Assembly (NCBI GenBank): GCA_026387335.1 | Contig: JAPLLX010000002.1 | Location: 13,326-77,325 of the forward strand | Source: Candidatus Omnitrophota bacterium | Lineage (GTDB): Bacteria; Omnitrophota; Gorgyraeia; Gygaellales; Profunditerraquicolaceae | Direction of reading: 5' to 3' | Length of the DNA stretch: 64,000 bases | Shown here: positions 1 to 64,000 of the stretch, piece by piece | Position numbering within the stretch: position 1 is the stretch's first letter | Layout of the letters: each line of letters opens with the position of its first letter | Translations under genes and position numbers: made by a program | The notes under the pieces: model-generated | The model's input: the letters and a program-made list of their open reading frames with translations, nothing else | The model's database searches: none | Told to the model about the DNA's origin: nothing

Positions 1-507
1 GAGGTCGCTTATGACGCCCAGCAGGGGAGTTACTATGTTTTCGGCGAATACCAGCTGAAACCCAAAGAGACTTTAGAAAAAGAGATAGAGATTAAAGATG
101 TCTGGCTCATTGATGAGTCGCAGATAGCCCTTTTACGGCAGGAAGCCAAGGAGGTCCTGGGCGCGTTTGAGAAAACTAAATACCTTGAGCGGGCGACGCT
201 GCTCTATAGCGGGATAGATAAGAAACTTAAAGAGGTAGAGCAGATGCAGGATCTGTCTGCCGCTAGCCCGGGTTATAAGATATCCAATTATCGTAATAGT
301 TTAAGCTTGTTGAATTCCGCCAAGGCCGACCTGCTGGCGGCGAAAACACTTTTGTCTGAAGTAGCGCCTAAGGGACTGACCAGGTTTACCTGGAAGATTT
401 TCCTGTTTATTGTTGTTTTTCTGGGAGTGCTGGGTTTGGGTTTCTTTATTATCTGGCAGCGCCAGACCAAGCTGGAAGAAGAGCAAAAGCCCCAGCAGCA
501 GGAATAA
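1..507 (+). CDS. Partial CDS (5' end outside window); hypothetical protein with C-terminal transmembrane anchor
   Basis: Frame 1 is open from base 1 with no stop until 507. The C-terminus FLFIVVFLGVLGLGFFIIW is a hydrophobic helix followed by a charged tail. No recognisable family. Confidence 0.35.
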   Translation, partial: EVAYDAQQGSYYVFGEYQLKPKETLEKEIEIKDVWLIDESQIALLRQEAKEVLGAFEKTKYLERATLLYSGIDKKLKEVEQMQDLSAASPGYKISNYRNSLSLLNSAKADLLAAKTLLSEVAPKGLTRFTWKIFLFIVVFLGVLGLGFFIIWQRQTKLEEEQKPQQQE

Positions 508-559
508 ATCCCCTTACAAGCAAGCCATAACATAGAACCGTCCCTATTGTTAATTAATA

Positions 560-1036
560 ATGAAAAATAATTATGCCTTTATTGATAGCCAAAATTTGAA
601 TCTTGCTATACGGGAACAAGATTGGCAACTTGATTTTAAGAGATTTAGAAAATATTTAGAGGATAAATACGATGTTACCAAGGCATTTCTTTTTATAGGT
701 TATATTGCCACAAACGCAAGTTTATATACATCATTGCAAGAGGACGGTTATATTCTGATTTTTAAACCAACATTATCTTTACCTGATGGCAGAGTAAAGG
801 GAAATATTGACGCAGAGTTAGTGCTTCATGCAATGATAGAATACCCGAATTACGATAAGGCGCTGGTAGTTACCGGGGACGGCGATTTCCACTGCCTTAT
901 TGATTACCTGAAAAGACAAGATAAATTAGCCAAGTTAGTTATTCCAAATCAATATAAATTTTCTTCACTTCTGAGGAAGTTCGGCCAGTATATGGTTTTT
1001 ATGAATGGCTTAAAGGAAAAGTTGAAGTATAAATAA
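560..1036 (+). CDS. NYN-domain (LabA/PIN-like) protein
   Basis: N-terminal AFIDSQNL and a GDGDF acidic motif are typical of NYN/LabA-like nucleases (PF01936). AAATAATT precedes the ATG. The gene is distinctly AT-rich relative to its flanks. A GAGAGG...CCTCTC hairpin lies downstream at about 1040-1080. Confidence 0.6.
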   Translation: MKNNYAFIDSQNLNLAIREQDWQLDFKRFRKYLEDKYDVTKAFLFIGYIATNASLYTSLQEDGYILIFKPTLSLPDGRVKGNIDAELVLHAMIEYPNYDKALVVTGDGDFHCLIDYLKRQDKLAKLVIPNQYKFSSLLRKFGQYMVFMNGLKEKLKYK

Positions 1037-1110
1037 AAAGAGAGGCATTGCCGCGGGACGAACCCTTTGGCTAACCTCTCATCGTGATTCAATAAAAGTA
1101 TATAATATTA

Positions 1111-1983
1111 ATGCCTATCTGTCAAGCAAAAAGGGGTATGAGATACGAGCAAAATAGAACTCGTCATTACGAGGAGCGTTACATTTCGTCATTGCTTTAC
1201 TCACTACGCTCGTTCGCAATGACTGGTTTTCTCATTTCACTGGCTGCTTTAGCCCAAGCTGAGGTAACTGCTTCTTATTGGCAGACCAGCAAATCCCAGC
1301 ATTTTATAATTTATTATCAGGAAGCCCCCGCCGGATTTGTTGACGAGCTTATTAATAAAGCCGAAAACTATTATAACGGCATTGTTGATGAATTAGGCTA
1401 CCGGAGGATGGATTTCTGGAGCTGGGATAACCGCGCCAAAATCTATCTTTATAAAAATGCCGATGATTTTCATACCGATACCCAGCGTTCTGCCTGGGCA
1501 GGAGCGGTAGTCTCGGTGCGTAACCGAATAATGAAAACTTTTGTCGGGCAAGAACATTTTTTTGACTCATTGCTACCACATGAGATGACGCACATTATAT
1601 TCCGGGAGTTTATCGGAGTAAATACTCCGTTGCCTCTTTGGATTGACGAAGGTGTAGCCAGTTCTCAAGAGAAAAGTAACCTTTACGCGCGTATGCAGAT
1701 AGCTAAGGACCTGGTCGCCAAAAACCAGTATATTAAACTGGATAAGTTTTCGGAAATAAGCAAGCCCGGAGAGGATACTGTCGCGCCGGATATTTTTTAT
1801 TCAGAGGCGGCGTCCCTGATTGTTTTCCTTATCCGGGACAAAGGAAGAGAACGCTTCCTGGATTTTAGCCGCTCCTTACGCGATGGGATAGATTGGAAGA
1901 GCGCCTTATTAAAGACTTATAATTTTTTGACTCTGGAAGAATTGGAGAAGGAGTGGAAAAATTATATGCTAAAAAATAAATAG
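1111..1983 (+). CDS. Secreted MA-clan zinc metallopeptidase-like protein (HExxH...E)
   Basis: HEMTH (HExxH) followed by IDEGVA (a downstream Glu), the gluzincin pattern. A signal-peptide-like segment MTGFLISLAALAQA suggests the true start may be the ATG at 1219 (or 1138). The stop TAG is the first triplet of REPIN copy 1. Confidence 0.45.
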   Translation: MPICQAKRGMRYEQNRTRHYEERYISSLLYSLRSFAMTGFLISLAALAQAEVTASYWQTSKSQHFIIYYQEAPAGFVDELINKAENYYNGIVDELGYRRMDFWSWDNRAKIYLYKNADDFHTDTQRSAWAGAVVSVRNRIMKTFVGQEHFFDSLLPHEMTHIIFREFIGVNTPLPLWIDEGVASSQEKSNLYARMQIAKDLVAKNQYIKLDKFSEISKPGEDTVAPDIFYSEAASLIVFLIRDKGRERFLDFSRSLRDGIDWKSALLKTYNFLTLEELEKEWKNYMLKNK

Positions 1984-2046
1984 GGACAGCGACCGTTTTT
2001 TCTGGTCGCTTCGCTTAAGAGAAAAATGGTCGCTGTCCCTATTTAT
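1979..2046. repeat. REPIN copy 1: 64-68 bp perfect palindrome AATAGGGACAGCGACC(A/G)TTTTT...AAAAATGGTCGCTGTCCCTATTTA
   Basis: Arms of 22-24 bp, reverse-complementary, read directly from the sequence. It flanks the RAYT gene on the left. Confidence 0.9.
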
Positions 2047-2124
2047 GTTCTTTGATAAAATATCTTAGTTAGATTCCCTTATTTCTGGCGTCTATTAATA
2101 GTAGAGGAAAGGAGGGAAACTAAC

Positions 2125-2832
2125 ATGCCTAGAATTGCCAGAGTTGTAGCGATAGGTCAGCCTCACCATATTACGCAAAGAGGTAATTACCAGCAAGAGG
2201 TGTTTCTTAGCGCGGATAACCGAAAACAATACCTTGCCTGGATTAATGAATATAGCGTAAAATACGGGGTTTCTATTTTGGCCTATTGCTTAATGCTAAA
2301 CCATGTTCATTTTATCGCTGTTCCTTATGAAAACGACTCGTTGGCTAAAACATTTAACACCGCCCATATGCGTTATGCCCAGTATCTTAATAAAAAATTG
2401 AAGCAGCGCGGGCATCTTTGGCAGGGACGTTTTTATTCCTGTGTATTGGATCAATCTCATCTTATACTTGCCGCTCGTTATATTGAAAGGAATCCTGCGC
2501 GCGCCGGTATTGTAGATAAACCTTGGCAGTGGTTATGGTCAAGCGCCGCCTTACATACGGGCAGGGAGAATGACGGGTTGATTAAATTAGGGGATCTTTT
2601 CAGAATTATAGATATGTCAAGCGTCTCGTGGGAGAAATACATTGATTCCGCGGAAGAGGACAATTTTTTACAGAATATAAGAAAGCATACATACGCCGGT
2701 CGTCCCCTCGGGGCGCCGGAATTTACTACAGATTTAGAGGAAAAATGCGGTAGAAGGCTATGCGCGCTGCCGATAGGAAGACCAAGAGTATTAAATAGGG
2801 ACAGCGACCGTTTTTCTGGTCGCTTCACTTAA
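2125..2832 (+). CDS. rayT: REP-associated tyrosine transposase (RAYT; COG1943 IS200-like HuH-Y1 transposase)
   Basis: HuH motif LNHVHFI. GHLWQGRFYS and RYIERNPARAGIV (catalytic Tyr-x3-NP) plus the WSSAAL tail match my memory of the COG1943/Y1_Tnp consensus. Strong RBS AGGAAAGGAGGG precedes the ATG. The ORF 3' end reads into REPIN copy 2 (tail ...LNRDSDRFSGRFT is the REPIN translated), so the native C-terminus is uncertain. Confidence 0.8.
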   Translation: MPRIARVVAIGQPHHITQRGNYQQEVFLSADNRKQYLAWINEYSVKYGVSILAYCLMLNHVHFIAVPYENDSLAKTFNTAHMRYAQYLNKKLKQRGHLWQGRFYSCVLDQSHLILAARYIERNPARAGIVDKPWQWLWSSAALHTGRENDGLIKLGDLFRIIDMSSVSWEKYIDSAEEDNFLQNIRKHTYAGRPLGAPEFTTDLEEKCGRRLCALPIGRPRVLNRDSDRFSGRFT

Positions 2833-2859
2833 GAAAAAAATGGTCGCTGTCCCTATTTA
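2794..2859. repeat. REPIN copy 2 (right flank of RAYT)
   Basis: Same palindrome as copy 1; loop variant CTGGTCGCTTCACTTAAG. Confidence 0.9.
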
Positions 2860-2872
2860 ATTATAAGGAGGA

Positions 2873-3754
2873 TTGATGCCGCAGGAGATAAACATCCTGG
2901 TTTTTGAAGATGATCTGACCGCAGCCGGCCTGTTGGAGTCTGCCCTTAAATCCGCGGGTTACCGCGTCTGGATGGCAACAACCGCGCGCGAAGCGCTGGA
3001 TTTATTGCGGGCTAACACCTTTCCGGTAGCAATCGCTGAGCTGCGTTCTTCCAAAATGAACGGCATTCAGTTCACTCAGGAAGTGCACAAGATATCTCAG
3101 GGCACGAATGTATTGGTTATCACGCTTTATTCTTTTATCAATTCCGCGATTGAGGCCATGGAAGCCGGAGCCTACGGTTATATTACCAAGCCTTTGAACA
3201 GTTCAGAGATACGTATTGTGGTTGAGCGGGCGGCAGAAAGGTTTTTCCTTCTTTCGACCAGCGATGAAAAGGACTATTTTGTGGATTTAGCTGTGCGCGA
3301 CGGGCTCACTGGGCTTTTTAACCGCCGCTATTTCAATGAGTTAATTAATATTGAAATTAACCGGATAAAACGCTCGCCGGCCACGCTTTCCTTACTAATG
3401 CTTGACATTGACAATTTTAAAAATTATAATGATACTCAAGGCCATCCGGCGGGAGACGAGTTGCTTAAAAAAGCCGCCAAGGTCTTTAAAAATTCCGTGC
3501 GGGCGGTGGATATGGTCTGCCGCTACGGCGGGGAGGAATTTATTGTAATGCTCCCGCAGACGGCCAAGGCCGTAGCCCAGATAATCGCCGAGCGGCTGCG
3601 CGTGCAAACCGGGCTTTATTTGCCGACGACGGTCAGCATTGGTATCGCCACGCTTCCGGAAGACGCGCAAAGCGCGGAGGATTTGATTCAGAAAGCGGAC
3701 GACGCCCTTTATCAAGCCAAAAAGAGCGGCAAGAATAAATGGTGCGCGGCTTAA
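2873..3754 (+). CDS. Response-regulator receiver + GGDEF diguanylate cyclase (PleD-like). The receiver has Glu at the phospho-acceptor position
   Basis: REC: acidic pair VFEDD, conserved T (VITLY) and K (YITKP), but the Asp position reads PVAIAELRS (Glu). GGDEF domain: intact GGEEF with an RxxD I-site (RAVD) five residues upstream. Confidence 0.85.
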   Translation: MMPQEINILVFEDDLTAAGLLESALKSAGYRVWMATTAREALDLLRANTFPVAIAELRSSKMNGIQFTQEVHKISQGTNVLVITLYSFINSAIEAMEAGAYGYITKPLNSSEIRIVVERAAERFFLLSTSDEKDYFVDLAVRDGLTGLFNRRYFNELINIEINRIKRSPATLSLLMLDIDNFKNYNDTQGHPAGDELLKKAAKVFKNSVRAVDMVCRYGGEEFIVMLPQTAKAVAQIIAERLRVQTGLYLPTTVSIGIATLPEDAQSAEDLIQKADDALYQAKKSGKNKWCAA

Positions 3755-3757
3755 AAT

Positions 3758-4003
3758 ATGCGCCTGGCGATACTTGATCCTAAAAAGGCAATTTGGCAGG
3801 GGATGGCCAAGAAGGTGACTTTGCCGGCGGCCGACGGAGAAATGTGCGTACTGGATTTTCATCAGCCTTTTGTAGTCAGGCTGGCCAAAGGCAAGATAAC
3901 TTTTTCCGGTGAGAACCTTCCGGCTCGGCAGCCGGGTATTCCTATAAAAGACGGTATCGCTTTTATGCGCTCAAATTCTTTGACTGTTTTCGCCCAGACT
4001 TAA
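3758..4003 (+). CDS. atpC: F-type ATP synthase epsilon subunit (N-terminal beta-sandwich only; C-terminal helical hairpin absent)
   Basis: LAILDPKKAIWQGMAKKVTLPAADGEMCVLDFHQPFVVRLAKGKITF matches the epsilon N-domain pattern (V..V..P...GE.GIL..H.P....L..G.I). 81 aa. Confidence 0.5.
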   Translation: MRLAILDPKKAIWQGMAKKVTLPAADGEMCVLDFHQPFVVRLAKGKITFSGENLPARQPGIPIKDGIAFMRSNSLTVFAQT

Positions 4004-4010
4004 ATAATAT

Positions 4011-4223
4011 ATGTCCACATTCGCCTTAATTCTAGTTATGATTTTAAGCACTGCCGGCCCGGCCGCGGTCATTGCCCTGGTGGGTTTTTCCGCGGTCAAG
4101 TCCATAGCGCGTAATCCTTCCGCCTCCCCCAAAATATTCATAGTCATGATCTTGGCTTTTATTTTTTCAGAAGCGATCGCGATTTTGGCGCTTCTGATTT
4201 TATATAATCTTTTTACCAAGTAG
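4011..4223 (+). CDS. atpE: F-type ATP synthase c subunit (proteolipid)
   Basis: Two-helix hairpin, 70 aa, polar loop ARNPSAS, and a carboxylate in helix 2 (FSEAIAILAL). Confidence 0.6.
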   Translation: MSTFALILVMILSTAGPAAVIALVGFSAVKSIARNPSASPKIFIVMILAFIFSEAIAILALLILYNLFTK

Positions 4224-4230
4224 AGGAATA

Positions 4231-4294
4231 AATAGGGACAGCGACCATTTTTCCCTGGTCGCCTAGACAGAAAAATGGTCGCTGTCCCTATTTA
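4231..4294. repeat. REPIN copy 3
   Basis: AATAGGGACAGCGACCATTTTTCCCTGGTCGCCTAGACAGAAAAATGGTCGCTGTCCCTATTTA. Sits between atpE and the b-delta gene inside the ATP synthase operon. Confidence 0.9.
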
Positions 4295-4302
4295 AAAACA
4301 CT

Positions 4303-5016
4303 ATGCTCGTCCAGCTTTTAGCCATCCAGATAGTCACTTTCATAGCCATTATATTTTTATTGCGTTTTCTTTTCTCGCGCCATCTTAAGGTCGCCTTGGA
4401 TAGGCTGAATACCTTGCATGAAGAAAACCTGGCCAAAGAAGAAGAGCTGAATGAGGAGTTGAAAAGGGCCAAAGAAGAGAGTCAGGCGGAAATAGAAAAA
4501 GGCAAAGAAGAGGCCGAGGTCATTATTGAAGACTCTAAAAAAGAAGCCACGCGGATACGCTTAACCCTTGAAGAAGAGGCCAAGGCCCAAGCGGCCAAGA
4601 TCGTCGCTATGGGTAAAGTTGATGCCGAGAAAATGAAGGAGAGTGTGTCCAGGGATATACAAGGCCAGAGCGTGGAATTGGCCTCCAGAATGATCTCCGA
4701 GCTGCTTATTGAAGCGGATAAAGTTGCCCTGCAATACCAGTTTGCCAATGAGATAATCGCAGAGATTGCCCGCCTGCCCAAAGAGCAGTTTAACGTCCAG
4801 GCCAAAGACATAAAAGTCACCTCCAGTTATCCTTTGCTGGACAGGCAAAGAGACGAGTTACAAAAGGTTTTAGGCGAAAAATTAGAGGGGGCCTTTAAGA
4901 TCAAAGAGCAGATAGACCCCAAGCTTATCGGAGGGCTCATCCTGGATATAGGCGGTATGGTTATTGACGGGACCTTAAAGAACAAGCTGCAAAGAATCAT
5001 TCCTTACCTTAAATGA
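4303..5016 (+). CDS. atpFH: ATP synthase b-delta fusion protein
   Basis: N-terminal TM helix plus a long charged coiled coil (b-like). The C-terminus IDPKLIGGLILDIGGMVIDGTLKNKLQRI matches the conserved delta/OSCP C-terminal motif (IDPSLIGG..I.IGD.VIDGS....L). 237 aa. Confidence 0.55.
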   Translation: MLVQLLAIQIVTFIAIIFLLRFLFSRHLKVALDRLNTLHEENLAKEEELNEELKRAKEESQAEIEKGKEEAEVIIEDSKKEATRIRLTLEEEAKAQAAKIVAMGKVDAEKMKESVSRDIQGQSVELASRMISELLIEADKVALQYQFANEIIAEIARLPKEQFNVQAKDIKVTSSYPLLDRQRDELQKVLGEKLEGAFKIKEQIDPKLIGGLILDIGGMVIDGTLKNKLQRIIPYLK

Positions 5017-5030
5017 CACAAAAATAAAAT

Positions 5031-6491
5031 ATGAAAGTTGGCGCGTTAGACATAAGGGAAGTCGGCAGAATAGAAGAGCTTAAGCAGGGGATTGTGAAGA
5101 TCAGCGGCCTGCCGAATTGTTCTTACGGGGAAGTCATTGAGCTGGAAAACGGGCTCAAGGGGATGATCATTGAATTTAACCCGGAATACGCCTTTGGCGT
5201 TGTTTTCGGCGATGAGCGTAAAATCAAAGTCGGTGATACAGTCTCCAGCCGCGGCGGCCTGCTGAATGTCCCGGTGGGAGACGGGTTTATCGGCCGGGTG
5301 GTGAATTCTCTGGCCCAACCTATTGACGGAAAAGGCAAGATCGAGGGATCCGAATTCCATCCGGTTTTTCACGAAGCAGCCGGGGTCATGGAGAGGGAGC
5401 CCATAGACCAAACCTTGCACACCGGAATAAAAATAATTGATATGCTCGTCCCTTTAGGCAAGGGCCAGCGCGAACTTATCGTCGGAGACCGTCAGATAGG
5501 CAAGACCTCCATCGGCCTGGATACGATAATCAACCAGAAAGGCAAAAACGTAATTTGCATATATTGCTGGATAGGCGGAAGTTCCGCCGCCTTTAATAAA
5601 ATAATTCAAACTCTGCGCCAGCACGGGGCAATGGATTATGTCTTAGGAGTTTGCGCTTCGGCCGGCTCAGCCACATCTGAACAATATATCTGCCCTTACA
5701 CCGCCGCCGCGCTGGGCGAATATTTTATGAATAGCGGCAGGGATGTTTTGGTCATATTTGATGACCTGACCAAACACAGCTGGGTCTACCGGCAGATGTC
5801 CCTGCTTCTTGAACGCGCTCCGGGAAGAGAGGCCTATCCCGGCGATATATTCTTCCTGCATTCGCAACTTATGGAACGGGCCGGAAGGCTAAAAAAAGAA
5901 TTTGGCGGCGGCTCAATGACCTTTCTGCCTTTTGCCGAGACGCTGCAGGGGGATATTACCGGTTATATCTGTTCCAATATAGTCTCCATGACCGACGGGC
6001 AGATTTACTTAAATACGGGTTTGTTCCAGGAAGGTTTTAAGCCGGCCATAGACCTGGAGCTCTCGGTTTCGCGTATTGGAAGCAAGGTGCAGTGCCCGGC
6101 AATCCGGGCTTTAAGCGCGGGCCTGCGTTATGAATATGTGCGTTTCCGTTCACTCTTGCGGCTTACGCGTTTAAGAACCAAGCTTAGCCCGGAAGCAGCC
6201 GAACAATTGCAGCGGGGCAAGGCCCTGTATGAACTTTTAATCCAGGAGAATAACTCGCCTATTTCTCAGGCCGAAGAGATCGCTGTTTTTTACGCTTTTC
6301 ACCAAAAGATACTGGAGGCCATAGGAATAGAGCAGGTCAGGTATTTTAAAAATAATTTTTTCTCTTATCTATCCAGCCATAACGGCGAACTCGTTGACCA
6401 GCTTAATACAAGAGGGGAACTGAGCGAAGATGTGAAGATGCAGCTGGATAAGGCGATAAAAGAATTTTTCCGCAGCTCTAAGATAGGATAG
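5031..6491 (+). CDS. atpA: ATP synthase alpha subunit (divergent)
   Basis: GRVVNSLAQPIDGKG; Walker A GDRQIGKTS; overall F1-alpha architecture. The nucleotide-binding region is unusually Cys-rich (CIYCWIGGSS). Confidence 0.85.
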   Translation: MKVGALDIREVGRIEELKQGIVKISGLPNCSYGEVIELENGLKGMIIEFNPEYAFGVVFGDERKIKVGDTVSSRGGLLNVPVGDGFIGRVVNSLAQPIDGKGKIEGSEFHPVFHEAAGVMEREPIDQTLHTGIKIIDMLVPLGKGQRELIVGDRQIGKTSIGLDTIINQKGKNVICIYCWIGGSSAAFNKIIQTLRQHGAMDYVLGVCASAGSATSEQYICPYTAAALGEYFMNSGRDVLVIFDDLTKHSWVYRQMSLLLERAPGREAYPGDIFFLHSQLMERAGRLKKEFGGGSMTFLPFAETLQGDITGYICSNIVSMTDGQIYLNTGLFQEGFKPAIDLELSVSRIGSKVQCPAIRALSAGLRYEYVRFRSLLRLTRLRTKLSPEAAEQLQRGKALYELLIQENNSPISQAEEIAVFYAFHQKILEAIGIEQVRYFKNNFFSYLSSHNGELVDQLNTRGELSEDVKMQLDKAIKEFFRSSKIG

Positions 6492-6493
6492 AA

Positions 6494-6875
6494 GATTGCG
6501 TCATTGCGAACCCCGCCTATGGCGGGGTGAAGCAATCTCTGAATATGAGTAATAAAGCAGGTTTTGTTTATCTTATGACAAACAAAATGAATACGGTAAT
6601 TTATACAGGAGTTACAAGCGACCTTCAAAAAAGAATTTATGAACATAAAGAAAAATTAGTTGATGGTTTTACTAAGAAATATAATGTTAATAGATTAGTT
6701 TATTACGAGATATTTGATGGTATAGAAGATGCAATCACAAGGGAAAAACAAATTAAAGCGGGTTCGCGGAAGAAGAAGTTAGATTTAATTAGTTCTATTA
6801 ACCCTGATTTCAAAGACCTTTATTATGAATTATGAGATTGCTTCGGCTGCCTGCAGCAGCCTCGCAATGACGCAA
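6494..6875. mobile_element. Small GIY-YIG cassette bounded by about 45-bp terminal inverted repeats, inserted between atpA and atpG
   Basis: Left end GATTGCGTCATTGCGAACCCCGCCTATGGCGGGGTGAAGCAATCTC (6494-6539). Right end GAGATTGCTTCGGCTGCCTGCAGCAGCCTCGCAATGACGCAA (6834-6875). The TTGCGTCATTGCGA and GAAGCAATCTC blocks are reverse-complementary between the two ends, and each end also carries its own internal palindrome. The interior is AT-rich. Confidence 0.7.
6545..6835 (+). CDS. GIY-YIG domain nuclease (small standalone, YhbQ/UPF0213-like)
   Basis: GFVYLMTN...VIYTGVTSDLQKRIYEH gives the GIY/YIG beta-hairpins plus a conserved Arg and Glu. The ORF track starts at 6527, inside the left TIR; the ATG at 6545 is more plausible. 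Confidence 0.7.
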   Translation: MSNKAGFVYLMTNKMNTVIYTGVTSDLQKRIYEHKEKLVDGFTKKYNVNRLVYYEIFDGIEDAITREKQIKAGSRKKKLDLISSINPDFKDLYYEL

Positions 6876-6886
6876 AGGATAAATAA

Positions 6887-10733
<3,847 letters not shown>

Positions 10734-10735
<2 letters not shown>

Positions 10736-10797
10736 ATAGGGACAGCGACCATTTTTTCCTGGTCGCATAGATAGAAAAATGGTCGCTGTCCCTATTT
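10734..10797. repeat. REPIN copy 4
   Basis: Begins at the pilB stop codon. AATAGGGACAGCGACCATTTTTTCCTGGTCGCATAGATAGAAAAATGGTCGCTGTCCCTATTTA. Confidence 0.9.
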
Positions 10798-10812
10798 ATT
10801 ACGGAGAAATAA

Positions 10813-12051
10813 ATGATATTTTTATACAAAGCCAAAAAGAGTTTAAATGAGATAGTTGAAGGTAGATTAGAAAAGGATAGCGTTGAGCAGGTTATTGAAG
10901 AGCTGCAGTCAAAAGGCCTGGTTCCGGTTTCTGTTGAGCCGCAAGAGATAAAAATCGCCCCAGATTCGCCCGCAGAAGCGACGACCGTCAAGAAGCCGGT
11001 TTTAAGGTTTAGGAGCGGGAAGTGGGGGTTAAAACAGCTGGTCCTCTTTACGCAAAAATTATACAACTTGATAAACTCCCGCGTGGAGTTACTCAGCGCC
11101 CTTAGGCTTTTAGAGAAAAATTGCGAAAACCCGACGGAGAAGGCGCTCTTAGAAGATATCATCAAGAATATTAAGGACGGCATAGCTTTTTCCGGGTGCC
11201 TTAACCGTTATCCGCAGTATTTTCCCCAGCTTTACGTCCACATAATACATACCGGAGAGACCACCGGTAAATTAAAAGAGGCGCTGTCGCAGCTTTTGGA
11301 TTACTTGCGCCGGGTCGAGGATTTAAAGAGTAAAGTCAAACAGGCGCTGGCGTATCCGATATTTATGACCGTCGTCGGTATAGGCACGATCTGCGTTATG
11401 CTGACTTTTGTCCTTCCGCGCCTGGCGAGTATGTTTGACGATTACAATGCCCAGCTCCCGATGCCTACGCTCATTTTACTTAATACCGCGGGGTTCGTTA
11501 AACATTACTGGTTGTTCATCGCGGCATTTTTTATTTTTCTTATTTTTGTCCTCAAGTTTAGCTCTCAAGGGAAAGAAAGCTTCTTCTCGCGGTTAAAATA
11601 CCACATTCCGATAGCCAAAGATATCGTTTATAAGCAGTCAGTGGAAAATTTCTCAAGAAGCATCGCCCTGCTTTTACAAAGCGGAGTTACACTTCTTGCC
11701 GCGCTTAAAGATGCCGCCTTTGTTATCGGTAATCCGGTTTACATTGAACAGCTGGAACAGGTGCGTAAGGATATCAGCGAGGGCGGCACCTTCTCCGGAT
11801 CGCTGGCAAAATTCAAGATATTTCCGGATTTTTTTGTGCAGATGATCCGTGTCGGAGAAGAGGGCGGAAGGCTGGACCAGGTGCTTTTGGATATAGCCGA
11901 TTCCTACGAGAAGGATATCGAAGCTGACCTGAAGGTAGTCAGTTCCCTTATTGAGCCGGCGATAATATTAGTCCTGGGTTTGGTCATCGGAGGCATGGTC
12001 ATTGCCATGCTTTTACCGATATTTAATATGAACAGCCTTTTCGGCAGCTAA
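10813..12051 (+). CDS. pilC: Type II secretion / type IV pilus inner-membrane platform protein (GspF/PilC family)
   Basis: Two T2SSF repeats, three TM helices, characteristic length of 412 aa. Confidence 0.85.
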   Translation: MIFLYKAKKSLNEIVEGRLEKDSVEQVIEELQSKGLVPVSVEPQEIKIAPDSPAEATTVKKPVLRFRSGKWGLKQLVLFTQKLYNLINSRVELLSALRLLEKNCENPTEKALLEDIIKNIKDGIAFSGCLNRYPQYFPQLYVHIIHTGETTGKLKEALSQLLDYLRRVEDLKSKVKQALAYPIFMTVVGIGTICVMLTFVLPRLASMFDDYNAQLPMPTLILLNTAGFVKHYWLFIAAFFIFLIFVLKFSSQGKESFFSRLKYHIPIAKDIVYKQSVENFSRSIALLLQSGVTLLAALKDAAFVIGNPVYIEQLEQVRKDISEGGTFSGSLAKFKIFPDFFVQMIRVGEEGGRLDQVLLDIADSYEKDIEADLKVVSSLIEPAIILVLGLVIGGMVIAMLLPIFNMNSLFGS

Positions 12052-12109
12052 TTAATAGGGACAGCGACCATTTTTTTCTGGCCGTTTAGATAAAAAAAAT
12101 GGTCGCTGT
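12044..12109. repeat. REPIN copy 5 (variant loop CTGGCCG)
   Basis: Overlaps the pilC stop TAA. AATAGGGACAGCGACCATTTTTTTCTGGCCGTTTAGATAAAAAAAATGGTCGCTGTCCCTATTTA. Confidence 0.9.
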
Positions 12110-12121
12110 CCCTATTTAAAT

Positions 12122-13495
12122 ATGAAAACAAAAGTAATAATAGAGCTTTCCGAGCGCTGGCTTAAAGTCACGATTGGCCGCAAGGTTTCTGTTGATCCTA
12201 TATTGAACACAGACCCGGCGACAATAGCCGCGTTATTAACTTCAGTTTTTAAGCAGAGTAAATGCGGCAAGGATCTGGAAGTCTTTGTGGTTTTAAGCCG
12301 CAACAAAATAACCGTGCGCCGCGTCGACCTGCCTTCGCAAGACCCCAAAGAAATCGAGCAGATGCTTGGGCTCTATCTTATCCGTCAGATCCCGTATCAT
12401 AAAGAAGAGGTTTTCTGGGCCTATCAGAATTTGGGTTTTGACGGGATAAGCAACAGCCATATACTCTTGGCTATAGCCCTAAAGAATATGTTCAGGAACA
12501 TCGTGACTTCGTTTGGGCCGCTGAATCTGTTACCTGAATCTATATTGATGAGCTCTCAAGGGTTGATCCATTATGTTTCCGACGCGCTTAAAGATAAGAG
12601 CGTTTTACAGGGGCCGTATTTAATACTGGATATAGATACTAATTACAGCGAGCTGATCCTGGTCAACAAGCAAAAATTAAATTCCAGCGTAGTCCTGGCC
12701 CAGGGCGCCGAGCAATTGAAAGATGAGCGGGAAAAAGACAGGTTTATTGTTGAGCTTAAGCAGGGTTTGGTGGCCTTTAATAGCGAGGTCCCCGACGTAA
12801 AAGCGGAGAGACTCTTTTTAAGCGGAGCCTCAGAAGCTCAGCTGGTTATTGTGGAAGCAGCTTTAGCCAGGGACTTTAATATAAAGGCGCAATATGTCTC
12901 GACAAAGGATTATGATAGTTTTAACCCGGGTCAGCCCAAAGAGCTTTCGCTTTCAGCAGCGCTGGGTTTTAGCTCCCAGGTAGCCAGAGACGATATAAAG
13001 TTCATCCTTCCGGAGTTACAGATAAAGAAGGAGATGCAGGCCAAGGCCCGCCAGCTTATGGTTTTAGGGGTATGCCTGGTTTACATATTTATTATGTTCT
13101 GCGCGATCGGCCTGGTAAGGATGGCCCAGAAACAATCTTATTCCGCCAACCTTAAGGCTAAAGTAAAGAGCCTGGCTAAGGATACGCAGGAGCTGGAGGA
13201 TATAACCAATAAGCTTAAGGTGGCCAAACAATATGTAAACCCCAAGGCTTCTGTCCTTACGTTGCTTTATGAACTTTCTCGCTTTTGCCCCGAGGGTATA
13301 ACCATCACAAATTTCAACTGGGAATTGGGAAAGACTTTTTCTTTCCGGGGCTACGCGCAACAAATTCCGGATATATTGGCATTCACCAATACTTTGAGCA
13401 ATTCCGAATATTTTAAAGGCGCGCAAAACCGTTATACCCGCAGGCGTACCGTCAAAGACAGGGAGATGGTTGATTTTGAAATCGTAATTAAATAG
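12122..13495 (+). CDS. PilM-like (actin/FtsA-like) domain fused to a PilN-like transmembrane plus periplasmic segment
   Basis: About 300-aa N-terminal cytoplasmic domain, then a single TM helix LMVLGVCLVYIFIMFCAIGLV, then about 130 aa more. The position directly after pilC fits pilM/pilN. Family assignment is by architecture, not strong motifs. Confidence 0.45.
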   Translation: MKTKVIIELSERWLKVTIGRKVSVDPILNTDPATIAALLTSVFKQSKCGKDLEVFVVLSRNKITVRRVDLPSQDPKEIEQMLGLYLIRQIPYHKEEVFWAYQNLGFDGISNSHILLAIALKNMFRNIVTSFGPLNLLPESILMSSQGLIHYVSDALKDKSVLQGPYLILDIDTNYSELILVNKQKLNSSVVLAQGAEQLKDEREKDRFIVELKQGLVAFNSEVPDVKAERLFLSGASEAQLVIVEAALARDFNIKAQYVSTKDYDSFNPGQPKELSLSAALGFSSQVARDDIKFILPELQIKKEMQAKARQLMVLGVCLVYIFIMFCAIGLVRMAQKQSYSANLKAKVKSLAKDTQELEDITNKLKVAKQYVNPKASVLTLLYELSRFCPEGITITNFNWELGKTFSFRGYAQQIPDILAFTNTLSNSEYFKGAQNRYTRRRTVKDREMVDFEIVIK

Positions 13496-13555
13496 GGACA
13501 GCGACCATTTTTCTGGTCGCTCAGCTAAGAGAAAAACGGTCGCTGTCCCTATTTA
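13492..13555. repeat. REPIN copy 6
   Basis: Its first triplet TAG is the stop of the PilMN ORF. Loop variant with AAAAACGG. Confidence 0.9.
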
Positions 13556-13562
13556 AAATAGA

Positions 13563-14093
13563 ATGATGAAATTAAATAATAAAGAGAAGACTTTAGCAAC
13601 ATTAGTAGGTTTGGTCCTGGCTATTTTTTTGCTCAAGGCCTTTGTCTTCGGTCCGATATTTGAGAAGATTACGACTTATAACCAGGAGATTGAACAATCT
13701 AAGATGGCCATACGTAAATTTATGGCCCTTGAGCATAACCGCAGCGAAATTCTTAAAGCCCAGAAGCAGATAGAAGGATATTCCAGCCTTAAAGGCTCTG
13801 ACGAAGACAAAACTGCCATGGTTATGAGCAAGGTTGAGGCTGAGGCCCGCAAAGCCAAATTGCAGGTATCGGATATGAGCCCGGGCGGATCCAGTAAAAC
13901 AAAAGGGGGGGCGGTTATTTATAGCATACAGCTGCGCGCAGAGGGGAAATTAGATGATATATTGAATTTTCTATCCGGAATTGAAAAAGCCAGCACTCTT
14001 TTGCAGGTAGCTAAGCTGACGTTATCCAATAAGGATGAAATCAGCGATGTGCTTAAACTGGAAGTAATTGTTTTGGGAGTGTCATTTTCCTAG
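13563..14093 (+). CDS. PilO/GspM-like bitopic membrane protein
   Basis: N-terminal TM helix, coiled-coil region, position in the pilus cluster. Confidence 0.35.
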   Translation: MMKLNNKEKTLATLVGLVLAIFLLKAFVFGPIFEKITTYNQEIEQSKMAIRKFMALEHNRSEILKAQKQIEGYSSLKGSDEDKTAMVMSKVEAEARKAKLQVSDMSPGGSSKTKGGAVIYSIQLRAEGKLDDILNFLSGIEKASTLLQVAKLTLSNKDEISDVLKLEVIVLGVSFS

Positions 14094-14104
14094 AGGAGGT
14101 TATT

Positions 14105-14500
14105 ATGAGAAAAGGTTTTACTTTAATCGAACTGATGCTTGTAGTTATTATTATCGGCGTTTTGTCGGCGATGGTCGTGCCGCGGCTGGCCGGACGCTCA
14201 GAGCAGGCCAGGATACAGGCGGCAAAAACAGATATTAACTCCAGTATTCCCCTGGCGCTTGACCTCTATGAGATGGATATGGGAAACTTTCCGGAAAGCC
14301 TGGACTATTTAAGGACGCGGCCCGGAACCGGAGATAGCTGGCGCGGGCCATATCTAAAAAAGAAACCGCTGGATCCCTGGGGTAAAGCTTATATTTATAA
14401 AGCTCCGGGCGAGCATAACCAGGACGGCTATGACCTTTATTCCATGGGGCCAGACGGCCAGGCGGGTACAAGCGACGATATCGTAAACTGGGGTGAATAG
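14105..14500 (+). CDS. gspG: Type II secretion major pseudopilin GspG (prepilin N-terminus)
   Basis: MRKGFTLIELM (G|F cleavage site with Glu at +5). DPWGKAYIYKAPGEHNQDGYDLYSMGPDGQAGTSDDIVNW is the hallmark GspG/PulG C-terminal calcium-loop region. RBS AGAGGAGG. Confidence 0.8.
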   Translation: MRKGFTLIELMLVVIIIGVLSAMVVPRLAGRSEQARIQAAKTDINSSIPLALDLYEMDMGNFPESLDYLRTRPGTGDSWRGPYLKKKPLDPWGKAYIYKAPGEHNQDGYDLYSMGPDGQAGTSDDIVNWGE

Positions 14501-14909
14501 GCTTAAAGGTTTTACTCTGATTGAAGTGATGATAAGCGTGCTTATTCTGGGCACAGGCTTGGCGGTTGTCGCCAATTCTTACCTCTCCGCGGTCAGAGGT
14601 ATAAATAGCGCCCAGAATAATATTCAGGCGACGCTTTTGGCAAAAGAAAAATTTGACGAGTTGGAGCTGTCCAGTTTAATGAAAAAAGGATTGACCGCGT
14701 TTTCTGCCAACGATACCCTAAAATCTTCAGGCAAAACTTACAAATACGACCTGAGTATTACAGAAATAGCCGAACCAGAATATATTTCTGAATACCTGGT
14801 TAAAACCTGCCTTACGCTAAGCTGGCAGGAAAAGAACGTCACCAAAAATGCCACTCTTTCCACTTATTTTCCTAAATATAAAGAAGAGAAAGCCAGCAAG
14901 AGCCTTTAG
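14493..14909 (+). CDS. Minor pseudopilin (GspI/J-like)
   Basis: Prepilin leader and hydrophobic helix MNRLKGFTLIEVMISVLILG; 4-nt overlap with gspG. Confidence 0.55.
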   Translation: MNRLKGFTLIEVMISVLILGTGLAVVANSYLSAVRGINSAQNNIQATLLAKEKFDELELSSLMKKGLTAFSANDTLKSSGKTYKYDLSITEIAEPEYISEYLVKTCLTLSWQEKNVTKNATLSTYFPKYKEEKASKSL

Positions 14910-15450
14910 CCTTGTTGAGCTACTCATCGCGGTCTCCATATTCGCCGTAGTCAGTATCGCTGTTTATTCCACTTTTAGTTCAGGTTTAGACGTATTACGC
15001 AAGGTTAAGAATATTGACTTGGCCCAGCAGATGTTCCTGCTTAAGCAGGAAAGATTTGCTAAGGATTTAAGGCAGACAGTTTTATTACGTAAACCCTTAT
15101 TCTTAGGTTTAAAAGACAAGGTAAGCTTCGGAGCCATTGTTAACGATTGGCCCTGTCGCCTGACTTACGCGTTTGATAATTCTACTCAAAGCCTGACGCG
15201 CAATACCGATAAACTAAGCGATATACTCACCAGCGAAGGAAAGATTGAAGTTGAGTCCAAGTCCAAACCAACGGTTTTCATCCCCAAAGTAAAAAAAGCG
15301 GAATTTTCATATCTCTACCTGGATTTAAAGAAAAATGTTTACAGCTGGACTGAAGAATGGAAAGAGAAATTTCTGCCTCTGGCGGTAAAACTAAACATTT
15401 CAATCGGAAACCAAGATTATGCCACGACTGTATTTTTGCCCACAGCGTAA
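14848..15450 (+). CDS. Minor pseudopilin (GspH/J-like)
   Basis: KKRKPARAFSLVELLIAVSIFAVV is a prepilin-like N-terminal helix with Glu at +5. The true start is ambiguous and overlaps the previous gene. Confidence 0.45.
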   Translation: MPLFPLIFLNIKKRKPARAFSLVELLIAVSIFAVVSIAVYSTFSSGLDVLRKVKNIDLAQQMFLLKQERFAKDLRQTVLLRKPLFLGLKDKVSFGAIVNDWPCRLTYAFDNSTQSLTRNTDKLSDILTSEGKIEVESKSKPTVFIPKVKKAEFSYLYLDLKKNVYSWTEEWKEKFLPLAVKLNISIGNQDYATTVFLPTA

Positions 15451-16336
15451 AAACGGAAGTATAATCATGATCTGCCTTTGGATAATGGTGATCCTGGGCA
15501 TCCTGGGCATGGGCCTTACCGGGCTGGTATTCCAGGAGATAAGGTTTTCTTCGGCTATTTCGCGTTTGAATTTATCTTTACCTATGGCTAAAGCCGCCCT
15601 CAGGGTAGTTTTTTATGAAAGGGCCGCGGATACTACCCCGGATTACGATACCCTGCAGGAATTAGCGACGGAGAAGAGCGTATCCATATGCGGTAGTAAC
15701 CCCTACAAATACTATTTTGTAGATAAGCAGACTGTTCAAGATTCCGAAGAGATTATAGATGAGAGCGCGCTGATCAATATAAATCTGGCTTCTCTGGATG
15801 TGCTTAAGAGGTTACCCGGCGTAGATGAAGATATGGCGGATAAAATCGCTAACGCGGGCTTTCGTCCCTACTCTTCGATCAATGAAGTTCTTTTGGTAGA
15901 GGGCGTGACAGTCGAAAAATTCCGGCTTTTTAAGGATATGGTTACTGTTTACGGCAAGGGAAAGGTAAATATCAATACCGCCAGTAAGGCGGTTTTGGTT
16001 TGCCTGGGTTTAGATGAGGAATTAGCGGATATAATCTTGCGTTATCGTAAGGTGCATAGAATAGAGCCGAAAAAAGATAAAGACGGCAATCCTATCGGCC
16101 CGCAAGACGAATGTGGATTCTCAAGCCTATCTTCATTGGTTACGGACCTGCGCGAGTTTTCCAGTTTAGGCCTGCGCCAGGAACAGGATCTATTGAGCCT
16201 GCAGAATTCTTTGGCCGTAAAATCAGGATACCTGCGATTTAATATAGTCCCCCAAATAAACAACAAGACCGGCACGCATTATTCCGTGGTTATTAATCCC
16301 GAGACAAAGAAAATTGTTTCCTGGAGAGAGTATTAA
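15419..16336 (+). CDS. GspK-like minor pseudopilin with tandem helix-hairpin-helix-like domains
   Basis: N-terminal hydrophobic helix MICLWIMVILGILGMGLTG (the start is more likely 15467). Two (I/V)N(I/V)NTAS...L..LPG(I/V) repeats as in GspK. Confidence 0.45.
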   Translation: MPRLYFCPQRKNGSIIMICLWIMVILGILGMGLTGLVFQEIRFSSAISRLNLSLPMAKAALRVVFYERAADTTPDYDTLQELATEKSVSICGSNPYKYYFVDKQTVQDSEEIIDESALININLASLDVLKRLPGVDEDMADKIANAGFRPYSSINEVLLVEGVTVEKFRLFKDMVTVYGKGKVNINTASKAVLVCLGLDEELADIILRYRKVHRIEPKKDKDGNPIGPQDECGFSSLSSLVTDLREFSSLGLRQEQDLLSLQNSLAVKSGYLRFNIVPQINNKTGTHYSVVINPETKKIVSWREY

Positions 16337-16341
16337 ATATT

Positions 16342-16728
16342 TTATTGCGGACTTTCCTTGTTGGCTATAGCCTTTTGGATCTCGGCTACGACCGTATTCA
16401 GGTCAAACGGTTTTATAAGATAACCCACCACGCCAAGTTTGTAGGCCCTTTTGATATCTACCAGGTCGCTTAGCCCGGACATTATTATTATCGGAATGGT
16501 CTGGGCTTCTGCGTCGCTGTTTAACATCCGGCAGATTTCAAATCCGTCCAAATCCGGCATAAGCAGGTCCAGGAGGATAAGGTGGGGTTCAAAGTTTTTG
16601 ATTAATTTGATCAGTTGCTCAGGCTCCTTAGAGACCATGACTTCAAAACCTTTAGAAGTCAGCAGTTCTTTAAGCATGGACAATACTTCTTCCCGGTCGT
16701 CAGCGATAAAGATTTTTTTCTTGGGCAT
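16342..16728 (-). CDS. Single-domain response regulator (CheY-like receiver)
   Basis: FIADD acidic pair, phospho-acceptor Asp in LILLDLLMPDLDG, and conserved T/S and K (YLIKP). Confidence 0.8.
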   Translation of the reverse strand: MPKKKIFIADDREEVLSMLKELLTSKGFEVMVSKEPEQLIKLIKNFEPHLILLDLLMPDLDGFEICRMLNSDAEAQTIPIIIMSGLSDLVDIKRAYKLGVVGYLIKPFDLNTVVAEIQKAIANKESPQ

Positions 16729-16813
16729 AACTTCCTTGGGTTAATTTAATTATTAGTATAGCGATATTTTTTTACTTAGTCAATAGTTAACAGGAAAGAG
16801 CTACCCTAGCCGG

Positions 16814-16842
16814 TTGACTTCTTGGCTCAGGCGGCGTATAAT
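16814..16842 (+). promoter_or_regulatory. Consensus sigma70-type promoter TTGACT-N17-TATAAT driving the 16851 gene as a leaderless or near-leaderless mRNA
   Basis: TTGACT at 16814-16819 and TATAAT at 16837-16842, read directly. The ATG at 16851 is 8 nt after the -10 box. Confidence 0.5.
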
Positions 16843-16850
16843 TAATAAAT

Positions 16851-18884
16851 ATGGAAAATAGAAATACGCAGATATTAGATAATGTCCTTAAGCGCTTACT
16901 TTTGTTTTTCTTTTTCTGCCTACTCGTAGTTTATGCTTCCCGCGAGGTCGCCGACCTCGATCTTTGGCTGCATTTAAAAACAGGGGAGTATATCCTCCAG
17001 CACAAAACTATTCCCCCCGGAGATATTTTCGCGTTTACTATTTATGGCAAGCCTTGGATAAACCACGAATGGCTTTTTCAAGTGATCACCTATTTATTCC
17101 ATGCGGCTTGGGGCCCTACCGGCTTGATTCTCATGCAAAATATCATCGTTGTCTTGACCTTCCTGTTTTTGTGGATGGCCTTTCGCCGCCGGAACAATCT
17201 TATGTTGATTTTTAGCGTCCTCTATCTGGCAGTGCTGGCGTCGGCTTATCGTTTTATGATCAGGCCGGATATCTTTAGCCTGCTTTTCCTTAGCGCCTAT
17301 CTTTGCGTATTGAAAGATTTTAACGAAAATAATTCTGCTTGGATATGGATATTGCCTTTTGCCCAGATCATCTGGGTAAATATCCACGGTTTTGCTTTTG
17401 CCGGGCCGCTACTCGTCGGTGTATTCTTATTGAGCGAGTTTATCAAAAGGATGGGCTTAGGGAATAATGTGCGGCGTTTGGATAACCGGCAGGTAAAACA
17501 GCTTTTTATGCTATTAGCGATATTACTACTGGTTTCTTTTATCAACCCTTATGGCTCTAAAGGAGCTTTTTATCCGTTTTTGGTTTTAGAGCAGATATCC
17601 GGCAAAGGAAAAGTAATCTTTCAATACGTCAAAGAACTTGCCTCACCGATTAATCCTAAAAATCTCTTTGACGGGGGGCGCTTCCTTTATTATAAAGTAC
17701 TGCTTATTGTTTCATTTTTTAGTTTTATTTTTAACCGCAAGCGGATAAATATCGCCGATTTACTTCTGTGGCTTTTCTTCCTTTTTTCTTCCCTGGTTGC
17801 CGCCAGAAACGCGGCTATTTTTGCGATCGTAGCGGCCTTTGTGACTTTAAATAACGCGCAACTTTTCTGGGAAAACAGGGGACCTCTATTCTCCGGGTGG
17901 CGTAAGAGCATTCTTTCTCCCATTCTAAAATACCTGTGCGTGGCGGCCTTATTTTACTATCCGGCAAGAGGCGCGCAACAATTCCTGGAGCTTGTAGCTG
18001 ATTCTCTGGGTACTTACGCCTTAAAATCCAGCCGAAATGGCGTGGCCGAAGCTACCTATCCCCAGAAGGCCGTGGATTTCCTGCTTAAAAATAATTTCCC
18101 CAAGTATATGTTCAATGATTTTAACTCCGGTTCTTTCTTAGTCTACAATGTTTTTCCCCGCAGACAGGTCTTTATAGACGGAAGGACAGAGCTTTACGGC
18201 CCGGATTTCTTTTCCGATTATGCTTTGGCCGGAAGCGGAGAGAAGGAGGTAATCGAGAAGATAATTAAGAAATACGCTATCAAGGCGTTCTTCCTGACTA
18301 TTTCTGCGCATGACCTTCAGGACGGGCTCATAGATTATTTGCTTTATAATCCAGACTGGAAGATCGTCTATCTGGATGAAGCGGCAATTATTTTTGTCCA
18401 GGATATCCCGGAAAATAGGGCTTTGATCAAAAAGTTTCAGATTAATTTAAAAGATTGGGAGCCGCCAAGTTTAAGGCCTTTAAAAAACAGCAATATTTTC
18501 CCGTATCCGTTTGCGTATCTTTACCGGGCGCGTTTTTTCCATAGACACGCTCTTTACGCCAATGCCGCCAAAGAATCCCGGGTTATTCTTTCTTTGGTCC
18601 CCAATAACCAAGAAGCTTTGGATTTTATAGAGGAGGCCTGTTTTAACCGGGCGTTGATTGCGTCGAATAAGGGAGAGCTGGATCAGGCTATCTTGGATTA
18701 TTCGAAGGTAATAGAGATTAACCCCCAGAACGCCAACGCCTATAACAACCGGGCGGTCGCTTTTTTCTGGAAGCAGGAATACGCCAAAAGCTGGAAAGAC
18801 GTGCAGAGCGCGCAAATGTTGGGATTTAAGGTCCACCCCGGATTTATTCAACAACTTAAAGCATCCTCCGGGAAGGAAGAATGA
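16851..18884 (+). CDS. Polytopic membrane protein with C-terminal TPR repeats, possibly a GT-C fold (PMT/TMTC/DUF2723-like) glycosyltransferase
   Basis: About 12 predicted TM helices in the first 450 aa. The C-terminus has at least 2 TPR-like repeats (ALDFIEEA...NANAYNNRAVAFFWKQEYAKS). The GT-C assignment is by architecture only. Confidence 0.35.
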   Translation: MENRNTQILDNVLKRLLLFFFFCLLVVYASREVADLDLWLHLKTGEYILQHKTIPPGDIFAFTIYGKPWINHEWLFQVITYLFHAAWGPTGLILMQNIIVVLTFLFLWMAFRRRNNLMLIFSVLYLAVLASAYRFMIRPDIFSLLFLSAYLCVLKDFNENNSAWIWILPFAQIIWVNIHGFAFAGPLLVGVFLLSEFIKRMGLGNNVRRLDNRQVKQLFMLLAILLLVSFINPYGSKGAFYPFLVLEQISGKGKVIFQYVKELASPINPKNLFDGGRFLYYKVLLIVSFFSFIFNRKRINIADLLLWLFFLFSSLVAARNAAIFAIVAAFVTLNNAQLFWENRGPLFSGWRKSILSPILKYLCVAALFYYPARGAQQFLELVADSLGTYALKSSRNGVAEATYPQKAVDFLLKNNFPKYMFNDFNSGSFLVYNVFPRRQVFIDGRTELYGPDFFSDYALAGSGEKEVIEKIIKKYAIKAFFLTISAHDLQDGLIDYLLYNPDWKIVYLDEAAIIFVQDIPENRALIKKFQINLKDWEPPSLRPLKNSNIFPYPFAYLYRARFFHRHALYANAAKESRVILSLVPNNQEALDFIEEACFNRALIASNKGELDQAILDYSKVIEINPQNANAYNNRAVAFFWKQEYAKSWKDVQSAQMLGFKVHPGFIQQLKASSGKEE

Positions 18885-18895
18885 AGGTTTTAAGA

Positions 18896-20422
18896 TTAAT
18901 AATCCCTGTCCAGGCTGCGGTATTGCACCGCCTCGGAAAGATGCTCCGTTTGAATATCCGCGTTTCCCGCTAAATCCGCAAGCGTCCGGGAAATTTTCAA
19001 GATCTTGTCATATGCCCGGGCGCTAAAATTTAACTCGGCCATCGCCAGCTTCAGTAATTCGTTTTCCTCTTTGCCCAACGCGCAAAACTTTCTTACCTGC
19101 TTGTGGCTCATTTGAGCGTTACACCCGATACCTTCATCCTTAAACCTGGCTCTTTGTATATCACGGGCCTTATTTACTCTTTCCTGGATTTGGGCAGAAC
19201 TTTCCGCCGGCAGATTACTGGATAACTCCTGGTATTTGGCAGCTGGCACTTCAATATGGATATCTATTCTATCCAGAAGCGGGCCGGAAATCTTCGCGCG
19301 GTAGCTGGCGATTTTAGTTGTGTTACAGCGGCAGGCCTTATGCGGATCGGTAAAATACCCGCAAGGGCAAGGGTTCATCGCAGCTACCAGGACAAATGCC
19401 GCGGGAAAGGTTACGGATTTAAATATCCGCGCTACGCGGATCGAGCCGTCTTCTAACGGCTGGCGCAAGGCCTCAAGGCAGTCGCGCCGGAATTCCGGAA
19501 GTTCGTCCAGAAAAAGCACTCCCTGATGCGCTAAGCTGATTTCTCCCGGGATAGGTATCGAGCCGCCGCCAACCATTGCCGCGCTGGATATGGTGTGATG
19601 CAGAGAACGGAACGGCCGGGTAGAGATAATCCCGTTTTTATTTACCAAAGCGCCGACCACCGAATGTATCTTACTTACCTCCAGCATTTCTTCCAGCGTT
19701 AAATCCGGCATAATCGTAGGAATTCTTTTGGCGAGCATAGTTTTGCCGCTTCCCGGCGGCCCGATCATTAGGATATTGTGTCCTCCGGCAATAGCTACCT
19801 CTAGGGCTCTTTTAGCCAGAAATTGGCCCTTTACTTCCGAGAAATCCACGCGGTGAAGGTTCTTATTTTCAGATAAGCTTAATAGATCCAGCCGGAAGGG
19901 TTTAAGCATCCCGGGATTGTTTAAGAATTCCACGCTTTCCCTAAGTGTCTTGAGCGCAAATACCGAAACCCCCGAGACTATAGCCGCTTCTTTGGCGTTT
20001 TGTTCCGGTAGGATAACTCGGTTAGAGGCAGAATTTGCCGCAGCCATAGCTATTGGTAACGCTCCTCTTATCGGCCTAAGCGTTCCATCTAAAGCAAGCT
20101 CCCCTAAAATAAAGTATCCGGATAACCCGGAGCTGTTGATCTGGCCAGTTGCCGCCAGTATGCCTAAAGCAATCCCTAAATCAAAGCAAGCGCCTTCTTT
20201 TCGAATTCCGGATGGCGCAAGGCTTAGCGTGATCCTTTCCGCCGGCCAGTTAAACCCCGAGTTTTTAATCGCGCTCTTGACCCTTTCCCGGCTTTCTTTT
20301 ACCGCGGAATCCGGCAGGCCAACCATATTTACCGCTGGCAACCCCCGGGAAACATCTACTTCTATCTCTACAGGGTAAGCTTCTATGCCGTGTAACCCAA
20401 AACTTAAAGCCCGCGCCAGCAT
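18896..20422 (-). CDS. comM: YifB/ComM family Mg-chelatase-like AAA+ ATPase
   Basis: The N-terminus [38 protein letters not shown] is the typical ComM start (the ORF track's upstream extension to 20512 is probably not translated). Walker A GPPGSGKT, Lon-like N-domain, C-terminal Mg-chelatase domain. Confidence 0.85.
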
Positions 20423-20506
20423 CTTTACCTCCCTTTGCTTTAATAGACGTAATAAGGGAGGAAATCTAACCAAATAATTTAATAGCCATTGACTAAGAGA
20501 AAAGGC

Positions 20507-20534
20507 TTGCAATTTGACCTCTTGATTATATAAT
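20507..20534 (+). promoter_or_regulatory. sigma70-like promoter TTGCAA-N16-TATAAT, leaderless relative to the ATG at 20543
   Basis: TTGCAA at 20507-20512 and TATAAT at 20529-20534, read directly. Confidence 0.4.
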
Positions 20535-20542
20535 ATTTCATT

Positions 20543-21079
20543 ATGAATAAGCGGAGCCTTAAAAACATCCTTATCCTGCTTTTGGTGAGCAGTTCTATTT
20601 TTCTTGTGCTTAGATATGTCTCTTCCCTAAAAGAGAACATCGCGGCGCTTGAAAATCAGAAGCAAAACCTCTTGCAGGAACTGGAGAAAGAGAAACAGGC
20701 CCTGGAAAAAGAAAAAGCGTCTGTCCAGCAACTGACTACTAAAAACGCCGGGCTGAAAAATTATTTAAAAGGCGCCCACAAGAGGCTGAATAAAGCATTT
20801 ACGGTTTTAGACAAGGCCGAAGAGAAGATGGATAAGCTGAACGCCCAATTTTCCATACTTAAGGCGGAGAATGGCGCGCTTTTAGAGGAAAAAGATAGGA
20901 TCGCCAAGGAAAACGCAGCAATGAAGATGAAGCTGAATTCCATAGATGAACTTAAAAAGGCGATAAGGGAACTTAAAAGACAGGTGCAAATAGAGGGTAA
21001 TCGCGGCTTTTTGATTAAAGATGGCCAGCCGACTTCTGCCGCAAAGATCAAAATAGAAGTGGTCCCTGCCTCAAGGTAA
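20543..21079 (+). CDS. Membrane-anchored coiled-coil protein (hypothetical)
   Basis: N-terminal TM helix followed by heptad-rich Q/E/K sequence. No family recognised. Confidence 0.3.
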
Positions 21080-21084
21080 CAACC

Positions 21085-21531
21085 ATGAGAGAAATATTTT
21101 TACAACTATCCCAGAATAAGATTTTTATCACTACGCTTTCCGCCTGGTTGATTGCCCAGGCCCTAAAGGTATTTATCGGGGTTGTGCAAAAGAAGAGGCT
21201 GGATTTTCGTTTATTTGTGGGGACAGGTGGTATGCCCTCGGCCCACGTAGCGGGCGCGGCCTGTTTAGCGACAGCCATAGGTTTAGAATACGGTTTCCAA
21301 AGCGTCAATTTCGCCCTGGCTGCTTCCTTCGCCATAGTGGTTATGTTTGACGCCCAGGGGGTCAGGCGGGCGACCGGGAAACAGGCGCGCATATTAAATA
21401 AAATAACCGACGATATTTATTGGCAGGGTAAAATTCACGACGGCCGCTTACGCGAGCTTATCGGCCACACCCCCCTAGAGGTCATCGGAGGATTTTTTGT
21501 CGGTGTGCTCATAGCAATATTGGCGCATTAA
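21085..21531 (+). CDS. Divergent PAP2 family membrane protein (YuiD/DUF212-like)
   Basis: GGMPSAHVAGAACLATAIG and C-terminal GHTPLEVIGG motifs as in YuiD-type acid phosphatase/haloperoxidase-related proteins. Confidence 0.6.
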   Translation: MREIFLQLSQNKIFITTLSAWLIAQALKVFIGVVQKKRLDFRLFVGTGGMPSAHVAGAACLATAIGLEYGFQSVNFALAASFAIVVMFDAQGVRRATGKQARILNKITDDIYWQGKIHDGRLRELIGHTPLEVIGGFFVGVLIAILAH

Positions 21532-21554
21532 ATAATTTAGAAAGGAAGAGTAAA

Positions 21555-22370
21555 GTGAATAAAAGAGTCTGGATAACCGGCGGTATAATATTGCTAGTCT
21601 TAATTTTGTTAGTGTCATTTTCCTTCAAAAAAGGCAGTTCTTCTTTTCCCGGACAAAAGCCAGCCGGGCCAACCTCCCAGGCCCTTTTAAGCCAAGCCAA
21701 GGCTTTACAGGCTAAGAGTGACCTGCTGGGAGCAAAAGCTGCCTACCAGAAGCTGGTAAATGATTTTCCCAATTCCGGCGAGGTAATGAATTGGCAGAAT
21801 AAGATAGAAGATATAAATATTAAACTTTTGTTCTCGCCCGCGCTGACTCCTAAGAGCGCGCTTTATGAGATAAAGCCGGGAGACACGCTTACCAAGATCG
21901 CCCGGGAATTTAAAACTACTCCGGATTTAATAAAAAAGAGCAATAATCTAAGCGATGACCGGATCAACCCGGGCAGGAAAATCAAAGTCTGGGTAGCGCC
22001 TTTTAGTATCCTCGTAGACAAGTCTCAGAATATCCTGATCCTTAAGAGCGACGAGGAGATAATCAAGACTTATATCGTGTCAACGGGGAAGAATAATTCT
22101 ACTCCTGTAGGAAATTTCAAAATTACCTCTAAATTAATCAATCCCACCTGGTTTAAGGCCGGAGCGGTTGTACCGGCAGGCACCCCGGAAAATATATTGG
22201 GCACGCGTTGGATGGGCATAGATAGACCCAGTTACGGAATACACGGCACCACTGAGCCCCAAAGCTTAGGCAAGCAGGTCACGCAAGGTTGTGTGCGTAT
22301 GTCTAATCCGGAAGTGGAAGAACTCTATACAATAGTCCCTGTCGGCACAGAAGTAGTTATCGTTGACTAA
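21555..22370 (+). CDS. LysM-domain L,D-transpeptidase (YkuD/ErfK family)
   Basis: LysM: YEIKPGDTLTKIAREFKTTPDLIKKSNNL. YkuD catalytic region: HGT...GKQVTQGCVRMSN (His/Cys/Arg). Confidence 0.75.
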   Translation: MNKRVWITGGIILLVLILLVSFSFKKGSSSFPGQKPAGPTSQALLSQAKALQAKSDLLGAKAAYQKLVNDFPNSGEVMNWQNKIEDINIKLLFSPALTPKSALYEIKPGDTLTKIAREFKTTPDLIKKSNNLSDDRINPGRKIKVWVAPFSILVDKSQNILILKSDEEIIKTYIVSTGKNNSTPVGNFKITSKLINPTWFKAGAVVPAGTPENILGTRWMGIDRPSYGIHGTTEPQSLGKQVTQGCVRMSNPEVEELYTIVPVGTEVVIVD

Positions 22371-22434
22371 ACAATCCTAAATGAGATCGCCACGCCCGCC
22401 ACTTAATTGATAGCGGGCTCGCGATGACAAGGAA

Positions 22435-23382
22435 ATGGCAGGATTAGATTTTGAAAAACCTATTGCTGAATTAGAAAAGAAAATCCAGGAATTAAGGCAT
22501 TTTGTCTCGGATAAAAAGATAGACCTTTCTTCCGAAGTAAAACGCCTGGAAGATAAGCTGGAGCATCTTAAGAAAGATACCTACACTAATCTTTCCGCCT
22601 GGCAGAGGGTGCAGCTTGCCCGCCATCCGCAAAGGCCCTATACTTTAGATTATATCAATCTGTTTATAACGGATTTTATAGAAATACACGGAGACAGGCA
22701 CTTTGCCGATGATAAAGCCATTGTCTGCGGCTTAGGCAAATTGGATAAACACAAAATTGCGGTTATCGGGCATCAAAAGGGCAGGGACACTAAGGAGAAT
22801 CTCCAGCGTAATTTCGGCTGCGCCCATCCGGAAGGATACCGTAAGGCGCTTAGAGTTATGCAGTTGGCGGAAGAATTCAATTTACCCGTGGTGATTTTCA
22901 TTGATACTCCCGGAGCCTATCCGGGCATAGGAGCGGAAGAGCGCGGGCAATCCCAGGCCATCGCGTTTAACTTGAGGGAGATGGCCTCTTTGGCTACGCC
23001 AATACTCTCTATAGTCATAGGAGAAGGCGGCTCAGGCGGAGCTTTAGGGGTGGGAGTAGCTGACCGGGTCTGTATATTAGAAAATTCATATTATTCCGTT
23101 ATATCTCCCGAAGGTTGCGCGGCAATATTATGGAAGGATGGTTCAAAGGCGCCTCAGGCAGCCGAAGTCTTAAAACTGACCGGCGCTGATTTGCTGGCCC
23201 TTAAGATTATTGATGAAGTGATCCCGGAGCCGTTAGGCGGCGCTCACCGGGATGTACAGAAAACAGCCCAGAATTTAAAAGAGGTAATAGTGAGAAACCT
23301 CAAAGAATTAAAAGCAATAGATAAAGAAGAACTCTTAAAATTAAGGTATAAGAAATTCCGCAGTATGGGTGTTGTGGCATGA
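22435..23382 (+). CDS. accA: Acetyl-CoA carboxylase carboxyltransferase alpha subunit
   Basis: Canonical AccA N-terminus [33 protein letters not shown] and a crotonase fold pattern throughout. Confidence 0.9.
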
Positions 23383-23897
23383 TTGAGCAGGAACTATTAT
23401 TATTAGGGTTACTCAGGGAAGGCCCCAAGCACGGCTACGATATCAAGACTAAGATCAAACATATACTCTCCTTATTTGCCGGAGTAGAATTAAAATCCAT
23501 ATATTATCCGTTACGCATACTTGAAAAAAGAGGCCTGGTAGCAAAAAGGACGCTTAAACCGGGGAACAGGCCCAAGCGCATAGTTTACGCCCTGACTCCC
23601 AAAGGCCAAAGCCGCTTTAACGAGCTTCTGGGCAAGAGCCTGCTTAACCTGAAAAGGCCGCAGTTTAGCCTGGATTTAAGCCTCTATTTCTTGCACTACA
23701 TGAAGCCTCAAGCCGCCTGCCGGCGCTTGCGCGCAAGATTGCATATGCTGAATAAAATCTCCCGCGGCCTTGAACAGATGATTAAGAAATCCTCGAAAGA
23801 TAAGACTGTCTCCCTGGGGCGCATACTGGAGCATAACGTAAAGATGCTCAATACCGAATCCCGGTTTATCTCCTGGCTTATTGAGTCGATACATTAA
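23379..23897 (+). CDS. PadR family transcriptional regulator
   Basis: [20 protein letters not shown]...[14 protein letters not shown] is a PadR winged helix. 4-nt overlap with accA. Confidence 0.75.
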
Positions 23898-23907
23898 CCA
23901 ATTTTTC

Positions 23908-23936
23908 TTGACACTGGCGGGATTATCTAATAAAAT
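23908..23936 (+). promoter_or_regulatory. Consensus sigma70 promoter TTGACA-N17-TAAAAT upstream of the 10-gene PKS-like/rSAM operon
   Basis: TTGACA at 23908-23913 and TAAAAT at 23931-23936. RBS AGAGGA lies 8 nt before the GTG start at 23989. Confidence 0.5.
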
Positions 23937-23988
23937 ATAGCTAATTTGAATAGTAAAATTTTACTATATTATAAGAGGAATAAAACTC

Positions 23989-24279
23989 GTGGATTGGGAT
24001 AAGGTTACGCAGGAAAAGCTTAAAATCATTGTCTCTAAGATCCCTGTTTTTCACCGCCATATTACCGAGCAGGCAGTGACTAAAGGGGCGCAAGAGCATG
24101 CCGCCAGAAGGAATTCCGCTAAGATAGAGGAGATAGATGTGATTAACGCCTTCTTCTCGGATGTCCCGGCCGCTTTTTACAGTATGATGGTCAGGCTCCT
24201 GGAGCAAAACGGGTTTGATTATAAAAAATACGGTTTTCCCAAAAATAGGGATGGGAGAACCGTCCCTGGAAAGTTATGA
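23989..24279 (+). CDS. Small PCP_red-like domain protein (protochlorophyllide-reductase BchB C-terminal-like domain)
   Basis: W..V...L...KIPVFHRHITEQAVTKGAQEHAARRNSAKIEEIDVINA resembles my recollection of the PF08369 pattern (W..A...L..iP.F.R......E..A...G...I). GTG start. This is family recall, not a computed hit. Confidence 0.35.
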   Translation: MDWDKVTQEKLKIIVSKIPVFHRHITEQAVTKGAQEHAARRNSAKIEEIDVINAFFSDVPAAFYSMMVRLLEQNGFDYKKYGFPKNRDGRTVPGKL

Positions 24280-25277
24280 AAATAGCAGTAATCGGCGCAG
24301 GCGCCATAGGCAGTTTAGTCGCGGGTTACCTAAAATTAAAAGGCGAAGATGTATATCTTGTCGGCCATAGCGATGCGGTTAAGGCGGTAAGAGAAAACGG
24401 CCTTAAGATTTCCGGAAGACGCGGTGACTTTAAGGTTGAGTTAGGCATCTACGAGATGCTTATCTCCCAGCCGGAACTTTTAATACTGGCGACAAAAACC
24501 CAGGATATTGAGCAGGCGCTCAAAGACAATCTTGGCCTGATTAAAGAGACCGTTGTTTTGACTACGCAGAACGGTATTCAGGCGGAGAAGATAGTTGCCG
24601 GGTTTATCCCTAAAAGTAATATTTTCTCAAGCATAGTGATGTTCGGCGCTACTTATTTAGAGCCGGGTAAAGTTGTGCATAACTTTGAAGGTAGCTGGGT
24701 TTTAGGGAGCATATTCTCTGAGATAACTGACCCCCGGATGCTTTCCTTAAGCCTGGTTTTGAATAAGGCGTTTCCCGCGGTTATCAGTAATGAGATAGCT
24801 GAGATGAAATACCTGAAGATCTTTGTCAATGCCAACAATTGCATCCCGGCTATATTAGGGGTAAGTATGCAGGAAGCCTTTCTCTCTCCCGAAGTGAGCA
24901 AAATAAGCATAGCTATCTGGAAAGAAGGTTTTCAGATAATATCAAAATTAGGGATTAAACTGGCTTCTCTGCCGGGTTTTCCGATAGAAAATATAACCCG
25001 GCTTATTTCCGTACCCAGCGATGAGGCCGCTAAAGTTTTCTCAGGGATCATGAGCAAATTAAGCAAGGATCCGCTCTACGGATCGATTTTACAGAGCATT
25101 AAAAGGGGAAGGTCCTCAGAGATCGATTACATCAACGGAGAATTTGTAAATTTAGCCGATGAGCACGGGCTAAAAGCGGACTTAAACCGAAAGTTAGTTC
25201 AGATGGTGCATGAAGTTGAAAAAACAAAGAGATTTTTTACCAAGGATGAGTTCTTAAGCGCGGTTAAGGATTATTAA
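24276..25277 (+). CDS. ApbA/PanE (ketopantoate reductase) family NAD(P)-dependent oxidoreductase
   Basis: Rossmann N-terminus MKIAVIGAGAIGSLVAGYL and the ApbA_C region SSEIDYINGEFVNLADEHGL. Confidence 0.7.
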   Translation: MKIAVIGAGAIGSLVAGYLKLKGEDVYLVGHSDAVKAVRENGLKISGRRGDFKVELGIYEMLISQPELLILATKTQDIEQALKDNLGLIKETVVLTTQNGIQAEKIVAGFIPKSNIFSSIVMFGATYLEPGKVVHNFEGSWVLGSIFSEITDPRMLSLSLVLNKAFPAVISNEIAEMKYLKIFVNANNCIPAILGVSMQEAFLSPEVSKISIAIWKEGFQIISKLGIKLASLPGFPIENITRLISVPSDEAAKVFSGIMSKLSKDPLYGSILQSIKRGRSSEIDYINGEFVNLADEHGLKADLNRKLVQMVHEVEKTKRFFTKDEFLSAVKDY

Positions 25278-25283
25278 ACTAAA

Positions 25284-25880
25284 ATGTCTGGAGTAAGTTC
25301 ACCTTTCCCAAAACTAAAACTCACGGTTAGCGCAGTTGCGGGCGTTTGTTACCACGGATATAAAGCCGGCGATGAGATTATCCTGGAAGATTTTACGCAT
25401 CCGCCTAAGCATTTTTGCCTGGGGCTGGCCCACGCGTTATTTCCCGTCATATACGCTTTAAGTTTCGGCGCTAAATTCGGCTTCCGCGATAATCAGCGTT
25501 CGCTGCTGGTGACTTGTCCTGACGGAGGGAAGCTGGAATTTAAAGCCGAGATTTTAGACAAAGACGGCAAGGTGGAAACTTTAGCTAAAGACCCGAATCA
25601 TAAATTTAATCCTAAAAAGATGGTCATTGAAGTGGTTAAGGCAAAAGGAAAATGCACATTTGGGTATAAGGTGGGAGATAAATGGGAGACTCTGGGGTTA
25701 AAATGCATACCCGGATTCTGCGGCGCGGCGTTTCATACCGCTTTTCCGGCGCTGTTTGCCTTAAATTTCGGAGCTAAGTTTTTCTTTATGGATAATCCGG
25801 ATGCGATTGATACCGTAACCTGCCCTGATGGAGGGAACATTGTTTTTAAGGTAACGAGAGTAGAAGAGGAGAAAAAATAA
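25284..25880 (+). CDS. Tandem-duplicated small Cys/His-rich domain protein (each repeat about 90 aa; resembles what I recall of the TIGR04076 family)
   Basis: Internal repeat visible by eye: CYHGYKAGDE...HFCLGLAHALFPVIYALSFGAKFGF.DN...VTCPDGGKLEFK, then CTFGYKVGDK...GFCGAAFHTAFPALFALNFGAKFFF.DN...VTCPDGGNIVFK. Confidence 0.4.
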   Translation: MSGVSSPFPKLKLTVSAVAGVCYHGYKAGDEIILEDFTHPPKHFCLGLAHALFPVIYALSFGAKFGFRDNQRSLLVTCPDGGKLEFKAEILDKDGKVETLAKDPNHKFNPKKMVIEVVKAKGKCTFGYKVGDKWETLGLKCIPGFCGAAFHTAFPALFALNFGAKFFFMDNPDAIDTVTCPDGGNIVFKVTRVEEEKK

Positions 25881-25884
25881 TTTT

Positions 25885-27147
25885 ATGAATAAACGTAGAG
25901 TAGTGATTACGGGAATCGGAGTAGTTTCTCCTAATGGTATCGGTAAAGATAAAGTTTATCAGGCGATGTGTAACGGCGTATCCGGGATAAGGCGGGTAGA
26001 TGGTTTTGATGTCTCGGTATTTAATACCAAGATTGCCGCCGAGGTGCGGGATTTTGATCCGTTCAAATTAGGGCTTAACCATGACGAAGCTGTGCGTATG
26101 GATAGATACGTGCAGTTTGGAGTCGTCGCCGGAAATATGGCAATTAAGGATAGCGGGATTGATTTTTCTAAAATTGACCCCGGGCGCGTAGGGGTTTGCC
26201 TGGCCAACGCTATCTGCGGGACAAAATATATGGAAGAAGAATTTGCCTTCGTAACCGACGACGGTAAAAATCCCATTGATCCGTCAAAGGTCAGGCCGGA
26301 CCTCTATGATGCGGCGATGTTTAATACGCCTTCCATTGAATTATCGGCCAAATACCATCTTAAGGGAATATGCAACACTCTTTCTACGGGTTGCACAGCC
26401 GGGACTGACGCGCTCGGATTTGGCCTGGAGACCATCCAGGACGGCGAGGAGGATGTTATGATTTGCGGCGCTGCCGAAGCTCCGATTACGCCGATTACTT
26501 TTGGCGCGTTTGATGTGGTGAATGTTTTATCCTGCCGCAATGATGACCCGCAAGGGTCAAGCCGCCCTTTTGATAATAAGCGTGACGGTTTTGTCTTAAG
26601 CGAAGGCGCCGGGATTTTAATCTTAGAGGAGTTAAACCACGCGTTGAAACGCAACGCCCGCATTTATTGCGAAGTTTTAGGATTCGGCACTAGCTGTAAC
26701 GCCTTTCATATGACTGACCTTCCCGGAGACGGAGACGCTATGACCAACTGTATAACCCTGGCCTTAAAAGATTCCGGGATCAAACCGCGGGAGATAGACT
26801 ATATCAGCGCCCACGGTTCCAGCACCAAGATGAACGATATATTTGAAACTAATGCTTACAAGACAGTTTTTGGCGACTACGCCTATAAGCTTCCCATAAG
26901 CTCGCTTAAATCTATGATCGGCCATCCCTTAGCCGCGGCCAACGCCGTTGAGCTTACCGTATGTTCAATGATTTTTGAGAAGAATATCCTTCCGCCGACC
27001 ATCAACCAGGAAGAAAAAGACCCTTTATGCGACTTGAATTACATTCCGAATAAGGCCATTGAAAAGAAAGTAGACACCATTATTAAAACCAGCTCGGGTT
27101 TTTCCGGGATTCATTCTTCGTTGATATTAAGGAGATATAGTGGATAA
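25885..27147 (+). CDS. Beta-ketoacyl synthase, catalytically complete (KS-alpha / FabF-like; Cys-His-His-Lys present)
   Basis: Active-site Cys in LSTGCTAGTDALG, His1 in AFHMTD, His2 in ISAHGSST, Lys in LKSMIGHPLAAANA (GHxxGAAG-like). Confidence 0.85.
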   Translation: MNKRRVVITGIGVVSPNGIGKDKVYQAMCNGVSGIRRVDGFDVSVFNTKIAAEVRDFDPFKLGLNHDEAVRMDRYVQFGVVAGNMAIKDSGIDFSKIDPGRVGVCLANAICGTKYMEEEFAFVTDDGKNPIDPSKVRPDLYDAAMFNTPSIELSAKYHLKGICNTLSTGCTAGTDALGFGLETIQDGEEDVMICGAAEAPITPITFGAFDVVNVLSCRNDDPQGSSRPFDNKRDGFVLSEGAGILILEELNHALKRNARIYCEVLGFGTSCNAFHMTDLPGDGDAMTNCITLALKDSGIKPREIDYISAHGSSTKMNDIFETNAYKTVFGDYAYKLPISSLKSMIGHPLAAANAVELTVCSMIFEKNILPPTINQEEKDPLCDLNYIPNKAIEKKVDTIIKTSSGFSGIHSSLILRRYSG

Positions 27148-28366
27148 AATAGCGGTTACAGGCATAGGCATAGTTAGCCCTTCAGGGATAAATAAAAGGC
27201 AATTTTGGGCGAATATAAAAGCCGGCCGCTCTTTTGTCAAAGAGATTACCCGCTTTGACGCTTCCAAATACCCATCACGTATCGCCGGTCAAATTGACGA
27301 ATTAAATAAATACAGCAATATTTCCGAGAGGCTGCTGAAAAAAATCGACGCCTTTTCGCACATGGCCCTGATCGCCTCGGAATTAGCGCTGCAGGACGCC
27401 GGAATTGATATAAAAAATGAAGACCCGAACTTAGTCGGCATATTTTTAGGCAACGCTATCGGCGGCTGGCTTTATGCCGAGACTGAGCTACGCGATTTGT
27501 ATATTGAAGGCCGCGAGGGAGTATCGCCCTATATGGCTTCAGCTTGGTTTCCCGCCGCGCCGCAAGGCCAGGTATCCATTTATTACGGTATCAAAGGTTT
27601 TTCTAAAACAGTAGTCGCGGACAGGGCCAGTTCCTTGATGGCTTTAGGTTACGCCCGAAAAGTCTTAAATAAAAATAAACTTAATATGATTTTATCCGGC
27701 GGAATGGAAGCGCCGGTTACGCCCTACGCTCTTTTATGCTGCAGCACTTACGGAGCTCTTTCCAAAAATAATGCTCGTCCCCAAGAAGCTTACCGGCCTT
27801 TTGATAAAAAGCGCGACGGTTGCGTGATTGGCGAAGGCGCCGGAATCGTGGTTATGGAGAGCATCGCGCGCGCGGCTAAAAGAGGGGTAAAGCCGTTGGC
27901 TTATATTTCAGGATACGCCGCGACCTGCGACGGGCTAGACCGGATTAATTGCGCCAGCGACGGTAAGGAGTTAGCCCGGGCGATTACCTTAGCGCTGGCT
28001 GACGCAAAAACTAACGCCGGCGAAATTGATTACATAAGCTTAGACGGACTGGCCCTGGATTTATGGGATAACTCCGAGTTAAGCGCGATAAAAAGTATTT
28101 TTAAAGAAAGGGCAAAGGATATTCCGCTGAGTTGCCCTAAATCCATGTTTGGGAATTTGCTGGGAGCCTCGGGAGTAGTGGATATGATTACTACTATTTT
28201 GGCAATGGAGAATAATCTTATACCGGTTACCTTAAATTTGGAGGAGCCCAGCGTTAAAGGGTTTAATTATGTTACTAAAGAAGCAAAGGAACATAAAATA
28301 AATAAGGCCTTGGTAATCTCGCGCGGAAGAGGCGGGATAAATTCGGTCTTAGTAGTGGAAAAGTAA
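27140..28366 (+). CDS. KS-beta / chain-length-factor-like ketosynthase paralog lacking the catalytic Cys and both His
   Basis: KS fold (N-terminus MDKIAVTGIGIVSP). The Cys position reads VVADRASSL, His1 is YISLDGLAL, His2 is KSMFGNLLGASG (His to Asn). 8-nt overlap with the KS-alpha gene. Confidence 0.7.
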   Translation: MDKIAVTGIGIVSPSGINKRQFWANIKAGRSFVKEITRFDASKYPSRIAGQIDELNKYSNISERLLKKIDAFSHMALIASELALQDAGIDIKNEDPNLVGIFLGNAIGGWLYAETELRDLYIEGREGVSPYMASAWFPAAPQGQVSIYYGIKGFSKTVVADRASSLMALGYARKVLNKNKLNMILSGGMEAPVTPYALLCCSTYGALSKNNARPQEAYRPFDKKRDGCVIGEGAGIVVMESIARAAKRGVKPLAYISGYAATCDGLDRINCASDGKELARAITLALADAKTNAGEIDYISLDGLALDLWDNSELSAIKSIFKERAKDIPLSCPKSMFGNLLGASGVVDMITTILAMENNLIPVTLNLEEPSVKGFNYVTKEAKEHKINKALVISRGRGGINSVLVVEK

Positions 28367-28384
28367 AAAGTTAGAGGAGGAATT

Positions 28385-29845
28385 ATGAAGATTTTATTTG
28401 TTATGCCGAAAGTCGGAGCCTGGGCAACGCACGGAATACACCGTTCACCAAATCAGCTCTACGCCCATTGGGCAGCGTACGCGCGCGAAAGAGGGTATGA
28501 GGACGTAGCGGTTATAGACGGTAAGGCTGACCAGATACCTATGGAGCAGTTGGTTGAGCAGGTAAAGCAGAAGAATCCCGATATCGTGGTCATGGGCGAA
28601 CAGCTGCACGGTTATGGCGGCTACGGAGTTTTACGCCATTTTAAGGATGCCGCCGCCGGTATAAAAAAAGCGCTTCCTAAAACAAAAATTATTCTGGGCG
28701 GGTTATGGTATTCGGCAATGCCCGTACCGACATTAGAGGAAAATCCCGCTGTAGATTTTGTAGTGATGGGCGAAGAGGAGTCTTTTGGGGACCTGATTGA
28801 AGCAATAGATAAAAATAAGCCTCTTAAAGACGTGGGTGGAGTAACTTCGCGCATTGATGGCCAAATCGTTATGGGGCCGCATAAACCGTTGCTGGAAGAT
28901 TTGGATAAGTTACCCCTGCCGGCTTATGATTTGTTTCCTATGGATAAATATGTGGGTCACACTTATTGGAAGCCTTTTGTGGATATGGTTACTTCCCGCG
29001 GATGTCCATCGGCTTGCACTTTTTGTTATGAATGGGACCAGTTTGACCCCCGCTCTCCGTCGGATTTCCTGAAGTGGCGGGCTAAATCCCCGGAAAGAGT
29101 TATGGAAGAACTTAATCTTCTACACAGAAAATACGGGGTTAAAGTCGTGGTTATTCAGGATGATAATTTCAATGTCGATCCGGCGAGGGTGAAAAAATTC
29201 TGCGAGCTGAAGAAAGCGTCTAATAATCCGATTAAATGGGTTTCTCTGGGCCGGGCGATAGATTGGGTTAATTGCGAATCCATCCTGCCCTTAATGAAGG
29301 AAAACGGTTTATTTATGGGCGTTTTCGGCATTGAGGTTACCACTCAGTCAGAGCTTAAGAAAATCGCTAAAGGTATCACCATTGATCAGATCAAGAAAAC
29401 TATAGAGATGTTCCGTAAAAACGATATCGCCATTGTCGCCGATATTATGATGGGTTTTGATTATGATACCGAAGAAATTGTTAAGCAGCGTTTTGAGTTT
29501 ACTGACCAGGTGGACCCGGATGTCCTCTGGGTGGGTTATGTTACTCCCGCTCCGAATTCACCAATGTGGAGGATTGCTTTAAAGAAAAAGTGGATGGACC
29601 CTAAGAAGGTAGATTTTAGCCAATGGGACTTTTTGCATCCGGTAATTCCTACGGACCATCTTTCCACAGAAGACTTAGGGCGCCTGGGTTCATGGTGTAT
29701 GCGGGAATTTTTCTCCAAGCCCGGCCGCATTAATAGGATCATGGAGAGCAATTTTGATCCTTTGGCCAAGCTTTGTTTCAAGGATGTTATGGATGGTATT
29801 AACAAGTGGGAAGCAGCCGCGACCAAGGGCGAAGTGCAGATATAA
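28385..29845 (+). CDS. B12-binding radical SAM enzyme (class B rSAM)
   Basis: N-terminal cobalamin-binding-like Rossmann domain (MKILFVMP...IVVMG...IILGG), then the radical SAM cluster motif CPSACTFC (CxxxCxxC). 486 aa. RBS AGAGGAGG. Confidence 0.85.
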   Translation: MKILFVMPKVGAWATHGIHRSPNQLYAHWAAYARERGYEDVAVIDGKADQIPMEQLVEQVKQKNPDIVVMGEQLHGYGGYGVLRHFKDAAAGIKKALPKTKIILGGLWYSAMPVPTLEENPAVDFVVMGEEESFGDLIEAIDKNKPLKDVGGVTSRIDGQIVMGPHKPLLEDLDKLPLPAYDLFPMDKYVGHTYWKPFVDMVTSRGCPSACTFCYEWDQFDPRSPSDFLKWRAKSPERVMEELNLLHRKYGVKVVVIQDDNFNVDPARVKKFCELKKASNNPIKWVSLGRAIDWVNCESILPLMKENGLFMGVFGIEVTTQSELKKIAKGITIDQIKKTIEMFRKNDIAIVADIMMGFDYDTEEIVKQRFEFTDQVDPDVLWVGYVTPAPNSPMWRIALKKKWMDPKKVDFSQWDFLHPVIPTDHLSTEDLGRLGSWCMREFFSKPGRINRIMESNFDPLAKLCFKDVMDGINKWEAAATKGEVQI

Positions 29846-29860
29846 GCTAGCGGAGGAAAG

Positions 29861-30097
29861 ATGGAGACAAAACAGAAAATTAAAGAAGTGCTGGTTGACC
29901 TGCTTAAGGTAAAGCCTGAAGAATTAAAAGATGCTGTTGCCTTGCAAGAGAGTATCGGCGTAGATTCTACCGAAATAGTGGAATCGGTTATCGCCCTGGA
30001 AAAGGCGTTTGGGGTGAAACTTAGCCCGAAAGAGATTACCAAGTCTTCCAGTATAGACGATATCGCGATAGTTGTGCAGTCCAAACTTAAAGCCTAA
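29861..30097 (+). CDS. Acyl carrier protein
   Basis: 78 aa; phosphopantetheine-attachment motif GVDSTEIVESVIALEKAFG (DS- Ser). Confidence 0.8.
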   Translation: METKQKIKEVLVDLLKVKPEELKDAVALQESIGVDSTEIVESVIALEKAFGVKLSPKEITKSSSIDDIAIVVQSKLKA

Positions 30098-30895
30098 ATG
30101 AAGATAATTGACTTAAGCCTTCCTATAGACGATAAGGCGTTTGAAGTCCACAAGGTAGCCATTGAACGGGTGACCCATAAGGCGGGAGTGGAGAAATTTA
30201 ACCGCGTGATTATGGGGAAAACTCTCTCCGGGAGGATCAAGTATCTCCTCGGTAAGCGCATACTTAAGAAAGAAGACCTGCCTGACGAGGAATTTTTATC
30301 GCTGGAAATAGTGCATTCTCCTGTTCACATCGGCACCCACCTGGATTACTCATTCCATTACGGCTCAAAATCAGAGGGTAGGCCTTCCAAGACCGCGGAA
30401 GATATCCCGCTGGAATATTGTTATCAGGATGGCGTTAAGCTGGATTTGACCCACAAAAAACCCAACGAAACAATTTCATCAACTGACATTGAAGCGGCGC
30501 TCTCAAAAATCAATTATAAATTAAAACCTTGGGATATTGTTTTCCTATTTACCGGAGCGGATAAGTTTTACGGCTCCCCGCAGTATTTCTCGGATTATCC
30601 GGGAATTGATATTTCGGCGATAGATTATCTTCTAGATAGAGGGATAAAGATTTTTGGCGTAGATACTATGGGCATAGACAGGCCATACAGGTTTATGTTA
30701 AAAGAGTTCTTAGAGAAAAAAGACCCTAAGGCGCTCTACCCGGCGCATTTCTACGGCAGGAAAAGAGAGTTTATCCATATTGAAAGGCTGGCGAATTTAG
30801 AAAAACTTCCGGCTTTCGGATTTAAGGTAATTTGTTTTCCGGTAAAGATTAAACAGACCGGAGCAGCATGGTCGAGAGTAGTTGCCATATTATAA
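30098..30895 (+). CDS. Putative cyclase family protein (PF04199, kynurenine-formamidase-like metal-dependent cyclase/hydrolase)
   Basis: Signature HSPVHIGTHLDYSFHYG (HxGTHxDxPxH-type). The start abuts the ACP stop. Confidence 0.7.
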   Translation: MKIIDLSLPIDDKAFEVHKVAIERVTHKAGVEKFNRVIMGKTLSGRIKYLLGKRILKKEDLPDEEFLSLEIVHSPVHIGTHLDYSFHYGSKSEGRPSKTAEDIPLEYCYQDGVKLDLTHKKPNETISSTDIEAALSKINYKLKPWDIVFLFTGADKFYGSPQYFSDYPGIDISAIDYLLDRGIKIFGVDTMGIDRPYRFMLKEFLEKKDPKALYPAHFYGRKREFIHIERLANLEKLPAFGFKVICFPVKIKQTGAAWSRVVAIL

Positions 30896-30906
30896 GGGAG
30901 GTTAAG

Positions 30907-31347
30907 ATGGGACATACTTGTAATTCAATTATAATTAACGCGCCGTATGATCTGGTTTTTGATATTTCTAACGATATACCGCGTTGGACTGAATTATTCG
31001 GAAGTGAATACAAGAAAGCGGAGATTGTAAAAAGAGAAGAGAATAAGATTACTTTTCGCCTGACCGATGATGAGGATAAATCCTGGATTTCCTGGAGGTT
31101 ATTGTTTAAGGATAAATTTTTTACTTATTCCGAAAGGCAGGAGCCGAAATTTCCGTTTAAATATATGAAGATCGTCTGGCTCTATACGCAAAAGCCGGAA
31201 GGAACAGCGCTAACCTGGATACAACATTTTGAAATGGACGACAAAGCTAAATTTAACGATGAGCAGGTAGAAGGTTTTATCAACAAGCATTCCAAAGACA
31301 ATCTTTTAATTTTTAAGAATGTGATTGAAAAGGCAGCAGCAAAGTAA
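30907..31347 (+). CDS. SRPBCC / Polyketide_cyc2-like small protein (aromatase/cyclase-like lipid-binding fold)
   Basis: About 145 aa; SIIINAPYDLVFDISNDIPRWTELF is a START/Bet v1-like N-terminal beta-strand pattern. GGGAGG RBS before the ATG at 30907 (the ORF track's 30868 start overlaps the previous gene). Confidence 0.45.
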   Translation: MGHTCNSIIINAPYDLVFDISNDIPRWTELFGSEYKKAEIVKREENKITFRLTDDEDKSWISWRLLFKDKFFTYSERQEPKFPFKYMKIVWLYTQKPEGTALTWIQHFEMDDKAKFNDEQVEGFINKHSKDNLLIFKNVIEKAAAK

Positions 31348-31363
31348 TTTTAGGAGGTAACCC

Positions 31364-32140
31364 ATGAATCAGGAATTAAAAGGTAAGGTAGCGATTGTAA
31401 CAGGAGCCAGCCGGGGTATTGGTAAGGCCCTGGCCTGCACCGCGGCAAGTCTTGGGATTAATTTAGCTATTGCCGCCCGCGGCGAAGGACCGTTAAAAGA
31501 AACAGCTGATGAGATCGCCAAGAAATACAAGGTAGATGTATTAGCTGTTCCTTGTGATGTCACTAAATTAGAAGATTTAGAGAATTTGGTGAACAAAGCC
31601 AAGGAAAAATTTGGTAAAATCGATATTTTGATCAATAACGCCGGAGTTTCATCCCAATATCCATTCCAGGAGCAGCCGATTGAGGATTTTGAAAGGCTGG
31701 CCCATACGAATTATTTAGGATATGTGCGCCTGATCCGTTTGGTTATTAACGATATGATTAAGAATAAGTCCGGGGCGATAATCAATATGGTTTCCGGCTC
31801 AACCCTTTGCGACCCGCTACCAAGGAATTTTATCGTCTATAGTTCGCTTAAAGTCGGTTTACGCGCTTTTTCCAAGGGCCTTTTCTGGGAACTACGCGAC
31901 CACGGTATAAAAGTAACTTCGATATTGCCCGGAGTTACGGACACTGATCTGACCGGTAAATTAAAAGAGATTACCAGCCAAACTTCCAGGCTGATGAGCA
32001 CCGAGGCAATTGAAGACGCGGTGAGGTTTGCTCTGACCGTGCCAGCGAATGTCTGTCCGTTAGAGATTGCCGTAATTAATCAACAGACACCCTGGACCGC
32101 GCCGGTAATACCATTTGAGCAGAAGCATCCCGGGAAATAA
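31364..32140 (+). CDS. Short-chain dehydrogenase/reductase (ketoreductase-like SDR)
   Basis: TGASRGIG cofactor motif, NNAG, catalytic S...YxxxK (YSSLK). Confidence 0.85.
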   Translation: MNQELKGKVAIVTGASRGIGKALACTAASLGINLAIAARGEGPLKETADEIAKKYKVDVLAVPCDVTKLEDLENLVNKAKEKFGKIDILINNAGVSSQYPFQEQPIEDFERLAHTNYLGYVRLIRLVINDMIKNKSGAIINMVSGSTLCDPLPRNFIVYSSLKVGLRAFSKGLFWELRDHGIKVTSILPGVTDTDLTGKLKEITSQTSRLMSTEAIEDAVRFALTVPANVCPLEIAVINQQTPWTAPVIPFEQKHPGK

Positions 32141-32142
32141 AA

Positions 32143-32171
32143 ACACCCGGCCCTATCGGATGGGCCGGTGT
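32143..32171. repeat. Conserved hairpin D copy 1 (ACACCCGGCCC-TATCGGAT-GGGCCGGTGT), possible operon-end terminator
   Basis: 7-bp GC stem with an 8-nt loop immediately after the SDR stop. A covarying copy is at 62428-62455. Confidence 0.5.
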
Positions 32172-32199
32172 TGTCCTGGTGGACAAAAGGAGAGAACTG

Positions 32200-32805
32200 A
32201 TGAAAAGAATGATTTTGGCGGTAGTACTATTCTTAAGCGTTACAGGAATATGCTTAGCGGCTGAGAATTTATTGATTGATGATTTTGAGGTAGCTGTCTC
32301 CGGAGGCCTGGAAGGAACAGTTGACTTTGGCGCTGGTAACGGTTCATCCGTAAATGTAACCGCAGCTACGGATATTAAAAATACGGGAAAGCAGTCTTTA
32401 AAAGTTGACTATGATGCTGTCCCCGGAGGATATATCTATGTTGCCAAAGGTAAGGGCCTAGATGCCAAGAATACTGAGTGGCTAGTTAAGCCTGAAGATA
32501 TTAAGTGGGAAGATTATAAGGCGTTCTCATTCTATATGTATGGCACGGATTCTAAAGCTAGGATAGCTTTTGACATTAAAGACAACGGAGATGAGCTTTG
32601 GCGTTTTGTGGTCGAGGATAATTTTAATGGCTGGAAGCAGATTGTCTGCGACTTTGATAAATTCTTAGTCCGTGACGACTGGCAGCCTAACAGTTCCGAT
32701 AAAAACGCGAAAATTGATTTTCCGATAAAGATCTTTCAGCTTGAGCCGTTGCCTGCGTCAAAAGGCACGCTTTATTTTGATACCGTAGAATTGGTTAAAA
32801 AATGA
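32200..32805 (+). CDS. Secreted beta-sandwich protein (carbohydrate-binding-module-like), hypothetical
   Basis: Signal peptide MKRMILAVVLFLSVTGICLA after an AGGAGA RBS. The rest is Gly/Asp/aromatic-rich, consistent with a beta-sandwich. No confident family. Confidence 0.3.
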   Translation: MKRMILAVVLFLSVTGICLAAENLLIDDFEVAVSGGLEGTVDFGAGNGSSVNVTAATDIKNTGKQSLKVDYDAVPGGYIYVAKGKGLDAKNTEWLVKPEDIKWEDYKAFSFYMYGTDSKARIAFDIKDNGDELWRFVVEDNFNGWKQIVCDFDKFLVRDDWQPNSSDKNAKIDFPIKIFQLEPLPASKGTLYFDTVELVKK

Positions 32806-33197
32806 TGAACAAACTGGATTTAAAAAATTTGAAAAAACGCTACCTCATCTGGTTTTATAAAACTACCAGAGAGGCGCTGGATAAAATTGAACGCAAATTT
32901 ACGCAAAGCGAAATCGACCGCTTTATCTTAAAAGAGCTTAAAAGAGCTGATAAGGAGAAAGCCGCCGAATCTTTTATCGCCCAATTTGAGGAGTATATCC
33001 GGAAAAAAGAACAGGATGGGTTGAGCTTAAAATTTGAGAATAAAAAGCCAAAGCCGCATTATGTATTCCTGGTTTTAAAGCTGGAGGCGATCCAGAAGGC
33101 TATCGTGAAGGAATTAGGGAAAAAAGCGCTGGAAGAGATAAAGTTACTTTATGAAATAGAGATGACTGAGCGTATATTAAGGAATACGGAACACTAA
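32802..33197 (+). CDS. Hypothetical protein (charged, helical)
   Basis: ORF with 4-nt overlap to its neighbour; no motif recognised. Confidence 0.25.
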   Translation: MMNKLDLKNLKKRYLIWFYKTTREALDKIERKFTQSEIDRFILKELKRADKEKAAESFIAQFEEYIRKKEQDGLSLKFENKKPKPHYVFLVLKLEAIQKAIVKELGKKALEEIKLLYEIEMTERILRNTEH

Positions 33198-33198
33198 A

Positions 33199-34107
33199 AT
33201 GATTATTGACAGCCATAGCCATTGGTTGCCGGAAGGCATAATCAACAACGCTCATTTTTATCATAAGGGTTGGGGTGATATTGAGGCTCAACTTAAGATG
33301 ATGGATGAGGCAGGAATTGATAAGGCGGTTTTGTCATATCCGACAACCGACGCGCACCTAAAGTTGGGCAGTATATCCGAAGTCGTGCGCATATTTAATG
33401 ACCATGTCGGCAAAATCATTCAAATTTATCCGGATAGGTTTATCGGCGCGGCGATCCTCCCGATAGATCACCAACCGGATATGCTTAAAGAGCTAAAACG
33501 CGCGACCGAAGAATTAGGTTTTAAGGCCGTGTCTCTAGCGACCAGTTACGCCGGAATTTATTTGGACGACGCAAGATTCCTGGAAGTATACAAGATCGCG
33601 CAAAGCCAAAACTTGCCGATTTTTGTACACTCACAGATTGTAAAACCGATAGGCAGCGAGCGCGTAGAGGACCCGTTGCTTACGCCGGTGATTGAATATG
33701 TCTTTGATACGACGATGTGCATAGGCAAACTCTTAATGGCGGATATTTTACGCGATTATAAAGTGAAATTTATCTTTGGTTACTTTGGCGGAGTAACGCC
33801 ATTCCTGGCGAATAGATTTGACGCGACCTATCAGATGCTGCGAGGAATGAATTTTGTTAAGGATTTAGGAGCTAACCCCAGCGAATACTTAAAAAATATT
33901 TATGTGGATACCAGCGGAGATAAGACGCAAGCGAATTTCTCGGCGGCGCTGGAATTATTAGGGCCCAAGCATATTTTATGGGGGAGCGACTGGCCGGCGA
34001 AGAAAGACATCGCTACAGGAATCCAAGCAGTCAAAAACTTAGCAATATCCGATGCGGATAAAAATAATATTTTAGGCGGTAATTTAGCTAGTATATTAGC
34101 TCTTTAA
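33199..34107 (+). CDS. Amidohydrolase-2 family (PF04909) metal-dependent hydrolase/decarboxylase
   Basis: N-terminal IIDSHSHWLPEG (HxH metal ligands); TIM-barrel length; the ...WGSDWP Asp near the C-terminus. Confidence 0.65.
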   Translation: MIIDSHSHWLPEGIINNAHFYHKGWGDIEAQLKMMDEAGIDKAVLSYPTTDAHLKLGSISEVVRIFNDHVGKIIQIYPDRFIGAAILPIDHQPDMLKELKRATEELGFKAVSLATSYAGIYLDDARFLEVYKIAQSQNLPIFVHSQIVKPIGSERVEDPLLTPVIEYVFDTTMCIGKLLMADILRDYKVKFIFGYFGGVTPFLANRFDATYQMLRGMNFVKDLGANPSEYLKNIYVDTSGDKTQANFSAALELLGPKHILWGSDWPAKKDIATGIQAVKNLAISDADKNNILGGNLASILAL

Positions 34108-34121
34108 TACTGTTATTTGAT

Positions 34122-34300
34122 ATTTCGCCTGCGGGTATTGTTCGCGCACGAAAATTTTCGCCGAGTGCTTCGGCTTACGACTCACTCCCGGAAGGACTTA
34201 CGCTAGGAAGAATTCCTCCGTTCGTCGTAATTCCTCGCACTCTTTTGCCGAAAATTTTCTAATTGTGCGCTTCACAACACCCTCCGGTAAAATATCTATA
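34122..34300. repeat. Repeat family C copy 1 (about 180 bp element with imperfect terminal inverted repeats)
   Basis: GGGTATTGTTCGCGCACGAAAATTTTCGCC ... GCCGAAAATTTTCTAATTGTGCGCTTCACAACACCC. Highly similar to 62184-62382. Confidence 0.75.
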
Positions 34301-34395
34301 ATCAATAGAATATAGGGAAACGGCTCTAAGAGTTTCCGCTTAAGTTTGAGTCCCCGTAGGGATATAAAGGTTGGTAATTAAGAATAGGAGGCTGA

Positions 34396-34983
34396 TTGAT
34401 GAACACAGAAGTTAAAAAGAACATAGGTATGGGTGTTGTAATAGGTATTATTGTTTTCAGTATATGCTATTTGTTAGTACAGCCAATGTTAAACTTTATA
34501 ACTCCTAAATTCCTTAATTTAATCGCAAAATGCTTCTCTTTTCTTTCTAACGCAATATATGCGAATGCCGCCTACAGAAACACAAATAGCTACGATTCCT
34601 TTCTTTTTACTTTTCTTATGGAATCTTTTGCTTTTGTTTTTCTGATTGCATTAGCACTATCTTTTATAACTAAAGATAGATTCAGGAAATTCGTTGGAAA
34701 TCTTCCAGAACCCAAACTATGGCCCATACGGATTGTTTGTATAATTGCGTTTCTATTGATTGGAATAATGTCAATAGTAGAATACTCTAATGATTACTTG
34801 AATCTGCGATTTTCCCATAAAGTTACAATTATCGCTCCCTATTTATCTAATCAAGCAGAAAAAGAATTACTGGCGCAATGGGCTTTAATGAAGAATAAAA
34901 AAGATTATGAAAGTTTGGATAATTTGCTCAAAAATTATGCGCAAGCAAATAATATAAAAGAACCAAAAAGTCTATGGAAATAA
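34396..34983 (+). CDS. Hypothetical polytopic membrane protein, AT-rich (likely acquired)
   Basis: Four hydrophobic helices; GGAGG RBS; GC content is visibly lower than the neighbours. Confidence 0.3.
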   Translation: MMNTEVKKNIGMGVVIGIIVFSICYLLVQPMLNFITPKFLNLIAKCFSFLSNAIYANAAYRNTNSYDSFLFTFLMESFAFVFLIALALSFITKDRFRKFVGNLPEPKLWPIRIVCIIAFLLIGIMSIVEYSNDYLNLRFSHKVTIIAPYLSNQAEKELLAQWALMKNKKDYESLDNLLKNYAQANNIKEPKSLWK

Positions 34984-35003
34984 AGGTGATAATTCTATTT
35001 TAG

Positions 35004-35112
35004 CGGGTGACACGGTGACGGATTCCTTACTTTCCCGCAGGGCGAATGCCCGAGGACAAAGTAAGGTGGCACCGTGGCAGGACCCGCTGAATCAGGCGGG
35101 CTAGAGCAAGCG
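35004..35112 (+). ncRNA. Structured 5' leader (candidate riboswitch or cis-regulatory RNA) upstream of the salvage operon
   Basis: Nested complementary segments: GCGGGTG...CACCCGC (outer), CACGGTG/CACCGTG, CTTACTTT/AAAGTAAG, GGGCG/CGCCC. Class not identified. Confidence 0.3.
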
Positions 35113-35145
35113 TAAGGGTATAATAAAAATAAAGGAGAATCCAAT

Positions 35146-35895
35146 ATGCAGATGGTTAAGGATATACATTTAACAGGTAAGGACTTGACGGATATGGTGC
35201 AGTTGAGGCCACAGGACGTAGGCAAATACGCGATTGTCCCCGGCCCAAAAGACAGGCTGGAGACCTTAATCAAGAAAATTGAAAATCCGGTGCGGAATTT
35301 TTCATTTATGGAATACACGATGTACACCGGGACATTTGAAGGGATAAAGCTTAGCGCGATTAACGGCGGAAGGTTCTCCACCGATACTTCCATCACGACT
35401 GAGGTAATGTGCAACGCGAAAATTGAGAATATAATCCGCGTAGGAACCGCCGGCAGCCTGGACGAGAATATAAAAGTAGGGGATTTATTCGTGGTAGATG
35501 AAGTAATCCGCGGCGATGGAGTTACCCCTTATTATGTAAATAAAGATTTTAAAACTGTCGCGGATAAGAAAATTTCCGATACGCTTTATCAGGTTGGTAA
35601 AGATATGGGCTTGACTATCCATCGCGGCAAGGCCTGGACAACGGATGCGCTCTTACGCGAGACCAGAGAAATCGTGGAAGCCAAGCGTAAAGAGGGAGCA
35701 AGAGTAGTAGATATGGTTTCTTCAACCTTATTAACTATCGCGCAAACTTATAATATCAAGGCCGGTTCAATTTTAGCGGTCAGTGATAATGTCGTAACCG
35801 GTGAAATGGGCTTTATGAATCCTTTATATTATATGGCGGAGTCTAATATCTTAAAGATAGCCTTGGAAGCAGTTAAAAAATTAGAGGGAAAATGA
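35146..35895 (+). CDS. PNP/UDP-family nucleoside phosphorylase (candidate 5'-deoxyadenosine / MTA phosphorylase)
   Basis: Uridine/purine phosphorylase fold signatures: ...YTGTFEGIKLSAINGG...RVGTAGSL...GDLFVVDEVIRGDG. Confidence 0.7.
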   Translation: MQMVKDIHLTGKDLTDMVQLRPQDVGKYAIVPGPKDRLETLIKKIENPVRNFSFMEYTMYTGTFEGIKLSAINGGRFSTDTSITTEVMCNAKIENIIRVGTAGSLDENIKVGDLFVVDEVIRGDGVTPYYVNKDFKTVADKKISDTLYQVGKDMGLTIHRGKAWTTDALLRETREIVEAKRKEGARVVDMVSSTLLTIAQTYNIKAGSILAVSDNVVTGEMGFMNPLYYMAESNILKIALEAVKKLEGK

Positions 35896-36818
35896 AATTT
35901 TCTCCATTATTTTGGCCGATCCAGTTTAAGAACGGCATAATTTATATTCTTGACGAAACTCTTCTGCCCCAGAAACTTGCTTATATAAAGGCCAGGAATT
36001 ATAAAGAGGCCTGTCGCGCTATCAAAGAGATGAAGACTCGGGCTGTAGGCCAAGTGCTCCTGGTGATGTATATTTTTCTGCAGTTGGTTAAACAAAAAAA
36101 ACAAAAAGATTTAGTTAAGGTTGCTAAAGTCGTAAATGCTACTCGTCCGACTCTCTCTTTTAAATTTTTAACCGATATGGTTTTAGGTTGGGCAAAGAGC
36201 AGGGTCCCTTTAGAAAAATGCATTCTGGGATTCCTGGAAGGCTTGAAATGCAGCCGTATCAGGCAGGCAGAAGAGGCCTCCAAATTAATTAAAAACGGGG
36301 ATGTAATACTTACGCATTGCAATATCAGCGGGCTGATGCCTTTAATAGCTGAATTTTGCGCTAGAGAAGGCAAAGGAGTAAAATTTTTCGCGACGGAAAC
36401 CCGGCCATATCTACAAGGTTCGCGCTTAACTGCCTGGGAATTAAAACGGCAGGGTTTTGACGTGACCTTGATTACCGACGGGATGGTGGCCGCGGTTATG
36501 TCTCAAGGGAAAGTGAATAAGGTTATTGTCGGAGCCGACCATTTAGCCCAAAACGGCGACATTGCCAATAAAATCGGCACTTACGCTATAGCGGTGTTAG
36601 CCCGGCATTTTAAGATACCTTTTTATGTTTTATGCCCGCCGGCTTCAGGGTTAAAAAGCGGGAAAGATATTAAGATCGAGATACGTCCGGATAAAGAAAT
36701 GTTAGAGTATCAGGGCTTGCGCCTGGCGCCCAAAGGGGTAAAAGGATATTACCCGGCATTTGATGTTACTCCTAATGGATTAATTACTAAACATATACCT
36801 TTGGAGATTAAAAGATGA
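35892..36818 (+). CDS. MtnA/eIF-2B family sugar-phosphate isomerase (5-(methylthio/deoxy)ribose-1-phosphate isomerase-like)
   Basis: eIF-2B alpha/beta/delta family pattern: ...VIVGADHLAQNGDIANKIGTYAIAVLARHFKIPFYV. Confidence 0.7.
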   Translation: MKFSPLFWPIQFKNGIIYILDETLLPQKLAYIKARNYKEACRAIKEMKTRAVGQVLLVMYIFLQLVKQKKQKDLVKVAKVVNATRPTLSFKFLTDMVLGWAKSRVPLEKCILGFLEGLKCSRIRQAEEASKLIKNGDVILTHCNISGLMPLIAEFCAREGKGVKFFATETRPYLQGSRLTAWELKRQGFDVTLITDGMVAAVMSQGKVNKVIVGADHLAQNGDIANKIGTYAIAVLARHFKIPFYVLCPPASGLKSGKDIKIEIRPDKEMLEYQGLRLAPKGVKGYYPAFDVTPNGLITKHIPLEIKR

Positions 36819-37816
36819 TTTTCGGTAAAGAGCGAAAGATAAAAAATGAAATAATTAAAGTTGGGAAACGGCTTTATCAAACCGGCCTGACTGTGGCTAA
36901 ATCCGGGAACTTAAGCGCAAGGCTGGATAATGAGAATATCCTTATCACGGCTACCGGGACATCTCTGGGAAATCTAAAATATAAAGATATCGTGAAAGTT
37001 AATTGGCAATCCGGCGAAACACGCGGTGGAATCAAGCCCAGTTCGGAGCTGCCTTTACATATTTTGGTTTATAAAAACTTCGGCGCCCGGGCAGTTATCC
37101 ACGCTCACCCGTCTTTAATCAACGGGTATTTCGCGGTTACCTCGGATTTAAAGGCTTTAACTTTTGAGACTAAATTTTATCTTGGCAATGTTCCGGTAAT
37201 CGAACAGGATACGCCTACTGTGACTAAGCCTGAAGCGGTAATAAGCGCGTTAAAGGTAAATAATCTGGTCGTCCTTAAGAATCACGGCATAGTCGCTATC
37301 GCGGATAAATTTTGCGACGGCCTGAATCTGGCCGAAGCGTTAGAAGAGGCTGTGCGCTCTCTGGCAGTTGCCAGAATATTTGATAAAAGCGTGCTTGATG
37401 ATTTGGATAAAGCGCTAAAGCAGGAGCTTACGCAGAACGCCCGCTTACCCATGTTTTCTAAAGACCATATCCAGGCGATTGTAGATCTGGTAAATAAGGA
37501 TGAATTCATCGCTCAAAAAGGGAGAGAGTTGGATTTGACGCTGAAACTTGCCATAAAATTAGACGGGAGCGATAAGGCCTATAAATTTAATTTTGAAAAA
37601 GGTAAAATCATAAGATTGGATTTTGACGCTGACGCGCCATTTGTAATTTCAGCTCCTGCCGAGGTTTGGGAACAGGTTTTTTTAGGAAAACTTGATTGTT
37701 TCGTGGCGGTTACACAGGGAAAGATGAAGCTATCCGGCCAGTTGGGGCAGCTCTCTAAGTGGTATGTGCCTTTTACCCGGCTGTTCGGGATATTTAAGGA
37801 AGTAAAAATAAAATGA
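36815..37816 (+). CDS. Class II aldolase/adducin-family enzyme fused to a C-terminal SCP2-like domain (MtnB/fuculose-P-aldolase-like)
   Basis: The N-domain GLTVAKSGNLSARLD and HAHPS metal-binding His are typical of class II aldolases. The C-terminal about 100 aa ...FNFEKGKIIRLDFDA...GKMKLSGQLG resembles SCP2 sterol-carrier domains. Confidence 0.65.
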   Translation: MIFGKERKIKNEIIKVGKRLYQTGLTVAKSGNLSARLDNENILITATGTSLGNLKYKDIVKVNWQSGETRGGIKPSSELPLHILVYKNFGARAVIHAHPSLINGYFAVTSDLKALTFETKFYLGNVPVIEQDTPTVTKPEAVISALKVNNLVVLKNHGIVAIADKFCDGLNLAEALEEAVRSLAVARIFDKSVLDDLDKALKQELTQNARLPMFSKDHIQAIVDLVNKDEFIAQKGRELDLTLKLAIKLDGSDKAYKFNFEKGKIIRLDFDADAPFVISAPAEVWEQVFLGKLDCFVAVTQGKMKLSGQLGQLSKWYVPFTRLFGIFKEVKIK

Positions 37817-39300
37817 TCCAAAGTTATCCGCTGTACATAAATGGAAAATTTATCGAAACCAAAGAAAAGCAGAGCATTATTAATCCTTCAACTGGGAAGG
37901 TGATCGCTGAGGCCTCGCTTGCCTCCTTAAAAGAGGTAGAGTTAGCGTTAGATAGCGCGCGTTCCGCTTTTGATAAAGGAGAGTGGTCGCGGTTACCATC
38001 GGAGCAGCGAAAGAAATTTATTTCCCGGATTGCCCAGGGTATCTTAGATAATGCGGGAGAGCTAGCGGAATTAGAGAGCGTTAATACCGGAAAGCCGATC
38101 AAGGAAACTACTTTTATGGATATTCCTTCAGCGGCCAAGGCCTTTGAGTACGCGGCTAATAATTTTGAAAGTTTCTTAACGGCTGAAGATTTAAAAATAT
38201 CTGAAGAGGCAAAAGCAAATTTACGCCGCGAGCCAGTCGGGGTGGTAGTTTTGATCATCCCCTGGAATTACCCGCTTTTAATCGCCTGTTGGAAGTTAGC
38301 CTCGGCTTTAGCCGCCGGTAACACTGTGGTATTAAAACCTTCCAGCCTTACTCCTTTAAGCGCCCTTAAATTGGCGCAGATCCTCCATGAGGCAGCTCTT
38401 CCTGCGGGAGTAGTAAATGTGATTAACGGAAGCGGCCCGAAAATCGGCGAAGTCCTATGTAGCGATAAAAGAGTGGATATGGTCTCTTTTACCGGAAGCA
38501 ATGAGACAGGCAGGCAGATCTTAGAGTATTCCTCCGCAAATATTAAGAAATCGATTATGGAGTTGGGTGGTAAAAGCGCGAGTTTAATTTTTAGCGATTG
38601 CGATATAGATACCGTGGTAAATAGTTCGCTTTGCTCAATATTCCTCAACCAGGGCCAGATGTGCACAGCTATGTCGCGTATATTTATCCAGGATAAAATA
38701 TATGATAAATTTGTGGCTAGTTTCGTCCAAAAGGCCAAAGCCTTAAAGCTGGGGGTGGCCCAAGCCCATGAGACTCAAATGGGGCCGTTAATCAGCGATA
38801 GCCAGCGGAAAAAAGTTATTGCCTATATTGAAAAAGCCCGGGCCGAGGGCGCGAAAATATTATGCGGCGGAAAAATTCCGCAAAATCCGGAACTAAAAAA
38901 CGGGTATTTCTTTGAGCCAACGGTTATGGCTAATGTCAGCGCGCATATGCATATTTTTAGAGAAGAGGTATTTGGCCCGGTTGCTATTGTGGGTAAGTTT
39001 TCCGACGCTAACCAAGCCGTAGAGTTGGCTAACGCCAGCGATTTTGGCCTGGCCTCCTGCATCTGGACTAAAGACACTGCTTTTGCCCAAAATTTAGCCG
39101 AACAAATTAATTCCGGGGTCGTCTGGATAAACACTTACGGAATGTTTTATAATCAGCTTCCTTACGGCGGGTTTAAGAGAAGCGGTTTTGGCAAGGAATT
39201 GGGCAGGGAGGGGTTCTTAGAATACACCCGGCTTAAGAATATAGTTATTGACCAGTCACTAGACAATAAGCCCTTGGTTAGCCACTGGTATGGATTTTAA
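37813..39300 (+). CDS. NAD(P)+ aldehyde dehydrogenase
   Basis: Catalytic Cys in NQGQMCTAMSRIF, general-base Glu in MELGGKSA, GSxxTG cofactor motif FTGSNETG. Confidence 0.9.
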   Translation: MIQSYPLYINGKFIETKEKQSIINPSTGKVIAEASLASLKEVELALDSARSAFDKGEWSRLPSEQRKKFISRIAQGILDNAGELAELESVNTGKPIKETTFMDIPSAAKAFEYAANNFESFLTAEDLKISEEAKANLRREPVGVVVLIIPWNYPLLIACWKLASALAAGNTVVLKPSSLTPLSALKLAQILHEAALPAGVVNVINGSGPKIGEVLCSDKRVDMVSFTGSNETGRQILEYSSANIKKSIMELGGKSASLIFSDCDIDTVVNSSLCSIFLNQGQMCTAMSRIFIQDKIYDKFVASFVQKAKALKLGVAQAHETQMGPLISDSQRKKVIAYIEKARAEGAKILCGGKIPQNPELKNGYFFEPTVMANVSAHMHIFREEVFGPVAIVGKFSDANQAVELANASDFGLASCIWTKDTAFAQNLAEQINSGVVWINTYGMFYNQLPYGGFKRSGFGKELGREGFLEYTRLKNIVIDQSLDNKPLVSHWYGF

Positions 39301-39303
39301 ATA

Positions 39304-40023
39304 ATGAGAGTTGTCTTATCTATATTATTTTGGATAGGTAGCACCGTAATAACAATAATATTATTTTGCGTTGTTTTTGTTGTCGTTATAACCACCTTTC
39401 CTTTTGATAAAAAAAGGAAGATCGCCCACGCCCAGTGTTTCTGGTGGTCGTCCTGCGTTCTCAAGATGAATCCGTTCTGGAGATTAAGCGTCAAGGGGCT
39501 AGAGAATATTGACCGGAATAAAACCTACGTGATCATCGCCAATCATCAGAGCATGGCCGATATAGCCGTGCTTTATAAGACCCATATGCAGTTTAAGTGG
39601 GTCGCTAAAGACGGCCTTTTTAAAGTTCCTTTTATCGGATGGTGTCTCTCTCTAACTAAACATATAAGTTTAGAGCGCGGGGAGTTCGCCAGTATAAAAA
39701 AAGTTTACCGGGAAGCGGCCCAGTGGCTGCGTAAAGATATGTCGGTATTATTTTTCCCTGAAGGCACCCGCAGCGATACGGATAAAATGAACGTTTTCCA
39801 AAACGGCGCCTTTAAGCTGGCGATAAAAGAAAAGAAACCCGTGCTTCCTATCCGTATTAGCGGTACCCGCGACGCTATCTCTAAAGGGAGTTGGGTATTT
39901 AAAACAAAAGTTTCTACGACTATTACTGTATTGCCGGCTATTGATACGAGTTCATTAAACCCGGGCGATTTCGCTAGTTTACGGAATGCGGTTTTTAACA
40001 AAATAGCAGGAGGCGCGTTATGA
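39304..40023 (+). CDS. plsC: 1-acyl-sn-glycerol-3-phosphate acyltransferase (PlsC/LPLAT family)
   Basis: HxxxxD motif IIANHQSMAD, FPEGTRS block, N-terminal TM helix. Confidence 0.8.
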   Translation: MRVVLSILFWIGSTVITIILFCVVFVVVITTFPFDKKRKIAHAQCFWWSSCVLKMNPFWRLSVKGLENIDRNKTYVIIANHQSMADIAVLYKTHMQFKWVAKDGLFKVPFIGWCLSLTKHISLERGEFASIKKVYREAAQWLRKDMSVLFFPEGTRSDTDKMNVFQNGAFKLAIKEKKPVLPIRISGTRDAISKGSWVFKTKVSTTITVLPAIDTSSLNPGDFASLRNAVFNKIAGGAL

Positions 40024-40442
40024 AAAACAGGTTTTTAATCCTAGGCTTGAGTATTTTAGGCGCGTTGTTAATATTTGATACCGGATACCTTATCGGCAGG
40101 GGTGAGCAAATAGAGCAGGCCAAAAGGACGCTCGAAAAAAGGAGGAGCTTTTTTGTCTGCGCGATGACCTCCAAAGAAACGGATCGCGCGATTATAATGA
40201 CTATTAACCTTCCGGGTTTAGATAAAAAAGATATCAATCTTGAGGTTAGGGGCAGGTATCTGACCATTCAGGTGAAAAAGAGTAAAGAAACTAATTTTGT
40301 GCAGATTATCACCTTGCCTCAAGATATAAAGGCTCAAAAAATAAGCGCCGAGTACGATGAAGATACCCTGAGGATTACTATACCTAAGGCCAAAGCGGCA
40401 AATACCAAGGCGCTTTCAGTAATCAAGGTCCCCTTAAGATAA
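40020..40442 (+). CDS. Hsp20/alpha-crystallin domain protein with N-terminal membrane anchor
   Basis: ACD-like beta-strand pattern ...INLPGLDKKDINLEVRGRYLTIQ...AEYDEDTLRITIPK, and an N-terminal TM helix. Confidence 0.5.
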   Translation: MKNRFLILGLSILGALLIFDTGYLIGRGEQIEQAKRTLEKRRSFFVCAMTSKETDRAIIMTINLPGLDKKDINLEVRGRYLTIQVKKSKETNFVQIITLPQDIKAQKISAEYDEDTLRITIPKAKAANTKALSVIKVPLR

Positions 40443-40497
40443 CCCAGGAGAAATTTCTAATTGAACAAGCCCGGATTTAGTAGTAAAATACAGGGCA

Positions 40498-41880
40498 ATG
40501 GGAAAAAATAAAAGTTTTCGTCTTCAACTCTTTCAATATAAAAGGGTTGATTTTTTTTATATTTTAATCTGCTTAGCTTGTACTCTTCTTGTTTTTACTC
40601 AAGCCTCAAGCGAAAATGAAAACAAAGATAGCCCGGTTGTCCTTTCTTCGCTAAAAGACGCCATCAATATCGCCCTCAAGAGTAATCTCAACATCCAAAT
40701 GCAGGAAAAAGAGGTCGCTGCCAGCCGTTCCGATATCATAGTGGCTAAAAGCGTATTTTTCCCTCAGCTAAGCCTGGACGCCAGCTATACTCATAATGAC
40801 AAGGTTTTCGCCGAGAATATATTCACCGGGTTTAAGAACGATAATAGCCTGGGTCTTGCCTTAAACCAGAGTATTTACAGCGGCGGAGCGAATTACGCGA
40901 ATTTTAAGCAAGCCATCCTTAAATTAAAAATACAGGAAGAGACACTTAGGTCCCGCAAGCTGGATATAGAGTTTGAAGCAAAAAGGCTTTATTACGGCCT
41001 GCTCCTTGCCTATGAAACAGAGCGGATAACCGAGGATCTCTTTAATCAGGCCAAAGCGCATTATGAAGACGTAAAACAGAAGTTTAGCCAAGGCACAGCC
41101 TCCAGGTTTGACGTTTTACAATCCAGCGTGCAGGTCTCTAAGATTATGCCGGAGTTGGTAAAAGCCAAGAACGCGGTGGAATTGATAAAGGCGGACCTTA
41201 AGAAATTGTTAAAGATTAAGATGTTGGATGACTTAAAGGTTGAAGATAAACTCGGCTACTCCTTGGTCGATATTAATGAACCGGAATTCTTAAAAGTAGC
41301 CTATTTAAACCAGCCGGCTATGAATTTGAAAACTTTAGGGATTGATGTAAATAAATGGGCGATCCAATTGGCCAAGGCTACTAACCGGCCGCAGGTCAAT
41401 GCCGGGTTTAATTATAACTTACGCTCTAATAACCTAGGCAATATTACGGATAGCCAGTATCGTAACTGGAACGCTGGTATAGCGGTAAGCGTGCCCATAT
41501 TTGACGGATTTTCTTCCAAAGGGAAAGTGGATGCCGCCAAGGTGCGTTATGAAGAGGCGTTCCTGGATAAAGAAAATATAGCGGACCAGATAGCGGTAGA
41601 TATAAAGAAGGCCTGTCTGGACTTAAAGCAGTCAAAATCAATCATTGATTATACAAAAGATAATATCGGAGAAGCTAAAGAGGCTTTAAAGATTTCCGAA
41701 GTAAGCTATGACAATGGCGAGGGGACCAACCTGGATATATTGGACGCGCAGGTTTCCTTAAGCCAGATAGAAAAGGATTATTCTAACGGGATTTACGATT
41801 ATCTTATGGCCCAGGCTTTTCTGGATAAGACGATGGCCAGGTTTTCTTTAGGGGAGGAAAAAAATGAAAAAAAGAGCTAA
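40498..41880 (+). CDS. TolC-like outer-membrane efflux protein
   Basis: Two OEP repeats, signal peptide, about 460 aa. Confidence 0.8.
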   Translation: MGKNKSFRLQLFQYKRVDFFYILICLACTLLVFTQASSENENKDSPVVLSSLKDAINIALKSNLNIQMQEKEVAASRSDIIVAKSVFFPQLSLDASYTHNDKVFAENIFTGFKNDNSLGLALNQSIYSGGANYANFKQAILKLKIQEETLRSRKLDIEFEAKRLYYGLLLAYETERITEDLFNQAKAHYEDVKQKFSQGTASRFDVLQSSVQVSKIMPELVKAKNAVELIKADLKKLLKIKMLDDLKVEDKLGYSLVDINEPEFLKVAYLNQPAMNLKTLGIDVNKWAIQLAKATNRPQVNAGFNYNLRSNNLGNITDSQYRNWNAGIAVSVPIFDGFSSKGKVDAAKVRYEEAFLDKENIADQIAVDIKKACLDLKQSKSIIDYTKDNIGEAKEALKISEVSYDNGEGTNLDILDAQVSLSQIEKDYSNGIYDYLMAQAFLDKTMARFSLGEEKNEKKS

Positions 41881-42700
41881 TTTTATAATAATCATTATCG
41901 CCGCGGCGATCATCGCGTTATTATTATTTTTATATGTTCAAGAGATTAGAAAAGAGCATAATCATACGATTAAGGTCTCCGGAAACATTGAAGGAGACGA
42001 TGTGCGCCTTTCTTTTCGCGTTGAAGGCCAGATCGAAGAGCTTTTAACCGATGAGGGGATGATTATTAAAAAAGGCGATATAGTGGCTAAGCTGAAGACC
42101 GACGAACTCTCTAAAATTCGGGATAATGCCGACGGCGCTTTAAGGGCGACAGAGTTTGAATACGCGCTGGCTAAAATTGATTATGAGCGGGCAGAGAACC
42201 TGCTTACCGCCGGAGCCACGACTACCCAAAAGCGGGACGCGGCTAAAACCAAAGCTGATTCCTTGAAGGCGGAAATTGAAAAACTCAAGGCTTCTTTGGA
42301 TCTGGCCCAGACTAGGTTAGATTTTACGAGTTTAATTTCTCCTCTTGATGGTTATGTGTTGATTAAAAGCGCTCTACCCGGAGAAGTGGTCCAGATAGGC
42401 GCTCCGGTATTTACTGCTGTTGACCTGGATACTCTTTGGGTCACTGCTTATATAAATGAGACGGATTTAGGCAGGGTAAAGCTGAATCAGAAGGCGGATG
42501 TGCAGACAGATACTTATCGCGGCAAGAAATATAGCGGCCGGGTTTCATTTATATCCTCACAAACAGAATTCACTCCCAAATACATCCAGACTGCTGAAGA
42601 AATAGTCAAATATGTTTACAGGATAAAAGTCAGAGTGGATAATTCCAGCCTGGACCTTAAGCCCGGGATGCCCGCAGACGCCTATATTATGGCTGACTAA
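41864..42700 (+). CDS. HlyD-family periplasmic adaptor (membrane fusion protein)
   Basis: N-terminal TM helix, coiled-coil hairpin, beta-barrel/lipoyl-like C-terminus; overlaps the tolC-like stop. Confidence 0.8.
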   Translation: MKKRANFIIIIIAAAIIALLLFLYVQEIRKEHNHTIKVSGNIEGDDVRLSFRVEGQIEELLTDEGMIIKKGDIVAKLKTDELSKIRDNADGALRATEFEYALAKIDYERAENLLTAGATTTQKRDAAKTKADSLKAEIEKLKASLDLAQTRLDFTSLISPLDGYVLIKSALPGEVVQIGAPVFTAVDLDTLWVTAYINETDLGRVKLNQKADVQTDTYRGKKYSGRVSFISSQTEFTPKYIQTAEEIVKYVYRIKVRVDNSSLDLKPGMPADAYIMAD

Positions 42701-42712
42701 GCCGCTTCTCTT

Positions 42713-43444
42713 ATGGTTACCATAAAGACTGAAAACCTCACCCGTAAATTCGCTAATCTTACAGCTTTGGACCAGCTTAATCTTGAGGTCCAGGAAGGGG
42801 AGATTTTCGGATTAGTCGGGCCGGACGGAGCAGGTAAAACTACTACTATGCGCCTTTTGACCGGAATATTAGATCCCACCGAAGGGCAAGCCTGGGTTTA
42901 TAATAAGCACACCGTAAAGCAAGCAGAGGAGTTAAAAGAGCATATCGCTTATATGTCTCAGCGCTTCGGGCTTTATGAAGAGTTAAGCGTAATGGAGAAT
43001 ATTAATTTTTACGCCGATGTTTACGGCGTGGCAAAAGATAAGCGCGGTGAAGCAATTGAACGGTTGCTGGGATTTTCCGGGCTACTGCCTTTTAAGGAGC
43101 GCTTTGCCGGAAAGCTCTCCGGCGGAATGAAGCAAAAATTGGGGCTGGCCTGCGCTCTTATACATACACCGAAAGTTTTATTTCTGGATGAACCCACCAA
43201 CGGAGTTGACCCTGTATCGCGCAGGGATTTCTGGAAGATACTCTACGATTTGCTTAAAGAGAAGGTGACTATATTCTGTTCCACCTGCTATCTGGATGAG
43301 GCTGAGCGCTGCCGCAGGGTAGGGCTTATGCACAAAGGCAAGCTCCTGCGCTGCGATACGCCGGGGAATATTAAGAAAGAATGCAATGTTAAAACCTTGG
43401 AAGAAGCCTTTATCCATATAGTTAACGCATATGAAAGAAAATAG
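42713..43444 (+). CDS. ABC transporter ATP-binding protein (ABC-2 type, first of two)
   Basis: Walker A GPDGAGKTT, signature LSGGMKQK, Walker B LFLDEPT. Confidence 0.9.
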   Translation: MVTIKTENLTRKFANLTALDQLNLEVQEGEIFGLVGPDGAGKTTTMRLLTGILDPTEGQAWVYNKHTVKQAEELKEHIAYMSQRFGLYEELSVMENINFYADVYGVAKDKRGEAIERLLGFSGLLPFKERFAGKLSGGMKQKLGLACALIHTPKVLFLDEPTNGVDPVSRRDFWKILYDLLKEKVTIFCSTCYLDEAERCRRVGLMHKGKLLRCDTPGNIKKECNVKTLEEAFIHIVNAYERK

Positions 43445-44396
43445 CCTGAATAATATAGCCGTAAGCGTGCAAGACTTAGAAAAAAAATTCGGAGCTTTTA
43501 CCGCGGTCAACCGGATAAACTTTGAAGTTAAGCGGGGAGAGATTTTTGGATTTTTAGGGCCTAACGGCGCGGGAAAATCTACCACTATCAGGATGCTCTG
43601 TGGTATCATTCCCCCGACTTCAGGCAAAGGTGAGGTAGGAGGTTTTGATATTATCAAAGAGCAGTATAAGATTAAAGAAAATATCGGTTATATGTCGCAG
43701 AAGTTTTCGCTCTATAATGATCTAACCATAGAAGAGAACATTAATTTTTATAGCGGGATATATAAAATCCCCCAAAAAGAAAAAAAAGAACGCCTGGAAT
43801 TAACTATCCGCACCGCCGGGCTTGAGGGTATGGAATCAAATCTTACCGCGACCCTGGCCGGAGGCTGGAAGCAGCGCCTGGCTTTAGGGTGCGCGTTAAT
43901 CCATAAGCCTAAAATTATATTTTTGGATGAACCGACTTCCGGGGTTGATCCTATTACCAGAAATAATTTCTGGAATATTATTAAAGGGCTGGCTCAAGAA
44001 GGGGTGACTGTTTTTGTCACCACCCATTATATGGATGAGGCGGAAAATTGTAACCGGATGGTCTTGATTTATCACGGCACAATTATTGCCAGCGGCTCTC
44101 CGGAAGAAATGAAGACTAAGTGTATGCAGAATGAGGTGCTGGAAATTACTTTGGATAACGCCCAAGACTGGCTGGATAAAATCGCTGAAATCGAGGGGGT
44201 TAAAGAAGCAGCGCTTTTCGGCGCGGATATCCACGCTGTTGTCTATGACAGCGCAAAATCTATTCCCCAGATAAAAGAATTCCTGCAAAAAGAGGGAGTG
44301 CAGGGAGCGGGCATTATTAAGATTTCTCCGTCGCTAGAGGATGTCTTTGTCTCCTCAATAGAAAACTATGATGCGGCTCAACCTAAGAAGAATTAA
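43431..44396 (+). CDS. ABC transporter ATP-binding protein (second)
   Basis: GPNGAGKST, LAGGWKQR, FLDEPTSG. Confidence 0.9.
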   Translation: MKENSLNNIAVSVQDLEKKFGAFTAVNRINFEVKRGEIFGFLGPNGAGKSTTIRMLCGIIPPTSGKGEVGGFDIIKEQYKIKENIGYMSQKFSLYNDLTIEENINFYSGIYKIPQKEKKERLELTIRTAGLEGMESNLTATLAGGWKQRLALGCALIHKPKIIFLDEPTSGVDPITRNNFWNIIKGLAQEGVTVFVTTHYMDEAENCNRMVLIYHGTIIASGSPEEMKTKCMQNEVLEITLDNAQDWLDKIAEIEGVKEAALFGADIHAVVYDSAKSIPQIKEFLQKEGVQGAGIIKISPSLEDVFVSSIENYDAAQPKKN

Positions 44397-45510
44397 GGCT
44401 ATAGCCTGGAAGGAATTTATCCAGATCCGGCGCGACCCGCGTTCCCTGGGGTTAGCCCTGGCTATTCCCATATTCCTGCTTTTAATTTTTGGTTACGGGC
44501 TCTCTCTGGATATTGACCATGTACGCACTCTGGTCTGGAACCAGGATGCCTCTTCTGAGCTGACCCGGGATTTCCTGTTAAATTTTCAGAATTCCAAGTA
44601 TTTTAAGATCATAGGCTACACGGATAACTACCGGGAAATTGAACATAAGATTGATAGCGGCCAAATATTGCTGGCGTTGGTCATTCCTAAAGATTTCTCA
44701 TTTTATATTAAGTCCGGTAAAACTGCTCCGTTGCAGCTGATTGTGGACGGAAGCGATGCCAATACCGCTACAATAGCTCTGGGGTATGTACGAACAGTCG
44801 TTGCCAACTACAATGTGAATCTCTTAAGCAGCGCGATGGCGTCCCAAGGATTAAAACCGGTTAAAGCGCCTGAGGCCCGCTCGAGGATCTGGTTTAATAT
44901 GGGCCTGGTCAGCACCTGGTTCATTGTCCCCGGAGTAATCGCCATGATCATTATGATCATTGCCGCGCTCCTTACTTCCATTTGCGTCGCCCGGGAGTGG
45001 GAGAGGGGAACGATGGAGCAATTGATTTCAACTCCCGTAAAAGCCCCGGAATTAATACTGGGTAAACTCGTACCCTATTTTACCATCGGTTTCTTTGACC
45101 TTACGGTGGGAGTGTTGATGGCCAGGATTTTATTTAGTATTCCTTTCAGAGGTAGTTATCTTATACTTATTATTTTAAGCGCGCTATTTTTAATCGGCGC
45201 CCTATCCCAGGGAATATTAATTTCGGTAGTTGCCCGGACGCAGTTGATGGCCTCTCAACTTGCCAGCCTCTCTACACTTCTGCCGACCATGCTCCTATCC
45301 GGGTTTATCTACCCGATTTTTAATATGCCTAAAGTCATACAGGCGGTCACTTACTTTATCCCCGCGCGCTATTACATTGTCGTCTTAAGAGAATCATTCT
45401 TAAAAGGCGGGTCTATACTTGCTCTCTGGGATGAAACAGTTTTTCTGATATTATTTGCCGCGATGATGTTAGGTCTGGCAATGCGAAAATTTAAGAAAAA
45501 GGTGGCTTAA
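44368..45510 (+). CDS. ABC-2 family permease
   Basis: Six TM helices, large first periplasmic loop, YbhS/YbhR-like. Confidence 0.8.
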   Translation: MMRLNLRRIKAIAWKEFIQIRRDPRSLGLALAIPIFLLLIFGYGLSLDIDHVRTLVWNQDASSELTRDFLLNFQNSKYFKIIGYTDNYREIEHKIDSGQILLALVIPKDFSFYIKSGKTAPLQLIVDGSDANTATIALGYVRTVVANYNVNLLSSAMASQGLKPVKAPEARSRIWFNMGLVSTWFIVPGVIAMIIMIIAALLTSICVAREWERGTMEQLISTPVKAPELILGKLVPYFTIGFFDLTVGVLMARILFSIPFRGSYLILIILSALFLIGALSQGILISVVARTQLMASQLASLSTLLPTMLLSGFIYPIFNMPKVIQAVTYFIPARYYIVVLRESFLKGGSILALWDETVFLILFAAMMLGLAMRKFKKKVA

Positions 45511-45513
45511 GCT

Positions 45514-46641
45514 ATGTTTGAACGTTCCAAGGCGATTTTAATCAAAGAATTTAAACAGATATTCCGCGACCCGCGGATGAAGACAGTGATTTTTATCACC
45601 CCGCTTATTCAGATACTCCTCTTTGGTTATGCCGCCAATAAGGATATCACTTATGTTCCCACGGCTATTCTTGACCGGGATAATACGGCAGAAAGCAGGG
45701 AACTCCTGCGCCGGTTTACCTATTCTAAATATTTTATACCTGAGCATTATATCTTTAGCGAGAAAGAACAGAACCGGGTCCTGGATAAGGGCCTGGTCAA
45801 TACGGTTATCCACATTGACCGCGGGTTTGGCCGAGCGCTCACCGCCGATAAAGACGCGAATATCCAGCTGGCCTTTGACGGCACAGATTCAAATACAGCC
45901 ATGATTGTTATGGGTTATGCTAATACGATTATGAGCAATTACGTCTATGACCTGATGCAGGAAGAGGCTGACGCCAGCGGCAGGGTGAGCAGTGTGCCGA
46001 GCGTAGATTTAAGGGAACGCGCCTGGTTTAACGGGAATCTTATTTCCAGGAACTATTATCTTCCGGGGGTGATCGCCATTATCGTGACCATGATGTCTCT
46101 TTTACTGACCTCTATGGCTATAGTCAAAGAGAAAGAAATCGGCACAATGGAACAGTTGATTGTCAGCCCTCTAAAGCCGCTTGACCTTATTGTGGGTAAA
46201 CTTCTTCCTTTTGCCATAATCTCGCTGGTTCAGATTACGCTGGTGACCATATTGGGGGTGCTTTGGTTTCATATACCATTAAGGGGGAGCCTACCGCTGC
46301 TGCTATTATCTACCTGCGTATATTTATTTACTACTTTAGGGATAGGACTTTTTATTTCCACGATATCCTCAACCCAGCAGGAGGCGATGATGTCGGTTTT
46401 TCTTTTTTATATGCCGACAGTCCTCTTATCCGGGTTTGCCTATCCGATAGCCAATATGCCCCAGGTGATCCAGTGGTTTACTTTTATCAACCCTTTACGC
46501 TATTTTATGGTGGTTGTCCGCAGCATATTCTTAAAAGGAGTGGGGCTTGACATTCTCTGGACGCAGCTTGTCCCGTTATTGATTATGGGGATTTTAGTCA
46601 TTAGTTTCAGCGCCCTGAGGTTCCGCAAGAGCTTAGGGTAG
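45514..46641 (+). CDS. ABC-2 family permease (paralog)
   Basis: Same architecture as the preceding gene. Confidence 0.8.
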   Translation: MFERSKAILIKEFKQIFRDPRMKTVIFITPLIQILLFGYAANKDITYVPTAILDRDNTAESRELLRRFTYSKYFIPEHYIFSEKEQNRVLDKGLVNTVIHIDRGFGRALTADKDANIQLAFDGTDSNTAMIVMGYANTIMSNYVYDLMQEEADASGRVSSVPSVDLRERAWFNGNLISRNYYLPGVIAIIVTMMSLLLTSMAIVKEKEIGTMEQLIVSPLKPLDLIVGKLLPFAIISLVQITLVTILGVLWFHIPLRGSLPLLLLSTCVYLFTTLGIGLFISTISSTQQEAMMSVFLFYMPTVLLSGFAYPIANMPQVIQWFTFINPLRYFMVVVRSIFLKGVGLDILWTQLVPLLIMGILVISFSALRFRKSLG

Positions 46642-46692
46642 TTAGAAAAGAATTAAGATGAAAAATAGCGTTTTGAATGGTAAAATGAGGCT

Positions 46693-47532
46693 ATGAAAAC
46701 TTTTATACTTTTGTTTCAGTGCAGGGACCAAAAAGGGATTGTCGCTAAACTGGCGGATTTTATTTTTAAGGCCGGCGGTAATATCATTAACGCTGACCAG
46801 TATTCTACGGACCCGGCAGGCGGATATTTCTTTATCAGAGTAGAGTTTCTAATTAACGCGCCATCAGGGAAAGCTGCCCTAGAGAAGGGTTTAAGCGTTA
46901 TCGCTAAGAGCTTACAGGCGAAGTTTTCGCTCTATGATAAGGAAAAACCGCTGCGTATGGGCATATGCGTTTCTAGCCCCGGGCATTGCCTGGCGGAGAT
47001 ATTATATTTATGGAGAGAGCGGGAGTTAAACGTAGATACACCTTTGGTCATCTCTAACTTTGAGGGGCACCGGGAATTCGCCAGGCAGTATAAGGTCCCG
47101 TTTTATTTTATTCCGGCGACTAAGAATAGCCGCAGGGAAGGAGAATTATTAAAGATAGTTTCTCGAGACACTGATTTTTTGGTGCTCGCCCGCTATATGC
47201 TTGTGCTATCTAAGAAATTCCTTAACGCTTATGGCAAAGACATTATAAATATTCATCACGGGTTTCTGCCTTCGTTTAAAGGGAGTAATCCTTATGGGCA
47301 GGCGCTTAATCAAGGCGTTAAGGTGATCGGCGCGACCAGTCATTTTGTGGCTGAAAAACTGGATACTGGCCCGATTATTACCCAGGAAGTAGAATACGTC
47401 TCGCATAAAGATGCCTTAAAGGATTTGGTGCGTAAGGGTAAGAATTTAGAGAAGAGGGCATTAGTTGAGGCTATCCGCGCCTATATTGACTACCGCGTCA
47501 TTAAACACAATAATAAAACCATAGTCTTTTAA
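46693..47532 (+). CDS. purU: Formyltetrahydrofolate deformylase
   Basis: N-terminal ACT domain (ILLFQCRDQKGIVAKLADFI), then the formyltransferase core (INIHHGFLPSFKG; HxxxD region). Confidence 0.85.
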   Translation: MKTFILLFQCRDQKGIVAKLADFIFKAGGNIINADQYSTDPAGGYFFIRVEFLINAPSGKAALEKGLSVIAKSLQAKFSLYDKEKPLRMGICVSSPGHCLAEILYLWRERELNVDTPLVISNFEGHREFARQYKVPFYFIPATKNSRREGELLKIVSRDTDFLVLARYMLVLSKKFLNAYGKDIINIHHGFLPSFKGSNPYGQALNQGVKVIGATSHFVAEKLDTGPIITQEVEYVSHKDALKDLVRKGKNLEKRALVEAIRAYIDYRVIKHNNKTIVF

Positions 47533-47594
47533 TAGGGACAGCGACCATTTTTCTTGGTCGCAGAGAAGAGAAAAATGGTCGCTGTCCCTATTTA
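47531..47594. repeat. REPIN copy 7
   Basis: Overlaps the purU stop TAA. Identical to copy 8, including the loop CTTGGTCGCAGAGAAGAG. Confidence 0.9.
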
Positions 47595-47607
47595 TAGGAA
47601 ACTAAAG

Positions 47608-48675
47608 ATGAAACGAGTCAATAAAATTATATTATGGGTCTTAGTTTCGTTTTTTAGCCTTTTTATCCTCGCTAATATCGCAATCTCCGTATTTGCCAAA
47701 CAAATAGTGGTTAAGCAGATAGAGCAGAATTTAAAACTACCCGCGACTCTTGGGTCCATCAGGCTCGCGTTTCCTTTCTCAATAGATTTAAATGAACTTA
47801 CAGTCGGTGATTTATTTAAGGCTAAGCGGTTATCTGTTTCGCCTAACCTATTGGGCTTTTTTGCGGGTAAGATTGTGCTTGACCGGGTAGCTTTGGTCAA
47901 TCCGGTGATTAATCTCAAGCAGGCTAACGATGGGAGTTTGAATTTACCAAAGTTAGAACAAAAAGGCAAACAACCGCCGGTTTATCTATTGAGCTTAAGT
48001 ATAAAAAACGGTGAGTTTATCTTTACCGATAAAAAAATTAGTCCTTTAGGCTATAAGGTTATTTTAGGAAGTATAGACGTTAATATTTCTAAAGTCTTAC
48101 TCCCGGTGACTTCGCTTAAAACAAATTTTAAGGTTTCTTTAGATGTGTTGGATTCTAATAATATGAAATTAGGGAGCGCGGGGCTTACAGGTTGGGTTGA
48201 CTTTGGGCCTAAAGATATGGATGGTATTTTAACCGTAAAAGACCTTGACCTCACTTATTTTTCTCCCTATTACGGGAATTTTATCTCTAGTAAGAAACTC
48301 CTTTCAGCTAAACTCAATATAAATTCTACTTTTAAATCCGAAAATAATAACCTGAAAATCCTGACTGACTTTAAGCTTGCAAATTTAGTTTATGCGCAAG
48401 AAGAAGAAAGCGGGCTTGCGGAGTTAGACCTGACCAAGAACGCCTTGGATTTCTTCACCGATTCCAAAGGAAATCTGAATTTAGAGTTTGAGGTTAATAC
48501 AAAACTGGATAATCCCAGTATAAGCGTTTCCGAACTTAAAAAAATCATCCTCAAGACTGCGGCTAAAAACCTCTCTAACCAATCTCCGCAAGACCTGATC
48601 ACAAAAGTGAATGATAATATTGAACAATTTAAGGCCATAGGTAAGACCTTAAAAAGCATATTTAAAGGCGAATAA
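47608..48675 (+). CDS. Hypothetical membrane-anchored protein
   Basis: The ORF track's N-terminus MVAEKRKMVAVPIY is just the REPIN translated; the likely start is MKRVNKIILWVL at 47608. One TM helix, then a beta-rich region. Confidence 0.3.
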   Translation: MKRVNKIILWVLVSFFSLFILANIAISVFAKQIVVKQIEQNLKLPATLGSIRLAFPFSIDLNELTVGDLFKAKRLSVSPNLLGFFAGKIVLDRVALVNPVINLKQANDGSLNLPKLEQKGKQPPVYLLSLSIKNGEFIFTDKKISPLGYKVILGSIDVNISKVLLPVTSLKTNFKVSLDVLDSNNMKLGSAGLTGWVDFGPKDMDGILTVKDLDLTYFSPYYGNFISSKKLLSAKLNINSTFKSENNNLKILTDFKLANLVYAQEEESGLAELDLTKNALDFFTDSKGNLNLEFEVNTKLDNPSISVSELKKIILKTAAKNLSNQSPQDLITKVNDNIEQFKAIGKTLKSIFKGE

Positions 48676-48677
48676 AG

Positions 48678-49328
48678 ATGAGCGAACATAAGCCTAAATC
48701 TATCCAGAATATTGAAGAAAAAATGGAATCACTGGATACAAATTCATTGCGTTATCATATACTGGAGAGCGCTAAGAATTTTAAAATCTCCTGGATCGAA
48801 CTTGGGCGTTCACTTTACTCGGTATGGAAAGATAAATTATATAAGGATTGGGGTTTTAGCACGTTTGATATATATACCGCTAAAGAGATTGGAATAAGGA
48901 AACCTACGGCTATGAAGCTTCTGCGTTCGTATTATTTTCTGGAGAAAGAAGAACCGGCATATTTAAAAAATGACTATACCGAAGCAGCCAAGGTCCCCAG
49001 TTATGAGGCAGTGGATCTGTTGCGTAAGGCAAAAGATAAGAAAAACCTGGATGCGCAGGATTATTCTAAACTAAAAAAAGAAATTTTTGAGGATGGCAAA
49101 GATATCCAATCGGTAAAGCGGGATTTAACTTCTTTAATCCGGCAAAGGGAAGAGCTGGAGCCGCAAGAGGCGTATAAGAGAAGAAGGGTAGCGACCTTAA
49201 GAAGATTTATCGGCAGCTTAAAAGCGTTAAAACAGGAGGCAGAGATATCCAAATTGCTTCCCATGGCGCTTATTAAGGACGCTGGGGAGCTGATAAAGAA
49301 GATAGAAGAGCAAATTGAGAATAAATAG
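48678..49328 (+). CDS. Hypothetical protein
   Basis: ORF only; the stop TAG lies inside REPIN copy 8. Confidence 0.3.
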   Translation: MSEHKPKSIQNIEEKMESLDTNSLRYHILESAKNFKISWIELGRSLYSVWKDKLYKDWGFSTFDIYTAKEIGIRKPTAMKLLRSYYFLEKEEPAYLKNDYTEAAKVPSYEAVDLLRKAKDKKNLDAQDYSKLKKEIFEDGKDIQSVKRDLTSLIRQREELEPQEAYKRRRVATLRRFIGSLKALKQEAEISKLLPMALIKDAGELIKKIEEQIENK

Positions 49329-49387
49329 GGACAGCGACCATTTTTCTTGGTCGCAGAGAAGAGAAAAATGGTCGCTGTCCCTATTTA
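49324..49387. repeat. REPIN copy 8
   Basis: Identical to copy 7. Confidence 0.9.
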
Positions 49388-49394
49388 TCATAAG

Positions 49395-51104
49395 ATGAAT
49401 ATAATTAAAATACTGGAAGAGAGAGCGCTGAATACCCCGGATAAACCCGCGGTATTTTTTAGGGAGCAGGTTATTTCATTCTTTAAGCTTAAGGATGTAT
49501 CTGCTCGTCTCGCCGGAGCTTTGAAGAAATTAGGCGTGAATAAGGGCGATAAAATAGCGCTATACCTGCCGAGTTGGCCGGAGTATATTTTTAGTTACTT
49601 GAGCATCTGGCGCCTGGGTGCTGTAGCCGTGCCTTTAGATTTTATGCTCACCGAAGATGAGCTGGTGGCCTGCCTTACGCATTCCGCAGCCAAAATTTTA
49701 ATTGCCAAATCTAAGGCCAACCTCTCTTTGGATGCACTTAAGAAAAGATGTCCGGGGTTAAAGCAGATAATCACCTGTCAGGATAAAGCCGAGGGGTTTT
49801 TATTTTTTGATGAATGCGTGGAAAAAAGCGAAGCGCAAGGTATGAACGCGGATGTGCAGGATAAAGATTACGCGATTATTTTTTATACCTCCGGGACCAC
49901 CGGAAAACCCAAAGGGGTGTTAATAAATTATCTGCAATTAAGCGCTCCTCCAAAATCTATGGAGTTTTTTGTCAATTCGGATTTAAGCGCTAAAGATACG
50001 ACTTTATGCGCCCTACCTTTTTCGCATCTGGGAGGGTTGATTTATATCCAGAACACAGTTGTTTTTGGCCTGAAGCTGGTTTTAATGGAGCGTTTTATCC
50101 CTTCGGAATTTTTAAAGAACATCCAAAACTATAAAGTTAACTTTTTCTGGCTCGTTCCTTCCATGTATTACGCGCTCTTACAATTAAAAGAATTTGAAAC
50201 ATTTGATTTGAGTTCTTTGCGTTGGATAGTTACTTTCGGCGCTTCTAATTCCGCGGATGCCCTGCGCAGATTCCATCAGTTCTGCCCTAAGGCGCATCTT
50301 TTAAACGGTTGGGGCCTGACCGAGACCAACGCGCCCAGCGTAGTCTTGGCTATGGGCTCAAAAAAAATAGAAAGCGTGGGCAGGCCTGCTCCGTGGATAG
50401 AGGTAAAGGTATTTGACGATACGGATAAAGAAGTTAAAACAGGCCAAGTCGGAGAGATTGTGGTTAAAAGTTGGGTAGTTACCGACGGGTATTATAAGGA
50501 TACCGCCCTGACCAAAGAAACTTTTAAGAACGGATGGTTTCATACAGGAGATTTGGGTAAATTTGACCCTGAAGGCGACCTCTATATCGTCGGCAGGAAA
50601 AAAGAGATGATCAAAGTGGGCGGAGAGATTGTTTTTGAGCCGGAGGTAGAGTCGGTAATTTACCGGCATCCGGATGTTGCCGAAGCAGCGGTTGTCGGCG
50701 TTACGGATAAATTAAGGGGAGAGTTGCCTAAGGCCTGGGTGGTTTTAAAAGATGGCAAGGCATTAAGCGAAGAAGACCTGCGTTATTTTTGCCGGGAGCA
50801 CCTGGCGCATTTTAAGATCCCGCATTATTTTGAATTTGTGAAGTCGCTTCCCAAAAATCGTACCGGAAAAATTGACAAAGAGCAACTCAGGGACGGTTCT
50901 CAAGCCAATCTTAAAGTGTCCCCTTTATGGGGACACTTTTGCTTTGAGTTGAGAACCGTCCCTAACTGTCTATGGAAGATATCACGAAGTTGTCCCTTGA
51001 GGAACTGGAAGATAAACTTAAAGGTAGTGGCGCTAAAGGCTATCATGCCGGCCAGATTTTCTCCTGGATTTATAATAAAGCAACCCTGGATTTCGCTGAA
51101 ATGA
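49395..51104 (+). CDS. AMP-dependent synthetase/ligase (acyl-CoA synthetase family). The 3' end reads through a palindromic element
   Basis: AMP-binding motif IFYTSGTTGKPKGV; C-terminal NRTGKIDKEQLR conserved-Lys motif at about 50860-50890. The frame then continues without a stop through element B copy 1 to 51104, overlapping rlmN. Confidence 0.8.
   Translation: MNIIKILEERALNTPDKPAVFFREQVISFFKLKDVSARLAGALKKLGVNKGDKIALYLPSWPEYIFSYLSIWRLGAVAVPLDFMLTEDELVACLTHSAAKILIAKSKANLSLDALKKRCPGLKQIITCQDKAEGFLFFDECVEKSEAQGMNADVQDKDYAIIFYTSGTTGKPKGVLINYLQLSAPPKSMEFFVNSDLSAKDTTLCALPFSHLGGLIYIQNTVVFGLKLVLMERFIPSEFLKNIQNYKVNFFWLVPSMYYALLQLKEFETFDLSSLRWIVTFGASNSADALRRFHQFCPKAHLLNGWGLTETNAPSVVLAMGSKKIESVGRPAPWIEVKVFDDTDKEVKTGQVGEIVVKSWVVTDGYYKDTALTKETFKNGWFHTGDLGKFDPEGDLYIVGRKKEMIKVGGEIVFEPEVESVIYRHPDVAEAAVVGVTDKLRGELPKAWVVLKDGKALSEEDLRYFCREHLAHFKIPHYFEFVKSLPKNRTGKIDKEQLRDGSQANLKVSPLWGHFCFELRTVPNCLWKISRSCPLRNWKINLKVVALKAIMPARFSPGFIIKQPWISLK
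50889..50964. repeat. Palindromic element family B copy 1 (nested inverted repeats AGGGACGGTTCTCAA...TTGAGAACCGTCCCT around AAGTGTCCCC...GGGGACACTT)
   Basis: Read directly; 91% identical to 56249-56327. Confidence 0.85.
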
Positions 51105-52003
51105 GCGATTTGCCGAAAGACTTAAGGGAGAAATTAAAAGAAAAATTTATTATTACCGGGCTTAAAGTCGCCAAGCGGTTGGAGTCCAGCGACGGGACTA
51201 AAAAAATACTCTTTAGATTGCAGGACGCAAATCTTATTGAGGCGGTGATTATTCCTTCTAAAGAAAGAGTCACAGGTTGCGTCTCGACACAGGTAGGCTG
51301 CAAATTTGCCTGCCGGTTTTGCGCCAGCGGACAAGGCAGATTTAAACGCAATCTTACATTTGCAGAAATAATAGGCGAAGTCTTATATCTAAAGAAGGAA
51401 GCATTACCGGGTAAGCTTACGCATCTGGTCTTTATGGGGACAGGTGAGCCGCTGGATAATTATGCGGAAGTGATGAAGGCGGTAAGAATCATTAATTCCC
51501 CGTCAGCTTTTAATATCGGAGCGCGCAGGATCACCATTTCAACCAGCGGAATAATCCCGGGTATCCAGAAGCTCTCCGGCGAAGGCCTACAAATAGAATT
51601 ATCGGTTTCATTGCATGCGGCCGACGAAAAACTAAGGTCTGAACTTATGCCGGTTAATAAAATATATCCGTTAAAAGAACTGATTAATACTTGCAAGAAA
51701 TACAGTTTAGATACTAACCGCCAGGTGACCTTGGAATATATTTTAATTAAAGGCGTAAATTCAGAGTTGCAACACGCCCAGGACTTAAGAAAATTGCTGA
51801 GCGGATTTCCGTTGGCTAAAATTAACCTTATCCCGTCTAATGCTATAAAGGAGCTTAATATAGAGCCACCCGGAAGGCCGGAGGTACTTTTATTTAAGGA
51901 ATATCTCGTTAAGAACGGCTTAAATGTTACTTTGCGCAGAGAACGCGGAGGAGATATCGAGGCTGCCTGCGGGCAATTGAGATTAAAATATGCTGAAAAA
52001 TAA
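50972..52003 (+). CDS. rlmN: 23S rRNA m2A2503 / tRNA m2A37 methyltransferase RlmN (radical SAM)
   Basis: CKFACRFC (CxxxCxxC); conserved N-terminal YHAGQIFSWIY and C-terminal GGDIEAACGQL (second Cys pair). Confidence 0.85.
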   Translation: MEDITKLSLEELEDKLKGSGAKGYHAGQIFSWIYNKATLDFAEMSDLPKDLREKLKEKFIITGLKVAKRLESSDGTKKILFRLQDANLIEAVIIPSKERVTGCVSTQVGCKFACRFCASGQGRFKRNLTFAEIIGEVLYLKKEALPGKLTHLVFMGTGEPLDNYAEVMKAVRIINSPSAFNIGARRITISTSGIIPGIQKLSGEGLQIELSVSLHAADEKLRSELMPVNKIYPLKELINTCKKYSLDTNRQVTLEYILIKGVNSELQHAQDLRKLLSGFPLAKINLIPSNAIKELNIEPPGRPEVLLFKEYLVKNGLNVTLRRERGGDIEAACGQLRLKYAEK

Positions 52004-52628
52004 ATTAAAGACAGTTGCTTTAGTTGCAATTATTTTGGGTTTTGGCATAACCGCGTTACTCCTGAACGTTAAAAGAGAGATTAAGAATACAAACTCAAAC
52101 GGGAAAAATATAATTTGCTACGGCGATAGTATTACTTTTGGCTATGGAGTTAATCCCGGGGAAGATTATCCTACTGCTTTGGCCAAGATAGTAAATAGGC
52201 CGGTGATAAATGTAGGTGTAGACGGAGACACTTCCACCGAAGGATTGCAGAGGATAAAGCAGGATGTCCTGGAAAAGGAGCCTTATATTGTTTTAATTGA
52301 ATTTACCGGGAATGATTTTCTTAAAAAAATCCCTATGGATTTGACAATTAGCAATATTAAGGAGATGGTTAGAGAGATCCAAGGTAGAGGCGCGATGACT
52401 GCCATTGTTGACGTAAGCGCCGGTTTATTCCTATTTGATTACCGCGTAAGGCTTTATCTACTTGCCCGCCAGACAGGCTCAATTTTTATTCCCGCCACTT
52501 TAAGCGGAATAATAACCAACCCGAGCATGAAGAGCGATTTTATGCATCCTAACGCCTCCGGATACAAAATAGTCGCCCAGCGCGTGTATCAGACGATTGA
52601 GCCATATTTAAACAAACCCCAAAAATAA
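51990..52628 (+). CDS. SGNH/GDSL hydrolase (TesA/arylesterase-like)
   Basis: Block I IICYGDSITFGYG (catalytic Ser), GNDF block III, DxxHP block V (DFMHPNASG). Confidence 0.75.
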   Translation: MLKNKLKTVALVAIILGFGITALLLNVKREIKNTNSNGKNIICYGDSITFGYGVNPGEDYPTALAKIVNRPVINVGVDGDTSTEGLQRIKQDVLEKEPYIVLIEFTGNDFLKKIPMDLTISNIKEMVREIQGRGAMTAIVDVSAGLFLFDYRVRLYLLARQTGSIFIPATLSGIITNPSMKSDFMHPNASGYKIVAQRVYQTIEPYLNKPQK

Positions 52629-52663
52629 AAAAATGGGCCATTGATATTTATAGCCCATTTTAT
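52628..52663. terminator. Hairpin (AAATGGGC...GCCCATTT) between the GDSL gene and the minus-strand tRNA-Leu; possible bidirectional terminator
   Basis: 8-bp stem with flanking A/T runs, read directly. Confidence 0.4.
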
Positions 52664-52666
52664 AAA

Positions 52667-52749
52667 TGCCGGGAGAGGGAGTTGAACCCACATGAGCTTG
52701 CGCTCAACAGCTTTTGAGGCTGCCGCGTATGCCATTTCGCCATCCCGGC
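52667..52749 (-). tRNA. tRNA-Leu (anticodon CAA), class II with long variable arm
   Basis: Reverse complement folds as GCCGGGA / 3-bp D stem / anticodon stem GCAGC-loop CTCAAAA-GCTGT / variable stem-loop TGAGC-GCAA-GCTCA / T arm GTGGG-TTCAACT-CCCTC (one U-U mismatch) / TCCCGGC-A. No encoded CCA. Confidence 0.65.
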
Positions 52750-52816
52750 GATATTTTAATAGTTGACGCCAGTTATTTTATATTCTAAAATAGCAAAGGT
52801 CAATAGATATAATTAC

Positions 52817-52892
52817 GGGGCTGTAGCTCAGCTGGGAGAGCACTTGCATGGCATGCAAGGGGTCAGGAGTTCAATCCTCCTCAGCTCCACCA
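52817..52892 (+). tRNA. tRNA-Ala (anticodon GGC) with G3:U70 identity pair and encoded CCA
   Basis: GGGGCTG-TA-GCTC-AGCTGGGA-GAGC-A-CTTGC-ATGGCAT-GCAAG-GGGTC-AGGAG-TTCAATC-CTCCT-CAGCTCC-ACCA; the anticodon-loop centre is GGC. Confidence 0.85.
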
Positions 52893-52916
52893 AATTTTTG
52901 CGACAAGCAAAATTAA

Positions 52917-52939
52917 GGACGGATATCCTCCGTCCTTTT
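52917..52939 (+). terminator. Rho-independent terminator after tRNA-Ala
   Basis: GGACGGA-TATCC-TCCGTCC followed by TTTT. Confidence 0.6.
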
Positions 52940-52993
52940 ATGGTTAGAAGAGCTATTGACGCTCCACTTCCAGAGAGGTATAATTTAAAGGCT

Positions 52994-53839
52994 ATGATTT
53001 TAGGAGCGCATATATCCGGGGTAGGTAAGATTTATCAAACACTTGATCGCGCGCATGAATTAAAGTGCCAGACCATGCAGATTTTTGCCCGCAATCCCCA
53101 GCAATGGCGCGCAGGCAATTTAGACTCTAAAGATATAGAAGAATTCAAGCTCAGGCGCAAAAAATTTCATATTGACCCTGTTTTTATCCATATCTCTTAC
53201 CTGATTAACCTGGCTTCGCCTAACCCTAAACTTTATCAGGGTTCAATCCGGGCTTATGTTGAAGATATGCAGGATGCGGATAAATTAAAAGCCGATTACA
53301 TTGTCACGCATATGGGTAGCCATAAGGAGACCTCTGAAGAAGCCGGGATAAAAAGGCTGGTTGTGGCTTTGAATAAAATCCTCAGCCAAACTAAGGGTTC
53401 TAAAGTGGGGATATTGCTGGAGAATACCTCCGGTAGCGGTTCCTGGCTGGGGTATACCTTCGCTCATCAGAAAAAAATTATCGCCGGATTAAAAGAAAAA
53501 TCGCGCGTGGGGCTTTGTTTAGATACAGCGCACGCTTATTTAGCCGGTTACGATATAGCGACCAAGAAAGGCCTGGATAAAATGCTGGCTGAGGTTGATG
53601 CTCAAGTCGGCTTAAAACTGCTTAAGCTCATTCATTTAAATGACGCTTACGGAAAGTTAGCTTCGCATCATGACCGGCATGACCATATCGGTAAAGGGAG
53701 CATAGGTTTAGAGGGAATGCAAAGAATCATAAATCATCCGAAATTAAAGAATATTCCGATGATTTTAGAGACGCCTAAGGATGATGAAACCAGCGACGCG
53801 TTGAATCTGGCGTTGGTGAGAAAACTAAGTAAAAATTAA
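52994..53839 (+). CDS. nfo: Endonuclease IV (AP endonuclease family 2)
   Basis: MILGAHISG start (the ORF-track upstream extension crosses the tRNA and is spurious). Xylose-isomerase-like TIM barrel; HxxxxG metal sites (THMGSH, LDTAHAY, IHLNDA). Confidence 0.8.
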
Positions 53840-53844
53840 AAATT

Positions 53845-56244
53845 ATGTATTACGAATTTAGAAAAATAGAAAAAAAGTGGCAGAGAAATTGGCAGAAAGC
53901 TAAATCTTTTTGCGCCCGGATAGCGCCCGACAAGAAAAAGTACTATCTTCTGGAGATGTTCCCTTACCCATCGGGGAAGATCCATATGGGCCATGTGCGC
54001 AATTATACTATCGGCGACGTGGCCAGCCGTTTTAAGATCCTGGAAGGTTATAATGTTATGCATCCGATGGGATTTGACGCTTTTGGCCAGCCCGCGGAGA
54101 ACGCCGCGATAAAAAATAAGACCAAGCCGGATGCCTGGACGCATAAATGCATCCGTGAGATGGAAAATGAGCTTAAGAAGATGGGTTTTTCTTATGACTG
54201 GGAACGGGAAGTCTCTACCTGCGACAGCTCATATTATAAGTGGAACCAGTGGATTTTCTTAAAGATGCTTGAGCGAGGCCTGGCCTATAAAAAAGCTTCT
54301 GCCGTGAATTGGTGCCCGAATTGCGCGACTACTTTAGCCAATGAAGAGGTGGTTGATGGAGGCTGCTGGCGCTGCCAGGCAAAAGTAGAACAAAAAGATC
54401 TGGAGCAATGGTATTTGAATATTACCGAATATAAAGAACGGCTTTTAGAGGATTTGCGACAATTGTCCAACTGGCCCGAACGCGTAGTGAGTATGCAGGA
54501 AAATTGGATCGGTAAAAGCCAGGGTGTGGAGATTTATTTTAAATTGAAAGACAGTAAACGAACAATTTCGGTTTTTACGACGCGCGTTGACACGATTTTT
54601 GGCGCAACTTACATTGTTTTAGCTCCGGAACATCCTTTGGTTAAGGAGTTAATTAAAGGTAAGCCGCAGGAGAATGCAGCGCTGAAATTTATTGATAAAG
54701 TAGCCCAAGAGAGCAAGGTTGTGCGCGCGTCTTCGGATGTTAAGAAGGAAGGTATTTTTACCGGAAGTTTCGCGGTCAATCCGGTAAATAACGAAGAAGT
54801 CCCGGTTTGGCTCGCGGATTACGTTTTAATGGAGTATGGGACAGGCGCGATTATGGCTGTGCCCACGCATGACCAACGGGATTTCCTTTTTGCCAAAGAG
54901 CACGGCTTAGGAATGCGGGTTGTCATTCAGCCTAAAGAAAAAAATGTTCAGTCTATAGATGAATTAACCGAAGCCTATGAAGGCGAAGGCCGGCAAGTTA
55001 ATTCCGGAGAGTTTGACGGTCTATCCAGTCAGGAAGCTAAAATAAAAATTGCCGAATGGATGGAGAGGAAGGGGATCGGAAAGATCCAAACGCATTGGCG
55101 CTTACGCGACTGGCTCATTTCGCGGCAGCGTTATTGGGGGACTCCTATTCCGGTTATTTATTGCCCTAAGTGCGGGGTTGTCCCGGTTCCTTATAAAGAT
55201 TTGCCGGTCGAACTCCCTAAAGACGCTCCTTTTACCGGGGAGGGAGGTAACCCCTTAGGCAAGGTGAAAAAATTCGTGGAAGTAAAATGCCCCAAGTGTA
55301 AAGGCCTGGCCCGTCGGGAAACCGATACCATGGCTACTTTTTTTGACTCTTCCTGGTATTTCCTGAGGTTCTGCTCGCCAAAATTTAAAAACGGCCCGTT
55401 TGATGAAAAAGAAACCGCGTATTGGATGACAGTTGACCAGTATATCGGCGGGATAGAGCATGCGATTTTACATCTTTTGTATTCGCGTTTCTTTACGAAA
55501 TTTTTTAAAGATATCGGTATGATAAATTTTGATGAACCATTTAACCGCTTGCTTACCCAGGGGATGGTTTTAAAAGATGGCGAAGTTATGTCTAAGTCCA
55601 AAGGCAATATTGTTGACCCGGATATTATGATTCAAAAATACGGAGCGGATACTTTGAGGCTTTTTATTTTATTTGCCGCGCCTCCAGAAACCGAACTGGA
55701 ATGGGATGACCGGGGCTTAGAAGGCAGCCATAAATTCTTAAACCGCGTCTGGCGCATTCAGGAAAATTTAAAAGATAAAGCTGACCCGGCTTTAGCTCGA
55801 GCGCTGCATAAGACAATAAAAAAAGTTACGCAGGATTTCCGGGAATTTAAATTTAACACCGCTATAGCCAGTATGATGGAGTTAACCAATGCGATTTACC
55901 AGTCCGCGGCGGATAAAGATGTTTTTTCTAAGTTAATCATTATGCTTAGCCCAATTTGTCCGCATTTTTGTGAAGAACTCTGGCAGATATTGGGAAACAA
56001 AGGAAGCGTTTTAAAAGCGGGCTGGCCGGAAGTCGATCCGCATATGCTGGTTGAAGATAGCCTGACTATTGTCATTCAGGTTAACGGTAAAGTGCGTTTA
56101 AAAATTGAAGTGCCCGCGGAAATCGCGGAAAGCCAGCTTAAAGAAATGGTTTTAGCTGACGCAAGACTGACCCCCTGGATTCAAAATAAGCCTGTCAAAA
56201 ATTTTATCCTCGTCCCCAAAAAACTCATCAATATCGTAGTCTAA
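53845..56244 (+). CDS. leuS: Leucyl-tRNA synthetase
   Basis: HIGH motif [20 protein letters not shown] motif [10 protein letters not shown]1 editing and Zn-knuckle Cys pairs (CPNC...CWRC). Confidence 0.95.
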
Positions 56245-56248
56245 ATTA

Positions 56249-56327
56249 GTTAGGGACGGTTCTCAAGCTAATCTTAAAGTGTCCCCATTAAGGGGACACT
56301 TTAGCTTTGAGTTGAGAACCGTCCCTA
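56249..56327. repeat. Palindromic element family B copy 2
   Basis: Immediately after the leuS stop: TTAGGGACGGTTCTCAAGCTAATCTTAAAGTGTCCCCATTAAGGGGACACTTTAGCTTTGAGTTGAGAACCGTCCCTAA. Confidence 0.85.
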
Positions 56328-56381
56328 ATATTTAGTTAGATTTTGTTTCCTGCCACGTCTATTAGAGCAGGAGGTGGGAAG

Positions 56382-56711
56382 ATGGTTAACTTTACGCAGG
56401 AGGAGAGAAAGGTTGTTTTGTTTCTGGGAATAGTTGCGCTATTGGGGGTGGGGGTAAATTTTGCGGCCAAACAGTTTGGCCCAGGCAAAAGTATAGCCAG
56501 TTTTTCCGAGGATTTAGGGAAAGTAGATTTAAACAGCGCGGATAAAAAACTCCTTATGGGAGTATCCGGCATCGGAGAAAAGCTGGCCGGCCGGATTATT
56601 GAATACCGTGATAAACATGAAGGTTTTGGCGATCTAAATGAGCTTAGAGATATAAAAGGAGTCAGTGATTCTAAATTCGTAAAAATAAAAGAATATCTAG
56701 CCATTAAATGA
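56382..56711 (+). CDS. comEA: ComEA-like DNA-binding competence protein (tandem HhH)
   Basis: N-terminal TM helix, then VDLNSADKKLLMGVSGIGEKLAGRIIEYRDKHEGFGDLNELRDIKGVSDSKFVKI (ComEA HhH signature). RBS GGAGGTGGGAAG before the ATG at 56382. Confidence 0.75.
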   Translation: MVNFTQEERKVVLFLGIVALLGVGVNFAAKQFGPGKSIASFSEDLGKVDLNSADKKLLMGVSGIGEKLAGRIIEYRDKHEGFGDLNELRDIKGVSDSKFVKIKEYLAIK

Positions 56712-58090
56712 AGCTTAATTTAGCCTGGATTACGCTTTGGTTTTGCGCTGGAATAACCTTCGCGTGCTTTATAATAATTCCCTTTTGGCTTCTTTATTCC
56801 ATCGCCCTTATCCTGCTTGTCGCCGTTATCTTTTTTCTGAAAAAAGATTTTACAGGTAGGGTATTGTTTTTAAGTTTAATCTTTATCCTCGGAGCGCTCC
56901 TTTTAAGTAATGCCTGTGCCTTGCCTAAGGCGCATATATCCAAGTTTATCTTTTACAAAAATAACACAATATTCGCGGTTAAAGGTTTTCTTAACAGCGA
57001 GCCTGCCGTAAAAGAAAGGAAAACCTATTTTAACTTTACTACTCAAGAGTTACGATTTAATAAGAGCAGTTATAAATGCTCCGGGGATATTTTCGTCATC
57101 CTAAAAAGCCCGGAAGATCTATCCTACGGAGAAGCTTTAATTTTAAGAGGAAGCCTGCATAAGCCGTTTAAGCTTTACCGGAAGGATCTAGCCGCAATCA
57201 TGCGCGTAAATAATCCCGCCTCTATCATAAAGCTGCATAAAAATTACGGCCAGCCGCTGCAAAAGCTCGCATTTTATATTAAGGGAGAGATAGAAAAAAC
57301 AATTTACCAAAGGCTTTCTCCTTTAACCGCTAGCATTTTGGATGCGATGGTTTTGGGCGATAAGAAAAATATCCCGGCAGTAGTTTACGATTCAATGGCC
57401 AAAACAGGCACAGTGCATATCCTGGTTGTCAGTGGTTTTAATGTGGGTATTGTCGCGTTTATAATTATGCTTTCTTTTAAGGTCTTGCGTTTTCCCCGCA
57501 AGGTGAGGTATATCCTGGCAATATTTTGCGTAATAATTTATTGCTTGGCTACGGGCGCGTCTGCTCCGGTTGTGCGCGCGACTACTATGGCCGTATTCTT
57601 CTTAACCGGGTTTCTTATAAGAAGGGAGCCGGATATCCGCAATTCATTTTCCTTGGCCGTGTTATTTATCCTCTTAATTAACCCAAAAGAGCTGTTTTCT
57701 ATAAGTTTCCAGCTTTCTTTTGTGAGCGTAGCGGCAATAGTCTTTCTTTACCCTCAACTTAGAATATTTTTCCGAGTTGATTCCTTTAGACCTAAGGTTT
57801 TCAGGCTCTTAGCCGAAAGCGCACTGGTTTCATTATCCGCCTGGCTGGGCACCCTGGGATTTATCGCTTATTATTTCAGGTTTTTTTCGCCCGTTACCGT
57901 CTTAGCGAATTTATTTATTGTCCCATTAGCCACCTTAATCACACTCTCCGGTTTTAGCCTGGCGGTCATTTCTCTGGTTTTCCCGGCTGGCGCGGGTTTC
58001 TTTGCTTGCGCCAATGAGTTCTTCGTGGCCCTGCTTTTGGCTGCTAATAATATGCTTGTCCGCCTGCCTTTTGCTTACCTATATCTGTGA
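56708..58090 (+). CDS. comEC: ComEC/Rec2-family membrane channel protein lacking the C-terminal metallo-beta-lactamase domain
   Basis: DUF4131-like N-terminus plus the Competence domain with TVHILVVSGFNVGIV (HLLaISGlHvG pattern). 460 aa, ending after the TM core. Confidence 0.6.
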   Translation: MKLNLAWITLWFCAGITFACFIIIPFWLLYSIALILLVAVIFFLKKDFTGRVLFLSLIFILGALLLSNACALPKAHISKFIFYKNNTIFAVKGFLNSEPAVKERKTYFNFTTQELRFNKSSYKCSGDIFVILKSPEDLSYGEALILRGSLHKPFKLYRKDLAAIMRVNNPASIIKLHKNYGQPLQKLAFYIKGEIEKTIYQRLSPLTASILDAMVLGDKKNIPAVVYDSMAKTGTVHILVVSGFNVGIVAFIIMLSFKVLRFPRKVRYILAIFCVIIYCLATGASAPVVRATTMAVFFLTGFLIRREPDIRNSFSLAVLFILLINPKELFSISFQLSFVSVAAIVFLYPQLRIFFRVDSFRPKVFRLLAESALVSLSAWLGTLGFIAYYFRFFSPVTVLANLFIVPLATLITLSGFSLAVISLVFPAGAGFFACANEFFVALLLAANNMLVRLPFAYLYL

Positions 58091-58146
58091 TTTTCACCCT
58101 TAATCTGTTTGACAAATAAGGCCCCTTGTGTTAAAGTTGTAATGTT

Positions 58147-59088
58147 ATGCGACGGATAATTTTAAGTTTCTGTATTATTTTTACCTTAACGGCCAGTCCG
58201 GCCTACCCCTTTTGGATCTGGACTCCCAAAACCGGCAAATGGGTAAACCCCAAGAATGTCGCCAAAGATAGCCCTAAGGCCCAGTTTGATTTTGCCAAAG
58301 ACTTCTACAGCGAGAAAAAGTACCCTGATGCCCTGCGGGAATTTAAAAAACTGCTTAAGACTTATCCTAAATCTTTTGAGGCCTCGGAAGCCCAATATTA
58401 CCTGGGGCTCATTGAGGAAGAGCAGGGGAATCTTTACGAGGCGTACCTGGCTTATCAGCGGGTTGTGGATAAGTATCCTTTTTCCGAACGGATTAAAGAG
58501 GTGATTGAGAAAGAATATAATATTGCCGAGCAATTTATCGCCGGCTTAAAACGTAAGGCCTTAGGGGTGGTTTTACCAGTTGAAAACCCGGCGATAGAGA
58601 TACTCACCAAGGTTGTGGAGAATTCAACCTACGGGCCTTTGGCGCCTAAGGCAGAATATAAATTGGGGCTGCTTTTAAAAGGCCTCCAGCGTTACTATGA
58701 GGCGGAGGATGCTTTTAATAAAGTAATCAATAATTATCCCGACAGCGAATGGACCGAGCCGGCCAGGTTCCAGATCGCCACCTGTCGCGCGGCTGTGTCC
58801 CGCGGGCCGGACTATGACCAGGGCGCTATGCAGGACGCCAAACAAAAATTTGAGGAGTTCGTCAGGGAGCATCCCGACGCGGTATTATCAAAAGACGCTG
58901 AAGAAAATATCAATATATTGAAAGAAAAAGAAGCGGCAGCCAGTTACAATATCGCGGTGTTTTATGAAAAACAGAAGGCTTATAAGGCCGCCAGGATCTA
59001 TTATGAAAACGTAATCAATAATTATTCGGATACCGCTTGGAGCGCGAAAGCGCTTGAGCGCTTACAGGTAATGGAGAAGAAAAAATGA
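58147..59088 (+). CDS. BamD/YfiO-like TPR protein (outer-membrane assembly factor-like)
   Basis: Signal peptide and 5-6 TPR-like repeats (YYLGLIEEEQGNLYEAYLAYQRVVDKYP...). Family call by architecture; no lipobox Cys. Confidence 0.4.
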   Translation: MRRIILSFCIIFTLTASPAYPFWIWTPKTGKWVNPKNVAKDSPKAQFDFAKDFYSEKKYPDALREFKKLLKTYPKSFEASEAQYYLGLIEEEQGNLYEAYLAYQRVVDKYPFSERIKEVIEKEYNIAEQFIAGLKRKALGVVLPVENPAIEILTKVVENSTYGPLAPKAEYKLGLLLKGLQRYYEAEDAFNKVINNYPDSEWTEPARFQIATCRAAVSRGPDYDQGAMQDAKQKFEEFVREHPDAVLSKDAEENINILKEKEAAASYNIAVFYEKQKAYKAARIYYENVINNYSDTAWSAKALERLQVMEKKK

Positions 59089-59648
59089 GGAAAAGACAGA
59101 GTTTATTTTTGGCCTTAACTGCCGTAAGTTATCTGGTAGCTGCTGTTTTACTCTCTGGATGCGGGTATACCACCCGTTCTATGGCCAACAGCAAGTACAG
59201 GACTATACATATTGAGCCTTTCCTGAATAAAGTAAATATAACTAACGAAGCCGATACCGCCAATAAATACAGATTATACAGGCCGATGATCGAAACCGAT
59301 ATTACCAGGTACGTAAGTAACAGGTATCTTTTTGATGGGAACTTGCGCCCGATAGGTGAGGGTAGTAACGCCGACCTTATCTTAAAAGGTGAAGTCATAG
59401 ATTTCCGCAAGGATCCTTTACGTTATGATAATGGCGATAACGTAAGCGAATACCGCATTAATCTGGTAGTCAATATCAGCCTTTGGGAGACAAAAGAAAA
59501 TAAGCTGATTTGGCAGGAGAATGGTTTTACCGGAGATACTACCTATTTTGCGACCGGCACGCAGTCAAAAACTGAAGACGCGGCGGTAACCGACGCCCTT
59601 AATGATCTTAGCCGCAGGATTGTGGAGCGGACAGTCGAACAGTGGTAA
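59085..59648 (+). CDS. LptE-like lipoprotein
   Basis: Lipobox LLSGC after the signal peptide; about 187 aa. Position between leuS and holA as in proteobacterial leuS-lptE-holA synteny. Confidence 0.4.
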   Translation: MRKRQSLFLALTAVSYLVAAVLLSGCGYTTRSMANSKYRTIHIEPFLNKVNITNEADTANKYRLYRPMIETDITRYVSNRYLFDGNLRPIGEGSNADLILKGEVIDFRKDPLRYDNGDNVSEYRINLVVNISLWETKENKLIWQENGFTGDTTYFATGTQSKTEDAAVTDALNDLSRRIVERTVEQW

Positions 59649-59661
59649 GTACTGATAGTAA

Positions 59662-60333
59662 ATGATTTATTTATTTATCGGCCAGGATTCTTCCTTTCGA
59701 GACTCTCCCTTAAGCTGCAAAGATATCCAGTTCCAACAGATTAAAAAAGAGTTCTTACCTAAAGAAGTAGAGCAGTTTAATCTGGATATACTTTACGCCG
59801 AGGCGCTTAAATTAAAAGAACTGCAGGAAAAACTCTCAGCCCTTCCGGTAGAATCCTCCAAGAGAATAATAGTAATAAGGAATGCCCAGGAATTGCCTTC
59901 GGATATAGAAGATTTTATACAGCGCTGGGCTAAAGGTGAACGTAAAGATATCGTGCTGCTTTTGGATATAGCCGAACAGGGCAAAAAGGAAGCGTTTTTG
60001 CGGAAGATATATAAATACGCAAAAATATTCCGTTTTAAAGAGCCTCAGGCGCTGAATACCTTTAATCTTACCCGTTCAATAGAGCAAAGAAAGCCGGATT
60101 ACGCGCTTAAGTTATTAGAGCAGCTTTTAAAAGACGGCGAGAGGCCGGAGAGGATATTGGGTGGTTTAAGATATACTCTGGAAAATAGCCCGCTGAATCC
60201 GCTTGAGATAAAACGCAGGGTCAAAATGCTCTTGGAATGCGATGTTGAAATAAAAACGGGCAAAGCTAAGCCCGTTTTTGCTTTAGAAAAATTGATTGTA
60301 AGGTTATGCGCCCTTGCCCAGCCGTTTCATTAG
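59662..60333 (+). CDS. holA: DNA polymerase III delta subunit-like (short)
   Basis: IYLFIGQDSSF N-terminus (HolA Y.L.G.D..L), a RIIVIRNAQEL...IVLLLD clamp-loader-like block. Adjacent to rpsT as in Firmicutes comE-holA-rpsT synteny. Only 223 aa. Confidence 0.45.
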   Translation: MIYLFIGQDSSFRDSPLSCKDIQFQQIKKEFLPKEVEQFNLDILYAEALKLKELQEKLSALPVESSKRIIVIRNAQELPSDIEDFIQRWAKGERKDIVLLLDIAEQGKKEAFLRKIYKYAKIFRFKEPQALNTFNLTRSIEQRKPDYALKLLEQLLKDGERPERILGGLRYTLENSPLNPLEIKRRVKMLLECDVEIKTGKAKPVFALEKLIVRLCALAQPFH

Positions 60334-60567
60334 GCGGGATTTCTTGCGGTTGGCTGTCGCGGGGTGAATCGTTCTTTTCTTCGCCGCTTTATCCAACTGG
60401 GAAAATACTTGGCCTAAAAGTTTTTTAGCTTCGGCAATGTTTTTTGCCGCCATTAGGCCGCTAAACTGCTTGATTGTTTTTTTGAGCTGCTGCTTTATTT
60501 TTAAGTTTTGCAGATGCTTTTTCTTATCTTGGCGCGTTTTCTTAATCGATGTTCTGCGTCTGGGCAT
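60304..60567 (-). CDS. rpsT: 30S ribosomal protein S20
   Basis: MPRRRTSIKKTRQDKKKHLQNLKIKQQLKKTIKQ...HPATANRKKSRLMKRL is the S20 basic helical pattern. The likely start is the internal Met at 60567. Confidence 0.85.
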   Translation of the reverse strand: MPRRRTSIKKTRQDKKKHLQNLKIKQQLKKTIKQFSGLMAAKNIAEAKKLLGQVFSQLDKAAKKRTIHPATANRKKSRLMKRLGKGA

Positions 60568-60609
60568 ATTATTTTCTCCTTTTAAGTAAATTAGCATAAT
60601 TAATTATTT

Positions 60610-62175
60610 ATGTCAACAGCCAAATTTTCGCGTCCAACCAATCAATCAGTCGCTAAATCAGCCAGTGTCATAGGACTGGCTACTCTTATCTCGCGTTTAT
60701 TGGGTTTTTTAAGAGATATTGTTATTGCCCGCCTTTTTGGCGTATATGTCTATGCCCAGGCATTTGTCATAGCCTTTAGGATCCCCAACCTCTTTCGGGA
60801 CTTAGTCGGTGAAGGAGCGACTAACGCCGCGTTTGTGCCGGTATTCAGTGAATACGCCAGTCAGCGCTCCAAAGAAGAATTTTGGGAGCTGGCTAACGTT
60901 GTTTTAAATATTTTATTGGTAATACTTATGTCCATAACTATCCTGGGCATAATATTCTCTCCCGTAATTGTGCGCCTGATTGCTCCCGGTTTTATCGCTT
61001 CCCCGGAAAAGTTGAATGCCACCATAACCCTTAACCGGATTATATTTCCTTATATCCTGTTGATCAGTTTAAGCGCTTATTCCATGGGGGTGCTTAATTC
61101 TTTGAAACATTTTGCTGTCCCTGCTTTCGCGCCCTGCCTTTTGAATATCTCAATAATTGTCTGCGCGCTTGTTTTTGGAGAGGGGATCAAGGGGTTGGCT
61201 TTGGGCGTGTTGTTAGGAGGCCTGTTACAACTGGCTATTCAAATCCCGGTTCTTTATAAAAAGGGATTTCGCTTGAAAAAGCCCCGGACTTTAAACCATC
61301 CTGCCGCCAGGCAGATAGGCAAATTAATGCTTCCCCGTGTTTTAAGTTCCTGCATTTATCAGTTGAATAATTTCGTAGATTCCATATTTGGTTCGCTCGC
61401 CTGGATTGTCGGTGAGGGGGGAGTCGCGGTCCTCTATTTTTCGTACAGGCTGATACAATTTCCGTTAGGGATTTTTAGCAACGCGATTTCCCAGGCTATC
61501 CTGCCGACTTTTTCTACGCAGGCATTGGAAGAATCGCACGACAAATTAAAAAATACTCTCTCCTGGGGTCTGCGCGCGGTCTTTTTTGTTATGCTGCCGG
61601 CTTCGGTAGGCTTTATGTTTTTAGCCGACCCGGTGATTACAACATTATTCGGCGGAGGCAGATTTGACGCTTATTCCGCCCGGCTTACCTCCGGAGCGCT
61701 TTTCTATTACAGCTTAGGATTATTTGCCTACGGCGGGACAAAAATATTACAAGCGTGTTTTTTTAGCCTCAAAGACACGGTTACCCCCACTAAAGTTGCG
61801 GCCGTATCATTGGTATCAAATGTCATTTTAATCGTGATATTAATGTTCCCGCTAAAGATTTCCGGGATCGCGCTGGCTACTTCCATATCGGGGATAATCG
61901 CCTTTTTTATCCTGTTTTTCATATTAGAGAAGAGGATCGGCGATTTTGGGAGAAGGCAGATAGTTGTTTCTTTCCTGCGCGTTTTGGCGGCAAGCTTCTG
62001 TATGGGGCTGGTCTGTTATTTCGCGGCCAAAATTCCTTTAAACAAATATTTAAGTTTAGCAATCAGCGTTGTATCCGGAGTATTTTCTTATATTGTTTTC
62101 TGCCTCATATTCAGAGTGAGCGAAATGCGCCAACTTTGGCATTGGATTATACTCAAAGAGAAGCCAGCAATTTAA
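60610..62175 (+). CDS. murJ: Lipid II flippase MurJ (MviN)
   Basis: N-terminal LATLISRLLGFLRDIVIARLFG signature and about 14 TM helices. Confidence 0.85.
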   Translation: MSTAKFSRPTNQSVAKSASVIGLATLISRLLGFLRDIVIARLFGVYVYAQAFVIAFRIPNLFRDLVGEGATNAAFVPVFSEYASQRSKEEFWELANVVLNILLVILMSITILGIIFSPVIVRLIAPGFIASPEKLNATITLNRIIFPYILLISLSAYSMGVLNSLKHFAVPAFAPCLLNISIIVCALVFGEGIKGLALGVLLGGLLQLAIQIPVLYKKGFRLKKPRTLNHPAARQIGKLMLPRVLSSCIYQLNNFVDSIFGSLAWIVGEGGVAVLYFSYRLIQFPLGIFSNAISQAILPTFSTQALEESHDKLKNTLSWGLRAVFFVMLPASVGFMFLADPVITTLFGGGRFDAYSARLTSGALFYYSLGLFAYGGTKILQACFFSLKDTVTPTKVAAVSLVSNVILIVILMFPLKISGIALATSISGIIAFFILFFILEKRIGDFGRRQIVVSFLRVLAASFCMGLVCYFAAKIPLNKYLSLAISVVSGVFSYIVFCLIFRVSEMRQLWHWIILKEKPAI

Positions 62176-62183
62176 ATATATAG

Positions 62184-62382
62184 CTATTTCGCTCTCAGGG
62201 TATTGTTCGCGTGCGAAATTTTTCGCCGTGTGCTACGGTTTACGGCTCGTTCCGGCAGCGCAAGGTTCCTCACGCTAAAGGATATTGCCTACACTCGCCG
62301 TAAAGCCTTGCACACATTTGCCGAAAAATTTCTAATTGCACGCTTAACAATACCCTCAAGCAAAATATCTATAGAATGCACT
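62184..62382. repeat. Repeat family C copy 2
   Basis: GGGTATTGTTCGCGTGCGAAATTTTTCGCC ... GCCGAAAAATTTCTAATTGCACGCTTAACAATACCC; shares both ends and several internal blocks with 34122-34300. Confidence 0.75.
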
Positions 62383-62427
62383 AAGCGTATGGCTTGGCTT
62401 GTTTTGTCCCTGCGGGAAATAAGACAG

Positions 62428-62455
62428 CACCCGATCCTATCGGATGGATCGGTGT
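62428..62455. repeat. Conserved hairpin D copy 2 (CACCCGATCC-TATCGGAT-GGATCGGTGT)
   Basis: Same loop as 32143-32171, with compensatory stem changes. Confidence 0.5.
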
Positions 62456-62494
62456 GCCGCTTTCTGCGGCAAGGCCAGACGCAGGGATATTTAT

Positions 62495-63739
62495 ATGAAT
62501 AATTTTATTATGTTAAAAAAGAAAATCGCGGGCGCTCCGGATACCTCCGGTGTTTATCTGATGAAGGATAAAACGGGCAAGGTTATTTATGTCGGCAAGG
62601 CCAAGTCATTAAAAAAGCGGCTGTTAAATTATGTAGGAAGGAACCTGGATACCAAAACCGTGATGTTGATGTCTAACGTAGCCGACATTGAATATCGGCT
62701 CGCTCCGACCGAAAGCCTGGCGTTGCTTCTGGAAGCCAGCCTTATCCATAAATATGAGCCGAAATATAATGTATCTTTACGCGACGATAAAAGTTTTCCG
62801 TTGGTAAAGATAACCAATGAAGAGTTTCCGGCGGTTTGGATTACGCGTAAGAGGGAGAATGACCAGGCAAGGTATTTCGGGCCCTACACCAGCGCCGGGC
62901 TGCTGAGGGAGGCATTAAAAATTATCCGCCAGCGTTTTCCATACCGTTCCTGTAAACAGATGCCCCGGAAGCCCTGCCTATATTACCGTATCGGCTTATC
63001 TCCCGCGCCTTGTATCGGTAAAATAAAGAAGACAGAATACGCCAGGAGAATAAAAAATATCTCCCTGATTTTAGAAGGTAAGATTGAAGCGCTGGTAAGA
63101 AAGTTGTTGCGCGAAATGAATTTCAAGGCCAAGAAACATGAATTTGAAGGGGCCGCGATAATCCGAGACCAGGTCAACGCTTTAAGTTCCCTAGCTGGAA
63201 ATTACGCGGGTTTACCCAATGCAGGAGACCTGACAGATTTAATGAATCTATTACAGCTAAAGAAACTACCGGAAAGGATAGAGGCGTTTGATGTATCTAA
63301 TATTTCAGGAAAAGAAGCAACCGGCTCAATGGTGAGTTTCTACCGGGGCTTGCCGGATAAGAACAATTACCGCAGGTTTCGGATCAAAACAGTTAAGACC
63401 ATTGATGATTACGGGATGCTGGCCGAAGTAGTCAGAAGGCGTTATTCCAGGCTCGTTAAAGAGAAGCTCCCCTTGCCGGATTTGATTATTATTGATGGGG
63501 GCAAGGCCCACCTTTTGACCGCCGATAGAGAACTGGCTAAACTCGGGCTCAAAACAATTCCTTTAGCCAGTTTTGCCAAAGAAGAAGAGCATATATATCT
63601 TTGGGATAAATCTAAGCCTCTAAAACTGGAATCAGATACACCGGCTCTAAATTTAATCCGCCGCGTCCGCGACGAAGCGCACAGGTTCGCGGTAGCGTAT
63701 CATCATATCCTAAGGCGTAAAAGGATTATTGGAAGATGA
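62495..63739 (+). CDS. UvrC-like nuclease (N-terminal GIY-YIG plus UvrC endonuclease V-like domain; no C-terminal (HhH)2)
   Basis: GVYLMKDKTGKVIYVGKAKSLKKRLLNY (UvrC GIY-YIG). Middle UVR-like helix (HEFEGAAIIRDQVNAL). RIEAFDVSNISGKEATGSMVSF...NYRRFRIK is the UvrC C-terminal nuclease domain. The start is uncertain (62444/62495/62510). Confidence 0.6.
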   Translation: MNNFIMLKKKIAGAPDTSGVYLMKDKTGKVIYVGKAKSLKKRLLNYVGRNLDTKTVMLMSNVADIEYRLAPTESLALLLEASLIHKYEPKYNVSLRDDKSFPLVKITNEEFPAVWITRKRENDQARYFGPYTSAGLLREALKIIRQRFPYRSCKQMPRKPCLYYRIGLSPAPCIGKIKKTEYARRIKNISLILEGKIEALVRKLLREMNFKAKKHEFEGAAIIRDQVNALSSLAGNYAGLPNAGDLTDLMNLLQLKKLPERIEAFDVSNISGKEATGSMVSFYRGLPDKNNYRRFRIKTVKTIDDYGMLAEVVRRRYSRLVKEKLPLPDLIIIDGGKAHLLTADRELAKLGLKTIPLASFAKEEEHIYLWDKSKPLKLESDTPALNLIRRVRDEAHRFAVAYHHILRRKRIIGR

Positions 63740-64000
63740 CTCCTTTTGCCAAGAAGGTTTATAGGGTTGTATTAAGTATACCCCTGGGCCAAGTGCGCAC
63801 CTATAAATGGGTAGCGCAAAAGGCGGGAAGACCTGGCGCCTGGCGGGCGGTAGGCACTATCTTAAATAAGAATCCTTTCCCGGTAATTATTCCTTGTCAT
63901 CGTGTAATAAAGAGCAATAATATATCCGGTGGTTATGTATTCGGCAAAAAGAGGAAAAAAGAGCTCTTAGGGTTAGAGGGGCGGATAAAAGAATGCTTAG
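63736..64000 (+). CDS. Methylated-DNA-protein-cysteine methyltransferase-like (MGMT/Ogt C-terminal domain), partial at window end
   Basis: YKWVAQKAGRPGAWRAVGTILNKNPFPVIIPCHRVI contains the PCHR active-site Cys motif. The ATG overlaps the uvrC-like stop (ATGA). The ORF runs off the window. Confidence 0.6.
   Translation, partial: MTPFAKKVYRVVLSIPLGQVRTYKWVAQKAGRPGAWRAVGTILNKNPFPVIIPCHRVIKSNNISGGYVFGKKRKKELLGLEGRIKECL

Follow-up and report, generated by a model that had tools for sequence, protein, structure and literature searches.

Ketosynthase and chain-length factor (KS-CLF) pairs from Candidatus Omnitrophica already figure, without description, in a published catalogue (PMC10132072), and antiSMASH 'ladderane' clusters, whose role is unknown, have been reported from Omnitrophota MAGs (PMC9902471). 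We analyzed a 64 kb stretch of DNA (the window) from Candidatus Omnitrophota, a member of this uncultured phylum, in which an initial annotation had proposed a ten-gene operon resembling a type II polyketide synthase (PKS). All ten ORFs were recovered at the positions claimed, all on the + strand, and nine of the ten domain assignments exceeded curated Pfam/NCBIfam thresholds, the exception being the PCP_red label on gene 1. The type II PKS interpretation is supported, and we consider it probable (about 70%) that the locus is a chromosomal, repressor-controlled operon for a predicted oxygen-independent type II (aromatic) polyketide pathway.

Organization and conservation of the cluster

The operon and its upstream region comprise the following features:

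22435..23382, + strand: AccA, acetyl-CoA carboxylase carboxyltransferase alpha, malonyl-CoA supply (PF03255, 505 bits)
23379..23897, + strand: PadR-family transcription regulator (PF03551, 52 bits)
23908..23936, + strand: sigma-70-type promoter TTGACA-N17-TAAAAT (11 of 12 positions match)
23950..23967, no strand: perfect palindrome ATAGTAAAATTTTACTAT, the sole match in the window even with 3 mismatches allowed
23989..24279, + strand: g1, 96-aa helical protein that always heads the block
24276..25277, + strand: g2, ApbA/PanE-family NAD(P)H ketoreductase (PF02558 and PF08546; TIGR00745)
25284..25880, + strand: g3, tandem TIGR04076 Cys/His protein (two copies, 99 bits, cut-off 33)
25885..27147, + strand: g4, KS-alpha, predicted active ketosynthase (PF00109 and PF02801; best PDB match act KS 1tqy_A, 3e-110)
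27140..28366, + strand: g5, KS-beta/CLF-like, predicted inactive partner (PF00109 and PF02801; Cys, His and His each changed to Asp)
28385..29845, + strand: g6, B12-binding (class B) radical SAM enzyme of the BchE/HpnJ-like group (PF02310 and PF04055, CPSACTFC)
29861..30097, + strand: g7, acyl carrier protein (PF00550, 38.5 bits, DST motif)
30098..30895, + strand: g8, PF04199 metal-dependent cyclase/hydrolase (96 bits, cut-off 23; HxGTHxDxxxH)
30907..31347 (listed ORF from 30868 to 31347), + strand: g9, predicted TcmN/WhiE-type aromatase/cyclase (WhiE-ORFVI 3e-26, TcmN 3e-23)
31364..32140, + strand: g10, classical SDR reductase (PF00106, adh_short, 177 bits)
32147..32168, + strand: GC-rich hairpin CCGGCCC-N8-GGGCCGG, with no T-run 3' on this strand

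The consensus promoter of the initial annotation is present, and in 53 of 59 loci a promoter of the form TTGA[CT]A...TA...T precedes g1. Behind it the perfect palindrome (TAGTAAAATTTTACTA) recurs in 58 of the 85 fetched loci; these 58 each hold a single exact copy of its 16-nt core, upstream of the operon wherever checked, and the palindrome is probably the operator. AccA and PadR do lie immediately upstream, as had been described. The PadR gene adjoins the operator in 24 of the 50 loci having upstream room and encodes a candidate repressor of the operon, whose link to the operator we infer. AccA precedes the operon in 28 loci and is absent from this position in some others, so it represents context and not a fixed part. 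Two of the three translational overlaps that had been proposed are true overlaps (24276/24279 and 27140/27147), whereas at 30097/30098 the genes abut. The GC hairpin had been taken as the end of the operon; given that it lacks a T-tail and that the next gene begins about 30 nt further, it is a doubtful terminator and marks no clear operon end.

The order g1-g10 is collinear in 80 of 80 fetched species-level loci, wherever the contig permits, and therefore the cluster is not a product of chance. Pairwise identity among 17 genomes was 89.9% for the radical SAM enzyme, the most conserved protein of the block, 89.1% for the SDR, 83.1% for the KS-alpha and 79.9% for the CLF, compared with 79.0% for AccA and 65.8% for ComM; the g1-g10 proteins equal or exceed AccA in conservation. 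The cluster is genuine and tightly conserved within Omnitrophota. Several further genes follow it:

32179..32805, + strand: secreted CBM_11-like beta-sandwich protein, a variable member present in 32 loci (PF03425, 67 bits)
32802..33197, + strand: 131-aa protein, no family match, always 5' of the decarboxylase
33199..34107, + strand: Amidohydro_2 protein of the ACMSD-type group of aromatic-acid decarboxylases (PF04909, 86 bits)
35146..35895, + strand: nucleoside phosphorylase (PNP_UDP_1), step 1 of DHAP-shunt-like 5'-deoxyadenosine salvage
35892..36818, + strand: MtnA-like sugar-1-phosphate isomerase (TIGR00524, 199 bits, cut-off 186)
36815..37816, + strand: class II aldolase fused to an SCP2 domain (PF00596, 114 bits; PF02036, 24 bits)
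37813..39300, + strand: aldehyde dehydrogenase (PF00171, 562 bits)
49347..51104, + strand: AMP-binding ligase, 54% identical to the L074 ligase, which is the first gene after the operator there

The decarboxylase remains beside g1-g10 where the flanks differ; its best PDB matches are LigW (4e-21), ACMSD and gamma-resorcylate decarboxylase, enzymes whose substrates are hydroxy-aromatic acids or related compounds. The 131-aa protein was found in 46 loci, with a size-matched protein in L081, L084 and L085. The phosphorylase-isomerase-aldolase set looks like a 5'-deoxyadenosine salvage module, and the enzyme set corresponds to the MtnP-type DHAP shunt (PMC10986504). These salvage genes adjoin the cluster in 36 of the 38 loci with room, and in L074 and L078 they form part of the cluster's own operator-headed row of genes. 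The aldolase-SCP2 fusion recurs in L085, and the aldehyde dehydrogenase is linked to the cluster in L014, L017, L040, L048, L070, L074, L078 and L085. The ten ORFs of the initial annotation thus stand but not its boundary, since the functional unit exceeds ten genes: the decarboxylase and the salvage set travel along. The AMP-binding ligase, which has a matching ORF at the same position in L078 as in L074 and an AMP-binding counterpart near the cluster in L085, is a possible starter-unit activator, though weakly linked in this window. In the divergent cluster copy L085, a gene for a small Cupin_2 protein also lies between the cyclase genes, and a Flavodoxin_2/FMN_red gene is found upstream. 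Type II PKS clusters typically include small cupins (TcmJ-like) as accessories. Some copies of the cluster further encode an MFS transporter and an MMPL transporter that has a sterol-sensing domain.

Predicted biosynthetic enzymes of the operon

An alignment with 1tqy_A showed that g4, annotated as a complete ketosynthase (C-H-H-K), retains the Cys, both His and the Lys, and it carries the KS-alpha motif STGCTAGTD. It scored 372 bits with the actinorhodin KS-alpha and 365 bits with Photorhabdus AntD, against at most 341 bits with any FabF. In a rough neighbor-joining tree (no support values) it grouped with the act KS and with proteins named 'minimal PKS ketosynthase (KS alpha)' in IMG, and FabF-motif proteins formed a separate group. 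By its sequence, g4 clearly has KS-alpha character. Its partner g5 (32% identity to g4, the two genes overlapping by 8 nt) had been described as a paralog that has lost the Cys and both His, and alignment to FabF 3o04 confirmed Asp at all three sites. Among 82 orthologues, the Asp-Arg at the Cys site and the Asp at the second His site never vary, and at least 70% keep the third Asp; such substitutions are clearly indicative of a lost catalytic triad. However, canonical CLFs have Gln where g5 has Asp, and g5 scored higher with FabF (271 bits) than with the act CLF (234 bits), suggesting that it may not act as a classical chain-length factor.

Both cyclase calls of the initial annotation exceeded their Pfam cut-offs. 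The metalloprotein g8 displays the expected motif as HIGTHLDYSFH; it reached 20 bits on the arylformamidase model (cut-off 223), and the solved relatives found were isatin hydrolases only (5e-6). PF04199 includes hydrolases too, which counts against a firm cyclase role. The SRPBCC protein g9 matched Polyketide_cyc (33 bits, cut-off 23) and Polyketide_cyc2 (28.4, cut-off 27.4). Its start is probably the ATG at 30907, giving 146 aa, as the first 13 residues of the listed ORF are unconserved and the orthologues have 146 aa. It conserves the residues aligned to TcmN W28, F32, Y35, W65, S67, R69, W95, W108, Q110 and N136, which we take to be the pocket positions, and it is confidently predicted to be a TcmN/WhiE-type aromatase/cyclase.

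Both domains of g6 lie above cut-off (B12-binding 43 bits against 32; Radical_SAM 74 against 29.5) and the CPSACTFC motif is in place, clearly predicting the class B radical SAM architecture that had been annotated. It falls below every curated family cut-off, scoring 208 bits with BchE (cut-off 481), 159 with HpnJ (cut-off 578) and at most 116 with methylases; the best PDB match was AprD4 (8e-15). BchE and HpnJ both make five-membered carbocycles. The odds are about even between a radical oxidation and carbocyclisation of the BchE/HpnJ kind and a C-methylation at an unactivated carbon.

As to the remaining genes, the PCP_red-like label of g1 had to be discarded: no PCP_red match was seen even at E<=10 and no Pfam family at threshold, the only match being sub-threshold to DUF2621. 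A single-sequence AF2 model of g1 had a pLDDT of 62, and a fold search with it returned no match. The ApbA/PanE-family assignment of g2 (ApbA 117 bits, ApbA_C 69; TIGR00745 181 against 141), the tandem Cys/His domains of g3, whose fold is XdhC-like, the ACP with its DST motif (g7, which falls below all AcpP cut-offs) and the SDR were all recovered. The best PDB matches of g10 were clavaldehyde dehydrogenase and FabGs, with no special likeness to ActKR. Of the proposed KS-alpha/KS-beta/ACP/KR/two-cyclase set, the KS-alpha, ACP and cyclase calls are upheld, whereas the KR is a generic SDR and the CLF carries Asp. In agreement with the earlier claim, neither a dehydratase nor an enoyl reductase was found inside the operon by Pfam/NCBIfam, nor an oxygenase or fab gene; the window yielded neither a phosphopantetheinyl transferase nor a malonyl transferase.

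Alternative readings

Housekeeping fatty-acid genes (FabF/FabB, FabG, AcpP) merely lying together would account for the adjoining AccA and for the fabF models that top the NCBIfam lists of both KS proteins. However, these matches (453 and 357 bits) fall below the equivalog cut-off of 494, g5 has neither catalytic Cys nor His, the ACP scores under all AcpP cut-offs, two polyketide cyclases are encoded, and a scan of 55 ORFs across the window turned up no fab gene, fabZ, fabI, fabD and fabH included. Grouping of the KS pair with housekeeping enzymes was tested, and g4 groups with the act KS; we regard this explanation as refuted. An unusual fatty-acid or 'ladderane-like' lipid pathway, in which a FabF-like pair, ACP, reductase and B12 radical SAM enzyme would build a modified membrane acyl chain, is quite unlikely. 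It draws on the 'ladderane' clusters reported from the phylum, the FabF-leaning score of g5, the housekeeping-level conservation, the MMPL and MFS transporters of some copies and the fusion of the aldolase to a lipid-binding SCP2 domain. Yet g6 reached just 71 of the 360 bits required by the ladderane-type model TIGR04072, g4 is KS-alpha-like rather than FabF-like, the TcmN/WhiE aromatase/cyclase and the aromatic-acid decarboxylase would have no role, and, lacking a dehydratase and enoyl reductase, the operon alone cannot make a saturated chain.

Also unlikely, in our view, is a type II PKS-like system whose product is small and not polycyclic, built through one or few condensations on an unusual starter, made or activated by the AMP-binding ligase and the ApbA reductase, with the radical SAM enzyme then forming a carbocycle much as cispentacin-type pathways form five-membered rings. 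The non-canonical g5, the ligase heading the operon in L074 and L078, the five-membered rings formed by the nearest named relatives of g6 and partial matches of the two KS proteins (162 and 135 bits) to AmcF, a cispentacin model, would fit, but these matches are far under the cut-off of 325 and that of g4 is limited to its C-terminal half. Moreover, TcmN/WhiE-type cyclases use long unreduced chains and g9 keeps the pocket residues, and the solved relatives nearest to g4 are ketosynthases from polycyclic pathways, those of act and Ant.

Proposed pathway and comparison with known systems

In the aromatic type II pathway that we favor, the cell's own malonyl transferase would load the ACP (g7) with malonyl units, supplied with help from the neighboring AccA, and a g4/g5 heterodimer, possibly primed in some lineages by an AMP-binding ligase, would build an unreduced poly-beta-keto chain. 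The TcmN-type cyclase g9 would close and aromatise the first ring, g8 may catalyze a further ring closure or chain release, the LigW-like decarboxylase would remove the terminal carboxylate, and carbonyls would be reduced by g10 (SDR) and g2 (ApbA-type). The enzyme g6, encoded between the CLF and the ACP and probably helped by g3 and g1, may perform a step that aerobes carry out with O2 or with SAM-dependent chemistry on activated carbon. The 5'-deoxyadenosine it releases would be recycled by the adjacent phosphorylase-isomerase-aldolase-aldehyde dehydrogenase set, the last enzyme oxidizing shunt-derived acetaldehyde, and MFS or MMPL exporters would be added in some lineages. The combination of aromatic type II core enzymes with a B12 radical enzyme suggests that an aromatic compound is probably made without oxygen. 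The housekeeping-level conservation, the MMPL/MFS exporters of some copies and the SCP2 fusion are also compatible with a membrane lipid or cofactor rather than a classical antibiotic as the product. Genome-mining tools would probably give such a cluster a 'ladderane-like' or fatty-acid label. We found no description, in the literature searched, of a type II PKS that includes a radical SAM enzyme of class B; the one related case involves a HemN-like (class C) enzyme instead (PMC9714029).

Gene content of the operon

The initial annotation had described a ten-gene operon resembling type II polyketide synthase (PKS) clusters and including a gene for a B12-binding radical SAM enzyme. All ten ORFs were found on the + strand at the coordinates it gave, preceded by the promoter that it had proposed. 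The features are as follows:

23908-23936: promoter, TTGACA-N17-TAAAAT
23950-23967: perfect 18-nt palindrome ATAGTAAAATTTTACTAT, between the -10 box and g1
23989-32140, + strand: operon of ten genes
g1: function unassigned
g2: ApbA/PanE reductase (TIGR00745, 181 against a cut-off of 141)
g3: tandem TIGR04076 protein (99 against a cut-off of 33)
g4: ketosynthase, KS-alpha
g5: KS-beta, CLF-like partner of g4
g6: B12 radical SAM enzyme
g7: ACP (PF00550, 38.5 bits), with the phosphopantetheine-attachment Ser in a DST motif
g8: PF04199 cyclase
g9: SRPBCC aromatase/cyclase of the TcmN/WhiE type, start most likely at 30907
g10: SDR
33199-34107: Amidohydro_2 gene

Curated models bore out the domain calls for nine of the ten genes. 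The exception is g1, for which a PCP_red-like protein had been suggested: PF08369 gave no match in a Pfam scan at E<=10, and the only Pfam match was the sub-threshold DUF2621 (22.8 bits against a cut-off of 27.7). The single-sequence AF2 model of g1 has a pLDDT of only 62, and a Foldseek search of the PDB with it recovered no match below E=2. The ORFs at 30097/30098, said to overlap, merely abut. The GC hairpin at 32147-32168 had been taken as the end of the operon, but no T-run follows it on the coding strand, the next gene lies about 30 nt further on and the downstream genes remain linked to the operon, and we therefore reject this terminus as unproven. An Rfam scan found two tRNAs only (52667-52889) and no riboswitch.

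The PDB entries scoring best with g4 were the actinorhodin KS-alpha (1tqy_A, 372 bits) and Photorhabdus AntD (6smo_B, 365 bits), against 341 bits for the best FabF. The aligned Cys, His, His and Lys are all retained, and the motif STGCTAGTD has the KS-alpha form. The nearest non-orthologues in a search of 1.8 billion representatives are 45-54% identical and include proteins, one example being from Laceyella, that bear the IMG name 'minimal PKS ketosynthase (KS alpha)', and a rough neighbor-joining tree without support values groups g4 with the act KS and STGCT-motif proteins, apart from the TACA-motif FabFs. Bit scores, motif and tree thus agree with the earlier view that the ketosynthase is not of the FabF/FabB kind, as far as g4 is concerned. 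Its partner g5 overlaps it by 8 nt and is only 32% identical to it. The Cys and both His are lost in g5, as had been noted, each being replaced by Asp, and 82 orthologues all have Asp-Arg at the Cys position. The description of g5 as CLF-like does not extend to the Gln of canonical CLFs, in place of which Asp-Arg is found, and g5 scores higher with FabF (3o04, 271 bits) than with the act CLF (1tqy_B, 234 bits).

Housekeeping fatty acid synthesis can be rejected as the role of the pair, since g4 (453) and g5 (357) both fall below the cut-off of 494 of the housekeeping FabF model TIGR03150, and no fabZ, fabI, fabD or fabH was present among 55 scanned window ORFs. The score of the ACP is likewise below every housekeeping AcpP cut-off. 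No oxygenase, dehydratase or enoyl reductase was detected in any copy of the cluster, and the lack of a dehydratase leads us to reject an aryl-polyene or other highly reducing type II PKS. The cyclase calls both stand: g8 passes the PF04199 threshold (96 against 23) with the motif HIGTHLDYSFH, and was rejected as a kynurenine formamidase on account of its score with the arylformamidase model (20 against a cut-off of 223), while g9 matches WhiE-ORFVI (3tl1/3tvr) at 3e-26 and TcmN (2rez) at 3e-23. In its pocket g9 conserves the residues aligned to W28, F32, Y35, W65, S67, R69, W95, W108, Q110 and N136, in what we take to be TcmN numbering. The initial annotation had named as contrary to its interpretation a ketosynthase pair clustering with FabF/FabB beside canonical fab genes, or cyclase calls below HMM thresholds; given the ketosynthase scores, motif and tree, the missing fab genes and the cyclases above threshold, neither was encountered. 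Its observation is therefore confirmed, and the type II PKS interpretation is supported with the corrections noted here.

Following the operon, the Amidohydro_2 protein is related to non-oxidative decarboxylases, with LigW as its best match (4e-21), followed by ACMSD and gamma-resorcylate decarboxylase. Like the TcmN/WhiE-type matches of g9, this speaks for an aromatic product. This gene remains with g1-g10 in two loci from other genomes where the upstream flank differs (L074 and L078), and also accompanies three more divergent clusters (L081, L084 and L085). In L085 a small cupin gene lies between the two cyclase genes, with a Flavodoxin_2/FMN_red gene directly upstream. The g10 protein is a classical, generic SDR, and ActKR is absent from its 16 best solved relatives. 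TcmN-type systems cyclise unreduced chains and do not need a C-9 ketoreductase, and a generic SDR is consistent with such a system; a tailoring role is more likely for g10 and for the ApbA reductase.

The gene for g6 is placed between those for the CLF-like protein and the ACP, and encodes the most conserved protein of the block. It has the class B architecture that had been assigned to it (PF02310, 43 against 32; PF04055, 74 against 29.5), with the CxxxCxxC motif as CPSACTFC. Among named families it scores 208 with BchE (TIGR02026; cut-off 481) and 159 with HpnJ (cut-off 578), over nearly the full length, and it was accordingly rejected as BchE proper. Models for RiPP-maturation enzymes and for P-methyl and C-methyl transferases gave at most 116 bits, all below their cut-offs, and the best solved relative is AprD4 (8e-15). 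The initial annotation had offered C-methylation or oxidative cyclization as the reaction. The nearest named families make carbocycles by radical chemistry that needs no O2; on this ground, and judging from the sequence, g6 would be about as likely to have an oxidative or ring-forming role as to carry out C-methylation.

Conservation, chromosomal setting and regulation

A look-up of exact-sequence records for g4 and g5 of the window returned no entry, and context was taken from related loci. A scan of one genome per species with g5 yielded 158 relatives, the best 80 of which were used for loci; nearly all of these 80 are labelled Candidatus Omnitrophota and some 'Planctomycetales', at 77-91% identity. 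The order and orientation of g1-g10 are identical in 80/80 loci, as far as each contig extends. Homologue searches with the radical SAM protein, g3 and a divergent cyclase drew in hundreds of clusters with near-orthologues, mostly labelled Omnitrophota and in a few cases Desulfobacterota, Acidobacteria or Patescibacteria, and no characterised relative.

Median identity to the window in 17 genomes with both flanks visible
Radical SAM enzyme (g6): 89.9%
SDR (g10): 89.1%
TIGR04076 protein (g3): 85.2%
KS-alpha (g4): 83.1%
Cyclase (g8): 81.5%
CLF-like partner (g5): 79.9%
AccA: 79.0%
L,D-transpeptidase: 74.1%
ComM: 65.8%

These identities indicate that purifying selection on the g1-g10 block is no weaker than that on a core enzyme, and selection of this strength is unusual for secondary metabolism. 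The GC content of the region is unremarkable and the flanking genes are core ones (ATP synthase, type II secretion/pilus and LeuRS), which points to vertical inheritance. As a trait, the cluster is conserved across a large lineage of Omnitrophota. The upstream context is an ordinary chromosomal one, with ATP synthase genes that include a b/delta fusion (4303-9132) and the type II secretion/pilus set (9122-16336). In L078 the ACP and cyclase genes are separated by an inserted ORF for an IS200-like Y1 transposase (13022-13720), and the window has an IS200-like gene of its own far upstream of the cluster (2125-2832). At the start of L059 and L065, ComM is preceded by a second B12 radical SAM paralogue, in a place taken in the window by a TPR protein.

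The palindrome ahead of g1 has no second copy in the window, even at three mismatches. Of the 85 loci fetched, 58 have a single copy of its 16-nt core, which lies upstream of the operon in all cases examined, including the divergent L085 and loci without a nearby padR. Within it, TAGT-N8-ACTA forms a perfect inverted repeat with 4-8-4 spacing; the consensus of PadR operators is ATGT-N8-ACAT. A padR gene is adjacent in 24 of the 50 loci with room for it, and absent within 6.7 kb in about 16, so that PadR is a plausible candidate for the regulator acting on this putative operator. L081 has a MarR gene instead of padR, and the palindrome was not found there. The palindrome is present as a tandem pair ahead of a gene for an AMP-binding ligase in L074 (447-2001) and L078 (461 onwards); the ligase gene opens a row of ligase, salvage genes (see below), g1-g10 and decarboxylase. 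The L074 ligase is 54% identical to that encoded at 49347-51104 of the window, there 17 kb from the cluster. In several loci (L021, L030, L043, L049, L054, L064 and L072) a longer leader, ...AAACTCTTTAAT.TCAATGGGGTTA..., is conserved about 60-100 nt before g1; it is situated between the palindrome and g1, is absent from the window, and could be a regulatory RNA or merely a conserved ribosome-binding region.

Several copies are accompanied by transporter genes. An MFS transporter is encoded between the SRPBCC and SDR genes in the divergent copies L081 (13010-14101) and L084 (5426-6547), and also in L074 (14631-15752); the lineage of the window is without it. That lineage also lacks the MarR and the MMPL transporter with a sterol-sensing domain encoded upstream in L081 (3208-5574). 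About 8 kb after the cluster, the window itself has the following:

40498-46641, same strand: efflux system of an outer-membrane factor, an HlyD-type adaptor, two ABC ATPases and two ABC-2 permeases

The linked putative salvage genes and the probable nature of the product

Downstream of the decarboxylase, consecutive and overlapping genes encode a phosphorylase (PF01048), an MtnA-like isomerase (TIGR00524, 199 against 186), a class II aldolase (PF00596, 114 bits) and an aldehyde dehydrogenase. The aldolase is fused to the lipid-binding SCP2 domain (36815-37816), and the same fusion is found next to the divergent L085. The MtnP-type DHAP shunt converts 5'-deoxyadenosine, a by-product of radical SAM enzymes, to DHAP and acetaldehyde (PMC10986504). 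To judge by its domains, the set is that of such a shunt (PMC10986504), with a predicted role in 5'-deoxyadenosine salvage. The phosphorylase begins at most 2.5 kb after the decarboxylase in 34 of the 38 loci with room; in L074 and L078 the set is shifted to just upstream of g1; and, among the divergent clusters, it adjoins L081 and L085 and is found 5 kb away from L084. This linkage suggests a radical SAM flux high enough to require by-product disposal of its own. The functional unit is larger than ten genes.

We class the cluster as a type II PKS operon, as yet uncharacterised, that has a radical SAM gene and lacks oxygenases. The collinearity, a conservation exceeding that of AccA, the putative operator shared by 58 of 85 loci and the linked salvage set suggest that its product is important in the basic biology of these bacteria, which are very small and may depend on a host. 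A more far-reaching reading, to which we would give a probability of roughly one in four, is that a large Omnitrophota branch and a few other anaerobes make an aromatic polyketide as a lineage-wide, strongly selected core metabolite and not as an accessory antibiotic. It would be made wholly without O2, under a nearly invariant operator and with its own 5'-deoxyadenosine recycling, and the BchE/HpnJ-like B12 radical SAM enzyme would carry out the oxidative or ring-forming step that oxygenases perform in aerobes. The metabolite might then serve as a quinone-like carrier with redox activity, or as a pigment or lipid of the envelope.

To our knowledge, work on type II polyketide pathways has been almost confined to aerobic actinobacteria, in which the product is shaped by oxygenases. 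The pathway described here looks complete, and belongs to a phylum that is uncultured and mostly anaerobic. It contains no oxygenase, the place of which is taken by a B12 radical SAM enzyme whose closest named relatives form rings anaerobically. If g6 acts on the polyketide, the chemistry would be new to both classes of enzyme, and would provide a new anoxic route to aromatic scaffolds. The cluster is a defined, clonable unit of about 10-15 kb.

Comparison with known systems

In our literature search (Omnitrophota polyketides, type II PKS with radical SAM, TIGR04076, and BchE with ketosynthase) this gene set was not described. The remark of the initial annotation that no type II PKS with a class B radical SAM enzyme has been characterised was likewise borne out, as none was found, the nearest reported case being a HemN-like methylase (PMC9714029). 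KS-CLF pairs from Candidatus Omnitrophica have been catalogued without description (PMC10132072), the supplements leaving the Omnitrophica entries unnamed, and 'ladderane' calls have been made in Omnitrophota MAGs, with the function reported as unknown (PMC9902471).

The cluster resembles the whiE/tcm type of Streptomyces in most of its defining features, the canonical CLF being an exception. The two share a KS-alpha with Cys-His-His and STGCT-G-D, a coupled inactive KS partner, a dedicated ACP, a TcmN/WhiE-ORFVI aromatase/cyclase (1e-23 to 1e-26) and the lack of a dehydratase or enoyl reductase. The Omnitrophota cluster differs in that the partner has Asp and not Gln and is no closer to the act CLF than to FabF; in having neither oxygenases nor O-methyltransferases; in the class B radical SAM gene between CLF and ACP; in the additional TIGR04076 protein, ApbA reductase and g1; and in its host, an anaerobic candidate phylum where it is conserved as a core gene set. 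The non-actinobacterial type II PKS of Photorhabdus, AntD/AntE (PDB 6smo), is similar in its ketosynthase, AntD matching g4 at 5e-108, second to the act KS; AntE was not found for g5 among the matches listed. The ant cluster also includes a CoA ligase, and we know of no radical SAM enzyme, TIGR04076 protein or ApbA reductase in it.

With BchE, the anaerobic oxidative cyclase of Mg-protoporphyrin IX monomethyl ester, and the hopanoid-associated, ring-contracting HpnJ, both of which perform O2-independent, ring-forming radical chemistry, g6 shares the B12-binding N-terminus and the CxxxCxxC core. They are its best-scoring named families, yet it falls far below both cut-offs, and it lies within a PKS core with chlorophyll or hopanoid genes absent nearby. 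The 'ladderane' clusters of anammox bacteria, as defined by the antiSMASH rule with TIGR04072, likewise combine a FabF-like KS, an ACP, an SDR and a B12 radical SAM enzyme, whereas the present cluster has polyketide cyclases and an aromatic-acid decarboxylase and no dehydratase; with a TIGR04072 score of 71 against a cut-off of 360, a ladderane-type system was rejected. The salvage set matches the DHAP shunt (MtnP-MtnA-Ald2) in the row of phosphorylase, isomerase and class II aldolase, followed here by the aldehyde dehydrogenase. It differs in the SCP2 domain of the aldolase, in a phosphorylase nearer to the uridine/DeoD type than to MTA phosphorylase, and in being physically tied to one radical SAM-containing biosynthetic operon.

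Follow-up and report, generated by a model that had tools for sequence, protein, structure and literature searches.

[quoted passage not shown] We assign this reading a probability of roughly 0.85. KS-beta/CLF proteins are a known kind of subunit, and the arrangement is the textbook architecture of a type II PKS. The features of the locus are listed in Table 1.

Table 1. Features of the PKS locus, with coordinates in the window
Feature	Coordinates	Strand	Details and evidence
Small conserved protein, weak DUF2621 match	23989..24279	+	Opens the syntenic block
ApbA/PanE-family NAD(P)H ketoreductase	24276..25277	+	Syntenic with the PKS genes
Tandem TIGR04076-family protein	25284..25880	+	Directly 5′ of KS-alpha in all relatives
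KS-alpha, catalytic ketosynthase	25885..27147	+	420 aa; KS-alpha-type insertion
KS-alpha/KS-beta translational-coupling junction	27129..27147	+	AAGGAG, GTG start, TAA stop
Probable KS-beta/chain-length-factor-type subunit	27140..28366	+	GTG start, 408 aa; alignments, codons
B12-binding radical SAM enzyme, BchE/HpnJ-like	28385..29845	+	Between KS-beta and ACP
Acyl carrier protein (ACP), 78 aa	29861..30097	+	PF00550 1.4e-09; GVDSTE
PF04199 "cyclase" family protein	30098..30895	+	Profile search
SRPBCC polyketide aromatase/cyclase, TcmN/WhiE type	30868..31347	+	3tvr 2e-26, TcmN 2rer 4e-23
Short-chain dehydrogenase/reductase (SDR), candidate ketoreductase	31364..32140	+	Profile search
Amidohydrolase_2, like non-oxidative aromatic-acid decarboxylases	33199..34107	+	Homology, synteny

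Active-site residues and the junction of the two genes

Profile searches detected two ketosynthase domains in the KS-beta open reading frame (PF00109, 3.2e-44; PF02801, 9.7e-25). Its triad columns were located by phmmer against the FabFs of Listeria and B. subtilis, by BLASTP against the upstream paralog (KS-alpha), and by MAFFT with the act KS/CLF and three FabFs. The position of the nucleophilic Cys is occupied by Arg162 (VVADRASS, codon 27623-27625), that of the first His (His1) by Asp302 (YISLDGLA, codon 28043-28045) and that of the second (His2) by Asn339 (MFGNLLG, codon 28154-28156); the active-site Lys of ketosynthases is retained as K334. The original prediction had stated that this protein lacks the Cys and both His residues and that the upstream gene keeps all three. 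The three independent alignments agreed on R162/D302/N339, none placed a Cys or His at a catalytic position, and KS-alpha carries Cys170 (26392-26394), His310 (26812-26814) and His347 (26923-26925) in the MAFFT alignment and at the codon level, with Lys342 also kept. Both statements held, with one refinement: Cys is absent from the nucleophile position as claimed, and the residue there is Arg, as opposed to the Gln of canonical CLFs.

AF2 predicted a full KAS-II fold for KS-beta (pLDDT 90.2, pTM 0.92). The only low-confidence part of this monomer model was the helix at residues 108-135, which bears the gate-equivalent residues; such low confidence is what one would expect of an interface element whose partner is missing from the model. 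A fold search of the PDB confirmed the KAS-II fold but gave TM scores of 0.89-0.93 to FabF and to the act KS/CLF (1tqy_A/B) alike, so that CLF and FabF were not separable by this search, and it was left out of the classification.

The 8-nt overlap of the two genes was also found as predicted (TAA of KS-alpha at 27145-27147, GTG of KS-beta at 27140), and an AAGGAG ribosome-binding site (27129-27134) lies 5 nt 5′ of the GTG. However, the length of the overlap varies among relatives. KS-alpha and KS-beta overlap by 1 nt or 8 nt in about 52 of 76 related loci, and in the remaining loci the two genes are separated by as much as about 100 nt, in one case by 293 nt. Because of this variation, tight coupling is to be regarded as common but not obligatory; the stoichiometric co-translation that the overlap had been said to imply may nevertheless apply here.

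Assignment to the KS-beta class and operon content

The best PDB match of KS-alpha was the act KS (1tqy_A, 3e-110), and the second-best solved match was 6smo_B (5e-108), a PKS_KS domain protein that we take to be AntD. Both outranked every FabF among the solved matches, and the MAFFT alignment showed the insertion that is found only in KS-alpha proteins. By sequence, the upstream partner is thus a genuine type II PKS KS-alpha.

For KS-beta, the top solved matches by raw score were FabFs (271 bits, versus 234 bits for the act CLF, 1tqy_B, which matched at 1.6e-68). Genes of Streptomyces plasmids described as "ketosynthase chain-length factor" matched with 273 bits (36% identity) and so equalled or exceeded the FabF matches. 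No CLF-specific NCBIfam family matched KS-beta; its top NCBIfam match was the FabF equivalog at 357 bits, below the 494-bit cutoff, which shows no more than that it is not a bona fide FabF. In the MAFFT alignment, four derived features common to KS-beta and act CLF are missing from FabF and KS-alpha: AWF, a P-K that precedes the former His2, an (A/S)RG close to the C-terminal end, and an Asp in the His1 column. In a neighbor-joining (NJ) tree built from numpy distances with 200 bootstraps, every replicate (100%) separated FabF from all PKS ketosynthases. KS-alpha grouped with the act KS-alpha at 92%, within a separate KS-alpha clade (74-92%). KS-beta fell in the CLF-side group, although all CLF-like sequences were monophyletic at only 32%; the CLF-only motifs lend support to this placement.

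Gln161 of act CLF, the hallmark residue at the Cys position, has no counterpart in KS-beta. Because the AntE and WhiE CLFs are listed with Asp at this position (PMC6638757; WhiE in S2 Table), Gln defines the canonical actinomycete subgroup and not the whole CLF class. A role in decarboxylative chain initiation has been proposed for the Gln (Bisang 1999, as cited in PMC3691225 and PMC6638757). Since KS-beta lacks the Gln, that role is not transferable to it.

The genes downstream point in the same direction as the ketosynthase pair. An ACP, a TcmN/WhiE-type aromatase/cyclase and a PF04199 cyclase lie in one operon, the gene content expected of an aromatic type II PKS. The phosphopantetheine Ser of the ACP is Ser36 in GVDSTE (29966-29968), and the true start of the SRPBCC aromatase/cyclase is probably at 30907 (MGHTCNS). 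The Amidohydrolase_2 protein resembles LigW, ACMSD and gamma-resorcylate decarboxylase and is syntenic in relatives. PDB searches with the SDR and the radical SAM enzyme returned only generic matches that do not point to a particular reaction; for the SDR, nothing specific to polyketide C9-ketoreductases was found. An Rfam scan of the whole window found two tRNAs only, neither relevant to the PKS. The identity of the KS-alpha partner, the CLF-only motifs, the tree, and the ACP and cyclases in the operon together favour the KS-alpha/KS-beta heterodimer that had been proposed. Its other contention, that KS-beta is not a simple FabF duplication, agrees with the fully supported split from FabF and with the conservation of R-D-N described below.

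Conservation and comparison with known systems

An intact KS-beta gene with 77-91% identity was found in at least 80 species-level genomes of this uncultured phylum. All 79 syntenic loci have the R-D-N triad, as do 223 of the 239 members of the KS-beta family, which reaches down to about 52% identity and has 71 invariant columns. W110, L117, W136 and Y196 are invariant across the 239 sequences and A113 is near-invariant. Median identity across relatives was 80% for KS-beta, 82% for KS-alpha, 79.5% for accA and 91.5% for the B12-radical-SAM enzyme, and KS-alpha adjoins KS-beta in every locus whose contig extends to KS-alpha. These results indicate that KS-beta is under purifying selection and that the gene set is conserved like accA. 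The cluster is located between housekeeping genes. Such conservation and location are not typical of biosynthetic gene clusters and suggest a core physiological product.

In the actinorhodin KS/CLF (ActI-ORF1/ORF2, PDB 1TQY), too, the partner has a full-length KS fold but neither the Cys nor the two His, and its gene lies directly 3′ of that of a KS-alpha with Cys-His-His and ahead of an ACP gene. In addition to the motifs given above, act CLF shares with KS-beta an aromatic residue at the W194 equivalent (Y196). The two proteins are only about 34-36% identical and differ at the Cys position (Gln161 versus Arg162), at His2 (Arg versus Asn) and at the gate (F/T/F versus W/A/L). Unlike the actinorhodin system, the present locus has a B12-radical-SAM gene between CLF and ACP, and its host is an anaerobic, uncultured member of Omnitrophota.

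The nearest standalone relatives of KS-beta (38-46% identity) are non-actinobacterial CLFs that also have Arg at the Cys position (xDRAS), from Clostridium beijerinckii/C. puniceum, Ktedonobacter, Archangium, Paenibacillus and a Bacillus plasmid; the clostridial and Bacillus plasmid proteins are each 44% identical to KS-beta. Arg in place of Gln is thus not unique to Omnitrophota, and our literature search found no paper naming Arg at this position. The related clusters resemble ours in having a PF04199 cyclase, an SRPBCC cyclase and an ACP. The C. beijerinckii locus comprises KS, KS-beta, cyclase, SRPBCC, Amidohydro_2 and ACP genes, and the Bacillus plasmid cluster, in which the PF04199 cyclase also occurs, is similar. 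C. beijerinckii and C. puniceum are the producers of clostrubin (PMC7693217), and their Arg-type protein is probably ClrB of the clostrubin pathway, as judged from organism and gene context rather than an accession match. In contrast to the R-D-N of the Omnitrophota family, these CLFs mostly keep His2 (REH, RHH, RDH), and the three related clusters that were examined all lack the B12-radical-SAM, ApbA and TIGR04076 genes of the Omnitrophota cluster.

AntD/AntE of the Photorhabdus anthraquinone PKS (PDB 6SMO) provides a Gram-negative example of a working CLF with Asp instead of Gln161 (PMC6638757). [quoted passage not shown] AntE was absent from the best 60 of the 150 solved matches listed for KS-beta. 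ApeO/ApeC (aryl polyene) and AmcF/AmcG (cispentacin) also pair a catalytic KS with a non-catalytic, KS-derived partner. However, ApeC has one thiolase half only (PMC8358021), and AmcG is devoid of KS motifs and of some elements of secondary structure (PMC10698177), whereas KS-beta comprises both halves, PF00109 and PF02801, with a TM score of 0.9 to FabF.

Proposed function and alternatives

By analogy with the actinorhodin KS/CLF, KS-beta would fold as a complete ketosynthase and pair with the adjacent, translationally coupled KS-alpha. All chemistry would take place on KS-alpha: acylation of Cys170 and decarboxylative Claisen condensation with malonyl-ACP, assisted by His310 and His347. Because it lacks the Cys and both His, KS-beta should be neither acylated nor decarboxylating by the canonical route. 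At the dimer interface it would instead supply the floor and the second wall of the substrate tunnel, and in this way set chain length and stabilise KS-alpha. Arg162 probably combines with Asp161 and/or Asp302 to fill the former active site with a buried polar plug or salt bridge. Folding of the nascent poly-beta-ketone would then fall to the TcmN/WhiE-type aromatase/cyclase together with the PF04199 cyclase, and the SDR, the B12-radical-SAM enzyme and the decarboxylase-like amidohydrolase would convert the folded chain further into an aromatic product.

The equivalents of F109/T112/F116/W194 of act CLF are W110/A113/L117/Y196, and W136 was also listed among the gate-equivalent residues. The resulting A/L/Y/W at 112/116/194/109 is nearer to the oxytetracycline-type G/L/W/F than to WhiE. 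With low confidence, this pattern might correspond to a chain of roughly C16-C20. We treat it as a hint of that grade because such rules fail for AntE, which lacks the mapped gatekeepers (PMC6638757).

It is improbable, in our assessment, that R162/D302/N339 form a re-tooled active site, so that KS-beta would not be merely structural but would act, for instance, as a malonyl-ACP decarboxylase ("chain initiation factor") with the Arg binding the carboxylate, or as an AmcG-like cyclisation factor. Within the KS-beta family R-D-N is constant, and R162 is kept even in very divergent relatives while the His positions drift (RDN, REH, RDH, RHH, RAN). There is also precedent in AmcG as a "cyclization factor" (PMC10698177), and PMC3691225 ties the CLF Gln to decarboxylation. 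However, AmcG is without KS motifs and has an incomplete fold (PMC10698177), in contrast to the full-length KS-beta. Both His residues needed for canonical decarboxylation chemistry are absent from KS-beta. Act CLF is likewise without them (Q/D/R), and the working CLFs reported with Asp at the Cys position (AntE, WhiE; PMC6638757) make it evident that this position is tolerant.

A reduced-chain system, such as a ladderane-like lipid, an aryl polyene or a highly reducing type II PKS, is considerably less probable still. A KS pair with a radical SAM gene inside the minimal PKS operon would be called "ladderane" by antiSMASH-style rules, such calls exist for Omnitrophota MAGs (PMC9902471), and the gene set includes an SDR and an ApbA-type reductase. 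However, the radical SAM enzyme scored 71.3 bits against TIGR04072 (rSAM_ladder_B12, cutoff 360), far below the cutoff, on which a ladderane-type cluster was rejected; it scored higher against BchE (208 bits) and HpnJ (159 bits), both also below cutoff. No dehydratase or enoyl reductase was identified among the operon genes examined, the SRPBCC protein matched WhiE/TcmN aromatase/cyclases at 1e-23 to 1e-26, and the nearest named relatives of KS-beta lie in aromatic PKS clusters. An ApeO/ApeC aryl-polyene pair was rejected because ApeC-type CLFs are half-length (PMC8358021) and the 408-aa KS-beta has both thiolase halves. The original prediction had read the pair as the signature of type II PKS, aryl-polyene and ladderane-type systems; the first survives, in its aromatic form, and the other two do not. 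That KS-beta is a decaying, functionless duplicate of FabF or KS-alpha, as the loss of all three catalytic residues might suggest, has a negligible probability and is effectively refuted by the intact gene in 80 species-level genomes, the constant R-D-N, the accA-like conservation and the distance from FabF in the NJ tree.

For the aromatic KS-alpha/KS-beta pair, we consider a broader reading speculative and rather unlikely in its full form: that the pair, with relatives in Desulfobacterota-like ("Deltaproteobacteria") and Nitrospirota MAGs, lies at the heart of an aromatic polyketide pathway which anaerobic Omnitrophota inherit vertically as part of their core genome, that its product is physiological (for example, a redox-active quinone-like molecule or a pigment) and not an accessory antibiotic, that the BchE-like B12-radical-SAM enzyme replaces O2-dependent tailoring, and that the Arg-type, His-less KS-beta is an old, constrained form of CLF. 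In a large uncharacterised family, as well as in the non-actinobacterial proteins nearest to it, an invariant Arg replaces the hallmark CLF Gln, and this exchange bears on the long-debated question of whether the residue matters for chain initiation. The minimal PKS is a candidate for heterologous reconstitution. It is compact, has about 45% GC, similar to E. coli, and comes from an anaerobe.

Loss of catalytic residues and class of the ketosynthase pair

The catalytic positions of KS-beta were aligned by phmmer to Listeria and Bacillus subtilis FabF, by BLASTP to the upstream paralog KS-alpha (31% identity), and by MAFFT to the actinorhodin (act) KS and CLF, a Streptomyces plasmid KS/CLF pair, a Bacillus plasmid pair and three FabFs. 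The three alignments concordantly placed Arg162 (VVADRASS) at the nucleophilic Cys position, Asp302 (YISLDGLA) at His1 and Asn339 (MFGNLLG) at His2 (R-D-N), and the triad codons were confirmed by direct reading; the active-site Lys is retained (K334). The original prediction that this partner lacks Cys and both His, with His2 replaced by Asn, was thus borne out, and the Arg at the Cys position is our sole addition to it. KS-alpha retains Cys170, His310, Lys342 and His347, in agreement with the claim that the upstream gene has kept all of them. The reported 8-nt overlap was also seen, between the KS-alpha TAA (27145-27147) and the KS-beta GTG (27140), with AAGGAG 5 nt 5′ of the GTG. A 1-nt or 8-nt overlap occurred in about 52 of 76 related loci, and most others had a short gap; coupling is therefore common among relatives, and the precise overlap length varies.

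The best solved match of KS-alpha was act KS-alpha (1tqy_A, 3e-110), followed by 6smo_B from a Photorhabdus entry, presumably AntD (5e-108), both ahead of all FabFs. A 6-7-residue insertion was shared by KS-alpha, act KS-alpha and other KS-alphas, and was absent from FabFs and CLFs (MAFFT). KS-beta matched act CLF (1tqy_B) at 1.6e-68, with FabFs scoring slightly higher, and in tblastn it matched Streptomyces genes annotated 'ketosynthase chain-length factor' (36% identity, 273 bits) at least as well as, or comparably to, FabF. The act CLF triad is Q/D/R, and the Asp at His1 was common to KS-beta and act CLF, as were an AWF motif (W136 and W134, respectively), Pro-Lys before the former His2 and (A/S)RG near the C-terminus; all were absent from FabF and KS-alpha. 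In a neighbor-joining tree (200 bootstraps), the split between FabFs and all PKS ketosynthases had 100% support, KS-alpha clustered with act KS-alpha (92%), and KS-beta fell into a CLF-side group whose support as a whole was weak (32%). These matches, motifs and tree indicate that KS-beta is neither a recent FabF duplicate nor a recent copy of KS-alpha, consistent with the earlier argument against a simple FabF duplication.

Type II PKS, aryl-polyene and ladderane-type systems had all been named for the pair. The first is favored by the act KS-alpha match and the CLF motifs. A ladderane-type assignment failed on the radical-SAM (rSAM) score, 71 bits versus the 360-bit TIGR04072 cutoff, on the aromatic-PKS-type cyclases in the operon, and on the operon genes examined, which yielded neither a dehydratase nor an enoyl reductase. 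The aryl-polyene assignment was rejected because ApeC is half-length, and a cispentacin-type assignment because AmcG lacks KS motifs. KS-alpha/KS-beta pairs as such are already textbook knowledge.

Arginine at the Cys position and gate-equivalent residues

Canonical CLFs carry Gln161, a residue that has been linked to decarboxylative chain initiation (PMC3691225; PMC6638757). In a HMMER search covering 1.84 billion representatives, an xDR(A/V)S motif was very frequent in the nearest standalone relatives of KS-beta (36-56% identity). Exact look-up gave R-E-H in Clostridium beijerinckii and C. puniceum, R-H-H in Ktedonobacter racemifer, R-D-H in Archangium, and R-D-N in Paenibacillus and Deltaproteobacteria MAGs. 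The C. beijerinckii homolog lies in a KS/KS-beta/PF04199 cyclase/SRPBCC/Amidohydro_2/ACP cluster; the cluster around a homolog on a Bacillus plasmid (44% identity) is likewise type II PKS-like. Both Clostridium species produce clostrubin, whose CLF, ClrB, was assigned to the 'ancestral' type II PKSs (PMC7693217); judging by organism and gene context, the C. beijerinckii homolog is probably ClrB. Because Arg is found in many relatives, and Asp occupies the Gln161 position in AntE and, as tabulated, in WhiE (PMC6638757), Arg is a recurrent non-canonical state rather than a unique event. Our literature search found no paper naming Arg at the CLF Gln position. Asp or Glu occupied the former His1 in 8 of 13 Arg-type representatives, a co-occurrence suggesting that a buried salt bridge may replace the Cys-His pair. 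That R162/D302/N339 form a re-tooled catalytic set is disfavored, because neither His remains and Asp at the Cys/Gln position is compatible with CLF function.

Among the checks suggested with the original prediction was one for a gating residue that defines chain length. In act, this role has been proposed (PMC4383371) for F109, T112, F116, W194 and G195 in KS-beta and for F140 and L143 in KS-alpha; their MAFFT equivalents here are W110, A113, L117, Y196 and A197, and Y141 and A144. Across all 239 family members, the gate-equivalent W110, L117 and Y196 did not vary, nor did W136, and A113 was almost invariant. By comparison with tabulated gatekeepers (PMC6638757), the small/Leu/aromatic/aromatic pattern gives a low-confidence hint of resemblance to C18-C20 systems. 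The AlphaFold2 monomer of KS-beta was confident (pLDDT 90.2, pTM 0.92) except for one stretch, residues 108-135 (27461-27544; pLDDT <50 at 108-112 and 133-135), which coincides with the helix containing W110, A113 and L117, and with S134. As indirect evidence, this pattern fits a segment that may become ordered only against the partner.

Conservation among relatives

Close KS-beta homologs all came from Candidatus Omnitrophota MAGs. A one-genome-per-species scan found 158 loci encoding relatives; the best 80 were nearly all titled Omnitrophota, with 12 'Planctomycetales' and one 'bacterium'. Several genome records that bear the title 'uncultured Planctomycetales' or 'Planctomycetales bacterium' (loci L010, L011, L014, L017, L018, L025 and others) share this syntenic locus, ~80% identical to the versions in Omnitrophota records, which looks like a labeling issue rather than transfer. 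Wherever contigs reached, gene order was kept between the DUF2621-like gene and the amidohydrolase. All 79 extracted orthologs have R-D-N, as do 223 of the 239 wider family members, which extend down to ~52% identity and include 'Deltaproteobacteria' and Nitrospirota MAGs. Median identity to the window was 80% for KS-beta, 82% for KS-alpha, 91.5% for rSAM and 89% for SDR, and 79.5% for the neighboring housekeeping gene accA. These data exclude a decaying duplicate; KS-beta is maintained.

Candidatus Omnitrophica was already among the phyla with KS-CLF hits (PMC10132072), and antiSMASH 'ladderane' calls in Omnitrophota have been published (PMC9902471). The present family, with R-D-N, a B12-rSAM between CLF and ACP, ApbA and TIGR04076 partners, and housekeeping-level conservation in a core-genome neighborhood, appears to be undescribed. 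Its conservation and anaerobic tailoring set give it follow-up value.

Operon content and flanks

The PKS genes form one co-directional block.

Features of the KS-alpha/KS-beta locus and its flanks
Feature	Position	Strand	Remarks
accA and PadR-family regulator	22435-23897		directly upstream of PKS block
Small DUF2621-like protein	23989-24279	as KS-beta	
ApbA/PanE-type reductase	24276-25277	as KS-beta	
Tandem TIGR04076 protein	25284-25880	as KS-beta	198 aa; directly upstream of KS-alpha
KS-alpha	25885-27147	as KS-beta	
KS-beta	27140-28366	+	GTG start, 408 aa; PF00109 3.2e-44, PF02801 9.7e-25
BchE/HpnJ-like B12-radical-SAM enzyme (rSAM)	28385-29845	as KS-beta	between KS-beta and ACP
ACP	29861-30097	as KS-beta	78 aa; serine motif GVDSTE
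PF04199 cyclase	30098-30895	as KS-beta	
SRPBCC protein	30868/30907-31347	as KS-beta	
SDR	31364-32140	as KS-beta	
Amidohydrolase_2 protein	33199-34107	as KS-beta	two small genes separate it from SDR
Phosphorylase to dehydrogenase set	35146-39300		downstream of cluster
Efflux set	40498-46641		
tRNA (RF00005)	52667-52749	-	
tRNA (RF00005)	52817-52889	+	

Among solved structures, the SRPBCC protein was closest to the polyketide aromatase/cyclases WhiE and TcmN (2e-26 to 4e-23). Its mechanical ORF begins at 30868 and overlaps the PF04199 cyclase gene; orthologs begin at MGHTCNS, equivalent to 30907 here, which is therefore the probable true start. The amidohydrolase resembles non-oxidative aromatic-acid decarboxylases (LigW, ACMSD, gamma-resorcylate decarboxylase). 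The TIGR04076-family protein is a tandem duplication (median 84% identity across relatives), and a Nitrospirota relative has two separate ~90-aa genes there (L085, 3224-3861).

Upstream, accA and the PadR gene are syntenic in many relatives, and a local tie to malonyl-CoA supply or regulation is possible. Type IV pilus/T2SS, L,D-transpeptidase, LeuRS, MurJ and UvrC genes complete the housekeeping flanks. In most relatives, the SRPBCC cyclase and SDR genes flank a 372-aa MFS transporter gene (e.g. locus L012, 14328-15446); the window lacks it, and only 16 nt separate the two genes there. An export role in a genome without the MFS gene could fall to the efflux set, which comprises a TolC-like OEP, a HlyD-family adaptor, two ABC-2 permeases and two ABC ATPases, one of them with a DrrA-type C-terminal domain.

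The downstream set (PNP_UDP_1 phosphorylase, IF-2B/MtnA-like isomerase, class II aldolase, aldehyde dehydrogenase) stays linked to PKS and rSAM genes despite rearranged order in other genomes (L083, 17447-19220; L086, 1-4018). To us it looks like DHAP-shunt-type salvage of 5′-deoxyadenosine/MTA, a by-product of radical SAM enzymes. Deltaproteobacteria and Nitrospirota clusters add one or two aldehyde:ferredoxin oxidoreductase genes (L083, 3851-5824 and 13177-15156; L085, 376-2277); an FMN reductase is also present in L085 and a DAO/amine-oxidase-family flavoprotein gene in L083. The window has none of these. The two tRNA genes are divergent, and because the second lies within mechanical ORF 52763-53839, that ORF probably begins further downstream.

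Follow-up and report, generated by a model that had tools for sequence, protein, structure and literature searches.

Hairpin-forming intergenic repeats of about 190 bases in uncultured Omnitrophota

Introduction

What kind of element recurs behind two different genes of one bacterium, folds back on itself over its whole length, and changes its two arms together? This question is raised by a stretch of 64,000 nucleotides from a Candidatus Omnitrophota bacterium (hereafter the window; contig JAPLLX010000002.1). A preliminary description, made from the sequence alone, had placed two copies of a 'TIR element', family C, at 34122-34300 and 62184-62382, and had read a matched base change between their arms as a sign of selection on secondary structure, in a small RNA or a hairpin-dependent mobile element, rather than neutral drift. 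To our knowledge, the non-coding genome of the Omnitrophota, which are uncultured and often ultra-small, is essentially uncharted. We found no description in the published literature that links these bacteria with such repeats.

Results

Two copies in the window each form a rod-like hairpin

A search with a covariance model (R1) found exactly two family C copies in the window, both on the plus strand and with bounds a few bases wider than first given (Table 1). The terminal motifs originally quoted for them (30 nt at the 5' end and 39 nt at the 3' end) matched exactly. With up to three mismatches allowed, each was present exactly twice in the 64 kb, both times on the plus strand, against a chance expectation of 0 (100 shuffles). 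The reported position just downstream of plus-strand genes was borne out for both copies. Copy 1 starts about 8 (6-10) bases past the stop codon of an Amidohydro_2 gene (33199-34107, +), and copy 2 starts 4-10 bases past the stop codon of murJ (60610-62175, +), with a uvrC-like gene next; copy 2 ends 5-9 bases ahead of a hairpin of a second family, D. The sole Rfam hits in the window are two divergently oriented tRNA genes lying 68 nt apart.

Each copy folded into one rod-like hairpin that was much more stable than shuffled sequences. The plus strand of copy 1 folded at -64.1 kcal/mol (z -5.9 against shuffles) and its minus strand at -79.3 (z -8.7); the corresponding values for copy 2 were -73.8 (z -7.4) and -93.0 (z -10.2). 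The copies are 80% identical in pairwise alignment. Out of 59 modelled stem pairs, 46 are identical between them, nine are changed on both sides with pairing kept, and four are uncompensated (one one-sided change, three unpaired in one copy). The compensatory change that first drew attention, GAGTGC..GCACTC against GTGTGC..GCACAC, is real and is one of the nine. As for the 'TIR element' label, the inverted arms are indeed there, but the terminal definition does not hold: the palindrome, imperfect and conserved in its middle, runs from end to end.

Table 1. Location of family C hairpins, their parts and associated features (positions in the window unless a collected locus, L, is named)
Feature	Location	Strand	Remarks
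Family C copy 1, whole imperfect hairpin of ~190 nt	34115..34303	+	R1 covariance model, 185.2 bits, full model
Copy 1, conserved 5' core: GCGCAC / GAAAATTTTCG / C-C / GAGTGC / TTC / GGCTTACGAC	34144..34185	+	helices P2-P5, 5' strands
Copy 1, variable apical domain, short type	34186..34219	+	alignments: two main apex types, many covarying pairs
Copy 1, conserved 3' core: GTCGTAA / TTCCTC / GCACTC / TTTTG / CCGAAAATTTTC / TAATT bulge / GTGCGC	34220..34270	+	
Copy 1, TAATT bulge, 3' arm	34260-34264	+	read from sequence
Family C copy 2, whole hairpin, long apex type	62179..62376	+	R1 covariance model, 189.4 bits
Copy 2, conserved TAATT bulge, 3' arm	62333..62337	+	read from sequence
Family D hairpin	34998..35093	+	after inserted ORF 34399-34983, 50 bases before PNP_UDP_1 start; z -5.3
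Family D hairpin	62381..62487	+	directly after copy 2, 8 bases before uvrC-like start codon; z -4.0
CTATAG / TATAAT-like motif at the 3' end of C	34291-34302; 62364-62375		
Amidohydrolase-PNP_UDP_1 slot	window 34304-34997; L126 2645-4960; L012 5719-7310; L041 258-1945; L118 397-2190; L054 426-1270; L138 1293-2905		
Inverted E arms, loci free of C	L144 3898-4235; L146 3898-4172		
Inverted C pair, L002	1054-1241; 1949-2144	+; -	flanks 195-aa ORFan, no Pfam match
Inverted C pair, L021	5548-5736; 6927-7120	+; -	flanks 291-aa ORFan, no Pfam match
Inverted C pair, L053	1146-1363; 1443-1655	+; -	80 nt apart
Hairpin repeat of ~70 nt, eight copies	1975-2045; 2790-2859; 4226-4294; 10730-10798; 12049-12118; 13487-13555; 47526-47594; 49319-49387		
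Hairpin repeat of 77 nt, two copies	50889-50965; 56252-56328		95% identical
tRNA genes	52667-52749; 52817-52889	-; +	

Family C recurs in Omnitrophota genomes and in metagenomes

In species-representative genomes, a 22-base core pattern occurred at 17 places in 12 MAGs, with up to four places per MAG; the label is Candidatus Omnitrophota for 14 of the places, 'uncultured Planctomycetales' for two and 'bacterium' for one. With a pattern from the opposite arm, at least 120 stretches of metagenome DNA were matched. Over all collected DNA, a profile search then gave at least 145 non-overlapping family C hits, 133 of them full length and 121 distinct. Viral contigs scanned with the core pattern yielded no match, and thus there is no sign of a phage origin.

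An Rfam scan had been proposed in the preliminary description. At the gathering threshold, no Rfam family matched family C in the window or in 16 related loci, and both copies searched at E <= 10 returned chance-level hits only; hits across the window and these loci were tRNAs, one FMN riboswitch elsewhere, and chance-level matches. Coding potential was rejected on the ground of single-base indels within the conserved core. We conclude that family C is a set of undescribed hairpin-forming intergenic repeats of about 190 bases in uncultured Omnitrophota.

An invariant middle lies between variable but paired ends

The family C hairpin has three zones: a near-invariant middle, and an outer stem and an apex that vary in sequence and yet stay paired. 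The outer stem is AT-rich, comprises about 13 + 10 pairs, and is the most variable part, being wholly different in sequence between subfamilies (entirely so in L004, L015, L018 and L042). The next helix inward, CGCGYRC/GYRCGC, carries a TAAT(T) bulge, and is followed by a perfectly paired central 11-bp helix, GAAAWTTTTCG/CGAAAAWTTTC. Beyond it come a fixed mismatch, C-C, and a loop of 4-5 nt (J), then a helix GWGYRC/GYRCWC, a small internal loop and a helix GGTTTACG/CGTAAA(T)CC. The apex is variable and sometimes branched, with two main types, a short one in copy 1 and a long one in copy 2. Across the 121 copies the core columns are near-invariant, also on the arm that the search pattern had left free, and the TAAT(T) bulge and the J loop are confined to the 3' arm in the whole family.

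The 3' arm also has two sites that accept extra sequence. One is J, which may hold an insert of ~17 nt carrying ..ATAGC.GTG; the other takes a perfect 20-nt GC hairpin, CCTGCCTGCCGGCAGGCAGG, in three divergent copies. This 20-nt palindrome is found at one fixed site of C, on the 3' arm, in L007, L115 and L053, and also inside the D hairpins of L088 and L126, which suggests a tiny REP-like palindrome that lands in the loops of other hairpins.

Pairing is maintained by compensatory change

Covariation in a larger alignment had been put forward beforehand as the means by which selection on structure could be refuted, and the outcome was the opposite of refutation. Thirty-two diverse copies were aligned with MAFFT and curated, and the structure was checked by hand; 91.9% of the stem cells were paired, compared with 37-52% in slid controls. 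This alignment contained 157 cells changed on both sides, as against 61 +/- 7 in shuffles, and none of 500 shuffles reached this number. An alignment of 104 distinct copies was fitted to R1, hence is biased towards the model, and agrees with the MAFFT result: 93.3% of cells were paired (slid controls, 36-55%), both-side changes occurred in 38 of 60 pairs, and 862 cells were changed on both sides against 267 +/- 19 in shuffles, again with 0 of 500 as high. In the core helices ~99% of cells were paired. The central W position was A-U in 61 of the 121 copies and U-A in 59, with one exception. RNAalifold, run on the raw MAFFT alignment of 121 sequences, recovered the central helix alone, because the variable parts were misaligned. 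High pairing together with covariation far above shuffles indicates that the hairpin has been maintained by evolution, and the claim of selection rather than drift thus stands on two larger alignments that covary strongly. The family C hairpin is under evolutionary constraint, far above chance.

The folded strand may be DNA or RNA

Which nucleic acid is read is less plain. The minus strand folds more stably than the plus strand in 114 of the 121 copies, and does so without extra G-U pairs. In structured RNAs, G-U is as a rule much better tolerated than A-C. Here, G-U and A-C pairs made up 166 and 129 of the 6089 cells of the structural alignment, respectively, and 98 and 129 when two columns of conserved G-U were left out. 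Copies sense to their neighbours had 62 G-U against 72 A-C; antisense copies had 20 against 42, a weak 2:1 lean to wobble on the transcribed strand. This near-symmetry argues against a simple constraint on RNA from one strand. In the other direction, the family-wide bulges and the insertions on one arm argue for a specific folded single strand, and against mere homogenization of one arm by the other. GC skew tracks gene orientation and is uninformative on strand.

Family C lies mostly in the sense of its neighbouring genes

Both neighbours were on the strand of the element in 54 cases and both on the opposite strand in 18, with 8 mixed cases, an orientation that is ~3:1 co-directional with the neighbouring genes. 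Over 75 sense cases the median distance from stop codon to hairpin start was 21 nt, often with overlap of the stop; antisense copies lie farther from stop codons than sense copies do. In L004, L015 and L038, and by sequence also in L003 and L130, family C lies between tRNA-Lys and tRNA-Leu, and all ten tRNA genes found within 300 nt of a copy are on the strand of the element. At least the copies placed between same-strand tRNA genes must therefore be transcribed in the plus sense.

A promoter scan gave no promoter-like site associated with family C, and a terminator scan gave no terminator-like site at the hairpin 3' end of either window copy; terminator-like hits near copy 2 fall in murJ, in the neighbouring D hairpin and in the interior of the uvrC-like gene. 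An intrinsic terminator, with its GC-rich stem and subsequent T run, was rejected as the identity of family C, whose hairpin base is AT-rich with an A-rich 3' side. A -10-like TATAAT/TATAG box is present at the 3' edge of C, with no acceptable -35. More generally, a CTATAG / TATAAT-like motif recurs at module junctions, namely at the C 3' end, at the start of D, which begins 5-10 nt past it, and in the J insert of C. It could be a -10 box, or else a junction or cleavage motif.

Spacers combine C with other hairpins and with cargo genes

Among the 121 distinct full-length copies of C, at least 24 are directly followed by a family D hairpin. The base of D is conserved, TTAGCGG(G/A)TG..GGCAGGACCCGCTAAA or ..CAAGACAAGGCAGACGC, and its apex ranges from 40 to 170 nt; D occurs in both orientations shortly before start codons (PNP_UDP_1, uvrC-like, crcB), and has no Rfam match. 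It was also found in L013, L014, L068, L101, L116, L118, L126, L138, L143 and L145. A further module, E (GGCTAAAATCGACATTCGC..CAGATTCATT), lies 3' of C in at least 13 loci (for example L001, L002, L035, L118, L120 and L131). In relatives free of C, inverted E arms span the entire spacer from stop to start codon, so that sequence at the upstream stop codon can pair with sequence at the downstream start codon.

In the window the order is amidohydrolase, C, ORFan, D, PNP. L068 has C, D and PNP with no ORF between, and L118, L012, L041 and L126 have C, one or more unrelated ORFs, and D. The cargo of this slot includes Fic, an MNT-HEPN pair, DUF4145 and membrane ORFans. The slot between the amidohydrolase and PNP_UDP_1 genes is a hot spot for species-specific ORFans and for toxin- or defence-like genes, usually bracketed by C and D; in L139 and L142 it has almost no spacer. 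The spacers are therefore mosaics of hairpin modules. They resemble the bacterial interspersed mosaic elements of enterobacteria.

The window holds two further hairpin repeats. One of ~70 nt (AATAGGGACAGCGACC ... GGTCGCTGTCCCTATTTA) is present in eight copies, bordered by A-rich sequence on the 5' side and T-rich sequence on the 3' side, and may be a repeated bidirectional terminator-like hairpin. The other, of 77 nt (AGGGACGGTTCTCAAG ... TTGAGAACCGTCCCT), is present twice.

Copies are gained and lost, and some persist through speciation

An Amidohydro_2 gene followed by C was present at 13 collected loci (68-85% protein identity), a synteny sample that was selected for the presence of C, and murJ followed by C at four. 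At these loci the element is 73-82% identical in nucleotide sequence, compared with 59-73% for the last 300 nt of the gene and ~55-63% for unrelated downstream sequence. We also took an unbiased sample of ten amidohydrolase homologues, 74-91% identical and chosen regardless of C, and an R1 search found C at none of these ten loci. Two of the ten have spacers of only 25 and 64 nt. At the 91%-identical sister locus of the window, an inverted D hairpin stands in place of C. In the amidohydrolase protein tree, seven C-bearing loci from seven species form one clade, and the window and L126 carry C within a clade that otherwise lacks it; this gene tree requires gains or losses of C. The notion of an ancient, purely vertical element was rejected on the 0 of 10 found by unbiased locus sampling.

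Comparison of copies gave signs of turnover. Copy 1 matches a copy at a different locus, upstream of an unrelated DS-like gene (L033), at 95% identity, and its orthologue in L126 at only 82%. Copies within one MAG are near-identical at unrelated loci (L001, L006, L014, L016), and two compensated outer-stem pairs distinguish L001 from L006. The inner part (core and apex) was 0.82-0.94 identical in 7 of 11 same-genome pairs, whose outer stems differ; for same-locus pairs from different genomes, a typical value is roughly 0.77. Solo 3' arms also occur in fusion with an inverted D module, and one copy has a precise deletion of the apical half. Three loci hold inverted pairs of C (Table 1).

No shared direct repeat flanks L001, L006, L014 or either window copy, and no target-site duplication was visible at any copy examined. 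No transposase was found among 40 ORFs downstream of C and eight selected ORFans (Pfam, PADLOC), and no RAYT-like gene was seen in the examined loci, each of up to 14 kb. Family C thus behaves as interspersed repeats do, with gain, loss, exchange and decay of copies, and yet can persist through speciation.

Family C shares features with known repeats but apparently belongs to none of them

ERIC elements, of ~127 bp, are imperfect palindromes located in transcribed spacers near gene 3' ends in both orientations, with larger variants that arise through insertions at fixed internal sites and with some copies kept at orthologous loci (PMC3184786). Family C, like ERIC / IRU, is a whole-length palindrome in spacers near 3' ends, occurs in both orientations, takes insertions at fixed sites and is in part retained at orthologous loci. 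TIRs and a TA duplication at the flanks belong to the description of ERIC-type elements (PMC3184786). In contrast, family C is ~190 nt long, comes from a different phylum, has variable termini and an invariant middle, and shows no TA duplication; compared by eye only, it has no sequence resemblance to the 127-bp ERIC consensus. ERIC is co-transcribed as an RNA hairpin, which can modify the decay of mRNA (PMC3184786; Wilson and Sharp 2006, cited there and in PMC3116915), and co-transcription, RNase E effects and compensatory changes are discussed for ERIC and bcr1 (PMC3184786).

REPINs are doublets of REP sequences that form hairpins with compensatory changes, the hairpin being proposed to form in single-stranded DNA or mRNA (PMC3116915). 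They are non-autonomous, are mobilized by RAYT transposases, and can persist vertically (PMC3116915; bioRxiv 10.1101/2022.05.22.493013); at their ends lie conserved REP units, each a short palindrome tagged with GTAG or CGTC (PMC3733652). Family C resembles them in being a long hairpin with conserved blocks on both arms and a less conserved but compensating remainder, and, as in ERIC and REPIN families, its hairpin is maintained by compensatory change across copies. Unlike in REPINs, its conserved blocks lie mid-arm and there is no conserved tag: the A variant alone has a within-arm palindrome, GCGAAAATTTTCGC, which the T variant (59 of 121 copies) has lost, and CGTC is found only in the ACGAC/GTCGT variant. 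Its copy number is apparently in the tens, as against hundreds for REPINs. REPIN membership was rejected for want of terminal REP units with a tag, the blocks being mid-arm.

The bcr1 repeat of the Bacillus cereus group (~155 bp) is transcribed, with compensatory changes that keep a double-stranded structure in the RNA; it has 5-bp direct repeats on its flanks and lacks positional conservation (PMC3184786). Like bcr1 and the MITE-like Correia, RUP and Nezha elements, family C is interspersed, belongs to the 100-200 bp class, and keeps its hairpin by compensation. Unlike bcr1, it has no direct repeats, and one clade shows positional conservation. A classical MITE was rejected on two grounds, an outer stem that varies around an invariant middle where conserved terminal inverted repeats are expected, and no target-site duplication at near-identical copies or at the window copies. 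Family C is thus apparently a member of none of ERIC, REPIN and bcr1: its termini are unconserved, and it has neither duplication nor REP tag.

Other candidates were considered as well. RNase III processing hairpins of the phage T7 type are bulged and lie between cistrons of one transcript. Family C is also bulged and between cistrons, but is three times longer, with a sequence conserved across species. An integron attC site was rejected: on both strands the 5' arm carries GTT and the 3' arm AAC, a polarity opposite to that of RYYYAAC/GTTRRRY, GCTTAAC is present in a minority of copies, and copies are dispersed with no cassette arrays. A 6S RNA, a rod of ~180-200 nt with a large central bubble, was rejected since the centre of family C is a perfect 11-bp helix, the element is multicopy, and there was no RF00013 hit. 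An invertible promoter and a double-stranded DNA operator were rejected on architecture.

Discussion

We consider the chances about even that family C is an Omnitrophota-specific, non-coding interspersed palindromic repeat of the ERIC, REPIN and bcr1 kind, a mobile hairpin. Such an element would multiply or move between loci as a single-stranded hairpin, and a putative protein would recognize its conserved middle; this recognition would explain both the preserved pairing and the preserved core sequence. The equal rarity of G-U and A-C fits a hairpin that is read on DNA or on both strands. Copies inside transcription units would also be transcribed, and the long RNA hairpin, by analogy with ERIC, probably affects the processing or stability of neighbouring messages. 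Several points run counter to this reading. No target-site duplication was visible at the copies examined, and neither a transposase nor a RAYT-like gene was found in the loci covered. Conservation is lowest at the termini, contrary to what a classical TIR transposon shows. At one locus, conservation of the element exceeds that of adjacent coding DNA and inheritance is vertical in a clade of seven species, which a host function would also fit. The bulges and insertions on one arm point to a folded single strand that could equally be RNA.

We give a substantial minority chance to a structured RNA with a host function, either a cis-acting intercistronic or 3'-UTR module or a trans-acting RNA of ~190 nt. 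In cis it would be a site at which a double-strand-specific RNase processes the transcript, a 3' stabilizer or a transcription barrier; in trans it would be a stable RNA released from read-through or tRNA-operon transcripts and bound by protein at the conserved bulged core. The strong covariation and fixed architecture fit such an RNA, as do the conserved unpaired nucleotides on one arm only and the tolerance of extra hairpins at two fixed junctions. So do the placement of all ten nearby tRNA genes on its strand, its position between tRNA-Lys and tRNA-Leu in 3-5 genomes, the 3:1 co-orientation and the start ~20 nt past stop codons. It would also be consistent with conservation above that of flanking coding DNA, with one locus kept by a seven-species clade, with recurrence at conserved positions upstream of pilin-like, DS-like and MTHFR genes, and with an inner part that is often genome-specific, as expected under co-evolution with a partner. 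On the other hand, G-U is not favoured over A-C (98 against 129, and 62 against 72 in sense copies), about a quarter of the copies are antisense to both neighbours, and there is neither an associated promoter-like or terminator-like site nor a matching Rfam family. C was absent from all ten unbiased orthologous spacers, and a perfect 11-bp helix of invariant sequence is unusual for RNA recognition. An RNA-level function might also extend beyond C, although we regard this as unlikely: C would be not selfish DNA but one module of a system in which C, D, E and other hairpins tile operon spacers as protein-recognized processing or insulation units, pairing sequence at the upstream stop codon with sequence at the downstream start codon and with the invariant bulged core of C as the putative binding site of a dedicated protein. 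As a variant, C and D would be the ends of a new hairpin-bounded gene cassette.

In a further reading, which we find distinctly unlikely, C is a cruciform or hairpin site at the DNA level that a recombinase or nuclease recognizes and that marks slots for insertion, and C and D bound small exchangeable cassettes placed between housekeeping genes. It draws on the C - cargo ORF - D order of the window and of L118, L012, L041 and L126 beside the plain C - D of L068, on cargo such as Fic, the MNT-HEPN pair and DUF4145, on the ORFs between inverted C copies in L002 and L021, on the CTATAG that recurs at module junctions, and on the symmetry of G-U and A-C. However, no recombinase is linked to C in the loci examined, C forms no arrays, the GTT/AAC polarity is opposite to that of integron attC and the motifs are unconserved, and many copies sit between housekeeping genes with no cargo. 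Spacers that follow operons tolerate insertions anyway, and the cargo pattern may be coincidence. Finally, the palindrome could be kept mechanically and free of selection, if one arm corrected the other in an extruded hairpin during replication or repair. The two compensated outer-stem pairs that separate the near-identical L001 and L006 would agree with this, as would equally rare G-U and A-C. Yet arm-to-arm correction would erase the conserved asymmetries, namely the TAAT(T) bulge, the J loop, the C-C mismatch and the insertions of 17-20 nt on the 3' arm only. It is largely contradicted by these one-arm features, and we hold it to be highly improbable.

C, D and E together show that long, structurally constrained hairpins fill the spacers of Omnitrophota. 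Should C be mobile DNA, it would be a new family of hairpin-dependent repeats, and its enzyme could reveal a new system of single-strand DNA transposition. If C is RNA, it is a new class of structured RNA with an unusually rich covariation record, ready for Rfam; were the wider RNA-level system true, C would be a new stable RNA-protein particle or processing signal. The R1 covariance model can be used to annotate these elements, to mark Omnitrophota contigs in metagenomes, and to flag spacers where variable toxin-like or defence-like genes accumulate.

Follow-up and report, generated by a model that had tools for sequence, protein, structure and literature searches.

A putative DHAP-shunt-type module with an SCP2-fused aldolase in a radical SAM lipid cluster of Candidatus Omnitrophota

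We analysed a window of 64,000 nucleotides from a Candidatus Omnitrophota bacterium and found four overlapping genes that may form a DHAP-shunt-type module. The module would work within an orphan 'ladderane-type' lipid cluster, acting on a nucleoside made by the radical SAM (rSAM) enzyme of that cluster, and the hairpin preceding it is a copy of a dispersed family. This reading, drawn from sequence comparison, is one that we hold with about even confidence.

Results

Gene content of the module and its surroundings

The module consisted of four plus-strand ORFs, each overlapping the next by 4 nt. These ORFs and their Pfam matches (Table 1) agreed with the sequence-only reading of four translationally overlapped genes for a phosphorylase, an isomerase, an aldolase-SCP2 fusion and an aldehyde dehydrogenase (ALDH). 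Most window ORFs of at least 110 aa up to 52.6 kb were scanned. The upstream operon, described earlier as rich in rSAM genes, held one among the scanned ORFs, located 5.3 kb upstream of the module. The link to an rSAM enzyme was real and stronger than had been claimed. The CLF-like FabF homologue lacked the Cys/His/His triad. The acyl-AMP ligase matched the long-chain fatty-acid-CoA ligase type with 463 bits; its listed ORF begins at TTG, and the 5' end is probably overlong. MMPL, MFS or ABC exporters and PlsC were observed near the module. No homologue of the 195-aa ORF was found in 80 related loci.

Table 1. Features of the analysed window.
Feature	Position	Strand	Remarks
RAYT-like gene	2125-2832		
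PadR-family regulator	23379-23897	+	orthologues head cluster in distant clades
KPR/ApbA-like reductase, TIGR04076 protein, FabF-like KS, FabF-like partner (CLF-like)	24276-28366	+	
B12-binding rSAM enzyme, BchE/HpnJ-like	28385-29845	+	Pfam/NCBIfam
Acyl carrier protein (ACP)	29861-30097	+	
Five syntenic genes: cyclase (PF04199), SRPBCC polyketide-cyclase-like, SDR ketoreductase, CBM11-like, 131-aa protein	30098-33197	+	
Amidohydro_2 gene	33199-34107	+	ends ~1 kb upstream of module
195-aa ORF	34396-34983		between upstream operon and module
Nested hairpin, 93 nt	34999-35091	+	nested inverted repeats in 162-nt spacer
PNP/UDP-family phosphorylase	35146-35895	+	PNP_UDP_1 1.7e-33 (Pfam)
MtnA-like (5-deoxy/5-methylthio)ribose-1-phosphate isomerase, 308 aa	35892-36818	+	IF-2B 5.9e-54 (Pfam)
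Class II metal-dependent aldolase-SCP2 fusion	36815-37816	+	Aldolase_II (PF00596) 7.4e-33; SCP2 23.8 bits (Pfam)
NAD(P)+ aldehyde dehydrogenase (ALDH)	37813-39300	+	Aldedh 1.3e-168 (Pfam)
PlsC-type acyltransferase	39304-40023	+	after ALDH in 13/80 loci
Acyl-AMP ligase	49347-51104	+	54% identical to ligase adjoining phosphorylase gene in L201
RlmN-like rSAM	50972-52003		

Linkage of the module to the rSAM lipid cluster

Across 80 Omnitrophota genomes the module was observed in fixed order behind genes for the B12-radical-SAM enzyme, ACP, cyclase, SRPBCC protein, SDR and Amidohydro_2, with median identities of 85% (phosphorylase), 72% (isomerase), 73% (aldolase-SCP2) and 70% (ALDH). Each of the five syntenic genes was present in 26-51 of the 80 loci, their order unchanged. 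Amidohydro_2 lay directly upstream of the phosphorylase gene in many relatives, and a gap of 11-31 nt between the two in 10 of the 56 genomes examined points to a single operon. The ALDH gene directly followed aldolase-SCP2 in 74 of the 80 loci, and it also follows in the distant loci L201, L202/L203, L205 and L206/L207 (the clades with the downstream gene visible). In one clade (8 loci), which counts against the proposed module, the phosphorylase was absent and its place was taken by a class IV aminotransferase-like gene.

Gene order was shuffled in four more distant lineages, yet the module was still found with an orthologous B12-rSAM, a long-chain acyl-AMP ligase, PadR, a KPR-like reductase and KS/CLF. 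The order in L201 and L202 was PadR, ligase, PNP, IF-2B, small IF-2B, Ald-SCP2, ALDH, B12-rSAM, KPR-like reductase, KS, KS, ACP and cyclase, with an additional SRPBCC protein in L201. The rSAM gene sits inside the module in L205, and the linkage was likewise kept in L204 and L206 despite the shuffled order. Orthologues of the rSAM (36-74% identity) adjoined the module in every clade examined. From its gene content and synteny, the module is read as belonging permanently to a PadR-associated rSAM lipid cluster of the antiSMASH 'ladderane' type that is widely conserved. The earlier picture of a self-contained salvage operon lying beside an rSAM cluster was not supported, since the order is fixed and the linkage survives shuffling across five clades.

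Predicted enzymes of the module

By sequence, the phosphorylase is a divergent PNP_UDP_1 member that belongs with the nucleoside phosphorylases of the hexameric UP/DeoD type. Its top NCBIfam match was uridine phosphorylase (113.7 bits against a cutoff of 280), with DeoD models also among the best matches and all of these below their cutoffs. It was neither MtnP-like nor MTAN-like, and the MtnP type was rejected with a score of 22.3 bits against TIGR01694 (MTAP; cutoff 274.85). Equivalents of Gly26, Arg30, Arg91 and Thr94 were retained in the alignment, the Gln166/Arg168 uracil-binding loop was deleted, and DMV stood where EME was expected. An SDN motif resembles the SDH of DeoD and keeps the purine-type Asp. 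The changes of the ribose-binding Glu to Val and of Arg48 to Met suggest that the enzyme may not take a normal nucleoside. All of these active-site features were invariant in five clades. Uridine specificity, which the sequence-only reading had weighed against its own proposal, is at odds with a sequence that lacks the uracil-binding loop and carries the purine-type Asp.

The isomerase scored above the cutoff for TIGR00524 (198.6 against 185.85 bits) and below that of the MtnA equivalog (226.9 against 279), and aligned to 1t9k at 4.7e-51 with identity across the THCN and GAD..NGD motifs, which we take to be the sites of the catalytic Cys and Asp. The aldolase domain (residues 1 to ~195) precedes an SCP2 lipid-binding domain (residues ~215-333) whose Pfam score exceeds the cutoff of 21.3 bits. 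A predicted model gave an alpha/beta C-terminal domain, SCP2 was precomputed for many homologues, and the fusion, already noticed in the sequence-only reading, was kept throughout the family. The PSSE motif, H96xH98 and H157 (metal ligands, acid/base) were invariant among aldolase-SCP2 homologues. The aldolase was equidistant from YgbL/OtnC, FucA and DrdA (6btd, among its fold matches); FucA was no nearer to it than DrdA or YgbL, and the grouping with L-fuculose aldolases once considered as a contrary outcome was not observed. The ALDH was of the hydrolytic class 1/2/9-like type, with the PWNYP, ELGGKS and GQMCTA motifs readable in its sequence.

The leader hairpin

The hairpin had a minimum free energy of -57.5 kcal/mol (z = -3.84), and none of 200 shuffles folded as well. 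After its outer helix P1 (GCGGGU/ACCCGC) come a 3' AGG bulge, a GAC/GGC step containing an A.G mismatch, a long inner helix and, at the apex, a CCCGCAG-hairpin-CGAGGAC motif. The nested leader structure proposed earlier was thus borne out, but the proposed metabolite sensing was not. No Rfam match to 34900-35250 was found even at E<=10, and no family was found at the gathering threshold at any copy of the element. The hairpin was observed upstream of the phosphorylase gene in 8 of the 56 genomes, 6 in (+) and 2 in (-) orientation, and the 48 genomes without it include the 10 with the short 11-31 nt gap. It was also found between the phosphorylase and isomerase genes of Omnitrophota loci in both orientations. 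A riboswitch was rejected on these grounds.

The hairpin family extended to at least 120 metagenome contigs of 37-75% GC, over which a 21-nt core was conserved, and its members occurred in different phyla and in unrelated contexts. Copies often lay a few nt past a stop codon, some contigs carried several, and the orientation relative to flanking tandem genes was the same for 11 elements and opposite for 10. With the core pairs fixed by the search pattern, we counted 226 compensatory cells against 77.8 +/- 7.9 in shuffles, and the covariation score was 0.444 against 0.114 in shuffles and 0.05-0.08 in slid controls. This covariation argues for a structured element and not for ligand sensing. The leader comparison proposed earlier gave a mixed result, with covariation in the family but neither position nor orientation conserved upstream of the phosphorylase. 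The 6 to 9 sense-orientation copies upstream of the phosphorylase gene should also be mentioned; copies at this site are mostly sense, which leaves room for a local role.

Like REP/RAYT palindromes, the hairpin is an intergenic imperfect palindrome occurring in either orientation and in multiple copies on some contigs. Unlike species-specific REPs, its core crosses contigs of widely differing GC, and the window holds a single copy. Another palindrome, with 8 doublets in the window, flanks the RAYT-like gene. Membership in REP/RAYT was rejected on the latter two points, and no consistent Y1 gene was found near the elements. We consider the hairpin a copy of a dispersed family that inserts in either orientation, here filling a lineage-specific spacer and having at most a generic role in the stabilising or processing of mRNA. 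The family could represent a new structured RNA or ssDNA element that spans phyla and has a protein partner of its own.

Discussion

Proposed pathway and known systems

In the proposed pathway, the purine-type nucleoside phosphorylase would free the base to give a 5-substituted ribose-1-phosphate, the MtnA-like isomerase would convert this to the ribulose-1-phosphate, the metal-dependent aldolase would split it into DHAP and an aldehyde derived from C4'-C5', and the ALDH would convert the aldehyde to an acid. We infer this direction of flux together with the likeliest substrate, a 5'-deoxyadenosine-type nucleoside from the cluster's own rSAM enzyme. The PadR-associated cluster contains, besides that B12-radical-SAM enzyme, a KS/CLF pair, ACP, a ketoreductase, cyclases and an acyl-AMP ligase. 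Judging from the SCP2 domain and the long-chain type of the ligase, the aldehyde or acid may be hydrophobic, or may be handed on inside the lipid pathway. Against the DHAP-shunt reading, a small hydrophilic 5-deoxyribulose-1-P leaves the SCP2 domain without a reason.

The 5-deoxyribose/DHAP route uses a phosphorylase or kinase, an isomerase and an aldolase of class II (PMC6079011). The enzymatic logic of the DHAP shunt, recognised in the sequence-only reading, held up, as the four enzyme types match this route and their catalytic residues are intact. The shunt (DrdK or MtnP, DrdI/MtnA paralogue, DrdA/Ald2; PMC6079011, PMC10986504) and the module have the same three reaction types in one operon, including an isomerase of the MtnA family whose catalytic residues are intact and a class II metal aldolase, and an rSAM by-product is the logical substrate source in both. 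Unlike the shunt, the module has a hexameric UP/DeoD-type phosphorylase with no MtnP or MtnK homologue, an aldolase fused to SCP2 and an attached ALDH, and it lies within a conserved lipid cluster of rSAM/KS/CLF genes, whereas the shunt occurs alone or with sugar transporters. The fluoroacetate route, which converts a 5'-substituted adenosine derived from SAM to a substituted acetate usable in biosynthesis, has the same four enzyme types, ALDH included (PMC3999930). It differs in having an MtnP-like FlB, no SCP2 domain and no rSAM, and the module's cluster had no fluorinase/chlorinase family (SAM_adeno_trans, Pfam) among its scanned, annotated ORFs; those without a match (131, 195 and 216 aa) are too short to hide such a SAM-dependent halogenase.

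'Ladderane' BGCs of unassigned function were reported in Omnitrophota (PMC9902471). The anammox ladderane cluster (PMC2649909, bioRxiv 10.64898/2026.05.19.726425) and antiSMASH 'ladderane' BGCs of non-anammox phyla contain a FabF, a triad-less FabF, ACP and B12-rSAM as here, the triad-less second KS resembling that of the anammox FabF/FabFmut pair (bioRxiv 10.64898/2026.05.19.726425). The cluster has this 'ladderane'-type gene content (FabF and a presumably inactive FabF, ACP, B12-rSAM). Unlike the anammox cluster, its rSAM was far below the TIGR04072 cutoff (71 against 360 bits), and PMC2649909, searched by term, mentioned neither an aldolase nor a phosphorylase, isomerase or aldehyde dehydrogenase.

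Alternative explanations

The module could be a stand-alone housekeeping operon for 5'-deoxyadenosine/MTA salvage, with a metabolite-sensing leader and near an rSAM cluster by chance. The fit of the enzyme trio and ALDH to the known route (PMC6079011), the strongly structured hairpin and its mostly sense copies before the phosphorylase gene are in keeping with this. We nevertheless regard it as very unlikely and as largely refuted by the comparative data already, given a linkage to the rSAM cluster that survives gene-order shuffling in five clades and a leader that has no Rfam match, is missing from most genomes (including those with a very short gap), and recurs in both orientations inside the module and in unrelated contexts across phyla. 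Less easily set aside, if still improbable, is a lipid role in which the rSAM equips an unsaturated acyl or polyketide intermediate with a 5'-deoxyadenosyl group and the module strips adenine and DHAP, leaving a lipid aldehyde longer by two carbons, ribose C4'-C5' of SAM. SCP2 would hold this aldehyde, ALDH would oxidise it to the acid, and the acyl-AMP ligase would reload it for KS/CLF or PlsC. The invariant lipid-binding SCP2 fusion, the long-chain type of the ligase, the rSAM gene interleaved with the module in L205, the nearby exporters (MMPL, MFS or ABC) and PlsC, and the altered ribose site of the phosphorylase all favour such trimming. Precedents exist, as HpnH makes adenosylhopane and MqnE makes aminofutalosine by rSAM adenosylation of an unsaturated substrate, and in the adenosylhopane (HpnH, HpnG, HpnJ) and futalosine (MqnE, MqnB) pathways a PNP_UDP_1 enzyme removes the base from the rSAM-made hydrophobic adenosyl adduct. 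The module shares a PNP_UDP_1 enzyme with these pathways, weakly matching the family member HpnG, and HpnJ was the second-best NCBIfam match of the cluster rSAM, but both scores are far below the cutoffs (HpnG 44.5 against 187, HpnJ 159 against 578 bits). To our knowledge neither pathway has an isomerase or aldolase step, both of which are present in the module. Against the trimming role, the cluster rSAM is B12-binding and BchE/HpnJ-like, a class in which we know of no adenosylating rSAM, and no HpnH- or MqnE-like gene was seen.

Two further explanations concern the chemistry itself, and each seems highly improbable to us. General nucleoside catabolism would run from a purine nucleoside through ribose-1-P and ribulose-1-P to DHAP and glycolaldehyde, and on to glycolate. 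Such a route would amount to a short bacterial counterpart of the non-carboxylating pentose bisphosphate pathway of haloarchaea. An aldolase paired with an ALDH is a classical combination, seen in FucA and AldA, and an N-terminal His of the phosphorylase, read by eye outside the active-site alignment, presumably matches the 5'-OH contact of E. coli UP. The aldolase domain also matched the Ru1P aldolase model NF053831 at 2.4e-18, but with 66 bits against a cutoff of 300; the isomerase was nearer MtnA than R15P isomerase (240 vs 112 bits, NCBIfam), and this catabolism leaves the rSAM/KS/ligase linkage and the SCP2 domain unexplained. Alternatively, the class II domain could be an MtnB-type dehydratase or OtnC-type decarboxylase, forming neither DHAP nor an aldehyde. 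Sequence by itself does not separate these from an aldolase, the metal and acid-base residues being common to the whole superfamily; YgbL/OtnC is the closest solved structure, and OtnC (96.6 bits) and MtnB (60-68 bits) appeared among the NCBIfam matches. The top NCBIfam matches were however aldolase models (106.8 and 87 bits), the ALDH gene directly following aldolase-SCP2 in most loci and in distant clades fits an aldehyde product, and later methionine-salvage enzymes had no match among the scanned window ORFs.

Significance

Genome-mining tools call 'ladderane-type' clusters across numerous anaerobic phyla without known ladderane makers (PMC9902471). A DHAP-shunt-like module with an SCP2-fused aldolase emerges here as an obligate partner of B12-rSAM in such clusters, and the fusion may serve as a signature gene for finding them. 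The DHAP shunt would thereby be extended to a new phosphorylase subfamily. Our analysis also removed a false riboswitch candidate and revealed a covariation-backed, cross-phylum hairpin family absent from Rfam. For the clusters themselves we offer the testable hypothesis that carbon from a SAM-derived nucleoside is processed within a lipid pathway. If the adenosylated-chain trimming described above were true, it would represent a new carbon-carbon building logic for lipids instead of by-product disposal, and would explain what such orphan 'ladderane-type' clusters do, in Omnitrophota as well as in other anaerobes.

The four-gene module and its conserved neighborhood

The phosphorylase, isomerase, aldolase-SCP2 and aldehyde dehydrogenase (ALDH) genes followed one another with a 4-nt overlap at each junction, and the ORF listing and Pfam matches bore out the four overlapping genes and families of the sequence-only reading. 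The SCP2 match in the aldolase ORF scored 23.8 bits against a Pfam gathering score of 21.3. More than 100 homologues of the aldolase-SCP2 protein were found at 73-98% identity, and all those with a named source were Candidatus Omnitrophota MAGs. A genome scan gave 80 related loci. Almost all bore Omnitrophota in their titles, and some MAGs went under Planctomycetales or plain 'bacterium'. Gene order in the 80 loci was phosphorylase, isomerase, aldolase-SCP2, ALDH, as in the window, with median identities of 85, 72, 73 and 70%, respectively.

The conserved region extended well 5' of the phosphorylase gene, where order and strand were kept for a B12-binding radical SAM gene (B12-rSAM), an ACP, a cyclase (PF04199), and SRPBCC, SDR, CBM11-like, 131-aa and Amidohydro_2 genes. 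This upstream operon had been described as radical-SAM-rich, a description that we revise to a single radical SAM gene among the ORFs scanned with Pfam or NCBIfam. The Amidohydro_2-phosphorylase gap was only 11-31 nt in 10 genomes, so that the ancestral arrangement looks like one long operon. Of the two FabF-like proteins further upstream, the second is without the Cys/His/His triad and hence CLF-like.

Eight loci forming one Omnitrophota clade (L042, L050, L051, L053, L054, L059, L069, L075) had no phosphorylase gene. Seven of them carried B12-rSAM, Amidohydro_2 (40-43% identity in this clade), a class IV aminotransferase/aminodeoxychorismate-lyase-like gene (~270 aa), isomerase, aldolase-SCP2 and ALDH; L042 was also without the aminotransferase-like gene. 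In the window, the spacer between Amidohydro_2 and the leader hairpin is filled by a 195-aa ORF that starts at TTG and contains several hydrophobic stretches. It had no Pfam or NCBIfam match, none of the 80 related loci carried a homologue, and it may be a lineage-specific insertion or no gene at all. Further 3', past the PlsC and HSP20 genes, the window encodes a complete efflux set that was syntenic in one relative (L002) and may export the product of the cluster.

Coordinates of the features discussed (window positions unless a locus is named)
Feature	Position	Strand	Basis or remark
Phosphorylase, PNP_UDP_1	35146-35895	+	Pfam
Isomerase, IF-2B	35892-36818	+	Pfam
Aldolase, Aldolase_II plus SCP2	36815-37816	+	Pfam
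ALDH, Aldedh	37813-39300	+	Pfam
B12-rSAM	28385-29845
PadR, KPR/ApbA-like reductase, TIGR04076 protein, FabF-like KS, second FabF-like protein			further upstream in window
195-aa ORF	34396-34983
Nested inverted repeats (leader hairpin)	34999-35091
Efflux set	40498-46641		TolC-like OEP, HlyD-type adaptor, two ABC ATPases, two ABC-2 permeases
Half-size IF-2B genes	L201 9583-10008; L202 9481-9999; L204 9284-9826; L205 9157-9660; L206 9519-9989		directly upstream of aldolase-SCP2
Hairpin element copies, example	L092 2225-2289, 4632-4696, 4998-5062
Palindromic doublets	1981-2041, 2796-2855, 4233-4290, 10737-10794, 12056-12114, 13493-13551, 47533-47590, 49326-49383		TAGGGACAGCGACC...GGTCGCTGTCCCTA
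IS200/Y1-type gene	2125-2832		NCBIfam

Linkage to the radical SAM gene in distant clades

Searching 1.8 billion cluster representatives at E<=1e-30 returned 44 proteins, about 25 of them full-length aldolase-SCP2 fusions at 32-40% identity. Their contexts held the same gene set in differing order. Loci L201 and L202 belong to a second aldolase-SCP2 clade, Omnitrophota wherever its members are named, and showed PadR, acyl-AMP ligase, PNP (one or two copies), IF-2B, small IF-2B, aldolase-SCP2 and ALDH, followed by B12-rSAM, KPR-like, KS, KS, ACP, cyclase, SRPBCC (Pfam-assigned in L201 only) and MFS. In another context (L204) B12-rSAM came first, then ligase, PNP, IF-2B, small IF-2B and aldolase-SCP2. 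The order in L205 was MMPL, PNP, IF-2B, B12-rSAM, small IF-2B, aldolase-SCP2, ALDH, and that in L206 was PadR, ligase, B12-rSAM, PNP, IF-2B, small IF-2B, aldolase-SCP2, ALDH, with SRPBCC, KPR-like and KS further on. The radical SAM, PadR, KPR-like, ALDH and isomerase proteins were orthologous across these contexts (36-74% identity). The window also encodes an acyl-AMP ligase (49347-51104) that was 54% identical to the ligase adjoining the phosphorylase gene in L201, and this L201 ligase matched a model of long-chain fatty-acid-CoA ligases with 463 bits. Linkage that persists through gene-order shuffling is a classical sign of functional coupling, and on this ground we assign the module and B12-rSAM to one system.

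The distant clades carried an extra half-size IF-2B paralogue of 141-180 aa that matches the C-terminal half of MtnA, and in L202 the phosphorylase gene was duplicated in tandem; neither feature occurred in the window clade. The acyl-AMP ligase ORF as listed shares ~130 nt with the RlmN-like radical SAM gene that follows (50972-52003). About 80 codons at the start of the ligase ORF had no counterpart in the alignment to the orthologue, making the annotated TTG start doubtful.

Enzyme features and proposed chemistry

The highest-scoring models for the phosphorylase were those of uridine phosphorylase and DeoD, none of which came near its cutoff; the MtnP and MTAN models gave 22 and 48 bits. Aligned to E. 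coli uridine phosphorylase, the protein retained Gly26, Arg30, Arg91 and Thr94, which we take to be the phosphate residues, and His8 was also kept in our own reading of the N-terminus. It was without the insertion bearing Gln166 and Arg168, presumably the uracil ligands, and the uridine phosphorylase reading was rejected for the deletion of this loop. At the place of the DeoD SDH motif, which we take to contain the catalytic Asp204, the sequence was SDN; DMV stood in place of EME, with Val replacing the Glu that presumably binds the ribose 2'/3'-OH, and Met in place of Arg48. These features were invariant across five clades at 40-60% identity. By these residues the protein is predicted to be a distinct purine-type subfamily with an altered sugar site.

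The isomerase passed the eIF-2B_rel/MtnA subfamily model and its THCN and GAD..NGD motifs were identical to those of 1t9k; we assume that these motifs carry the catalytic Cys and Asp. The aldolase domain retained the PSSE motif, HxH and the third His, and was equidistant from YgbL/OtnC, FucA, the MtnB-like aq_1979 and DrdA. A fold search with the aldolase-SCP2 model returned matches to the aldolase domain only, and a low-confidence linker between the two domains means that their relative orientation is not fixed by the model. Hydrolytic-type motifs were observed in the ALDH, whose equidistance from BADH, ALDH2 and retinal dehydrogenases, with no informative nearest neighbour, does not narrow its substrate class.

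Together, the families and motifs show a gene set that would be able to convert a nucleoside via a sugar-1-phosphate and a ketose-1-phosphate to DHAP plus an aldehyde, and the aldehyde to an acid. This series of steps is that of the published 5-deoxyribose/DHAP route (PMC6079011) and, counting the dehydrogenase, also that of the fluoroacetate route (PMC3999930). The salvage-type chemistry of 5'-deoxyadenosine or MTA claimed by the sequence-only reading is plausible from this gene set; as to the substrate, we only infer that it would be a 5'-deoxyadenosine-type nucleoside made by the co-encoded radical SAM enzyme. A hydrophobic partner for the module is suggested by its SCP2 fusion and by the long-chain-type ligase, PlsC and the exporters. 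Such a partner leaves open another reading, in which an adenosylated lipid would be trimmed by the module to yield a chain two carbons longer.

The leader hairpin belongs to a dispersed family

The 162-nt spacer 5' of the module contained nested inverted repeats folding at -57.5 kcal/mol (z = -3.84 against dinucleotide shuffles), in agreement with the structured leader originally described. The ends of the hairpin family were conserved (GCGGGUG[AG]C and G[AG]CAGGACCCGC) around a variable inner hairpin. The family (core GCGGGUGRC...GRCAGGACCCGC) was observed in at least 120 metagenome contigs of 37-75% GC, a range indicating that it spans very different taxa. Several of these contigs carried two or three copies, with both orientations represented, and near-identical inner sequences occurred on separate contigs (L092 and L102). 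High-GC copies shared flank motifs (CTCTNCC 5'; GTCC(C)T 12-16 nt 3'). At low-GC loci the element was intergenic, often 6-20 nt past a stop codon. No protein partner was identified on the metagenome contigs (L081-L200).

Among 143 distinct inner sequences the median z was -5.0. Applied to full-length elements, MAFFT with RNAalifold captured no helix beyond the outer P1, since the inner helices are of unequal length; covariation was measured by positional pairing counts and a 45-nt mini-alignment instead. Core pairs are fixed by the search pattern, and the informative pairs are those of the flank and inner segments only. The mini-alignment of 67 sequences had 226 compensatory cells versus 77.8 +/- 7.9 in shuffles, and a covariation score of 0.444 versus 0.05-0.08 in slid controls. 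The structure is real. A purine-purine mismatch was G/A in 109 cases, A/G in 31 and G/G or A/A in 7. G.T pairs exceeded A.C pairs (79 vs 22), an asymmetry that points to one functional strand.

The suggestion that the leader senses a metabolite fared less well. Rfam gave no match at the leader even at E<=10, and scans of the whole window and 15 element-bearing loci gave nothing at the element. Where the region upstream of the phosphorylase gene could be read (56 loci), the element was sense in 6, antisense in 2 and absent in 48. In six genomes a near-identical 62-nt copy separated the phosphorylase gene from the isomerase gene (two sense, four antisense), and further copies lay after Amidohydro_2 or elsewhere. 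Relative to flanking tandem genes, orientation was the same in 11 cases and opposite in 10. The riboswitch idea is not supported; the element is structured, dispersed and found in either orientation, and is not a sensor specific to the module operon. The candidate roles that we considered were stabilisation or processing of mRNA and, alternatively, an ssDNA target of a recombinase or HUH enzyme. The element complement (GTCCTG|Y) may resemble MOBP nic sites. An intrinsic terminator was rejected, as the stem has T-rich sequence on its 5' side and A-rich on its 3' side and a terminator scan found none there, and so was a MITE, since the element flanks pair with each other and no direct target duplications were seen. 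A tie to the RAYT-like gene of the window (2125-2832) was also rejected, that gene being flanked by a different palindrome.

At 35083-35100, the 3' arm CCCGC of the outer helix can instead pair with GCGGG (35096-35100), forming a small, mutually exclusive hairpin. The closest relative (L001) preserved this alternative in part only, and the other copies lacked it.

Other features of the window

Eight palindromic doublets were observed, with 16 exact arm matches versus 0.24 expected by chance. They have no sequence relation to the leader hairpin and were absent from all 207 loci. Two of them flank the IS200/Y1-type gene, whose sole NCBIfam match, to REP-associated tyrosine transposase, fell short of the cutoff (64.5 against 80 bits). 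Doublets and gene look like a genuine REP/RAYT system. Within the ATP synthase operon, a 237-aa ORF (4303-5016) seems to be a b-delta fusion, as it matched the b subunit (ATP-synt_B) as well as the delta/OSCP subunit. A pair of tRNA genes (60.8 and 53.9 bits) occupies opposite strands at 52667-52889; the listed ORF 52763-53839 runs into one of the two and so probably has a wrong start.

Discussion

Clusters combining FabF, an inactive FabF partner, ACP and B12-rSAM have been discussed as 'ladderane' clusters (PMC2649909; bioRxiv 10.64898/2026.05.19.726425), and antiSMASH 'ladderane' BGCs of unknown role are reported from Omnitrophota, Desulfobacterota and other phyla (PMC9902471). The terms aldolase, phosphorylase, isomerase and aldehyde dehydrogenase had no occurrence in PMC2649909, and 'aldolase' was absent from a recent Omnitrophota genome survey. 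Full-text literature searches found no paper linking SCP2 with a class II aldolase, and a text search by the element motif sequence returned nothing relevant. The hairpin family, with no Rfam match and no description in the literature searched, is new. Also new is the obligate association of an SCP2-aldolase variant of the DHAP shunt with an orphan radical SAM lipid cluster.
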